This document shows positions 1 through 64,000 of a stretch of DNA of 64,000 nucleotides, piece after piece. A model generated the notes under the pieces. The model did no database searches. It was not told where the DNA came from and was given only the letters and a program-made list of their open reading frames with translations. Both the position numbers and the translations under genes were made by a program. The stretch comes from Macrostomum lignano (Eukaryota). The stretch is from the NCBI GenBank assembly GCA_002269645.1, contig NIVC01000795.1, positions 186,001-250,000 on the forward strand, given 5' to 3'. How positions within the stretch are numbered: position 1 is the first letter of the stretch; every line of letters begins with the position of its first letter.

Positions 1-485
1 AGCATGACCACCTGCCATGCATAGACACGATCTCATTAATCAACTGCACTTATTTAAGGTTTCGTGCGACTTCCCCCTCTGACAAAAACTGGACATCAAC
101 TGACGGCAGCACCTTGCGAGTACATTATCGTCTGTACATCTCATTTATGAGCAAATTTATATGTTGTGTAAATCGGATATTTTCGAGACCTGTGAAGTCA
201 CCCTGCACAAAAATTCCACCTTGCACAAAAAAGAACTTTTGGTTCGAGTAAATCGAGTCACATGTTTCTGCACGCCACTTTTCAAGCACAGCAGCACAAT
301 TCTATATGCCTGCCTTCCTTTCTCACTTTAAAAATGTAGACTATTATTTTATTAATAATGTCCAACTCCTGGGCTACGCTACTTACTCCCGATCTGGCCA
401 GTAGCATCTTAAGATAATTATTGTCCTAATTTTATAATATTCTACAACCAGTGATTTTCTGAATTTATTTTCAATTGTCACACAG

Positions 486-856
486 ACGGCCGCGAGTCCA
501 GGGCGCTGAGCCGCGCGTCTCTGCAGCACCTGGCTGGCCGGCTGTCCGGCAGCGAGGCGGCCGACCTGGCTGGCCAGCTGGGGTTGCCGGACAGCGCCAT
601 CTCGGTGCTGAGCTTCGAGTCGGCGCCGCTGCGCTACCCGCCAGCCGCGGCCAGCATCCCCTACCGGCTGCTGCTGTACTGGAAGCGCGCCAGGGCCGCG
701 GACGGAGCCGATGCGCAGGTTGAGTCTCTCGGCGACGCGCTGGATGACCTCGGCCGGCGCCGTCTGGCTGGGCTGCTCCGTCGCTGCCACGCCGAAGGTC
801 GCGAGCTGACGGCCGAGCGGCTGGCCGCGGCCGAGGACAAACAGCGCGAAGACTGA
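486..856 (+). CDS. Terminal exon encoding a C-terminal death domain; the rest of the gene lies upstream, outside the window
   Basis: Acceptor ttgtcacacAG at 484-485, then an open frame (D)GRESRALSRASLQHLAGRLSGSEAADLAGQLGLPDSAISVL...YRLLLYWKR...VESLGDALDDLGRRRLA...EDKQRED* ending at TGA 854-856. The LA..LGL, LL..WK and L..AL..LGR.DLA pattern is typical of death domains. The parent family cannot be assigned. Confidence 0.7.
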
Positions 857-1002
857 GGGGTGGCAAACTGCACTTTTGATGCACTTTTGTCCGGCACTAG
901 GCTGGACTGATGATGCAAACTGGGTTGGGTTTTTCAAGTACTCATTGACCCCTCCTCTGACGATGAGCAATACAGTATCAATTTGCACGGACTTATCAAA
1001 CA

Positions 1003-2026
1003 TCAATTGATCAACTGATCAATCTATCAAGAATCAACTGATCAATCAATCAAGAATCAACTGATCAATCAATCAAGAATCAACTGATCAATTAATCAAG
1101 AATCAACTCATTAATCAATCAAGAGTCAACTGATCAATCCATCAAGAATCAACTGATCAATCTATCAAGAATCAACTGATCAATCTATCAAGAATCAACT
1201 GATCAATCAATCAAGAATCAACTGATCAATCAATCAAGAATCAACTGATCAATCAATCAAGAATCAACTGATCAATCAATCAAGAGTCAACTGATCAATC
1301 AATCAAGAATCAACTGATCAATCAATCAAGAATCAACTGATCAATTAATCAAGAATCAACTGATCAATCAATCAAGAATCAACTGATCAATTAATCAAGA
1401 ATCAACTCATCAATCAATCAAGAGTCAACTGATCAATCCATCAAGAATCAACTGATCAATCTATCAAGAATCAACTGATCAATCTATCAAGAATCAACTG
1501 ATCAATCTATCAAGAATCAACTGATCAATCAATCAAGAATCAACTGATCAATCAATCAAGAATCAACTGATCAATTAATCAAGAATCAACTCATCAATCA
1601 ATCAAGAGTCAACTGATCAATCCATCAAGAATCAACTGATCAATCTATCAAGAATCAACTGATCAATCTATCAAGAATCAACTGATCAATCAATCAAGAA
1701 TCAACTGATCAATCAATCAAGAATCAACTGATCAATCAATCAAGAATCAACTGATCAATTAATCAAGAATCAACTGATCAATCCATCAAGAATCAACTGA
1801 TCAATCAATCAAGAATCAACTGATCAATCAATCAAGAATCAACTCATCAATCAATCAAGAGTCAACTGATCAATCTATCAAGAATCAACTGATCAATCAA
1901 TCAAGAATCAACTGATCAATCAATCAAGAATCAACTCATCAATCAATCAAGAGTCAACTGATCAATCCATCAAGAATCAACTGATCAATCCATCAAGAAT
2001 CAACTGATCAATCAATCAAGAATCAA
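1003..2026. repeat. 23-bp tandem satellite (tcaagaatcaactgatcaatcaa), about 44 copies
   Basis: Unit read directly, with variants caat/ctat/ccat/taat and gaat/gagt. Confidence 0.95.
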
Positions 2027-2420
2027 GCAAAAAAAAATTGACAACCTAACAATAATTCACTGAAGTGCCGATCGAAAACAAATCATCAAATATATCAAGG
2101 AGATTCATTTTTATTCTTCTTTCTAAAGCTTGCTACGATAATTATAGAATTTCATATTTTCGTTTTCCCATTGCTGAACGCTTCTAGTATTTGTGTATTT
2201 TGATCAGCAAGAAATCTTTCATCCCAGCCGCACCTGCTCCTTTAGAGATAGAACTCTCCTCCTGTAAATTATTTTAGCATAAAGTCCCAACATTTTCTCT
2301 GTACAAAACTGCAGCTAACAATCCTGTGCTAAATAAATTGACTGACTTGAACATCTCCGCTGGCTTGTGAGCAACTCTCTTTGCAGATCTTCATTGAAAT
2401 TCTGGCAGTGGAAGTGTATG

Positions 2421-2772
2421 GGGAATGGCATTCTGGTAGTTGCTATGCAGTAAGTGTAGGGGGAATTGCATTCTGGTAGTTGCCATGCAGTAAGTGTAGG
2501 GGGGGGAATTGCATTCTGGTAGTTGCCATGCCGTAAGTGTAGGGGGAATTGCATTCTGGTAGTTGCCATGCGGTAAGTGTAGGGATAATGGCATTCTGGT
2601 AGTTGCTATGCAGTAAGTGTAGTGGGAATTGTATTCTGGTAGTTGCCATGCAGTAAGTGTAGGGGGGGGAATTGCATTCTGGTAGTTGCTGTGCAGTAAG
2701 TGTAGGGAGAATCGCATTCTGGTAGTTGCCATGCAGTAAGTGTAGGGGGAATGGCATTCTGGTAGTTGCCAT
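2421..2772. repeat. About 40-bp minisatellite (gcattctggtagttgccatgcagtaagtgtagggggaat), about 9 copies
   Basis: Read directly; unit length varies with the G run. It explains the repetitive ORFs at 2315-2883. Confidence 0.92.
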
Positions 2773-3282
2773 GCCTAATTCAAGATCGAGCCACTTCTTT
2801 GGTGAAAAATGGCAAAATATTGCAGGAAAATCAGGAGAGCGATTTTCTATGCAAAGAACCGGCAAAGTCATTCTGCATTTCAAACAAACTGTTGTTAATT
2901 AGTTAATTTACTCGTCTTTAAATTCAAGCCAAAATCCCCAAAGCTTCCTCACGCAAGCGAGACTCACCGCCCTTTCGTCTTTCTCGCTCTGCCCGTATCG
3001 GGCGGGAACGCGAATGGTGCTGGCTTGAGAACAGCTACACACACTGTGAGCAGGGAGGGCTTGAGGAGAAAAAACCCAGTTGAAGCCCAGGGGAACAGGT
3101 GAAACGCTGCGCCGTCATAGAGAGTATCGGCAGTGTGGTGTCCACTCGCTCTGGGTGGGGCGCTGCTGTCTCCTCCCAGGGCCGGCCCCAGGCCCTCGTC
3201 CCCTCCCTCCAAATGCAACTTGTGCTGAGGCATGGAGATCTAAATGCAGAGCCTGGAATGAAAAATTTCCTGGGAAACCTCC

Positions 3283-3470
3283 ATTTGCATACAACTGTAG
3301 GCTGGCTGCGAAACTTTCTACATACAACTGTAGGCTGGATGCGGAACTTTCTACATACAACTGTAGGCTGGCTGCGAAACTTTCTACATACAACTGTAGG
3401 CTGGATGCGAAACTTTCTACTTACAACTGCAGGCTGGCTGCAATACCTCCATTTGCATACAACTCCAAGG
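3283..3470. repeat. 33-bp minisatellite (atacaactgtaggctggctgcgaaactttctac), about 5 copies
   Basis: Read directly; gives an 11-aa period in the overlapping ORFs. Confidence 0.9.
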
Positions 3471-4008
3471 CTCTGGTTCTGGGTCTCCATGGCTGAGGCG
3501 AGTTCTCCCCGCTCCGCGCTGACAATGCAGCAGCCCGCGGTGCACCAGTTGTTTATTGCCGGGCCGCGCCAGTCCCCCGCATTTCCCCTTTCTCCCCTTA
3601 GCTTGGCGCGCAGGGAGGCGGGGTTGGGCGCCACTCCGGCCAACTGAGACTCTTCCTCAAGCCGATCTTCTCTTAGACTCCTCCCGGCCACCCCCACCCG
3701 GCTACACTGGCGCGTGTAAGTCTGGGATAAGTTTTGCTCTCACAGCTCGGCCTCTCGCTCCTCGCTACTCGAATCACCGACCCCTAGGTGACCCCGGGGC
3801 AGCTACTCGAAGTCTTCTGGAGCACTACTCAACACCTGCTGGCCGGCACTGCACTAACAGCAGGGATTATTATCCCCTGAGCTCCAAAAGGACTGAAGTG
3901 GGCTCGCTGGCTGCACTGACGGTTGCTGGTCCCCGGCCGGTATAACTGCAGCAGCGACTCGGCGCCCGGGCCAATGAAGCCGCTGCACTGGCCGCCAGAG
4001 CTGCTGTG

Positions 4009-5514
4009 ATGACGGAGCCGGCGTCCCAGCCTGCGCAAGTTCAGGCGATGGAACCGGTCCCCACCGCCGCTCCCACGCCGATTGATCACCAGCTGCTTGA
4101 GGTGCTGCCGTCGTCAGAGGCTCAGGTCGAAGTCGATGGCCAGCCCAGCAATGCCAATGAAGAAGAAGAGGAGAGCGAGGACGAGGAGGAGGATGAGGCA
4201 GCCATGGGCGACTACGATCTCAGCTGCTCGGGCTACCTGCGCCGAAAGCTACGGTCCCTCCTGCCTCCGCTCTGCTGGGGCCTCGCCGCCGCCTGTTGCT
4301 GGGCCGTGGCGATCTGGTGCGCCGGCCAGCTGGGCCGGGTTCGAGCCCCCAGCCACCAGCTGCTGTTCGCCGCTGGGGCGCCGCTCTGCCTGGTCGCCTG
4401 CGCCGGCCTCCTGCTGCGCCACTTCCAGCACGGCAACGTGGCGCCAGCTTTGCGCTACCACTGGCGCCCCATGCTGTTCTCGGCGGCGCTGCTGTGCGCC
4501 AGCTGCCAGCTTGGCCTGCGCGCCGCCCAGCGCCTGCCGGTGACGGCCGACGCAGCCTGCATTTTCTTCAGCTACGCCGGGGTCATGTCGCTGCCGCTGT
4601 GCTTCGTGCTGCAGACGGCGTGCACCAAGTACGGCCTGCTCGCTGCCGCCGTCACGATCGCCAACCTCGGCCTGCTGGCTCGGCCGGCTTTTCTTCGGTC
4701 GGCGCTGCTGGCGGCGAGCGCCAGCAACATCACGGCTGCCGCTGAGGCTCCGTTGCCGCCGACGCCACCGCTGGAGTTCGCCATTTGTGCCGCCGCCGCC
4801 GTTCTACTGGCTGTGGCCGTCACTGTCGTCTACTGGAAACTGGGTGGCGTCTCCTCGCTGCCGCTGCTGGCGCTGACAGCCGGCCTTCTGTGCGCCTCCT
4901 CGTTGGCGCTCCAGCCGCTGCTCTTGGCCCGGCCGCTCCGTCCACCGCCGCTGCAAGCTGCGGACGCTCCGCTGCTCTTGGCGGGAGTCGGCGGCCTGGC
5001 AACCGGCCTGCCGATGCTGCTGCACTGGCTCCGCAACGAGAGGTCGCGCCTGTTCCAGCTGGGCTGGAGCCCCACCGCGTCTCTCGTGCAGCTGGCCGGC
5101 TTTTTGGTGGCCGGACAGCGGCCGGACTCCATCAGTCTGATCGCCGCGGCCCTGGTGCAGGCAGCCACAGCGCTGGTGACTCTCGGCCAGTTGCGGCACG
5201 AGTCCTGGCTGCAGTACCGAGAGGACAGCCGCTGCAAGTACTCCCGCCTCACCATCCTGCCCGACACGCCGTTCCATCACGGCGGCAACGGCACCCTCGT
5301 CGGGAATGAAGCCGGCACCGGCAACGGATCGGCGATGGCGGAGACCAGTTTCAACTCCGTCACGGTGAGGCGCCAGTCGGACTCGAGCATGGGACCTAAC
5401 GCGGACGCTTTCTTCCAGGAAGTGAGCCTGGCCGAGACGGGAGGCCAGCTGGTCAACGATGCCGAGACGGCTAGCGGGTCGGACGGCACTTGGAAGCCGT
5501 TGAAGTTGAACTGA
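4009..5514 (+). CDS. Intronless multipass membrane protein (about 501 aa, roughly 10 hydrophobic segments), possibly drug/metabolite-transporter (EamA/SLC35) fold
   Basis: GC-rich 1.5-kb ORF with ATG at 4009. Acidic N-terminus (EEEEESEDEEEDE), about 10 hydrophobic stretches, polar C-tail. The C-terminal helix pair SPTASLVQLAGFLVAGQRPDSISLIAAALVQAATALV resembles the DMT end motif; that family call is inference. Confidence 0.7.
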   Translation: MTEPASQPAQVQAMEPVPTAAPTPIDHQLLEVLPSSEAQVEVDGQPSNANEEEEESEDEEEDEAAMGDYDLSCSGYLRRKLRSLLPPLCWGLAAACCWAVAIWCAGQLGRVRAPSHQLLFAAGAPLCLVACAGLLLRHFQHGNVAPALRYHWRPMLFSAALLCASCQLGLRAAQRLPVTADAACIFFSYAGVMSLPLCFVLQTACTKYGLLAAAVTIANLGLLARPAFLRSALLAASASNITAAAEAPLPPTPPLEFAICAAAAVLLAVAVTVVYWKLGGVSSLPLLALTAGLLCASSLALQPLLLARPLRPPPLQAADAPLLLAGVGGLATGLPMLLHWLRNERSRLFQLGWSPTASLVQLAGFLVAGQRPDSISLIAAALVQAATALVTLGQLRHESWLQYREDSRCKYSRLTILPDTPFHHGGNGTLVGNEAGTGNGSAMAETSFNSVTVRRQSDSSMGPNADAFFQEVSLAETGGQLVNDAETASGSDGTWKPLKLN

Positions 5515-7662
5515 TGAGCGCGATGGCAGCTTCGGAGCATTTCTAAGAAACACTGCAGCAGCTTTAGGTGACTTGCTTTGCATGGGCTTGCAGTTGTAGA
5601 TAAATGCTGATTAATTTTCCACCTTGGGTTTTCTCTGAAGCCGCACGAAATACGCGTGCTTTACTTCAAGTTCGCCTGACAGTCGGTTTCAGTATTGCTC
5701 AAATGTGTCCGTAAAAAATCTCGAGAGTGTTGAATTGGCCGAAAATTATTTGCTGCTGATACTATATCGTCTTTTCTGTCATGTGTGCAAACAAATTTAT
5801 TGGTGGTGGCTAAAAATTATATATATTTCTTGATTCTTCGAATTACATGTATCGCAAAGCACAAGCGTCATACTTTGCTTCGATGGCATCCTTCATATGT
5901 CAGGAAAGGACCATATGTACAGAATAACAAGATATCTTTTTGTCGCCTTAATTTGAAGTGCCTTTTAATTATGGCCTTAAGCAATCAAGAATTCTAGAAT
6001 CTATATAAAATGCTTTGCTATTTCACGGCGCTGATTTGACACTAAATTGTGTTGATAATTCAACGTAAAATGCTTTGAAACATTTGTATTCATTTTTTAT
6101 CTAGACAGAACAAGTATCATATGACCACTGCACGCTCCGGCGAATTTTTGAGTGGAAAACTTCATAGTTAATTTCTTCCGATACGTTCATATCCTTGACC
6201 AGCAAGACTTGGAAAACAACAACAAAAAGAACAGAAGGCAGATATTTCTTCTGCATGTAGGAGCGTGTATGGGTATGAGAATGGATACATGTACATATAA
6301 GGCAGACAGAGTGGAACTAGAAGGAAGTATTTAAATCTTTCATGTTATGGGCATCCGTTATTAAAGCTATGTATCAATCATAGTAAGCAAAAAAACTTTT
6401 GGCACGGTATGTGATCCAGCCAACACTAGGCTTTTCCTACTACTACCTGTGGCTCTATAGTGCCTATTGAGTGTCTTTTTACATTTGTTACAGTCCGTTG
6501 AAACCGATAGTTAAAAAATCAAATCATTATTAAATCTCTAGAAAAGCTCGCATGAGCAGAATTATCGTAAAAACCACAATGTCATTAGACGTGCTAGGAT
6601 GACGGGTTTTACTTTTCTGGTAGGATATTTCACTACCTGCATCATTTAGATATTTTTACTATTCATTCGAACTTCTAAACCCAGGCCGGGTTCGTTCAAA
6701 TTAGCGGGTGAAATTTTATGGAATGATTAAACAAAATATCTTTGATCAGCCTCTAAAGGTTGCAGAAAAATCCTTAATGAAACTATTTGGGCGTATGCAG
6801 TCCTTCAATTCTCAAAATCAAATCACAAATGACTTTCTAATAGCAAATACTGAACAATGCAAAATTTTCATTTCTGAAATACGTGGCGTGGAATAGATCT
6901 GTAACTTCTGTTATGTGTTTCCACATATCTAAACAGTTTCCATATTAAACAATAATTAATCAAATTATTCCACATAATTAAACGCTAGCCGCAGCCACAA
7001 TAAATACTCAATAAATATCAATGCTCTAGTCTATTCAAGTATAAAATTTAAATTAAGGCTCAAAATAAATGATTGCTTCTAAATTGATAAAAAATAGGTT
7101 GATTGCGGCCATAATAAGCCTATTAATTTTAGACTAGTACTAAATGCTTTAAAAGCGTCATACTTTGCTGAGCTGTAATTGTTAGAGCCATTTAACTAAG
7201 CCACCTAAAATATATCTATTCTAGTTGTATATATATACTGGAAACTAAGTTTAATAAGACAATGAGAAGTACTAAATAAGCCTAGATATAATAATTTGTA
7301 GTATAATAATAAATATATATTTTTATTTTTTGTCATCAATTTTGCAATTTACCCTTGGTCTATCATAATTTATGCTAGCTACATCAATCAGGTTGGTTGG
7401 CAACTGCCTATGCATGCCTAAAGGGGTTATTATTTTAACTCTAAGGTAAGGATGACAAAAGCCAAAAAGGTATAGATAAAAATATTTGGTTTATATTTTG
7501 ATTTTATTAGGCCTATTCTAACCACTTGGAAACATATAACCCTATCTGCTAAAGATAATTTTTTTCTAATAAGGAATAGCCTACATAGGCTTAGACCAAT
7601 AGCAAGTCAATTCACTGAAAGTAAGTTTTTTTGCCAAAGTTTTGTGATATAGGCCTATGCCC

Positions 7663-8361
7663 AGGTCTGCGGTCATTTCGTCTGCCGCCTTTTCGTCTGC
7701 CAAAGATTTTTAGCAGACGAAACGACTTTTTTATTTATGTTTATTTTGGTTCATTTATTTAGTATTTTTTATGTAGGGAATTAAAATAAATTAGTATAAG
7801 CAAGTTTTAAGTATGTTTTCTTATTTACATTGATACATTTCATTTTTCTTCATTTTCTACAAAACCTAACTAATTTACTAACCTATAAAATACTTTCGAC
7901 GCATCGATGCGAAGTTATTTTCTGAGAAAGTGGTGTTATCGATAATTTTTTTCATCATGGACGCATGCGTAATTTGTAAACAGACTGTACGACCTAGACA
8001 ACATGCGCTACTGTGCGACTTGTGCATATGCACAAGTCATATGCAAGTGAATAAACTGCATATGAGTTTACATACACGAAAAAAAAGAAAGTTGGAAGGA
8101 AACTAAATGGTTGGAAATATTTGCTTCTGGCTTTGTGTATTTATATGCAACATATTAGCTCCGGAACTTTCAGAAAAATCCTAGCATTATAATAAATTAT
8201 AATTAATAAGACATTTACATTACACTTCCATGCGAAGCTTGATGACATAATTAGTTATTCCGATTTATATATTATATATATTGGCAGACGAAACGACTAT
8301 ATCGTATATTGGCAGACGAAAAGGCGGCAGACGAAAAGGCGGCAGACGAAATGACCGTCAA
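7663..8361. mobile_element. Non-autonomous TIR element (MITE) with 9-bp TSD, Mutator-like
   Basis: Direct repeat cctatgccc at 7654-7662 and 8362-8370. Inverted ends cggtcatttcgtctgccgccttttcgtctgcc and ggcagacgaaaaggcggcagacgaaatgaccg, with reiterated gcagacgaaa subterminal motifs. The extreme tips do not match perfectly. Confidence 0.75.
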
Positions 8362-10350
8362 CCTATGCCCATTGTAAAATGAACAAGTAAACAAATTACA
8401 TTGCAATTTTAAATTTTAAAATGTTAAAACATTAAAATAAAGGTCTTATTTTTCTATCTATCTCCTAGACTAGGGCCTATATCCTACCCTATATGGCTAT
8501 ACTATGTGCACTAGGGAATATAATCTTAGGATTCTAGGATCTTAGAATCTTGGGATTAGGCCTAAATCTTAGGATTCTGAATCCCAGGAATATGGTTAGA
8601 CCTAAATCCCAAGATTAAATCCTAGGATCATAACTGTCTAGGATTGACCATTGAGATCCTAATACCATTTTGCAATAATTCAATCATTCATTCTCAAGTT
8701 AATATCTGCAGCTAAGATATTTTTCAATTAAAAAATGATAATATAGTTGTCTTACTTTGATTTTTTAATCTTTTGAGCAAGTGAGTAGAAGGTTATAATA
8801 AGGCTATAGAGATAAATAAATAGAAGCTATTATTAGATTATAAAGGTATTTAAAGTGTAATAACATAATTATATAATCTTTACCTTCAAAATTCTTTGGC
8901 TATGATTGGGATTAGAACAGTGGGACCTTACTATTGGACTATAACCTAAGCAATCAATTCTCTATCTAAGGTAGGTGCTCCTGGGAAAATAAGGGTTTGA
9001 TCTCTTTCAACCCTGGTCTAGTATTAGTATCTTAGGCCATAGGGCCTAGCTCTATAAGGTATCATTCTCCAGGTTATATCATAATCAAATGTGATTTTTA
9101 GCTAATACTAACAAATAAAAAAGCATATCTATTATGCTAGCCTATATATCACACTCCAATTCAGAGCTCACTATCAGTTTCTTGTTTTCAAAATCTTTTA
9201 TTTTATTCTACTTTTATCATTAAAAGCCCTTTAAAATTAGATTAGATAGCTTTGTAAACCAAACTGATACTAATAAAAGTTAGAAACCTTTTTAATCCTA
9301 GGATCCTCACTAAATTTGTTCTAGGATTCTTGGATTGGCAAAACTTGGGATTTTATATTCCCTAATATACACTTGTATGATTTATTCAAATTGTCTTTTA
9401 ATACATATTGGCTCAATTTCAAAGCCTATCAGTGGCAGTTGTTGCACCTTAATATTTTATAGATAATAATAAAAGCCTATTCTTCATTTAAGTGATTGTT
9501 TAGATATTTTCTTATTAAAAATATATAAAACTTCGACTTTACAACTAAATCATAAGACTTTGTAGGTTTTTTATAGATTTTTTATATTGGTGCTATAAAT
9601 ATTAGATTTTTTGGCAATAAATACTTTTTAAAATACCTACAAATAGTTTTTAATTGATAGTTTGTTTGTTTTAATCCCAATATCAAGTTATTCATTGAGC
9701 ATTGCCTAGAAACTATATCTGTTTTTCATTATATTCTTCCTAGACTGGGAAGATAAATAGGTAAATAATATTAGATTTGCCCATGGTTCTCTTTATAATT
9801 GCAAATTTTACTCTAATTTTATAAATATTACCAAATTGACATCTCAACTTTCCTTTATTGTTTTACATCTTGTCAATTGCCATTAAAGTCACTGTCTAAT
9901 ACTAATCCTAACTTTACCTTTGAGTCTTGGAAATTTTTGAACTCCTTGAATCATAGCTTCTTATCAAAACTCAAAAAGCCTTGAAGACATGACCTTGCTT
10001 GTTGTCAAGATATTCTTGTTATAAAAGAAGTTCCAATTTCTGAAGATCCCAATTTGAAAATAGATAATGGTTTACAATTTTGTTAATATTATTATATCAC
10101 TCAGTAGTATAGATACCCGAGTGTGCAAAAGTATGGTTATTGAATCATCCCAGTTACTCACTTAAACATTTCAGTCATTGTTTATTTATTAAATTTGACT
10201 CAACAGAAACAGCCTACAGCTCTGCTAGCACTGACTGCAGGCATATCAGCAGATAAGTGAGCTATTTTAAGCAGCTCAGTTCTTCAGCATTGAGCATTGA
10301 GCCCAATAGTCAGTGACACACTGCCAACAGTAAAGAAAGCGGGGGCAGTC

Positions 10351-10713
10351 ATGGCCGATCCAAACGCCAGTCGCTACCAACAGTACACGCCAGGATTCTA
10401 CTATCCCCAGCAGCAGCAGCCGCCTCATGCCAGGCAGGACTTGGAGCCCTTCTGCCCCACCTCCGTGCCGCTCCCAGACAGGAACGGCTCGCACTTGTCC
10501 ACCCCGGCTCAGGCGGAGGACCCGCCAAGCGGCGGCCAGGGCAGCGCCGGCTTCCAGTACCGGGACAACTCGGCCGGCTCCGAGTTCTCACCCGCACCGT
10601 CAGCTGCTGGATTCAAACCATATAACCGTTCTGCTGCTGGTAACAATAATGCTCAATTAGCTTCCTCTTATGGACAAGGTACTAACGCGTCCAGCTTCCA
10701 GCCGCTTCATCAG

Positions 10714-10751
<38 letters not shown>

Positions 10752-13700
10752 ACAACAGCTACAGCAACAGCAGCAGCAGCAACAACAGCAGCAGCTGCAG
10801 CAACACCACAGCGCCGCCAGCAGCTTGGCAAAGCAGTATGACGACTATTTTGACAGTTGCATTCTGGCCAACCCGCAACAGGCCGACTATTATAGGCAGC
10901 AGAAGCAGGAGTACAGGCAGTACTTTGCCCAGCTCGGAGTCTTCACTGCCTGGGTGAGTGCGATGGGGCTGTAACTGGCGCTGCGCCTCTCAAGCAGGGT
11001 GTTACAGCGGCTCTGACTTCTCGTATTTCAATTCTGTAATCTAAATCTTGATAAAAATATTACTATTTAATTGCTTACTCGTGGACAAGCTCTGCAAGTT
11101 AAGCAAACTTGCCCGCGGTTAGTACGCAGCTGAAATTGGCTGTTTGCGTCAACTGCAGTTCACTCTGCTGTGATTGGGCAGCAGCTATGAGCTGCAGTTC
11201 ACTCTGCTGTGATTGGGCAGCAGCTCTGAGCTGCAGTTCACCCTGCTGTGATTGGGCAGCAGTTCTGAGCTGAGCTGCAGTTCACCCTGCTGTGATTGGG
11301 CAGCAGCTCTGAGCTGCAGTTCACTCTGCTGTGATTGGGCAGCAGCTCTGAGCTGCAGTTCACTCTGCTGTGATTGGGCAGTCGGGTGATGCAGAGTGAA
11401 GTAGCGACCCCCCCCCCCCAAAAGTGCCAGCGCTGCACCTGTTGCCTGGCCAATTTGATTCTAAAAGTTAGCCCTGCCAATTTTCATCAAAGCATCTCAA
11501 AGACTTGCTTGATAGTCAACAGAGAATAATATCTATCACATTCAATGCCAGGGCGACACCTCGTCAGAGGCGGAGCCTGCCGGCCGCTGCACGCCGCTGA
11601 AGTTCAGCTTGCCGCACGCCCGCCTGTCGCTCTCCTGTCCTGGCCTGGCCGTCCAGGTGCCACCGTCCCGGCCGGACGAGGGCGAGCCGGCCAGGGTGCA
11701 CCTGTTTGACAGCGCCTGTCTAGCGGCCGACTGGGACCGGGTGGACTTCTCCGCTTATCCCGGACCGCTGGTGCCCGGCGAGACACTGAAAAGCGAAGTT
11801 CGGGCCTTCCTGAACGCCAAGCTGGTGGAGATGCACGAGCGGCTGGCCGACACCGACTGGGAGGACGCCGCCCTGCTGATCGGCTTCCTGGACTTCCTTG
11901 TTAGGAATAATGGCGTGAGTGTGGCAGCTGGCTGGGTACTCTCTGATTTTTAAGACCTGGATAGACCTGTGTCCCCGAAATCCCCTATAAGGTCCTGTGC
12001 TCTAATCCTAAAACTTAAAATCCCCTTTTTATTAGAGGCTGGGGGCTATGTGCACCCTGGCGTACTTTAAGCGACATTGTCGCACAACACAAGCGCGAGG
12101 ATACGTACGCAGTCATGCGCAGAGGCACACACTCATACGAGTGTACAGCGGCCCAACTTTATTTATCGTTAGGCATGTACACTTCACTGTGCCCTGGGGG
12201 TTCGCCCTCTAGGCCGCTAATTGCACGAGCAGAGCCAAGCCGAGATTTCAATTTAGCTCCGGATTAATGTGACTGCACTTGGAATCGAGCCTGGGCCGCG
12301 GGAACATCAGAACGCCGCGCTTGATTACTAGGCAATGGCACCTTGCTAAAATCCTGAATTTTAGAGTCAGAAGGTCCTGAGTTCGAATATTTTGAGACTA
12401 CAAAAATTCACTAATTCTCACAAGTCTCCAATCTGTGTTCGAATGGGGGGGGCTGTAGGGCTAGCTACTCATAGGGCTAGCTACTCATAGGGCTAGCTAC
12501 TCATAGGGCTAGCTACTCATAGGGCTAGCTACTCATAGGGCTAGCTACTCATAGCGCTAGCTACTCATAGGGCTAGCTACTCATAGGGCTAGCTACTCAT
12601 AGGGCTAGCTACTCAAGTCCTCGACTTGTGAGCGTTCAGACTTCTTTATTTCACTATGGGATTATGGAGTTTCGAGCCCCAGGCCACTGAAATCCCCAAC
12701 TGATAGAGTCAGAGTCAGGGCCAAAATTGTCAGTGGCATCCCGACCCCCTCAACCGCAGATCGCAATGGGCAGCGACCTGTCCGACCTGCTGCTCGAGGG
12801 CCACGAGCTGCGCACCGCCCACTACCGCAGCTACAATGCTGCCTCCGGCCTTGACGCCTCCGCCGCCGACGTTGCCATGGACGCCTTCGCGTCGCTGCCA
12901 CCAAGCGAGCCGGCGAGCGGCCGCGCCAGTCCGAACTCCGCCCAGCAGCAGCAGTCAGAGCTGGCCTCTGCGGCCGCTGCCGCTCTGTCCCAAGCCAGCC
13001 GTCAGCGCGATGACGCCGAGGCTGAGGCCGAGAAGCGGCTAGACAGATTCCGGAAGTTGCTGATGTACGGCCGGAAGCGCGAGGCGCTGGAGTACGCTAG
13101 TAGGCGCGGCCTGTGGGGCCAGGCTCTGTTTCTGGCTCACCAGATGGACGCGGGGCTGCACGCTCGGATGCTGGAGAGATTCGCTGCCAGAGCCATGCAG
13201 CCCGGGGACCCTCTGGTGGCGCTGTACCACTTCATGCAGGTCAGTGGGATCGATTTTGTTGCTTGGGTGGGAGTGGGGCTTAGCGGGGATGGGAGAGTGG
13301 GAGAGTCTTCACGCCAGATCGACAGGCTGGTCGAGGTGGCATCGAGCGTCGGTTTGATCGTCAACACGCTGAAGACCGAGGTGCTGATTGTGCCGGCCGA
13401 CATCCCAGCGGACCTGACGTGCCGCGGCGCAGACGGGCAGACGACCAGGCTCGCACGCTGCCAGCGGTTCACCTACCTCGGCGGTCTGATGCCCCACGTG
13501 GAAGAGGACCTCCGGCGGCGCAGAGGACTTGCCTGGGCGGCCTTTCGTTCGATCCGAGCCGTCCTCCAGTCCGAAGCGCTGCCCGACCGCCAGAGGGCTC
13601 GGCTGTGGCAGGCGGTGGTCGAAACCGTCCTGCTATACAACGCCGAGACGTGGACGCTGACGGCTACGCTGGAGCGGCAGCTGGACTCGGCGCACTCAGG

Positions 13701-16584
13701 GCTGCTCCGTGCGGCCTTTCGAGTTGACGAGAGCGTCGGGACCGAGGCCCTGTACGATCGGGCCAAGCTGCAGCGCCCGTCCATCATTCTGCGCCGGCGG
13801 CGACCTCAACTGGCGGGTCACGTGATCCGGGCTGAGGGCTACTGCCCCCAACCTGTTCAGGACGTCCTGCTGCTCACCTTGCAGGGTCCGTTCAGACGGG
13901 GTCAGGCCCGACCCGTCGATACGTGGACTGCCTGCTGTGCGACGCTGGGGCGCCCACACTGCCAACGGAGCGGACTTTGTTCGCTCCCAGGCTCTGCGGC
14001 GCGCCATCTGACGCGCCCTGTTCTAACTGCGACTGTACATGCGGGGTCGCGTATTTTGTTGTTGTTGTTTGTTGAGAGTGGGGCTTAGCGGGGTGGACTC
14101 AGCAGTGGGATAAAAGAGGATGGGGAAGGGGAATAAAATGATATTATTACCCCGTGACGCGCCCAGGGCCGGGAGCCGGAGCTGGCGGACCTGCGGCAGT
14201 GGCGGCCCTTCCTGGCCATGCTGCTGGCTAACCGGGCTGACCGACCCCGCCTGGCCGCCGCCGCCGTCGCCCGCCTCGGCGACCGCCTGCTGGCCGCCGG
14301 GCGCCTCTACGCCTCCCAGCTGTGCCACCTCCTTGCCGGCGGCTGCGTTGCCCTTGACGACGCTACAGACGTCGACGGGGACAGCTTCGATGCCAAGTCG
14401 CTGGACCCGTTCCGGCCAGGCGGGCCCATCGAGCTGATCGGCTTCGACTCCGCCGCTGCCTCCGTCGCAGCCTCTGCCGGCTCGGCTTCGTCTGTTGCGG
14501 CGGCCGTTCCCAACGAAGCCGTGCAGCTCACCGAGGTCTTCGAGTTCGCTGTCGGCCTCCGCGATAGACGTCGCCGGCTCGACGGCGTCTGCCAGCGCCG
14601 CTTGTCGGCACGCCTGCTGCCCTACAAGTTTCTGTACGCTGTGCGGCTGCTGGACGCCGGCCTGAGCGAGGAGGCCTTCCGCTACTGCCGCAACGTCGGC
14701 CGCTGCCTGGTGCAACTGGACGGCTCCGAAGAGATTAACAAGTCCTCCACCCATTTTGAGTCGCTGATGTTGGAGATTCTGCGACTGGCCGAGCGGCTGC
14801 GCTGCCATCCGGCAGTGTCCGAGCACCTGGACACTGATTGGCTGGCTGAGCTGGCCGAACTGGCTGCTGGGCGGCGCAGGTGGCGACAGCAGCAGCAGAT
14901 TCTGCCGCACCGGCCGTTCCAGCCTCCGCCTACTGGGAATCTGCATCATGATCCCGCATCCTGGCGGCCGCCTCTGCCGCAGCAGCAGCAGCAGCAGCAG
15001 CAGCCTCCTGTCTCGTGGACGCAGCAGCAAAGCTCGGCGACTCCTGCCGCTGCAGCGTCTGCATCCTCGGTTCATGTGGCATTTGACGCGTTCGATGAGC
15101 CGGTATGACCTAAATCCGCTTAAACCCCATATAGTTACTCGCATCAGAGTCACTTGCGTTCTCCCAGAGTCGTTTCAGAGTCGCTGCAGGTAACACAGGC
15201 AAAATAGGAAAGAAGTGACTCTAGATGACTCAATGGGCAAGATGCCAGGTTACCAGTGGCTAAAAAGTCGTCAAAAAGTCGCATAAGAGTCAATTTGAGG
15301 TGTTATATGACTCTGGGGCCGTAAAGTCTGATCTGAAGCGTGCTGGAGTCGCTGTAGAATTACGACTCTGCAACTCACATGGTGCGCTCGTGACTCAACA
15401 GTTGCCTCGTGCCTCTCCCTGGCATTACGGTTGTTTGAGACGTTTTCAACGAGCCAACTCCAAGGCACAGAGAGTGTACATGTCTGACGATTAGAAAGTC
15501 CCCTGTACACCCTGTGTGAGCGTGTGTACGAGTGCGCTCCTGTGTACAGTATTGGCGCGCTCGGGAGTCTGTGGAATGAGCAGAATTGCTTCAGCGCTCC
15601 GGTTGTGGGACCGATGTCGCCGAAGGCTTTGCGCCATGGTGGCCGCAGTCTTCCTGCATTATTATCTTATGTACACAATCCACCTCGCTGGTTTCCCATC
15701 TCAGGCCTCGCAGATCCCCGACTATCAGCGCCGGCGCGCCCTGTCCAGCAGCGCCTCGTCGCATGGCGGCGAATCGTCGGCTGTCCAGGGCGCCGGCAGC
15801 GGCGCTCATTCGCGCCAGACATCGCCGGCACCGTCGTCGCCGCCTTCGTCGCCGGTGGCGCGACCACCGTATGCGGTGAGTCGCGTGTACTGTATTGCAC
15901 TATATTCTTAGTCCTGTGGCTTTAGCACCCTCCCCTTCCCACCAAGCCTTGGCTGAATTGCCGCGCTCGAATCCCAGATAATTTGGCGCCACTCAAAATG
16001 TTTTCATCTCCGCAGCCTCCGCCTGCCCCACCGCCTCAGCCGCCGCCGCTGCTGAAGTCGCAGCCTCCGCCTCAGCACCCGGTTCCGCCTGTGAGCCGTG
16101 GAGCTGCGAGGAGTCGGGATTCCAGCCTGAGTTCAGGCATGAGCCACCCGCAGCAGCAACAGCAGCGGCAGCAGCAGCAGCCCTATTCCCAGTACCCAAG
16201 CCAGTCTGACTCGCACAACCAATACCAGCTCGGCCAACAGCGCTATCCCGTGCCGCAGTCCCAGCCTGAGGAGGTAGCAGCTCACGAGGAGCATCCGCAG
16301 TCGCTGGAGTTCGAACAGCAGCACCAATATCACCAGCAGCCGCCTCAGATGTATCAGCAATCGCAAGGGGCTTCTTATCAACCGCAGGCGCAGCCGCCTC
16401 CACCACAGCCAGAGGCTCAGCCGCCATCGGAGCACTATGAGCAGCTTCAGCAGGCTGAGCAGACTCAGCAGCCGCAGCAGCTCCATCTGCAATACCAACA
16501 GCAGGCACAGCGGCAGACCCCACCATACCCACAGCCTCAGCCACCGCAGCAGAAGCAGCAGCAATACCCACAGCCCCAGCCACC

Positions 16585-16617
<33 letters not shown>

Positions 16618-17818
16618 GCAGCAATACCCACAGCCCCAGCCACCGCAGCAGCAGCAGAAGCAGCAGCAATACCCACAGACTCAGCCACCGCAGCAGCAGC
16701 AACACCCACAGACTCGGCCACCGCAGCAGCAGCAGTACCCACAGACTCAGCCACCGCAGCAGCAGCAACACCCACAGACTCGGCCACCGCACCAGCAGCA
16801 GCACCCACAGACTCGGCCACCGCAGCAGCAGCAATACCCACAGACTCGGCCACCGCAGCAGCAGCAGTACCCACAGACTCAGCCACCGCAGCAGCAGCAG
16901 TACCCACAGACTGAGCCACCGCAGCAGCAGCAGCAACAATACCCACACACTCAGCCACCGCAGCAGCAGCAGCAGTACCCACAGACTGAGCCACCGCAGC
17001 AGCAGCAATACCCACAGGCTGAGCCATCACAGCAGCAGCAATACCCACAGTCTCAGCCATCACAGCAGCAGCAATACCCACAGCCCCAGCCACCGCAGCA
17101 GCAGCAGTACCCACAGACTGAGCCACCGCAACAGCAACAATACCCACAGACTCAGCCGCCGCAGCAGCAGCAGTACCCACAGACTGAGCCACCGCAGCAG
17201 CAGCAATACGCACAGTCTCAGCCGCCGCAGCAGCAGCAGTACCCACAGACTGAGCCACCGCAGCAGCAGCAATACCCACAGTCTCAGCCGCCGCAGCAGC
17301 AGGCTCCGCAGTCGACGACGCTGCAATACCAGCAGCAGCAGCGATTCCAGCCGCCTCCTCGTCCGTATCAAGTGGGCCAGCCAGTGACACAGCCGCCTCC
17401 CCAGCAGAGTCAGGCGCAGTCTCAGATGCAGTCGTCGCAGCAGAATCAAGCTGCTCAGCAGCAGCAATTGCAGCCGCCTCAACAACAGCAGCCGCCGCCG
17501 CCGCAGCAGCAGGCCAGCCAAGGCATGTTCTCTCGCATGTTCGGTAGGATGTTTGGCGGCGGCGGCGGCAGCGGTGCTGACAGCCAGCCGGAGCCAAGTC
17601 AGCAGGAGCCGCAGCAGCAGCCTCCGCCACCGATGTACATGCAGGCTTCGCAGCCGCAGCAGCAGCCTCCGCCACCGATGTACATGCAGACTTCGCAGCC
17701 GCAGAGGCAGCAACAGACATCAACTGCGGCCCCCGGCGGTCCGCCGCCGCCTCCGCAGCCGCTGCATTACTACGCCGCTGGTAAAAGTATTTTCTCCCCA
17801 GCGCCGGTGCCTCAGTGA
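10351..17818 (+). CDS. SEC16: Protein transport protein Sec16 (ER exit-site scaffold), six-exon model
   Basis: Exons 10351-10953, 11552-11914, 12760-13239, 14167-15102, 15705-15875 and 16016-17818, all joined in phase 0 at GT..AG. The central conserved domain reads TPLKFSLPHARL...YPGPLVPGETLKSEV...LDFLVRNNG|IAMGSDLSDLLL...LLMYGRKREALEYASRRGLWGQALFLA...GDPLVALYHFM|...QWRPFLAMLLAN...LTEVFEFA...YKFLYAVRLLDAGLSEEAFRYC. The 3' end is less certain because a possible donor lies at 17781. Confidence 0.9.
11141..11382. repeat. 39-bp minisatellite (gctgcagttcactctgctgtgattgggcagcagctctga), about 6 copies, SEC16 intron 1
   Basis: Read directly. Confidence 0.92.
12029..12341 (-). mobile_element. tRNA-derived SINE, family A (copy 1), SEC16 intron 2
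   Basis: On the minus strand: A-box-like TTGCCTAGTAAT, B-box GGCTCGATTCC and an A-rich tail. The body (gcggcccaactttatttatcgttaggcatgtacacttcactg) is shared with 55373-55738. Confidence 0.8.
12457..12615. repeat. 16-bp tandem repeat (gggctagctactcata), about 10 copies
   Basis: Read directly. Confidence 0.95.
13289..14075 (+). mobile_element. 5'-truncated RTE-like non-LTR retrotransposon (RT C-terminal part) in SEC16 intron 3
   Basis: Encodes VGLIVNTLKTEVL...FTYLGG...DLRRRRGLAWAAF...LLYNAETWTL. Ends in a (TTG)n tail. An 18-bp TSD gagtggggcttagcgggg lies at 13271-13288 and 14076-14093. There is a frameshift near the 3' end relative to the copy at 41721-42524. Confidence 0.88.
15135..15480 (+). 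repeat. Dispersed GAGTC/GACTC-rich repeat, copy 1 (SEC16 intron 4)
   Basis: agagtcgctgcaggtaacacaggcaaaataggaaagaagtgactctagatgactcaa matches the reverse complement of about 20085-20145. Confidence 0.65.
16520..17300 (+). repeat. Coding minisatellite of about 33 bp (QQQQYPQTQPP-type units) in the SEC16 last exon
   Basis: More than 20 units of cagcagcagtacccacagactcagccaccg and variants, all in frame. Confidence 0.9.
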
Positions 17819-18607
17819 CCGGCGCCTCTGGCCTAGCATGATAATCAATGATTTGCTAACTGAAAACCGCACTACATGTAGCCCAGTGCTTTATTGTTGA
17901 ATCATTTCGATTCAGCTCTCCTGCAATGTCTCATGCATCGTATTTTATAAGCCATTGCTTGTCGTCTGCTTAGGCCATAGTAATTTTTTGTTGTTTTTTT
18001 CGAATAGAATTAAAGATTTCCAGAATGATGGTTGCTTGGCTTTAGTATTTTTGTGTCCACTATCTTGCACTTATTCCCTGGAGTTCTTGATCGGATACAA
18101 ATATTCTTCATGGATCAATTTCAAATCAGTCAGTGATTGCTAATTGGTGTGAGTCTTTCCTCACCAAAGTCCCTTTCATTTCGGTGCATAGAGCTATTAT
18201 TATATACATATATAAATTACGAATTAAATTTTTGTTTATTGAATTTGATTTCCGTGTGCTTCTGTACACCATAGCCCATACTATATATATAATTGAGCTG
18301 GCTTAAAAATCTGTTTGTGATGTAGCTGTTTTGTATTCGTGTGGTCCAGGTTGCGCCCTTGATTCTCATTCCCTAATCTTCTTGCTTAGCTTCACTGGTT
18401 CATGGCCGTTAATTATATTCATTTTCAATTCGTTGTCCGTCTGTGTTGCATTTCTGCATGCAGAGGTGAATTGGCCAAATATAGTAACACTATACTACTG
18501 ACACTACTCTGTTGCAGTCGGTCACTGCAGATTGTGTTTCCGCTCCAACAATTGCCCGAGATATTGAACTTAATGACCTCGTTTTTTTATCAAATATGTA
18601 GTGACAA

Positions 18608-19322
18608 TCCACACCCTGCATTGGCACACCAGCTGTCCCACACCCTGCAATTGTCACACCAGCTGTCCCACACCCTGCATTGTCACACCAGCTGTCCCAC
18701 ACCCTGCAATTGTCACACCAGCTGTCCCACACCCTGCAATTGTCACACCAGCTGTCCCACACCCTGCAATTGTCACACCAGCTGTCCCACACCCTGCAAT
18801 TGTCACACCAGCTAGCTCTCCCACACCCTGCAATTGTCACACCAGCTGTCCCACACCCTGCAATTGTCACACCAGCTGTCCCACACCCTGCAATTGTCAC
18901 ACCAGCTAGCTCTCCCACACCCTGCAATTGTCACACCAGCTGTCCCACACCCTGCAATTGTCACACCAGCTACCTGTCCCACACCCTGCAATTGTCACAC
19001 CAGCTGTCCCACACCCTGCAATTGTCACACCAGCTGTCCCACACCCTGCAATTGTCACACCAGCTAGCTCTCCCACACCCTGCAATTGTCACACCAGCTG
19101 TCCCACACCCTGCAATTGTCACACCAGCTACCTGTCCCACACCCTGCAATTGTCACACCAGCTGTCCCACACCCTGCAATTGTCACACCAGCTGTCCCAC
19201 ACCCTGCAATTGTCACACCAGCTAGCTGTCCCACACCCTGCAATTGTCACACGAGCTAGCTGTCCCACACCCTGCAATTGTCACACCAGCTAGCTGTCCC
19301 ACACCCTGCAATTTTTACACCA
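18608..19322. repeat. 30-bp minisatellite (cacaccctgcaattgtcacaccagctgtcc), about 23 copies
   Basis: Read directly; 10-aa period in the ORF track; occasional 4-bp insertions (gcta/tacc). Confidence 0.95.
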
Positions 19323-19864
19323 GCCGTCCAGATAAGCACAATACAGAGAGTCGGTCTGGCATTTAAGTATCGCAAACAACGGCTAAAGAAAACGTAATGA
19401 AACTGCATGAAAATGAAAATGTCACTCTAAAAAGGAGAAGCTAAAATGTATTTACAGACGCCAAAATAAGTATAGCTTAGTTGACAATTAATAAAATTTG
19501 ATGAGGCAAAATAATGCTACTATTAATACAAAATTAGATATTCTAATAAAACAACAAAAAACCAATAATGAAAATATATACAAAATAATGCTCATGCTAC
19601 TAATAGTAATATAATGAGAGAAAATAGCCATTCGCTTTGCGCAGCTCAATTTCACAGCCTGCTACAACAGTGAAATAACAAAAAACTTTGCACACCGCAG
19701 AGTTGCAGCAGCCAATGGGGATGAGAAATCAAACAATATGGTATGGCTCACTGCCTGTGCTCATTCAATAAATACACGATGTGAACAATACAACACAAAT
19801 CTAAGTAATCAAGCACAAAGCAGGGAACTCTACGGGGAAAACTATCTTTTTGTACATCTGGCAC

Positions 19865-20145
19865 CTGCACATTAGATTGAGTCACGAGGGCATCACGTGA
19901 GTTGTAGAATCGTCAGAGTCCCGAAAAAGTCGTCCAAGAGTTTTGTTAGCGCTTAACTTTCTACTAACTCGCGTAAACTAAATATTGTTGCTATAAATGC
20001 AAAATGCGTTCTTTAATTCATAAAGTGACGCTGATCTCTTTGAACACTTTTTAGCGACTTGTACCGAGAAACATCATCGTTTGAGTCGTCTAGAGTCACT
20101 TACTTCCTATCTTATCTGTGTTACCTGCAACGACTCTGTAACGCT
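19865..20145 (-). repeat. Dispersed GAGTC/GACTC-rich repeat, copy 2 (inverted relative to 15135-15480)
   Basis: gagtcgtctagagtcacttacttcctatcttatctgtgttacctgcaacgactct is a diverged reverse complement of copy 1. Confidence 0.65.
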
Positions 20146-20430
20146 TCTTGGCCTTTGGTACCGTTTTCATCGAGATAGTAGTGTATGAATTGAATATTTC
20201 ACTATATTTCATACTACTATCACCCACTTAGTAAAAAGTAGTGTGTTAAGCGACTGACTTCTAACTATAGCTACAGCTTCTAACTGTAAAGAAAGGAAGG
20301 CATTTCAAAGCTAATTCTAAGCATATTAAAAGTACATCAACACGAAATCGAATCACGAAGCGAGCGCAAGCAATGGCAATAATAGCTTGTACATCGAGCG
20401 TAAGTCGCCTTCCCCACGCTTTGCAGCATC

Positions 20431-35243
<14,813 letters not shown>

Positions 35244-36832
35244 TGTTGAATTTCAAGATGTTAGCAGGGTGGCAAAACAGCTTTGCAATCTGTTACATGG
35301 CCAAGCTGGTTTAAGCATGCAATTGCATATGTTTTTTTGGCTTGAATTGGCTAAATATTGAATACATCATTTACAGAAGTAGACTGAGAAATATGGTTTG
35401 CAGTTATTATCATAGGCTAGGTTTTTTTACTGTGTCATAACGTATCCTACTTGTACTTCATTTGAAGTATCAATAGTTATAATTATTGGGATAGGGTCAC
35501 ATAGGGTTGGGTGGAGCAAAGCCTAGTGATACAGTGTGGTACTATGATTTAATTCAAGTTTAGTCATATTTGGAGCTAAATTTGAATCTTAGCTTGGTTT
35601 TGCTTATGCAATTTATGCCCTTGATGATCAACTTCTAAGGCATAATAAAGTGTATATATGCTTAAATATAAATAAAGCTAGGCTACTATATACTTTTATA
35701 TAAAAACCTATTTACATAACTATATATCCAAAGGCTCCCTATTGGAATACAATTTCAAATCCTATGGATATATGGCATACATTTGTAAACATGCTTAGGC
35801 ATAGTAAATATTATATATAAATATTATTAATTTTATAGTAGTGCAAGATGGAATCAAATTTTATAACTTTGTATAGCATATAGTCATATACTATATATGC
35901 AGTTATTCCAATAGGGCATAGGCTTATATCTACTTAGGGAAATTGGTAGAGTGGCAGTGGTACTACATTAAGTATAATATATAATCATTTTATTTAATTC
36001 AAGAAAGATAAGAATTAACATTAATATACATTTTAAAAAGCTCTAGAATGCAAGTCTAATAGAATTTTATAAGAAATAAAAAGATTTAAATTATTAAACT
36101 TCTTATTTTTCAAATTTAAAAGAAAAGGAAATTATTCAGCCACTTGATTTCTTTTACAATTATCTGTAAAACATTTATTAAAAATTATATATATATAACT
36201 CTTATATATATCTAAACAATCACCTATAACCATTTATTTAAATTATAAATAAGGATATAAATAATCTTTTAAATTTTAGATCAAAGAAGATTGAATATAC
36301 AAATACAAAAATGAAGAGATTGCGTACATGGTAGCCAATCATATAAGCTCAGAATTGCATGCATAGCAGCTCTCCACCTAGTGTTTAAACTGTGTGCACA
36401 GTAGCTGGCAGTTATAGGCCTAAGCCTAATCTGGGTGTTACTACTAACTAAACCTAATTAAAAATTATTATTACTATATTATTTTGAATTATCATATGTA
36501 CACCATGTATAGCAAATATAATCTCAATTCATTGCTTTTTTTTTGTTAATTTGAATACTAATTTGAACAGTATATGACTCACTGTATATAAGAAATATAG
36601 CTGCCATGCATGCAAGCTCTTTGATACAAAAAATATAGGCCTAACTATAAGATTAGGAGTATAAAAAGTTATAAAAATATAAAGAAAACAAAACTATCAT
36701 AGGCCTAAAAACCATTTAAAAACATCAAGTTACAATGTTAATACTTGAATCAAAATCCATTTAAAGATACTTACTCAAGGTTTTCAATAATAGGCTTAAT
36801 ACTAAAAGGCAAAGTTAGGCCTACAATAAAAT

Positions 36833-37617
36833 GGCTCATTCCATATAAGATGGACATATTTGGAAAATAGAAAAAAGTCAATATTTTTGCTTGCCATTGC
36901 CTAATTAGCCTATTTTTTTACCAAATGTTTATATTGTGCAATATATACAATCTAAGAATAAAGGAATGGTAAAATGTTGGATTAGTATGTTATCAATTGG
37001 CAAAAAGTCATTTTTGTTAAAATTTGGACATTTTTTGAAGCAAAAGACATCAGTAAGATTTTGTACCTTTTAAAAACAAATAGAAAGCTTTTGAAGGTTG
37101 AAACAAACTATAGATAAAAGTATAGTACTTGCATCATCAGATAAAAGCATTGGTGACCAAATAATCTATTATATTTTTAATGTATTAGTACCTCAAAGTT
37201 ACTGAATTGACAGAAAAAAATATGTTACGACCACAATGTTACGACCATAAGGCTGCCTTTTCTTTTGTATCTTTGTTGCCTTTTGAGTTTATATATTCTA
37301 ATAAAAGAGTATGATTTCTAAAGATGTTCTTAGTCAAATTTTAAAAATGTATTGCAAATATCAAAAATGAAAAATGTTATAAGACTTTTACCTTTTAGTT
37401 TCTATATGTCAAAAATCCTGTCGTTACGACCATAAGTGTCATTTAAGGTTTAATAGCATCTATACTAATGATGATATCTATATGAAACTCTATAAATATA
37501 TTCTAGACAAAATAATCTTTCATTTAAAATATTGGTTTAGTATATTCTATTATTAGATTTCATTTTATAAGTAAAAATAACCTGTCATGTTACGACCATG
37601 CTTATATGGAATGAGCC
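36833..37617. mobile_element. Non-autonomous TIR element with 4-bp AAAT TSD (Sola1-like by TSD)
   Basis: TIRs ggctcattccatataag and cttatatggaatgagcc; aaat at 36829-36832 and 37618-37621; internal repeated gttacgacca motifs. Confidence 0.72.
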
Positions 37618-38045
37618 AAATACATTTAACTTAAAGATTAAAAATTAAGGAAATACTTATTTCCACAGTCCTTTACAGATAATTCTAATTTTATCCACAC
37701 AGATCTATGTTAATAATTTTCAGCTTTTCCCCATGGCAGCTTATTCGAATAGAGAACCTACCTTAAAATGAATCTGTTCAAAAAAGACTATTTGTTTTCA
37801 CTGTTTTGCAAATCTTCCAAACTACTAAATACTGAATAGTATTGAATACTTTGTTAAAACTTTTTTGTTATTAAAAGGGTTAATTTTAAATTTTCACTTA
37901 GCTACTAGGCCTAGCTTTGCTTAGAATGACCAAATGAACCCTAAGATTGAGCAAGTCAAATGAGACTTGCAAAGTTCAAAATTAAAAAATGTAATAATAG
38001 GCCTAATGATAATAATACTAATAATAATGACAATATTGATTTATT

Positions 38046-39301
38046 CAGTGTTGGGCACTTCCGTTACCGAGTAACTTGTAAATGGTAACGCAAGTTACTT
38101 TTTCGTAAAGCGTTCCTTACGCAAGTTACTTTCCTATTTTGGTAACGGAGTAACGGTAAGTTACTCAAATTTCGGAAGTCCGTTACAGTTACTTTGCAAC
38201 AATCGCAATATTTAAATTTAAAACTGATATGCTTAGCTATTACTCCAGTTGTCACATTTTTAGCATTTTTCATTCCTAAATTCAAAACTAAGTGAATAAT
38301 ATCATACGGTATTACGCTGTAATTAATAAAGAAATACTTGAAACATGTTTTTACTTTGTTATTTTCGGTAAAATATTTTTGCTTTTCGTTTTTAAGTTAA
38401 TAAAAATATTTTGTTTAGTTCTTAGAAACAAACAACCAAAGAAAGAAATTCATCTGTAGTCTCCACAAATCCACTCAGTGATCGACGTAGCCAGGAATTT
38501 TAATTGGGGGGGGGCGGGTTGGCCTGGCTGGCCATGCCTCATGCCATTGCCACTTTTAGCGCCGCAGGCACTCATTTTAGCGCCGCAAGCACTCATTTAA
38601 GCGCCGCAGGCACTCATTTAAGCGCCGCAGGCACTCAATCGCCTCATGGTTTTTGGTACCCGCCACGCCCAACCCCACCCCCCCCCAGGTGGGGTGTCTT
38701 GCAGGTGGGGTGAAGTTGCCGCCCCAACGATTGTTAAGGCGGCCTCCCTGGCTACACCACTAAAGTCCACTGGCACTGCACTGCACTGCACAATAATTTA
38801 ATATTAATGATAATAATTGAAAATAAATAAAAAGACTAGTAAAGCAGACTGTAGAGTGGAGTAAAGCCAGGTACTTATTACGAGCGATGTATTATCAAGG
38901 ACAACTGAAGTTACGTTAAGTTGTCCTTGTGTATTATAACTTATAATGTTATTAAAAATTAAATTGCGTTTTGCCTTTAACGTTTCTGACCTTCAGCTTC
39001 TCTTCTTTTTACGGAAAGGGCCTAAAGTGATTAAAATTTAATACAGTTACTGAAATTAATGTTGTTGTATTCTTCCTCCTGGCTTTCGCGATCATTTGTG
39101 CTGTTCCATCACATTTGCAATGTTAAAAAAGCAGAAAATTTTGTTAATAACATAGGTAACGGAAGTAAGTAACGGAAGTAACTTAAAAGTTACCGGGTTT
39201 TTGTTCAAAGTTACTAGGCTAACGTAAGTTACTTTTTAAAAAGTGGTAGCTTAAGTTACAGTAACGCAAGTTACTTTTTTTGAGTAACTTGCCCAACACT
39301 G
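38046..39301. mobile_element. hAT-type MITE with 8-bp TSD
   Basis: TIRs cagtgttgggca and tgcccaacactg; perfect TSD gatttatt at 38038-38045 and 39302-39309; many subterminal gtaac/gttac repeats. Confidence 0.88.
38473..38762. mobile_element. Small MITE nested in the hAT element
   Basis: Ends cagtg...cgtagccagg and cctggctacaccact; internal 21-bp repeats ttagcgccgcaggcactcatt; near-matching flanks aaatccac and aagtccac. Confidence 0.6.
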
Positions 39302-41554
39302 GATTTATTGTCACAAAACTTACACAAAACTTAACACAAACAACTGCACTTAGCCATGGAGATAAGCTGAAATTATTGACATTGATCTGTGTGGATAAAA
39401 TTAGAATTATCAGCACGGGACCATAGGGATAAGCACTTCCAAAAATTAATTATAAGATAATGTTGACTGTTAAAGATATATAAATATCAAGCTAGGCCCT
39501 AATAAATAAACTATCAATTTTGAAAATAAAAATATGAAACTTTAGGCTTAGCTTAAGACTAAACTAAGTCATTTTTATTTTTGCAATAAAACATTCAATT
39601 TAAAGTTGAAACACTAAAATTTGAAGCCATATGAATATTATATACCTATTATATAAACTAATGGCCTATACTGCTATAGGCCTATATTCTCTAATATTAA
39701 ATAAGTTTAAAATAGTGAATAGCCAATTTATCCATTCATTAACAGTTATAAAAAAATAGAATTTAATATTAAAATTCTATTCAAGAACATTCAAGGACAT
39801 TCAAGAACATTGATGACTTGGATCGGACTTAAAATCAATTGTTTCAAATCTTAAACAATAGAACAAGAAACACTGTTTGTTTTTCAATTAAAAGCAAATA
39901 ATCGCGAAATTAAGCAACTCAATTAGTTTAAAAACAATATACATTGAATCTGACTGGGTCTGGTTTACAGCAAATTTTGTTATTTTTCTTTAGGCTATTA
40001 ACGAGCAGACTTTCTGTACGCTGAGAACGCTGACTTCATAAATTCCGAATATTCACTGGTTTTAGGAATAATGAGCAACCTAAAATCTTTCCTAGGCCTA
40101 CTCGTTCTTGAACAATCCTTCGTCTACTGGTCTGAGTTGGACCTGTGGACAACTGAAGTGGAATGGAATGACGTTACACACTATTTTCTTAGAAATAAAG
40201 ATGGAGTTCATTAGAGAATGTATATTCACACGTATATACAATGGTCCTTGCGTATATTTTTCGTATTGCTGTAGTTCAGTAATGCAGTTAGCATGGTCTC
40301 GAGAAATCACAATTGTTTACATGGCGAAACAGCTAATTCAGTGCTTCTACTGCTGTCGAGGCATCCGAGATTTTCGCTATAGAGCAAGGTCCACTGTATA
40401 CAACTATATACAGTAGTCCTTGCGCTAGAGTATCAAATACTCTTTGATAGTATATTCTGCTGTTTTCAAAAGTCCTAAAGTCGATCATTTGTTGAAAATT
40501 GCGCAATCTATTTAAAAATGGTGATTCCGGTTCATTCTACCAAGGTATAATGAGACAGACTTGATCCACGACGTCTGACTCAATCTGAAGTTTTCAGTTG
40601 CAATTCCAGACTCTCGATCCCGTGCTGTTCCACACGTCGACCCCATACATTTGGGTGCTTGTTGGCATCGTGAGTGTTCAATTCAAGGCAGATATCCTTG
40701 GGGCTGCTGAACAGAGGCTAAGCAACAGGCTTAGCTAGTGACCAATCCTAGTAACCATCATCTAGTAGGACTTTGGTAAAATATGAAAGGGCAACCTGAA
40801 CTTGAAAAATGAAATTAATGTTTTCCTTAAATCCTTAATAGAAATTACATCTGCGGTGCATAAAAAATGCAATGCCCATCATGCATGCACTTTGTTGGAC
40901 GGCTTGCGAGAAACTGTTTCGTTCGGGGTGACCTCTGCATGAAGTAACTCGCCCGCTCCTTTGTGGCAGAGGCGACGAAAATGCCAAGAACATGTTGGTT
41001 GCCAACGTCTGGTTTTATAACATAGAGAGACCTTGCAGAGACAAAACCGTCTTTGGGAACCTGAGAACATCTCTCGACTCGCATGCACTAAGATAATACT
41101 TCTGCTTAAGGCGGCTGTGTATAGTTCTCACAATGAAAAGTGTGCAAGACCGGCCTGGCCCTGGGCCCGTTAAACTGACCGAGAGGGTAGTTATGAGTAA
41201 ATTTCATTGTAAAAAATCGGGCTCAATGGCTCTCTTACAGGTAAAAGTTGCCTGTTACCAGGCCGCAGTGCCCCAATAGCCAGATGCCTGCCTTGTTTCT
41301 ATGACTTATAAATGGGGACAAAACTTGGGTACGTGCCCAACGCCTCCGAGGCAAGGGGGTTTCAAGTTCGAGTTTTATCGACAGAGAGTACGTCCTCAGA
41401 TCTCCACTATAAACTTTCTGCATCTGCTGAACGAACTCAGTTATTGAAAGCAAGGTAGTTCGTAATTTATATTAATTTTTAACTTTTAGTGCATTCGTTG
41501 ACATGCATGACTAGCTTCCAGCCCCATTCTTGTCTATGAGCTAATCTAATCTTG

Positions 41555-42700
41555 GCCGAATCTCATACCACCGAATCCCACCGAATCTCTCCGAATCTCT
41601 CCGAATCTCATTTCACCGAATCTCGCCGTATCTCACCAAATCTCATCTCACCGAATCTCACCGAATCTCACTAAATCACTCCGAATCTTACCGATTCTCA
41701 TTTCATCGACTCTCATTACACCAACACAACAACAACAAAATACGCTGTCATGATGGTAAAAGTCAGCGTCACAGGGCGCGCTTCATGGCTTGGGCGCGAA
41801 CAAAGGCCGCGCCACCGGCAGTGTCCGGGGCGCCGGCGTCAGCCAGCAGACAGTCGACATAACGCCGAGTTCGCGCTTGACCTCGCCGGTAGGGTGCCTG
41901 CAGCGTGAGCAGCAGCACCTCCTGCACCGGCTGTGGGCAGTACGACTCGGCGCGGATGAGATGGCCTGCGAGCTGGAGTCGCCGACGGCGCAGTAGATCA
42001 CTTGGACGTGGCAGGCTAGCGCGGCGATAGAGTACCGCGTTGGTGACTCGCTCGACGCCGATGTTGAAGGCGGCGCGCAGCAGACCAGCGTGCGCCGCAT
42101 CGACTTGCTGTTCGAGTGAGTCCGTCAGCGTCCAGGTCTCGGCGTTGTACAGCAGGACGGTCTCGATTACCGCCTGGAACAGCGCCGCCCTCTGGCGGTC
42201 CGGTAGGGCCTCGGACTGCAGGACTGCCCTCACAGAACGAAAGGCAGCCCAGGCAAGCCCGCGGCGGCGTCGCAGGTCCTCGCGAGCGTCTGGAACCAGA
42301 CCGCCGAGGTAGACGAACTGCTGACATCGCGGGAGTTCGGTCGCCTGCCCGTCAGCGCCTCGGCAAAATATTGCAGCCTCGATGTCGTCCGGCACGCAGA
42401 GCACAACGGTCTTCTGCGTGTTGACCACCAGGCCGACACTCGCCGCAACGGCAACCAGCCTGTCCAGCTGCCGTTGGGCGCCCTCGACGGTCGAGGACAG
42501 CAGGGCGAGGTCGTCGGCGTAGCCAATCTCTCCGAATCTCATCTCACCGAATCTCATCTCACCGAATCTCACTGAATCTCACTGAATCTCTCCGAATCTC
42601 TCCAAATCTCATCTCACCGAATCTCATCTCACCGAATCCCACCGAATCTCTCCGAATCTCACTTCACCGAACCTAATTATTTAATCGAATCTCATCTCGC
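41555..42700. repeat. Short-unit satellite (accgaatctc variants) split by a LINE fragment
   Basis: Arrays at about 41555-41715 and 42525-42700. Confidence 0.88.
41721..42524 (-). mobile_element. 5'-truncated RTE-like non-LTR retrotransposon (RT C-terminal part)
   Basis: GYADDLALL...VGLVVNTQKT...FVYLGG...LLYNAETWTL...KRAL*, then gcgtatt(ttg)n tail. Same family as 13289-14075. Confidence 0.88.
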
Positions 42701-42844
42701 AGGCTCTCATCCTACTGAATCTTGTCTCACACCTCATATCCCATATCGCTGTAGCTCGTATACCTAAAAAACTACTTTCTTTAACCCTCGTTGTCAGCGA
42801 ACTTCAAAATTCATGAATGTACTCCATACATTTTGCCGCCAGCG

Positions 42845-43507
42845 ATGGCTGCCGCTCGCTCCGCCGCCCCACCGCTGGGTCCGGGTGCCCCAGCCGGAAG
42901 CAGCCACGCCATCTTCGACGGATTCGACCAGTCTGATTGGCCCGAGAAACCGATGCCACCGGCGGAGGTGCCCGATCCGACACCCAGAGACGACAACCGC
43001 GTCCAGACGAAAGTGCGGCCGGCTATGCAGTACCGATTCACGGACAAGCTGCTATTCATGGACGAGTTGTTGATTCACGCCAGCGATAAACAATTCAAAG
43101 AAGCGTTGAAATTTGCTAACAGCAAAGACGAAAGCACTCTGAAGCTGCACGAAGATGAGCACTCGAGAACTGCGGCTCACTATGCTGCAATGAGCTCTGA
43201 AGGAAAAGAACTACTCAAGACGTTGATCGAGAAGGCGGGTAAATCTTGCCTTGACCATCGAGACTCGAACTCAGCTACTCCGCTTCACTACGCTGCTCAG
43301 AACTATCGTATTGAGCAGTTTCACCAGCTGCATCCCGACGCCGAGCAGGAGCTGCGGAGCTCAAAGATGAGGGATCAAGCTGGAGACACGCTGGCCCACT
43401 ACGCTGCCAGAAACACTACAGATGAGTCAGTCCTGAGATCGGCGCTTCACGAGAATCTCCCTGCTATGCTATGGAAGAACAATAGAGGTCATACATGTGG
43501 CCGTTGA
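42845..43507 (+). CDS. N-terminal part of an ankyrin-repeat TRP channel, upstream of the frameshift
   Basis: Acceptor ttttgccgccAG precedes the ATG at 42845. Ankyrin repeats RTAAHYAA, ATPLHYAA and DTLAHYAA; the frame breaks inside the next repeat (NRGHT...HVAVEH). Confidence 0.75.
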   Translation: MAAARSAAPPLGPGAPAGSSHAIFDGFDQSDWPEKPMPPAEVPDPTPRDDNRVQTKVRPAMQYRFTDKLLFMDELLIHASDKQFKEALKFANSKDESTLKLHEDEHSRTAAHYAAMSSEGKELLKTLIEKAGKSCLDHRDSNSATPLHYAAQNYRIEQFHQLHPDAEQELRSSKMRDQAGDTLAHYAARNTTDESVLRSALHENLPAMLWKNNRGHTCGR

Positions 43508-46466
43508 GCATTGCGGTGATGAGCTGGTGAACCATCTGCTCGAACAGGCCAGAGAGCACCTTGGGAATAGGATAAATGAAGAAAAGATTGCAGTTGACAA
43601 CGACGGAGACACGCTGGCTCACTGTGCCGCTAGGAACGAAAATCCAGGCTGCCAAAATGATGAAGTGTTTGAAGAAGTGAAGACATTTTTCGGCAACGAG
43701 TGCCTCAGCTGGAAGGATTCGGCGGGACAGTCAGTGCTGAAGACAGTCATTCAGCGTTGCGCCGACGAAACGGCTAAGCAGATGGTGGAGGCGTTTGCTG
43801 ACAAAAAATTGCAGCAACTAAGAGAATATGCTGATGAAGAGAAAAACAGCTACCTGCACATTGCGGCAATGAGCGAAAAATGCAAAACATTCGCCAGAAT
43901 ATTAGAGATCCTGAAGCAAGCCAGCACTGAAGACGAATGCATTGAGCTAATTAGCGAAAAAAGAAATGACGACGGCCAAACAGTATTGCATATCGTGGCT
44001 GGCGGTGACAAGAAACTCTTGAAAGCAATTCGGGAAAAGTTGACAACCCTCAAATTAAATAACTTCATTGCCGATCGCGATGGCAGAGGCAGAAATATGC
44101 TCTTCTACGCTTGCATGGCGTGGAATTTTTCGCTCCTGAAGATCCTGCAGAGCCAATCAGACGCTTTCAAAGAAGTTGATGCCGACGAGAATAGCCTCTT
44201 GCACGCCATGTTCTTAAATCACAGAGTCGATGAACTTGTTTCTTCGGAGGAATTTTTCCAAAACGTGGCCTTTCTTGCCGAGAAAATGCCAAATGGCGTG
44301 AATCACGAGAACAATCTAAAAAAGAACTTTCTTCACTGCTCGCAATTAAAGGAGAAAGTTCTCATTAAAATTTTAAGTGCCGCGGTCGATAGTCCGATTT
44401 TGAAAAAAGTTTTTCTTAACAAGGATGGCGTTCACGTAGTTCACGAGTTCGCGAGCCGGTACAACCTGGAGAATCTGATCGAACCTCTCGCCTCGATTGC
44501 GAATGCCGAGAAAGCCGAACTACGCAGCAAGGTAGTGGAACGGGGTCCCAACAAAGGTGCCAATTGCCTGCACTTCGCTTGTCAAGCAGGCCACCAGGCC
44601 AACATTGCCTATTTAACGAAAAACGGCCTTAAAATAACTGACATGGACCACGATGGGCTGACTTGCATCGACTACGCTCGCGATGCTGACCAGCTGAAAA
44701 AGTTAGTGGAGGCCCAGGGCTTCCAACCGATCGAGGCTTGCCGTCTTTTTGACCCACTGCACCGTGCAGTGAAGCTGCCTGACCGGCCGGCCGCGATGCA
44801 GCACATTGCTCGAATTGTCGACCAGGTGGTGAAAGAAAAGTTAGAAAGAGGCCCATCAAGATTTAAAAGGGAGAACCAGTCGTCACAGGGGGTCTCCGTG
44901 TTGCAAGCAGCCTGGGATGATGACTCACCCCAAGCGTTTCGCAGCGCACTAAAACTAAGCTTACTAGGGGCAAAGACAGAGAAAGGATTCATTCGACAGT
45001 GGATCAAAGACCACCCAGATGATAGTTCTATAGATAAAAATCCAATCGAGATGCAACTAATTGACCTTGCACTTAAACACAACAAACTCGATCTTCTGCC
45101 TGACCTCATCATCACGAGGCAGTTCGAACTGATTCCCAGCTGCATTAGACTAATCATTCAGCTGAAGAGAAAGATCAAAAAGCACGATGTTTATCACGAC
45201 CAGCTAAAGAGTCTCGCAAGCAAAGTCATCAGCATAGCCGTAAACACGCTTGGCCAGCTGTATGCAAATTCAGATGACAAAGATAGAGAGCTTTTATTCA
45301 ATTACATCAGAGGCGAAATCGGAGGTCCAAGGTACAGCATTGACGAAAATGAAAACAGTAGAGCGACCAGATGCTGCAGCGGTGAGTCTCAACGGTGCAC
45401 AGTTTTGGACCTCGTTGAAATTGCTGAATGCGAAGACCTGTTTGCTACAGACTGCATCTACAAACTGGCTAAGGAGGAGTGGAAGAAGGCAAAGAACTGC
45501 GGAAGTCCAACTACCCACTTCGGATTTAGCCTAGCTACCTACATCGTATTCATGTTGTACTTTGTTTGGTTTGTTACCGACTTTAAGACGACATTCAATT
45601 CGTTTGTGAGCGACGCAATTCTGACTGCGTTTGCGCTGCTGTTTCTTGTGCTCGAAGTATTTGACTTTACCTTGCTGCCACCAAAAGCAATCTGTTGTGG
45701 TGGTAGGTCGAGTAAGTGCTCGATGTACTGGAGAAATGTGTACAATGTGTTTGACTTCATAGCTCTATTGCTTTTGTGGCTTGGTATCGTCTGGAAGTGG
45801 GCCATTTTCGGAGAGCCTGGTGACGTCACTGCCTACGCATGCCAGTGCATTCTAAGCACGTCATTCCTTTTCTGCGGATTTCGTTCTGTTGCCTTCCTAA
45901 GCTCATGGCAAAAGACGGGGCACGTTATCGTCATGCTGAAGAAGCTAATGATAGGAGACTTGGTACCGTTCCTTGCGATCAGTGCGATCATTTTTCTATC
46001 GTTTGGAGTGTTTTTCTTCAATTTGCTGTTCCCATCAACCACCGCGCAGTCAAGCGAGACGCAGGCCGAGTTCTACTGGTGGCGAGTCATGCTGCAGGTT
46101 TTAACGATGCCGTTCGATCTGCTGTTTACCAACTTTGAACGCATTCAGTTTGACACTCCTAGAAGCGACTTGAGTCAGGAAGTCGGATCAGTGGCTAACG
46201 CTATCGGTCTGTCTTGGTTCCGCAATCTCACGCTATTTGTTTTCCTCCTGCTGGTGAACATTGTGATGGTTAACCTGCTGATCGCTCTGTTCAACCTTCG
46301 GGTGAGCACGCTTCACAGTAAGGCCATCGGAATCTGGAGACAGGGATATTTTGAGCTGCTTCGCGAGTACCAGCAGCGAGCTGCACTGTACTGCTGTTGC
46401 ATCAACCGAACGTGTTCGCGAGTTGGTCCCGACGGAAAACCAGAGTCGGTGAGTTCGGGCTTGTAA
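43497..46466 (+). CDS. Divergent group-1 TRP cation channel (about 11-12 further ankyrin repeats, pre-S1 region, S1-S6, TRP-box-like helix); frameshifted from the upstream part, so a possible pseudogene or assembly error
   Basis: 989-aa open frame. Six hydrophobic helices, S4-S5 linker FLSSWQKTGHVIVMLKKLMIGDL, and S6/TRP helix NIVMVNLLIALFNLRV...IWRQGYFELLREY. A strong donor GTGAGT at 46449 suggests the true exon ends at 46448. Confidence 0.85.
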   Translation: MAVEHCGDELVNHLLEQAREHLGNRINEEKIAVDNDGDTLAHCAARNENPGCQNDEVFEEVKTFFGNECLSWKDSAGQSVLKTVIQRCADETAKQMVEAFADKKLQQLREYADEEKNSYLHIAAMSEKCKTFARILEILKQASTEDECIELISEKRNDDGQTVLHIVAGGDKKLLKAIREKLTTLKLNNFIADRDGRGRNMLFYACMAWNFSLLKILQSQSDAFKEVDADENSLLHAMFLNHRVDELVSSEEFFQNVAFLAEKMPNGVNHENNLKKNFLHCSQLKEKVLIKILSAAVDSPILKKVFLNKDGVHVVHEFASRYNLENLIEPLASIANAEKAELRSKVVERGPNKGANCLHFACQAGHQANIAYLTKNGLKITDMDHDGLTCIDYARDADQLKKLVEAQGFQPIEACRLFDPLHRAVKLPDRPAAMQHIARIVDQVVKEKLERGPSRFKRENQSSQGVSVLQAAWDDDSPQAFRSALKLSLLGAKTEKGFIRQWIKDHPDDSSIDKNPIEMQLIDLALKHNKLDLLPDLIITRQFELIPSCIRLIIQLKRKIKKHDVYHDQLKSLASKVISIAVNTLGQLYANSDDKDRELLFNYIRGEIGGPRYSIDENENSRATRCCSGESQRCTVLDLVEIAECEDLFATDCIYKLAKEEWKKAKNCGSPTTHFGFSLATYIVFMLYFVWFVTDFKTTFNSFVSDAILTAFALLFLVLEVFDFTLLPPKAICCGGRSSKCSMYWRNVYNVFDFIALLLLWLGIVWKWAIFGEPGDVTAYACQCILSTSFLFCGFRSVAFLSSWQKTGHVIVMLKKLMIGDLVPFLAISAIIFLSFGVFFFNLLFPSTTAQSSETQAEFYWWRVMLQVLTMPFDLLFTNFERIQFDTPRSDLSQEVGSVANAIGLSWFRNLTLFVFLLLVNIVMVNLLIALFNLRVSTLHSKAIGIWRQGYFELLREYQQRAALYCCCINRTCSRVGPDGKPESVSSGL

Positions 46467-46477
46467 TTACTTGACTT

Positions 46478-46818
46478 CAAGGACTACTTAAGTAGAAGGA
46501 CGGGAAACCATGAGCTACGTTGACTGAAAATTTTAGGAGGCAGGTTTTTTTTCGAAAAAATACATTACGGAGGTAGGAGAGATTTTAATTTTTCATTACG
46601 AGAATTATTATTGCATTTGATACTCGTAGGAGACAGACCCAACGCTCATCTTTTATTACGTATTGTTTTTCTTATAGCTCTATTGATATTCATAGAGTTT
46701 TTGATTGGAAAATTAGGATTCTATGTTAATTTTATATCCTACGTACAATCGTAGATTTTCCAAATAACTTTTCCGAGATATGTATAGTTTCCCATCATTC
46801 TACTTGGAGTAGTCCTTG
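46478..46818. mobile_element. CAAGG-family MITE with 8-bp TSD (P-element-like ends)
   Basis: TIRs caaggactac and gtagtccttg; TSD cttgactt at 46470-46477 and 46819-46826; the empty site is visible in the paralog at 51214-51221. Confidence 0.9.
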
Positions 46819-47478
46819 CTTGACTTGGCTGCAGGGGGCTCCGGTCATCCGGATGCAGCGGGGAGGCATTGATGCCTATTTGGCCAACAGCCTGGCGACC
46901 TCGTGCAGCTAGTGCTTCCCGTTTGAAGAGTGGATGAAACTCGCCTTATAGCCCTAAGATTGCTAATAATACGGCGGAAATTCTCGGGTCTGAAAACTTC
47001 AGGGACATCCATGTTTGGGCCGAGGTAGTTTAGTTGAGGCGATGCAGTCACAGATGAAGTGCCCCGCATCCTCGACGGCGGAGAGGCAAAAGGGAATTCC
47101 TCATTGCAGATTTTCCCTGGAAATCGCGATGACTGTCGATGCCAGAGAGGGCGGCTTCTCAGGGGCTGTTCAAAAATGTAACGGTTATCCTGAGAGTGTA
47201 AGGGATATAGACGTTAAACTTTTTCAGGTTTGGGAATGAGCTGAACGAAACGCTAGAAAATGAATTTCAAGTGCTGATTTGTAATTTGCAATAATTACAG
47301 TGTGTTGTGTGGTCGGACCCTAGATCCAAAACGATAGAACACAGTAGAGCATTATCTTTTATAGTAAAAATCCTCCGCCTGCCAACTCTTTAAAGGAAAA
47401 AGACGCTGATCAAGGTGGACCAAAGTACTCCGCGACTTTCCTGCAGTATCTGTATTACCAAGCTCTGCTGTTGCGTAG

Positions 47479-47824
47479 GATTCGTCCGAAACTGTCGCGA
47501 GAAGTGGAGAAAAATCGAAGTGGCTTCGAGCAGCTGAAAGCGCATTGCGAGAATAACCTGGCAAGAGTGCATGCTGAGATTAGCGAGGATCTGACTTACT
47601 TAAAACGCAGAATAAAGGAAGTCGAGCACGCCCAGAATCTGCCTGAACGCGACCGAAACAAAGCGAGGCAGTTTGAAAAATATCCGAGACCTACTGACCG
47701 ATCCCAGAGCCAGCAGAGGACTGCAGCTGGATCTGCAGAACGGCAGCCGAGCCAGCAGAGTGTAGGAGGAGCGAGACCAGAACACCGACCACCGGAAAAT
47801 GGCAGGCCACTGTGGGTAAACTAG
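47479..47824 (+). CDS. Probable last exon of the TRP gene (coiled coil), copy 1
   Basis: Possible acceptor ttgcgtAG, then heptad-like EVEKNRSGFEQLKAHCENNLARVHAEISEDLTYLKRRIKEVEHAQ. The paralog at 52488-53322 keeps the frame despite many substitutions. Its splicing link to the channel exon is not established. Confidence 0.5.
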
Positions 47825-48989
47825 CAATGTAGCAAGGAAACTATACAGACTTGTATTTCCAAGAAACAAGCGGTTAAGTCGCAAAATGAATCCCGATTGT
47901 GAGTTCACTCAGTTCTTACGCTCTTATGTTATTGATAATTAGCGATGAACAGAATTAGCTGAGATTAGATTTCCGGGAAAAGCATTCCAATTAATAATTT
48001 TGGCTTCTGGATGAACCGCCAACTTAATAAAATGTCTGCTTCTTAATTGAAGATCTTAATTCCTGATAAGACTAATTCTATTTGTATGAATCTTAAATAT
48101 TGACAAAAACTGTTAACAAAGACACTAAAGACAAATTTTATGTATCATCATTAGCACTAGTGGATGCCATGATAATCTAGTTACTTTAAACTAAATATGT
48201 TTTAAATGCACCTGTCAACCCCAGTCTAATATACTTTCTGTGATACTCTATCGAATATTTCAGATCTACAACAATTAGTACTATACTACACTTTTTGTGT
48301 TATTAATATTGCATATTTTCCTCTTTCTATAATCGACTTCGATCCTGTCTAATGCAGCATTCAAGATTGTTAGTTTTTAAAAATACAATAAAATATTGAT
48401 ACATGGAACTTGCTGTGAGTACACAAAAAGCTTGTATGAGTAGCATTCATTTGTCGTAATTTTAATTATCACCAATGGCGCGAGTTCTTGAATGGGCGCG
48501 GTTGTTGTTGTCATCATAATTTTCACTACCTCCATATCACCATTAATTCAACTTAGGTAAATTTGTTTAAAAATACAATAATTTTCTATAATCCCATTGA
48601 TTTTATACTCATTATTGCCAAAACATCAGTGTAAAAAGGGGTCAACTTAGTTCGAAAATCTTCCAACAACACTTTTACCTGCTACTTGCTCAATCCCAAT
48701 AACAACGTCATTTTCTTGTCTAAAAAATTCGAACATACTACTTTTACAGGCAAACTGCTCAATCCTCTGCATCGAGAATGCAATGTGAATTCTTCAAACC
48801 CCATTCCCTTTGCTGGCAAAACCGGATCACCGCAACTTTCAAAGTCCCAGCAGCTCATGGTCCACAGCCTCTGAAAAAATTACGATAAAAACATTTCTTG
48901 TTGTCTCACCAGGCTCCTACTCCGTCCAACTTCACCCAATTGTATAAATGAAAACACCAATACCAGTGCAAGAAGGAATGCGTTCGGTA

Positions 48990-49670
48990 CATGCAAAGTT
49001 CTGGCTCCAGGTAGAAATTGCGCTAAGTGGAGAAATACTTAATCTGTGACGTTCGGGTTTCGGTCATGCACAGGTCAGCAAAAATGTCCCTGCTAAGCCC
49101 TTGGAGGACAAAGTATAGACGGCAATTTTTTGCCCTTTTAGGTGATTTCTCACAGACACTGTCATTTCATCGCCATCGAAATAGTATTTATGCTTGTGAT
49201 CAAAATCGATCACCCAGCAAACCCAATGAAAATCCGCCGGCCTATCAGCGGTATCAAAGTTCATGATACCGCATTCCCTTTCAGAGGGGACTCGGCCTCG
49301 GTCCTTGCACAGTTCCTTTCTGCCATAGCGCAGTTTCGTATTGTGCTTTTGCAAGAGTTTTAACAGCGCCCATGAATTCCATACCAGGATCAGAGATGCG
49401 ATTTTTTCTGGTTAGGTGGGGATCACAGATACTAGGATAACTAGATGGGCCACTTAGGCATATATACTTAGCAAAACAACTTTCTACTTTCAGTTCAGTA
49501 GCAATGAAGATTATATATGGTATTTTATAGGAATAAAGGCAGCTGAGATGACTTTGATAAGTTTAGAAGCCCAAGCTTATAGACGTAAGCAGCTTGCTAA
49601 TTGGTTCAGCCATAATTTTCGTAAAGTGCTTTCAGTTTCTCGTCTGACATTTTAAGTAAATAAGTATATT
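48990..49670 (-). pseudogene. Degraded Polinton/Maverick remnant: integrase fragment joined to an adenain-type cysteine protease fragment
   Basis: Minus strand, across frameshifts: SDPGMEFMGAVK-LLQKHNTKLRYGRKELCKDRGRV (integrase D-P-G-x-E-F region), then ECGIMNFDTADRPADFHWVCWVIDFDHKHKYYFDG and a shifted VLQGLSRDIFADLC (protease HW, YFD and Q...C motifs). Similarity recognised by eye only. Confidence 0.55.
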
Positions 49671-50817
49671 ATATTTTAATAGTAAACAGTTTATAGAAAA
49701 TTCACTGTCCGACCCTGTGTACTGGACATTGTGTACTAGAAAAGCTGACGCATCCAAGCAAAGGTTTGACAACCCAAGGTTGTAAGTAGTTTGGGGGCCA
49801 CTGAACCCCTCAAAATAGTTTGATGAAAATAATAACCGAGGGAAGAGGGCTGACTGGCTTATGCCTTCACTAAAAAGCCTAGGGATTAGGCCAGAAAAAT
49901 CGATACAATCTCTGCAGTCAGAGAGCAAACTGGGTGAATAGGAGCTTATATCTCTCTCTTGTTCTCGCTGAGGTAGTACCTCAAAGAGAATTTTTCCAAA
50001 AACCCCCTTCAGAAAAAACTACTTAATAGGCTTTTTTTCTGCTATCTTCTACTTACGAGATAGAAATGCTTTCAAAAACACTGGCCTCTACAGGCCCTAT
50101 TGTGACTTAGAGGTTCGCATCTCAAACTCGCAGTTCCGAATATTATTCAAGGCAGTGTATATTTCTTAGTCAACGAGAACGCTTAGACGCAATGCCAAGC
50201 AATGAATGGTTGAGCAGTGAAGGGTTAGCCCTCAAGCAGTTTCTCTTTGTGCCCTGGTTAGGCAACCATCAACCCCCTCTCCAAAGCATTGCTGCCAGTC
50301 CTCTGTGTCAGGCGTTCGCATCCTGCCGGCTTGGCCCTCAAACCTGAGTTCCCTTTGGGCGTTGAGATCGGCTAGTCTAGAGTTCGTCTGTTTGGTAGCC
50401 GTGGTCGAGACGCGTTAGGTTAGTTCTTTTTTCCACTCCGATGCAAATGCTTTTGTTGTGCTTACAAGAGGAAAAGGTTTTCTGCTACCAAGCCACAGTG
50501 CGCCAGGCAGGTGCTCTGTTTCTATGATTTATAAAGAGACAAAATTGTGCACGTGCACCCGCGCCTCCGAGGATGAAGGTTTCATTTTTGAGTTGTACCG
50601 ACGGAGAGTACCGCTTGATCTGATCACTGCAAGCTTTCTGCATTCTGCTGCACAAACTCGGTTATTGAAAGCCAGGTAGCTCGTAATTCATATTCCCAAT
50701 TCATTACTTTGAATGCATGACTTCCAGCCCCATTCTCCGTTCTAATCTAGATTGGCTGAATCTCATCGCACAAAATCCTATCTCTACAAATCTAATCTTA
50801 GCCATGACTTAGCCATG

Positions 50818-51193
50818 ACAAACAGTATTGCACATCGTTGCTGGCGGTGACAAGAAACTCTTGGAAGCACTGCGAGAAAAGTTGACAACCCTTAAATTAG
50901 AAAAACTCATTGCCGATCGCGATGGCAGAGGCAGAAACGCTATCGGTCTGTCTTGGTTCCGCAATCTCACGCTATTTGTTTTCCTCCTGCTGGTAAACAT
51001 TGTGATGGTTAACCTGCTGATCGCTCTGTTCAGCCTTCGGGTGAGCTCGATTCACAGTAAGGCCATCGGAATCTGGAGACAGGGATATTTTGAGCTGCTT
51101 CGCGAGTACCAGCGGCGAGCTGCACTGTACCGGTACTGCTGTTGCATCAACCGAAAATGTTCGCGAGTTGGTCCTGACAGAAAACCAGAGTCT
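50818..51193 (+). pseudogene. Internally deleted TRP paralog: ankyrin fragment fused in frame to the pore-S6-TRP helix
   Basis: QTVLHIVAGGDKK...DRDGRGRN joins directly to AIGLSWFRNLTLF...LLREY. About 2.1 kb of copy 1 (44096-46197) and the first 1.1 kb of CDS are missing. Donor GTGAGT is retained at 51194. Confidence 0.85.
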
Positions 51194-51246
51194 GTGAGTT
51201 CGGCTTTTACTTACTTGACTTGGCTGCGGAGGGCCCGGGCATCCGG

Positions 51247-51784
51247 CAAGGACTTCTAGACTAACAGGACGTAAAACTCAAAGATCGTGCAATTTTTTGG
51301 AGGCTACGATTTCCTGGAAAGATAGGAAAAAATCAGTTTTTCGTCACAAAATCAGTAATTGTATTTGATCTGGGGCAGTGAAGACTACCATTCTTTTAAT
51401 TTAACATGCACAACCTGTTACTCTATTATATTTTCATATAGCTGTGTAGTGAAGTTTTAATTTTCAAATTGTTTTCACTTTATTTCATAAGCCCAAAGTT
51501 GCAAATACTAACAAGTGGCATTAGCCAAACTTTTTGTGTTGTTCTTTTTTTAAATAAAGTATAGTTGTAATAAAAACATAGCATGTAGGTACTGTTAGTC
51601 TTAAGCTATTTTTTTTCTAAACTGATTTTTAGGTTAGGATTAGTTTAGTTTAGTTTAGTTTAGTTTTATTTTATCAGAAAACGGATTTTTCCTATCTTCG
51701 CAGTGTATTTTTTCCAGGAAATCGTGGCCTCCATAAAATTGCACGATGTTTGAGTTTTACGTCCTGTAAGTCTAGAAGTCCTGG
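51247..51784. mobile_element. CAAGG-family MITE with long TIRs and 8-bp TSD
   Basis: About 70-bp TIRs caaggacttctagactaacaggacgtaaaactcaaa... and ...tttgagttttacgtcctgtaagtctagaagtcctgg; TSD gcatccgg at 51239-51246 and 51785-51792; the empty site in copy 1 is at 46845-46852. Confidence 0.88.
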
Positions 51785-52487
51785 GCATCCGGATGCAGCG
51801 GGAAGGCGTTGACGCCCGTTGGGCCAGCGACTTGGCCACCTCGAGCAGCTAGTGCTTCCCCTTTGAAGAGTGGATGATCCGCGCCTTATAGCATCTAGGT
51901 GGGGGATGATGTGGCGGAAATTCTCGGGTCTAAAAACTTCGGTAACATCGATGTTTGGGGCAAGATTGCTCGTAGGTGTGTAAAGGCGATGCAGTCACAG
52001 ATAAAGTGTTCCGCATTCTCAACGCTGGAGAAGCAAAAGGGCATTCCTCACTGCGGATTTTCCCTGAAAGTATTAATGCCTGGCGATGTCGCCATGGGCT
52101 GAGATTGAGAGGGCGTCCAAGAGGTGGAGTCTAAGCAAAACCTTACGAAGGGTAAAAGCTTGGCTTCTCACGGGCTGTTCAAAAATGTAACTTTTGTCCT
52201 GGGAGTGGAAGGGGTATGGATGTTAAACTTGTACTGGATTGGGAATAAGCTGAACGAAACGCTAGAAAATGAATTTCAAGTGCTGATTTGTAATTTGCAA
52301 TAATTACAGTGTGTTGTGTGGTCGGACCCTAGATCCAAAACGCTAGAACACAGTAGAGCATTATCTTTTATAGTAAAAATCCTCCGCCTGCCAACTCTTT
52401 AAAGGAAAAAGACGCTGATCAAGGTGGACCAAAGTACTCCGCGACTTTCCTGCAGTATCTGTATCACCAAGCTCTGCTGTTGCGTAG

Positions 52488-53322
52488 GATTCGTCCGAAA
52501 CTGTCGCGAGAAGTGGAGAAAAATCGAAGTGACTTCGAGCAGCTGAAAGCGCACTCCGAGAATAGCCTGGCAAGAGTGCATGCTGAGATTAGCGAGGATC
52601 TGACCTACTTAAAACGCAGGCTAAATGAAGTCGAACACGCTCAGAATCTGCCCGAACGCGAACAAAACAAAGCGAGGCAGGTTGAAGAACATTCGAAACC
52701 CGCTGACCGATCCCAGAGCCTGCAGAAGGCTGCAGCTGGATCTGCAGAACGGCAGCTGGGCCAGCATAGGACTGCAGCTGGATCTGCAGAACGACAACCG
52801 AGCCAGCAGAGGGCTGCAACTGGATCTGCAGAACGGCAACCGAGCCAGCAGAGGGCTGCAGCTGGATCTGCAGAACGACAACCGAGCCAGCAGAGGGCTG
52901 CAGCTGGATCTGCAGAACGACAACCGAGCCAGCAGAGGGCCGCAGCTGGATCTGCAGAACGACAACCGAGCCAGCAGAGGGCTGCAGCTGGATCTGCAGA
53001 ACGACAACCGAGCCAGCAGAGGGCTGCAGCTGGATCTGCAGAACGACAACCGAGCCAGCAGAGGGCTGCAGCTGGATCTGCAGAACGACAACCGAGCCAG
53101 CAGAGGGCCGCAGCTGGATCTGCAGAACGACAACCGAGCCAGCAGAGGGCTGCAGCTGGATCTGCAGAACGACAACCGAGCCAGCAGAGGGCTGCAACTG
53201 GATCTGCAGAACGGCAACCGAGCCAGCAGAGGGCAGGAGAGGCGAGGCGCGATCGTCGACTACCGAGGAATTCGCAGGGGACTGTTGGTAGTCTAGCCAA
53301 GCGTAAACAAATTTCTGCCTGA
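52488..53322 (+). CDS. Paralogous coiled-coil exon with expanded 14-aa repeat, copy 2 (coding status uncertain)
   Basis: Open frame homologous to 47479-47824, with about 12 copies of AAAGSAERQPSQQR. Confidence 0.45.
52728..53232. repeat. 42-bp minisatellite (gctgcagctggatctgcagaacgacaaccgagccagcagagg), about 12 copies
   Basis: Read directly; a single unit exists in the paralog at about 47719-47760. Confidence 0.95.
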
Positions 53323-53652
53323 GAAAATTACGGAATCGTATTTCTAAGAAACAAGTGTTTAAGTTGCAGAATGAATTTCGATTGTGAGTTCACAATCTGT
53401 TCAGTTCATTTCTTAGATGATTGAGAATTAGCGATTAACAGAATCAGTTTGTATAAAATTTCATGGGAAAGACTCCACGAATGTTTCGAAATTATTTAAT
53501 CATCTAACGGGAAAGGACATATACGCACTGACGATAAACAATTTTAAAATTTTTCAGCATGCTTTAAAACAAATCTTATTCCAGTTTTCCAATTATGCGC
53601 GCTACTTTTGTCTTCTGGTTTAAAAGTCGACAAATTATTTTTTTGCTTCTTA

Positions 53653-55012
53653 CTCCGGCTGTCCGGAAAGTCGTGAGAATGTATTTAAAAAATCAGTCAG
53701 AACTATCAAAAAACACGATAACAGCACTAGTTGGTAATGTAATCTCCCCTTGCGTTGATTACAGCTTGGCAATGGTCAACGAGTCGCTGAACCTCTCTTT
53801 TCAAGCAATCTTCGTCAAGGCCTCTTGCCCATTGCAACGCAGCTTCTCGAACTTCATTATGGTCGCTGAACACTCGCCTGGAGAAATCATTCTTCATCCA
53901 ACTGAACAAAAAACGGTCGCACAAATTGAAGTCTGGGCTGTAAGGACTCTGAAACACCAGCTGAACTCCACGGGACTCCATGTACTGCTGCACAGAACGA
54001 GCCACGTGAGGTCGCGCATTGTCCCACTGCCAAAGAACACCCGACAGGTGAATTGGCCTTGACCTCAGAGTACGCCATAGGTCTCCGGTGTGCCGAATGA
54101 ACTTAACTATGCCATTTGCATCAACAGTTTGCTTTGGGGCTGTGGATTCAATGGAGAAGCGCTTGTTTGGAGTAAAAGCAACCAGAAGCATTGTCTTTGC
54201 ATTGCCGACCGAGTGCCTGACAACCTGGGGCCGATGATCCCCTTGGCCAAGCCAGCACCTATTGTTTTGCTTTGTGCCAGTGTTGTTCAGGTACACCCAT
54301 GTCTCATCTTCCACCACGTACTTGTCGCAAAAGTTTTCCACCCCCTTGTTGTAAAAAAGCCTGCGAATTTGCTTGGCACAATTGATGCGAGCAGTCTTGT
54401 TCTCCTCGGATAGAGCATGCGGAACCCAGACAGCAGAAACGTTTCGAAGGTGCAAATCCTCAGTAAAAATTTCGTGCACTGTTGTTTTTCAAACTTCCAA
54501 AAAGTCAGCGAGGTCTCGGACACAACTTTTGGATCCTCTTCAACGAGAGCTCGGCAGGTTTCGATCAGTTCCGCTATCCTTGTTGACCGTGGCCGGCCAG
54601 TCCGAGGAGCTGAGACCGGGGGAAATGCTTCGTCACGGAACTTCGAATACCATCTGTAAACCGTTGACCGACCTGGTGCAGCATCTCCATAAACTTTGAG
54701 CAGCTCGTCATGGCAGCTGAGAGCGCAGATTCCAAGACGGTATCTAGCATAGGCATAACCCTGGACAGCTGGAAGTCTTCCATTTTGAAGAACTTGCTGT
54801 CAAAATTTTCAAACTTGATCACCGCGTTGCATTTGCTATTGAGCACTTTATACTGAGCTCGCCCCTGCCCCCCAATTTTGCTACTAGAATAACAAGAATT
54901 TTCACCATAGACATATATAAGTCTATTATTGAAAATTTCTGTGTGCCACGTCAACAGCTTGCTGCTTTCTTGCTTAATTGACACATTCTCACGACTTTCC
55001 GGACAGGCGAAG
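53653..55012 (-). mobile_element. mariner (DD34D) transposon, full length (1360 bp), with inactivated transposase
   Basis: 30-bp TIRs ctccggctgtccggaaagtcgtgagaatgt and acattctcacgactttccggacaggcgaag (2 mismatches), with TA TSD on both sides. Motifs WVPHAL, EDETW, WDNARPH and YSPDFNLCD, with 34 residues between the second and third Asp. The N-terminal HTH (YGDAAPGRSTVYRWYSKF) is separated by a TGA and at least two frameshifts. Confidence 0.95.
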
Positions 55013-55372
55013 TAATTAAAGACATTTATCCGGATTCTATTTATATATGAATCTGTAATATTGATAAAAACAATTGAAAAGGCTAATAATAAGGCTATTT
55101 AAGTATTTTTAAATATTAGCCAATACTCTTAAAGACAAACTAGATGTATCGCTAATGGATGCCGTGTTAGTCTGATAAAAAGTTATATATATTTTAACTG
55201 TCTAAAACATGCACCTGTCACTCTATTCTAATACTTTCTGTGATACTCCATCGAATATTTCAGCTCTAAAATAATTACTAGTACACTAAACTTTTCGTGC
55301 TATTTATACTGCATATTTTCCTCTATTTATATTAGAGTTCCTAACCAATACAGAATTCAAACACGTTGACAT

Positions 55373-55738
55373 TTTTTTTATTAGAGGCAGGGGGGTTGTG
55401 TGCACCCTGGCGCACTTTAAGCGACATAGGCACACAACCGGCGAGAGGCATTACTGCCCATTCCGCCGACTCCCCTGAGCAGGCACGCAAGCGCGCGGAT
55501 ACGTACGCAGGCACACACTCACACAGGAGTGTACAGCGGCCCAAACTTTATTTTATCGTTAGGCATGTACACTTCACTGCGCCTTGGGGGGTTGGCTCTC
55601 AAGGCCGTTAATTGCACGAGCAGAGCCAAGCCGAAATTCCAATTCAGCTCCAAATTAATGTGGCTGCACTTGGAATCGAGCCTGGGCCACTGGCACACCA
55701 GAGCCTGCTCTAGACCGCTGGGCTACGGCCCCCTACCG
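55373..55738 (-). mobile_element. tRNA-derived SINE, family A (copy 2)
   Basis: Minus-strand head GGGGCCGTAGCCCAGCGG (A box) ... GGCTCGATTCC (B box); body shared with 12029-12341; A-rich tail. Confidence 0.82.
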
Positions 55739-56142
55739 GTAGACATTAGTTGCATTTACTTGTGCAGTTATAAAAATATTGATTATTAGCTTCCAAGTCC
55801 GTCGCTTGTATTTCTGAAAAAAAATTCTACACGTTCATAGCTTGGTCGAGAGATGGCGACTTGTTGGTCTGTTCTGCTACTGAGATACAGGTCGTACAAA
55901 TACGTTGGGTTGGAGAGATGTTTGTTGCTCTTTGCAACATTTTATACCAATAACATGTTTTTCAAGAGTACTGCGTCCGTGACACTCAGGCTTCGCTTGA
56001 GCTCAGCGCCGACTGTAGCATGTTCACCAGGTCCTGAACTGTGGACCTGGAGATCGGCTTCACTCCAGAGTCATTGTTGCCGTTGGCGCTCACGCCGCCG
56101 CCGCCGCCGCCGCCGCTTGACCTTCTGCGGGACAATTTCTTT

Positions 56143-57384
56143 TTATGATCGCCGGAAGTTCCGCTGTTTTGCAGCTGCTTTGCCGGTGCCTGCGCCATCG
56201 TTGGCTCCGACTTGTCGCTGTCCTTGCGCTTCCCTTGGTCGGGTCGGCGCCGCTTCACCAGAATCTTTGTGGCGCGAACTGCGTGAATTGAAGTTTCGGC
56301 CTGGACTGCGTGAGCTCACCGCTACTCCCGGTCTTCAACAATGATAGATCTTAGCTTCCAACCAATTGTTTTCTACAATTCTTGCTACTTACTGGAAAGC
56401 AAAAAATTGTCCCTTACCCATCTTCGGCTTCTTCGAGGCGGCGCTGACTGTCGTGGCCTGAGTTGTTGCCGTCTGCGTTGCATGCTGAGCAGCCGTCTGA
56501 GGCGCCTCCGCTGGCTCTGACCGACTCTGACGGCTGCGCGAGTTTGAGTCCGCGGCGCCGCCACCGCCTCCTGCGCCGGATGTCCGTCTGGCTCGACTTC
56601 GAATACGACGCGCACCCGCCGAATCGCCTGACGTCGACGCCACTTCGACTCGCTTGTCGGTGGCGGCAGCGGCGGGTTCACCAGGCGCAGCTGACGATCC
56701 CGACGATCGAATCCGCTTTGTTCTGACGACTTTGCGCACAACGCGCCGACGCTTCGAGCGTTGCGCATTGGGATCGGCCGGACCGGCAGCCGACGCGGCA
56801 GAATTGTGATGCGCGCTGCGTACCGGCAGAGGCTGCTGCTGCTGCAGCAAAGATGCCTGGCCCGATGACGTAACTGCCGATGCCGAGGTCGAAGAGGCAT
56901 CAACGGAAACTGCCAGCGACTGAGCGGAGCGGACAGTTGCAAAACTGAGTCGCTGGCGGCAGGACTGGCAATGCGACAAGCGAGTGATGAGAGCTTTGAT
57001 TTCCTCCAGGCCAGCCACAGCTTGTGCCATTAGGTCTTGGTCGCAGTCATTGTCGCTGCTGTTCTTGACTACTTGTTGCGTCGAGAGCAATGGTTGTTGC
57101 TGCGGCTCCTCCCGCGGCTTCTGCTGCTGCTGCTGCATGTCCTGCTGCGGCTGCTTCGCCTGTGCAGCGGGCAGCGCAGAGTTCTTATTTTCAATTGGCG
57201 TGGCGTCCAAGCTGGCCTGATCGTCCGAGCCCTCGTCCGTCGTGGTGTCGTAGATGCAGATCACCCGCTTGTTCTTGCCGTCCTTCAGGCGGCCAACTTT
57301 CGGTTGCAGGACGGCTGCGCCGGGCTTGGCGGCAGAGGCGCCGCCAGCCGCCGACTGGCCCGCGTTGTTGTTTTCGTCCATCAT
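56143..57384 (-). CDS. Orphan low-complexity, basic, probably disordered protein (two-exon model)
   Basis: 331-aa GC-rich ORF from ATG 57384 with KRRRVVRKVVRTKRIR and a CQSC motif. Donor GTAAGT at 56392 and acceptor at 56333 give a 60-nt intron and an open exon 56332-56143. An alternative donor near 56415 would give a shorter product. No family recognised. Confidence 0.55.
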
Positions 57385-57599
57385 CGCCTGAGGCTGGACA
57401 GAATGAGCTGTTTGAAAGTGAGCTGCTGCGCTGGATCGGCTTGGCTTAGCTATGAGTGCTGCCTTTCCTAGAGAGCTTGAAGCTGCGTTTCGGCGGCTGT
57501 TTTGTCTGTGGCCCGGAGCCCACGAAGTCTAGCGTAGCTAGGCTGCTATTTTAGCGCACTCTTATCAAATTAGTTTTACTAAAGACTAATAAGACTACT

Positions 57600-57935
57600 G
57601 GGGGTTTTAGCCTAGTGGTTAGAGCGTCGGACTCAAGACTTGAAGGTCGGCGTTCGATTCCCGATCCCACTGGAACAGTTTGTGTCCTTGAGCAAGACAC
57701 TTAACTCTGCATTGCTTCAGCTCACCCAGCTGTAAAATGGGTGCCAGCATTAGCTGGGGTAATTGAGGGCGTGTGTGGCGACCCCCTCCCCCATTCCTTG
57801 GACTGAACAGCCGTACGCAGCCTTCAGATGCGCTGCGCAATAGCTGCGGCTGAGCTGTCGGTTGCACATCTGGCCCAATTGGGGCAGGTGCAATCAGTTA
57901 TTACTATTTTATATTATTGTTATTATTACTATTTA
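57600..57935 (+). mobile_element. tRNA-derived SINE, family B (copy 2)
   Basis: A box TAGCCTAGTGG, B box GTTCGATTCC, CORE-like gtgtccttgagcaagacacttaac...ctgtaaaatggg, (tta)n-like tail. Confidence 0.85.
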
Positions 57936-60196
57936 CTAAAGACGTTACATACATAATACATAAATTGCTATACAACAAAGTCGATTGCGGCGGGCATACT
58001 TCTAAGATTTGTTTATTTTCATCTAGAAGCTACTGAGCCCCTCAGTCAGGCTGCTCACCCTTCTGGACAAATTCATTTCATTTCTAAACGAGGCCAAACT
58101 CATAGACTAGCAAAGAAATTTCAAGTTGCATTATTTTAGATTCAACCATCGAAAAGCATTTCCTTCCTATTATGAAAAAAAGACACAGAGAAGAATGCAA
58201 GAGAGACAAATCAGGCTCGCCCATTGCCCCCCCCCCCCTCCCAGCTATACTGCAACTTGACATTGTTGTGTTTGAGCTGCTTTTGAAATATTATTATTTG
58301 CAGCATTGTGCGGTCGGGGCTGGGCACAGTGGCCAAGCTTTGAGTCCCTCTTGGAGGAGGGGGCAGTTTGGAAGCGAGGGACGCCCCCCCCAGCCCCACA
58401 CTTACTTTTCTGCACGCAAGTTCGAGTACAACAGCAGCTGACCTGTCTCCCCTCCCCAGCTCGAACCTAACTGCTCACTGCATCACCCTCATCTGACAGA
58501 GGGGTGTGGGGGAGTTGCACATTCTTGTTAGAACAATGGAGAGCTCTGGCAGAAACCTGACAGCGCCATAAAAGGTAATAAAAAAGGCCACCTGTAGGCC
58601 GCGAGGCATTTGCCAGAAGCATCAAAAGTTTTCAATTCAAAGCAGAGTGCACCGACTTTCGCCGAGATCTTCACCGTTGAATTGTGCCAGAAGTCGAGCG
58701 CAGCACTCGGTTGTTGCTATGGCAACCAACGGTGACACAGTGTGGCTGCCTACCGATTACCACGAGCGACTAAAGGTGAGCGAGCAATGGAACTTAGGAC
58801 AGGGAGGGAGGCGGTTGACAGGGCTGACTGTGCTGACTTCCCAAGTACCTCGCGCGTACATCTTGCAACTTGCCCTGTCTCGGTAGTTGGTGAGGAAGTT
58901 CTACGAGTTGTTAACAAGTGTCGGATTTCTCCAACAAGGCAAGCAAACTTCAGGCGTGAGAATTCTCAGCGCGATGGTGTCGCACCTCTCTCTCCCTCTC
59001 TCTCTTCGGATTTCTGTTGCGCGCGTGTTGAGTGAGGTTTCTAAGCAAAAAGCATAGGCAAGAGTCTTAGTGAATTACTCAGACTGGTGTAGCACTTGGC
59101 TTAAGCAACGCAAAAGCATCAGCCTATTGGCGGTTTGCAAATTGGTCAGGTGAGGAGAATAAGTATAAAAAATTGCCGCACAGAATTAATTTTACATTAT
59201 TCATTTATGCCCCTGAATTCTGTCGCTGAAATTCACTGCAAAGGTGCAGTTTGTACTCATGTGGGCGCAAACAATGAATTTATTATTGTAGCAAAAGAGT
59301 CCATCGCTTTGCCCCTACAAAATCGTGTGGGGGATGCCCCCACTGGGATGCCCCGCCGACACGTGTCTGCGGATCGCTTGTTAGTAAGTGCAAGCAGTGC
59401 CCACCCGCGGCTTCTTTTAGAGAGTAGAAAGAGTATCTAGCTGAGCTCATGAAGGCGCTTCAGCCACGAACTCGGCAGAAGCAAACAACGCGACGCGGGA
59501 ACAACTTATGAAGACGGTTTGAGTTTAGCGAAGGGCCCGCGAAAGACAATGAATGAACGAATGGATCGAGAGACAGGGGGGCCGATGGAATGCCAGCCCA
59601 GGTGGGGGTGCTTTGGGCGAATGGAGAGGCAAGCCAGAAAAGCCAGAAAAGCAATGCTCTCAGCACAATTTACCAGTGGGGTGGGGTGGGGGGGAGAGAG
59701 ACATTGTTTACGCGATTTCGCAGTCGAATAGCAAGAAAACTTGAAGCAATGGAATGAGAGAGGGGTGGGCAGAAGGAGAGCCGGGGATTGGAGAGTTTTG
59801 CACTATCAGAGCAGAGCCAAAGGTGGCCAGCAAATATCAGAGCCGGTGAGAGGTCGAACGAGCACCTGAAGCCGCCGGAGCTCTATAGGAGTGGCAGAGC
59901 CAGCGAAACTGCAGACGCAGAGAGCACTCGTCCACCCCTTCGCCCAAAGTCGCATAATAAATACTTTAATGCCAAGCTGCCAAGCACTTGCTTCCATAAT
60001 AAGCTGGAGTAAGAACTCAGATAAGCATTTTTATAATAGCTAGGATTTTGCTTGTGTATATGAGACTGTCAATGCGCTTTGCAGATAGCAAATAGTACAG
60101 CTGATTAAATAGGTTATCTTTGATGCTCCAAGCCTGTAAGCGGCTTTCCTTGAGATAATACTTAGTGAAGCCAATAGCAGAGTCGAGCAGTCAGCC

Positions 60197-63100
60197 ATGC
60201 TGAAGCTGGCCGCCAAGAGATCAGCTGACTCAGCCTCTCTGTCGGATGATGCGGCCGCTTTGCCCAGTGTCAAGTACTGCCTGTGGAAAAAGGTAACTTT
60301 GCTGGGAAGCCACCAAATGCTGCAGTTTTCTTGGAAACTGGACAGATTGAATAAGACTTTGCCTCTAAATATTGCCAAATATTTATCCCGAGTCTTCGAG
60401 TGCTCAGTCTAAAGCGAGTGCTCAGTCTAAAGCGAGTGCTCAGTCTAAAGCGAGTGCTCAGTCTAAAGCGAGTGCTCAGTCTAAACTGAGTGCTCAGTCT
60501 AAAGCGAGTGCTCAGTCTAAACTGAGTGCTCAGTCTAAAGCGAGTGCTCAGTCTAAAGCGAGTGCTCAGTCTAAACTGAGTGCTCAGTCTAAAGCGAGTG
60601 CTCAGTCTAAAGCGAGTGCTCAGTCTAAACTGAGTGCTCAGTCTAAAGCGAGTGCTCAGTCTAAAGCGAGTGCTCAGTCTAACCTGAGTGCTCAGTTTAA
60701 AGCGAGTATATTTATTTGAACTCGGTGCTAAGTGCTCATTCTAAACAAGCGCCCAGTTTGGTCTCGGTGTTGCCAACAGTTCTAGAAAAAATGGCTGACT
60801 TTCAATTCCGACCTTCACAGCATGCCCGAAGCCAGGCATTCAGGAATTCAAGTAAAAGCTTTGGGCGAGCAGTCGAGCAAAGAAAAGAAGTTGTTTTCTC
60901 CGAAATGTGGCGCCTTGGCCAACTTCAAATGCGCAGTTTGAAAGCACTTAACATGGCATCACCCTGCAGGATTTATGCATTTCTTTTCTGGGGCGTCGGC
61001 CAAACGGTACAAATTTGGACTAAAATGGCACACAAGTTGGTTAATACACGGCCTGCTAAGTCACTTCTACGTGACCTAAATGTAGTTCTGCATACCCGAG
61101 CACTAAGAGATGGACCGCCCCCCCCGACTCACCTGATGCTCACCTGAAAGACAGCGCGGTGGTCTCGCAGTGCCATTACAGAGCAATGCGGTATTGAAGG
61201 CAAACACACTTGCAGGTCTGTGTGACGGCGTCCCCATTATTTCCATAAATTTTGCTGGGAGAGAAAACAGAGCAAAAAAAAGAAGAGAACAAAAAAACCC
61301 ACCGCCGCCGGCCTCGCCAATAAAGAAAAACTTTCTTTAGGCGCAATTCGCCTTAGAGATATAAATTGGTCGCTTACCCGATGAGGTAGGGCTGGCTGTT
61401 CTGAGCAGACAGAGCTGAGATTTCCTCCCGAAGTCAAATTTGAAATGAGACAGAGATGGTCCTGGTAAGGCTGGCTTATTGAGTCGGTTTCGTTGCTGCT
61501 TTTTTGCTGCAACTAATTTGGGCAATCATCGCATCCACACACAGGGAACTCAGTTCACTTACGACATACCGGATGGTCTTATCGAGGGCGACTGCGTGGA
61601 GATTAAAGGAATTCTGTCGGGTCACAGGTGAGTCTCGGCCGAAGGTATTCCATATTCACGGACACGCAGACTGTTGATCAGCTTAGCTAAACCATGCGAT
61701 GCCCCTCCCAGACTGCTGATCAGCTTAGCTAAACCATGCGATGCCCCTCCCAGACTGCTGATCAGCTTAGCTAAACCATGCGATGCCCCTCCCAGACTGT
61801 TGATCAGCATAGCTAAACCATGCGATGCCCCTCCCAGAATGCTGATCAGCATAGCTAAACCATGCAATGCCCCTCCCAGACTGCTGATCAGCTTAGCTAA
61901 ACTATGCGATGCCCCTCCCAGACTGCTGATCAGCTTAGCTTAACTATGCGATGCCCCTCCCAGACTGCTGATCAGCTTAGCTTAACCATGCGATGCTCGG
62001 CCCCTCCCCACAGAGTGGTGCTCGAGCTCGCCAGCAGGCAGCAGACCGGCGGCCGGGCGCAGATCCCTCTGCGGATCAGCATCAACCGGGGCGGACACTT
62101 TGAGCTCCTGTGTCAGCCGGAGCCCGGCGCCAGAGACCGATTCAAAACCGGCAAGAGTAAAGGCGAATTCCGCACCGGCTCCTCGTTCACCGTGCAAATT
62201 CTGGTGGAGAATGAGCGCTATGAGGTGCGTCTATAATGATACAAATGCTTATAGAATGGTAAAATTTGTATTTCACAATTTTTACATAAAATAAAGTAAC
62301 TTAGTACAAGTAGTACTTAAGTACAAGTAGTCATATTCCAAGCTAGTCTAGTCTAACAACAGTACAGTCTAGTCTAGTCTAGTCTAGTCTAACAATAGTC
62401 AAATCTAGTCTAGTCTAACAACAGTACAATCTAGTCTAGTCTAACAACAGTACAATCTAGTCTATTCTAGCAATAGTACAATCTAGTCTAGTCTAACAAC
62501 AGTACAATCTAGTTTATTCTAGCAATAGTCAAATCTAGTCTAGTCTAACAACAGTACAATCTAGTCTAGTCTAACAACAGTACAATCTAGTCTATTCTAG
62601 CAATAGTACAATCTAGTCTAGTCTAACAACAGTACAATCTAGTCTATTCTAGCAATAGTACAATCTAGTCTAGTCTAACAACAGTACAATCTAGTCTAGT
62701 CTAGCAATAGTCAAATCTAGTCTAGTCTAACAACAGTACAATCTAGTCTAGTCTAACAACAGTACAATCTAGTCTAGTCTAGCAATAGTCAAATCTAGTC
62801 TAGTCTAACAACAGTACAATCTAGTCTATTCTAGCAATAGTACAATCTAGTCTAGTCTAACAACAGTACAATCTAGTCTAGTCTAACAACAGTACAATCT
62901 AGTCTAGTCTAGCAATAGTCAAATCTAGTCTAGTCTGACAACAGTACAATCTAGTCTAGTCTAACAACAGTACAATCTAGTCTAGTCTAACAACAATACA
63001 ATCTAGTCTAGTCTAACAAAAGTACAATCTAGTCTACTCTAACAACAGTACAATCTAGTCTAGTCTAGCAATAGTACAATAGATAAAAGACGCGTGTGCA

Positions 63101-64000
63101 AGAAAATTGCTCGGGGAACACTAAATTCGACAGGTCCGGCTAAACGATGAAGTCCTGTCAACAATCGAGCACGGGAGCCTGCACAGCATGATTCACATGC
63201 TAATGTTAGACGGAGAAGCGGAATTCACTTCCGTCGAGTTTCTCGATATCGAAGACATCGACGCATCATCGGAGTCGGAGCAGGAAGAGATCGGAATTAA
63301 TCAGGTGCTCACTGAGCCTTTAGACACCCACGAAGAAGTCGAAGCAGGTAAGTGCGATAACAAAATTTCTGCATGAATGCACTCGACTGACAATGCTTCA
63401 TGAATAGCGATTCTCTAAGTTATATGCACTCCGATTAGACGCATGAAGTACATAAAAGCACAAACAGCATGCAATCGTGCACACCTAATGACAAAAAATT
63501 TCCAGATTTCATCCTACCCAAAAAAGTGAAGGAACAAGAATCAGGGGTGCAATTCCCTTGGTCAAAAAAGAACGAGCCGAAACCTAACAAAACACTAAAT
63601 ATAAATGTGAAGAAGCCTGACCTCGACATTGATGTAAAGGCGCCAGATGTAGACGTGGACATTGACACTGACGTAAAGCTCAAGAAGCCGGACGTAGACA
63701 TCGACGTGAAGGGTCCGAAAGTAAAGGGACCTCACTTCAAGATGCCGAGCTTCGGACTCAAAGGACCCAAAGTCAAGGGACCAGACGTCGACATTGACGT
63801 CGATGCTCCAGACGTAGACGTCGACGTGGACGTGAAGAAGCCTGACCTCGACATTGATATAAAGGCGCCAGATGTAGACGTGGACATTGACACTGACGTA
63901 AAGCTCAAGAAGCCGGACGTAGACATCGACGTGAAGGGTCCAAAAGTAAAAGGACCTCACTTCAAGATGCCGAGCTTCGGACTCAAAGGACCCAAAGTCA
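60197..64000 (+). CDS. Galectin-fold domain fused to AHNAK/periaxin-like repeats (3'-incomplete)
   Basis: Exons 60197-60292, 61545-61627, 62014-62224, 63134-63347 and 63506-64000+, with consistent phases 0, 2, 0, 1 at GT..AG. The spliced product reads ...GTQFTYDIPDGLIEGDCVEIKGILSGHR|VVLELAS...QIPLRISINRG...GEFRTGSSFTVQILVENERYE|VRLNDEVLSTIEHGSLHSMIHMLMLDGEAEFTSVEF..., then 75-aa repeats KKPDLDIDVKAPDVDVDIDTDVKLKKPDVDIDVKGPKVKGPHFKMPSFGLKGPKVKGPDVDIDVDAPDVDVDVDV. Confidence 0.75.
60412..60705. repeat. 18-bp minisatellite (gctcagtctaaagcgagt), about 16 copies, intronic
   Basis: Read directly. Confidence 0.95.
61665..61995. repeat. 42-bp minisatellite (atcagcttagctaaaccatgcgatgcccctcccagactgctg), about 8 copies, intronic
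   Basis: Read directly. Confidence 0.95.
62340..63082. repeat. 26-bp TCTAG-rich satellite (atctagtctagtctaacaacagtaca), about 28 copies, intronic
   Basis: Period measured from 62403 to 62429. Confidence 0.95.

Follow-up and report, generated by a model that had tools for sequence, protein, structure and literature searches.

A gene of the flatworm Macrostomum lignano that joins a galectin-like head to AHNAK-like tandem repeats has been identified in the analysed window (64,000 nucleotides; contig NIVC01000795.1, positions 186,001 to 250,000 of the forward strand). The 3' end of the window encodes the 5' part of this protein-coding gene, which comprises six exons in one open frame. The architecture is real and is already present in the databases as automatically named 'Galectin' entries. 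By analogy with known repeat proteins, the product is probably a cytoplasmic cortical scaffold of the epidermis.

The translation of the six exons is identical at all 380 residues to a UniRef protein of 380 aa (P0001), and the introns are GT...AG in all cases. The product is organised as ~65 N-terminal residues, a galectin fold, an acidic linker of 37 aa (pI 4.05), a short basic lead-in and tandem repeats of 75 aa. The features are listed below in window coordinates.

58599..58775, + strand: exon 0, located by tblastn of P0001 and part of the exact six-exon translation match
60155..60292, + strand: exon 1, 138 nt, phase 0, matching P0001
61545..61627, + strand: exon 2, 83 nt, in which the galectin fold and the Pfam domain begin (GTQFTYDIPDGLIEGDCVEIKGILSGH)
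62014..62224, + strand: exon 3, 211 nt, the core of the galectin fold
63134..63347, + strand: exon 4, 214 nt, the final galectin strands to ~63241 (LDGEAEFTSVEF) and then the acidic linker (63242-63347)
63506..64000, + strand: exon 5, unfinished at the window end, with the last part of the linker, the basic lead-in (DFILPKKVKEQESGVQFPWSKKNEPKPNK) and then the repeat array
63607..63831, + strand: repeat copy 1, 225 nt or 75 aa (KKPDLDIDVKAPDVDVDIDTDVKLKKPDVDIDVKGPKVKGPHFKMPSFGLKGPKVKGPDVDIDVDAPDVDVDVDV), defined by repeat finding and pattern analysis
63832..64000, + strand: repeat copy 2, partial at the window end, defined in the same way

The initial annotation of this region had described five exons in one frame. 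Joining 60197-60292, 61545-61627, 62014-62224, 63134-63347 and 63506-64000 indeed gives a frame of 366 codons without a stop, and the junctions 62224/63134 and 63347/63506 are exact. The upstream exon at 58599-58775, found by tblastn of P0001 against the window, had been missed. The start proposed at 60197 is incorrect, as that exon begins at 60155 and the known product has its first ATG at 58719 (MATNGD...), ~1.5 kb upstream; the methionine at 60197 is thus internal.

Exon 0 comprises the 5' leader as read in P0001 and this first ATG (MATNGDTVWLPTDYHERLK), and ends at the donor CTAAAG/gtgagc. An AG situated directly before 58598 may represent a splice or trans-splice acceptor, as suggested by the sequence. 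Exon 1, bounded by the acceptor ttccttgag/ATAATA and the donor AAAAAG/gtaact, encodes IILSEANSRVEQSA and, after it, the methionine at 60197, a segment rich in Ser, Ala and Asp, and CLWKK. Exon 3 includes the degenerate sugar-site strands (IPLRISINRGG...CQPEPGARDRFKTGK). The gene layout is therefore one of five small exons and, after an intron in phase 1, a repeat exon, and the coding frame is still open at base 64000, 495 nt into the latter. The description of the product as a giant scaffold goes beyond the sequence, since the window contains only 1.75 repeat units and the database model of P0001 stops inside the first repeat.

The galectin-like N-terminal domain has been substantiated by profile comparison and by structure prediction. 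The visible product matches the Pfam family PF00337 (Gal-bind_lectin) with 38 bits against a cut-off of 22.1, over profile positions 1-132 of 132. This end-to-end match requires the spliced sequence, as three exons each contribute part of the domain. No PDZ domain was found when the whole visible product was scanned with Pfam, Gal-bind_lectin being the only family assigned. A profile of the head family, built from alignment A1 (14 sequences, taken from M. lignano, flukes and tapeworms), matches galectins of the PDB with an E-value of 9e-16. AlphaFold2 run on the first 215 residues as a single sequence gave an unusable model (pLDDT 30), and the head modelled with the 14-sequence alignment is an all-beta, two-sheet beta-sandwich (pLDDT 83.8, pTM 0.81). 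The best 50 Foldseek matches of this model in the PDB are galectins in 50 out of 50 cases, with TM-scores of 0.68-0.76 and E-values down to 4e-10. The head is thus confidently predicted to be a galectin beta-sandwich, or jelly-roll.

The residues known from galectin-3 to contact the sugar (H158, N160, R162, N174, W181, E184 and R186) have been compared with the head in two ways, by aligning it to galectin-3 and galectin-4 with HMMER and to canonical CRDs with MAFFT. All seven are replaced in the head, the changes being H to P, N to R, R to S, N to L/Q, W to D, E to K and R to G, and no Trp is seen in its sugar-site segment in the same alignments. As every canonical contact residue is replaced, the head has a galectin fold but is probably not a lectin.

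The same head is found at the start of long 'Galectin domain-containing' proteins of flukes and tapeworms (780-1350 aa), with the domain at residues ~2-200 followed by a long, mostly disordered or low-complexity region. They include proteins of Clonorchis sinensis (H2KRN4), Calicophoron daubneyi (A0AAV2TBQ7), Taenia crassiceps (A0ABR4QI38) and Mesocestoides corti (A0A0R3UJU4), and another protein of M. lignano (A0A1I8GA91). Residues I18, P19, L22, D26, E29, G32, G36, P56, G65, F96, G135, F144 and D146 are invariant in A1, and the conserved motifs of the family are IP-GL--D-IE--G and MDGDAEFTSVEF-D. The head encoded in the window belongs to this family by its N-terminal place, by the presence of the A1 invariants and by its long low-complexity tail. 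A word-indexed homology search with A1 identified only two short exon fragments of tapeworms. Since the heads of flukes and tapeworms carry quite different tails, the head does not require the 75-aa repeat.

AHNAK-like repeats behind this head were found only in the M. lignano gene and in one further protein, P0024 (UniParc UPI0006014472, 805 aa); the head alone proved to be widespread in long flatworm proteins. In P0024 a head with 30% identity is followed by six copies of a 69-aa repeat rich in D, V, K and P. These repeats have the same design as those of M. lignano, with WKLPKFGG in place of FKMPSFGL, and a longer Ser/Asn/Lys-rich spacer (~270 aa) separates them from the head. A literature search, in which accession numbers and locus tags from the head family were also tried, yielded no paper describing the combination of galectin head and AHNAK-like repeats. 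The architecture had been put forward as an unrecognised one, which agrees with the literature search but not with the databases.

The repeats agree with their first description as units of 225 nt. The copies at 63607-63775 and 63832-64000 are 98% identical, with 3 base differences, of which 2 are synonymous and 1 changes Val to Ile. With fewer than two copies in the window, the 225-nt period was not picked up by TRF. Each 75-aa unit consists of approximately three sub-repeats of 20-24 aa, and is made up of stretches of 4-8 residues in which hydrophobic (V/I/L/F) and charged (D/K) residues strictly alternate, with Pro/Gly between the stretches. Of the hydrophobic residues, 23 of 24 alternate, as compared to 19 of 20 in a catfish AHNAK unit; the net charge is -6 per unit, and the catfish unit is neutral. 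The repeats also have a GPKVKGPHFKMPSFGLKGPKVKGPDVD block resembling those of AHNAK-like sequences from fish.

It is fairly likely, as judged by analogy, that a sugar-blind galectin head, an acidic linker and AHNAK-like repeats together form an extended cytoplasmic scaffold at the cell cortex or membrane, most likely in the epidermis. In this reading the galectin fold would bind other proteins or itself and would not act as a lectin. The repeats could line up as a long array of short amphipathic beta-strands, following the 'polyionic rod' idea put forward for AHNAK, and such an array may space or tether partners. With its net acidic charge (-6 per unit), it might use cations such as Ca2+ to contact membranes or partners.

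Two other explanations, both of them improbable, concern the gene product as a whole. The protein could be a secreted or surface lectin or adhesive, for example in flatworm mucus or adhesion, with the galectin domain binding glycans and the charged repeats acting as a sticky part or spacer. Galectins can be exported without a signal peptide, flatworm adhesive proteins are generally known to be large and repetitive, and a paralogue (P0004) ends in four more galectin-profile stretches. Lectin function was nevertheless dropped as the main reading owing to the loss of the sugar site, with seven out of seven contact residues replaced, and the slim chance that we assign to a secreted protein is further lowered by two observations. 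No Cys-rich or extracellular domains were detected in the visible product by the Pfam scan, and no hydrophobic signal-peptide-like run was found in the known N-terminus (~65 residues, as in P0001), though the transcript may have a further upstream exon, even one coding for a signal peptide. Still less probable, indeed very hard to sustain, is a gene-model artefact in which a galectin-like gene extends to 63347 and a separate repeat gene begins from an in-frame ATG at ~63469. This ATG follows a stop codon (frame 2) and precedes the proposed acceptor at 63506 by 37 nt; it has been rejected as a start on several grounds. Exon 4 ends without a stop codon, and the exon 4/5 donor (gtaagt) and acceptor (tttccag) are both good. 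P0001 is accompanied in its UniRef cluster by a distinct M. lignano protein named 'Galectin' (P0003, A0A1I8I3S1), which is 97% identical, differs at 10 residues and has the same domain order, repeat and junctions. The alignment of the paralogue P0002 also crosses the exon 4/5 junction (EADFILPKKVKEQ versus EPELIVPKKFRKQ), and P0024 contains head and repeats in a single protein. The placement of the galectin fold and the AHNAK-like repeats in one coding unit, and the invertebrate source of the sequence, were correctly recognised at the outset, and the cortical scaffold is the reading that we prefer.

The relationship of the repeats to those of AHNAK is a separate question. A search of 5.8 billion database sequences places 'AHNAK isoform X7, partial [Silurus asotus]' first, with an E-value of 3.8e-20 and 41% identity, and Smith-Waterman comparison against shuffled sequences gives z-scores of 11-16. 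MPSFGLKGPKVKGPDVDI matches MPSFGMKGPKLEGPDVDV of P0009, an AHNAK-like fragment of fish type, at 14 of 18 positions, and the block MPSFG[LM]KGPK[VL][KE]GPDVD[IV] is common to the window repeats and the fish-type fragments. The E-value of the database match, the common block and a gene layout in which small exons precede a repeat exon, as in AHNAK genes, argue for descent, the residues M, S and F of the 18-residue block not being favoured by composition alone. The repeats may be true homologues of vertebrate AHNAK/periaxin repeats, forming an old bilaterian module placed on lineage-specific heads, and we regard this as a doubtful proposal. It would imply that an AHNAK-type repeat was joined to PDZ in vertebrates and to a sugar-blind galectin fold in free-living flatworms. 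The galectin fold would then supply self-association or anchoring, as is done in periaxin and AHNAK2 by a domain-swapped PDZ dimer.

Against this stands the possibility that the repeats are an independently evolved low-complexity module of PDxDxD strands and KGPK/FKMP turns, which recurs in eukaryotes and is not AHNAK by descent. We consider this quite conceivable, at somewhat below an even chance. A control sequence from an unrelated ENA contig, the linker that separates C2 domains of a multi-C2/FYVE protein (P0012), scores 149 with the window unit (z = 9.3), nearly the same as the 150 obtained for catfish AHNAK, and common descent with AHNAK is therefore unproven. Reversed-sequence controls retain about half of the real score (80 versus 150 and 118 versus 192). 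These high scores of the C2 linker and of the reversed sequences imply that much of the similarity is common design and not proof of ancestry. An independent origin is also suggested by the unit length of 75 aa and the net charge of -6, both unlike AHNAK, by the other tails in members of the head family from flukes and tapeworms, and by a similar vocabulary in a Tara Oceans plankton scaffold. The criterion of repeat length for the AHNAK family is nevertheless soft, as fish AHNAK-like fragments also have shorter repeat periods (~64 aa). If the repeats arose independently, 'AHNAK-like' would be only descriptive and the gene would be a lineage-specific tail variant in the flatworm galectin-headed family. 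The suggestion that a galectin fold takes the place of PDZ is thus upheld in that PDZ is absent from the Pfam scan, and is otherwise an analogy, since the C2-linker control equals the AHNAK score.

AHNAK-type proteins are usually regarded as vertebrate and PDZ-headed. The occurrence of the AHNAK repeat design on a different, well-folded head in a flatworm would offer a natural head-swap experiment. M. lignano is a tractable species with established RNAi, in situ hybridisation and transgenesis, and the role of such repeats in the organisation of the epithelial cortex could be tested in it. The head family is in itself a clear case of a galectin fold without its sugar site that now heads long, probably intracellular proteins across flatworms, and it spans medically important flukes and tapeworms, with all its members uncharacterised. 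If the repeats are convergent, the finding reduces to a lineage-specific low-complexity tail.

Among known systems, LGALSL, GRIFIN and galectin-10, -13 and -16 are galectin folds without canonical lactose binding. They likewise show the galectin beta-sandwich with changes at H-N-R / N / W-E-R positions, and the close matches of the flatworm head in fold and sequence include galectin-10, -13 and -16. These proteins are small and of a single domain, whereas the flatworm fold heads a long repeat protein and is changed at 7 of the 7 positions. The chimera-type galectin-3 combines a galectin fold with Pro/Gly-containing tandem repeats that drive self-association. Its repeats are N-terminal and its CRD C-terminal, the opposite of the order in the flatworm protein; they are short and collagen-like, and its sugar site is kept, unlike that of the flatworm head. 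The 'Galectin domain-containing' proteins of flukes and tapeworms have the same N-terminal, sugar-site-degenerate galectin domain, but their tails, like that of A0A1I8GA91, are without the PDxDxD/KGPK repeats. Some of the family, P0004 among them, finish with further galectin-profile domains, A0A1I8GA91 being an example of this C-terminus.

The repeats of AHNAK, AHNAK2 and periaxin are likewise composed of short stretches, interrupted by Pro/Gly, in which hydrophobic residues alternate with charged ones, and have the motifs PDVD-x-D, KGPK-x-KG and FKMPSF in common with the flatworm repeats. The head of the AHNAK family is a PDZ domain, in contrast to the galectin fold of the flatworm protein. 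The definition of this family comprises a size above 600 kDa, an N-terminal PDZ domain, central tandem repeats of ~128 aa (AHNAK) or 165 aa (AHNAK2), as compared to 75 aa in the flatworm unit, and a C-terminal domain of ~1000 aa, with one giant exon (PMC10682155). AHNAK genes have small 5' exons for the globular head and then the repeat exon (PMC10682155), as does the flatworm gene. In planarians, the 'AHNAK-related' gene Dj-ahnak (EST Gi32899321) is expressed in the dorsal and ventral epidermis (PMC1896013) and has been an epithelial/epidermal marker since 2007 (PMC1896013, PMC4014983). Dj-ahnak is thus epidermal in the planarian, as AHNAK/desmoyokin is found in vertebrate epithelia.

The gene at the 3' end of the window had been proposed in the initial annotation as five exons in one frame. 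When joined, these give a single open frame of 366 codons with no stop by base 64000. P0001, a UniRef protein of 380 aa that is 100% identical to the window product, reaches further 5' than the five exons, and its search by tblastn has placed a sixth exon upstream and moved the start of the proposed first exon to 60155. The uninterrupted frame of the proposal is retained in the six-exon model, whose translation is exactly P0001 and whose introns are all of the GT...AG type. The exons, and the minisatellites located in the introns by a tandem-repeat scan, are as follows.

58599-58775, + strand, most 5' of the six exons (first 59 residues of P0001, tblastn)
60155-60292, + strand, first exon of the initial annotation with its true start (tblastn of P0001)
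60397-60707, intron minisatellite, 18-mer x 17
61545-61627, + strand, exon 2, ending at 61627 (six-exon model)
61667-61996, intron minisatellite, 42-mer x 8
62014-62224, + strand, exon (six-exon model)
62339-63080, intron minisatellite, 26-mer x 28
63134-63347, + strand, exon (six-exon model)
63506-64000+, + strand, last exon visible, open at the window end (six-exon model)

The earliest ATG of the product is at 58719 (MATNGD...) and the ATG at 60197, taken previously as the start, is therefore an internal Met. P0001 ends at base 63822, within the first repeat and without a stop codon, and is hence a truncated model. A second copy, P0003 (UniRef100_A0A1I8I3S1, 'Galectin', Macrostomum lignano), is its sibling in the 90% cluster, and 10 of 380 residues differ between the two; the window is accordingly assigned to this free-living flatworm or to a species very near it. 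As the head, the junctions and the repeat are all shared by P0003, it provides independent support for the joined gene. A more distant paralogue of 41% identity is represented by P0002 (A0A1I8IFC8) and a longer form, P0004 (A0A1I8GA91), and the paralogue alignment continues across the exon 4/5 junction (EADFILPKKVKEQ vs EPELIVPKKFRKQ). The joined six-exon structure is regarded as established at the level of sequence.

P0004 (M. lignano, 1456 aa) has the same degenerate head followed by about 650 disordered residues and four C-terminal stretches matching the galectin profile. By analogy, the window gene could end beyond base 64000 in further stretches of this kind. A long, well-preserved minisatellite (85-95% match) is present in each of the three introns lying within the coding region of the N-terminus and the galectin domain, and arrays of this type are abundant throughout the window.

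The galectin-like beta-sandwich proposed for the N-terminal domain has been borne out. The Pfam family Gal-bind_lectin matches the head with 38 bits (cut-off 22.1) over the entire profile, and a profile of the head family matches PDB galectins with an E-value of 9e-16. AlphaFold2 gave a pLDDT of 30 when run without an alignment; with a family alignment of 14 sequences a usable, all-beta model was built (pLDDT 83.8, pTM 0.81), and galectins account for all of its top 50 fold matches in the PDB (TM 0.68-0.76). On these profile matches and the predicted structure, the galectin fold of the head is well supported.

The beta-galactoside contacts of canonical galectins are made by seven residues (galectin-3 numbering), all of which are replaced in the head: H158 by P, N160 by R, R162 by S, N174 by L/Q, W181 by D, E184 by K and R186 by G. 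Two independent alignments agree on these replacements, and the loss of the sugar site is common to the head family across flatworms. The galectin-fold head is probably not a lectin, and by these residues the window protein does not qualify as a functional lectin.

For the head, 1.84 billion representative proteins were searched exhaustively with HMMER, which gave 25 matches. In the best of these the domain is at the extreme N-terminus of proteins of 780-1350 aa, encoded in flukes (Clonorchis, Calicophoron, Echinostoma, Paragonimus, Schistosoma turkestanicum and Heterobilharzia) and tapeworms (Taenia crassiceps and Mesocestoides). These fluke and tapeworm proteins are named solely 'Galectin domain-containing protein' or 'hypothetical', have no other domain by Pfam, and lack PDxDxD/KGPK repeats in their tails. 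The pair of head and repeats is carried by P0003 and by P0024 (UniParc UPI0006014472, 805 aa), in which six repeats of 69 aa, alike in design, come after the head. The architecture, as judged from sequence, thus occurs in at least two sequences beyond the window locus and is rare among catalogued proteins.

The 225-nt (75-aa) period reported for the repeats is confirmed: 63607-63775 and 63832-64000 are 98% identical, with three base differences of which two are synonymous. The unit contains 19 Asp, 13 Lys, 14 Val and 9 Pro, and 23 of its 24 hydrophobic residues are isolated between polar ones, in stretches of 4-8 residues closed by Pro or Gly, a pattern characteristic of short amphipathic beta-strands. 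The same alternation is seen in the AHNAK unit of catfish (19/20). Among named database entries, the repeats match 'AHNAK isoform X7, partial [Silurus asotus]' best (41% identity, 99% of the query, E = 3.8e-20), and alignment scores are 11-16 standard deviations over shuffles. Of the 18 positions of MPSFGLKGPKVKGPDVDI, 14 are shared with P0009, an AHNAK-like fragment of fish type. The case for homology is weakened by the controls, since the unit scores 149 against P0012 and 150 against catfish AHNAK, and reversed sequences retain about half of the score. P0012 is encoded among ORFs with C2-domain matches, beside an ORF with a FYVE match, on an unrelated contig, and is interpreted as linker sequence of a multi-C2 protein.

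On that eukaryotic contig (ENA ERZ26867466, 4136-12446, + strand) a run of C2-match ORFs is followed by the FYVE-match ORF, and the ORFs between these, P0012 among them, are made up of KKPDLDIDIDLKK-type repeats; the PDxDxD vocabulary therefore also arises outside AHNAK-like proteins. A Tara Oceans scaffold of a marine plankton eukaryote (340-2770, + strand) encodes a long AHNAK-style repeat ORF with FKFPSFGFGGKGKVK, VKGPKIDG and DVDVKAPKADLD. Given the controls and the plankton vocabulary, the AHNAK vocabulary claimed initially stands for the design and the best named match, and 'AHNAK-like' is a fair description of the repeats, but their common ancestry with AHNAK is uncertain.

By analogy, the window protein is probably a cortical scaffold in the cytoplasm, in which the galectin fold would serve as a protein-binding or self-associating head and the repeats would line up as an elongated array of short amphipathic strands. 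Inspection of the N-terminal 65 residues of the known product revealed no hydrophobic run of signal-peptide type. As the repeats are net acidic (net charge of -6 per unit, the catfish unit being neutral), we speculate that any membrane contact would probably need cations or basic partners. Epidermis is a guess for the tissue, based on Dj-ahnak, a planarian 'AHNAK-related' gene that is active in the epidermis on both the dorsal and the ventral side, is up after irradiation and serves as an epithelial marker (PMC1896013; PMC4014983).

Elsewhere in the window, a Ty3/Gypsy-type LTR retroelement (25290-31683, - strand) whose gag (zinc knuckle) and pol (RT, RNase H, integrase) are both in long open frames looks recently active. 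A Sec16 homologue (12727-15108, + strand) has TPR_Sec16 matches in two ORFs, the first of which continues into a reverse-transcriptase C-terminal fragment (13300-14000). The close similarity of this fragment to a second copy at 41769-42572 (- strand) suggests that part of a non-LTR retroelement has inserted into the Sec16 gene or beside it. Directly 3' of the Sec16 segments, an ORF of 611 aa (15983-17818, + strand), almost wholly Gln/Pro-rich and built on a coding repeat of 33 nt (QQQYPQTQPP), may encode the disordered C-terminus of the Sec16 homologue. Two adjacent long ORFs of 238 and 989 aa (42791-46466, + strand), with many ankyrin repeats and a multi-pass hydrophobic C-terminal region, resemble a gene for a TRP-type channel that has few introns or none. 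Also identified are an ORF of a DDE_3 (Tc1/mariner-like) transposase (53727-54479, - strand), a microsatellite consisting purely of (TAG)n, with about 160 copies (21980-22458), and 12 tandem copies of a 42-nt repeat (52716-53234), open in several frames within an ORF of 280 aa.

The literature search returned no paper on AHNAK or galectin fusions in Macrostomum, nor on the accession numbers of the head family, and the galectin-head repeat proteins are catalogued under automatic names only. The architecture is real and, as first suspected, undescribed; the giant size proposed with it is conjectural.

When set against the definition of the AHNAK family in PMC10682155, the window protein shares the repeat design, but its unit is of 75 aa instead of 128/165 aa and its head is a galectin fold (Gal-bind_lectin), not PDZ; the replacement of PDZ by this fold, suggested in the initial annotation, is an analogy. 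The window protein is therefore an AHNAK-type repeat protein in design and is not filed as a member of the AHNAK family. Its sequence and its predicted fold place it in the galectin superfamily. It is similar to a chimera-type galectin in reverse order: in galectin-3 the repeats are N-terminal and the CRD is C-terminal, whereas in the window protein the head comes first.
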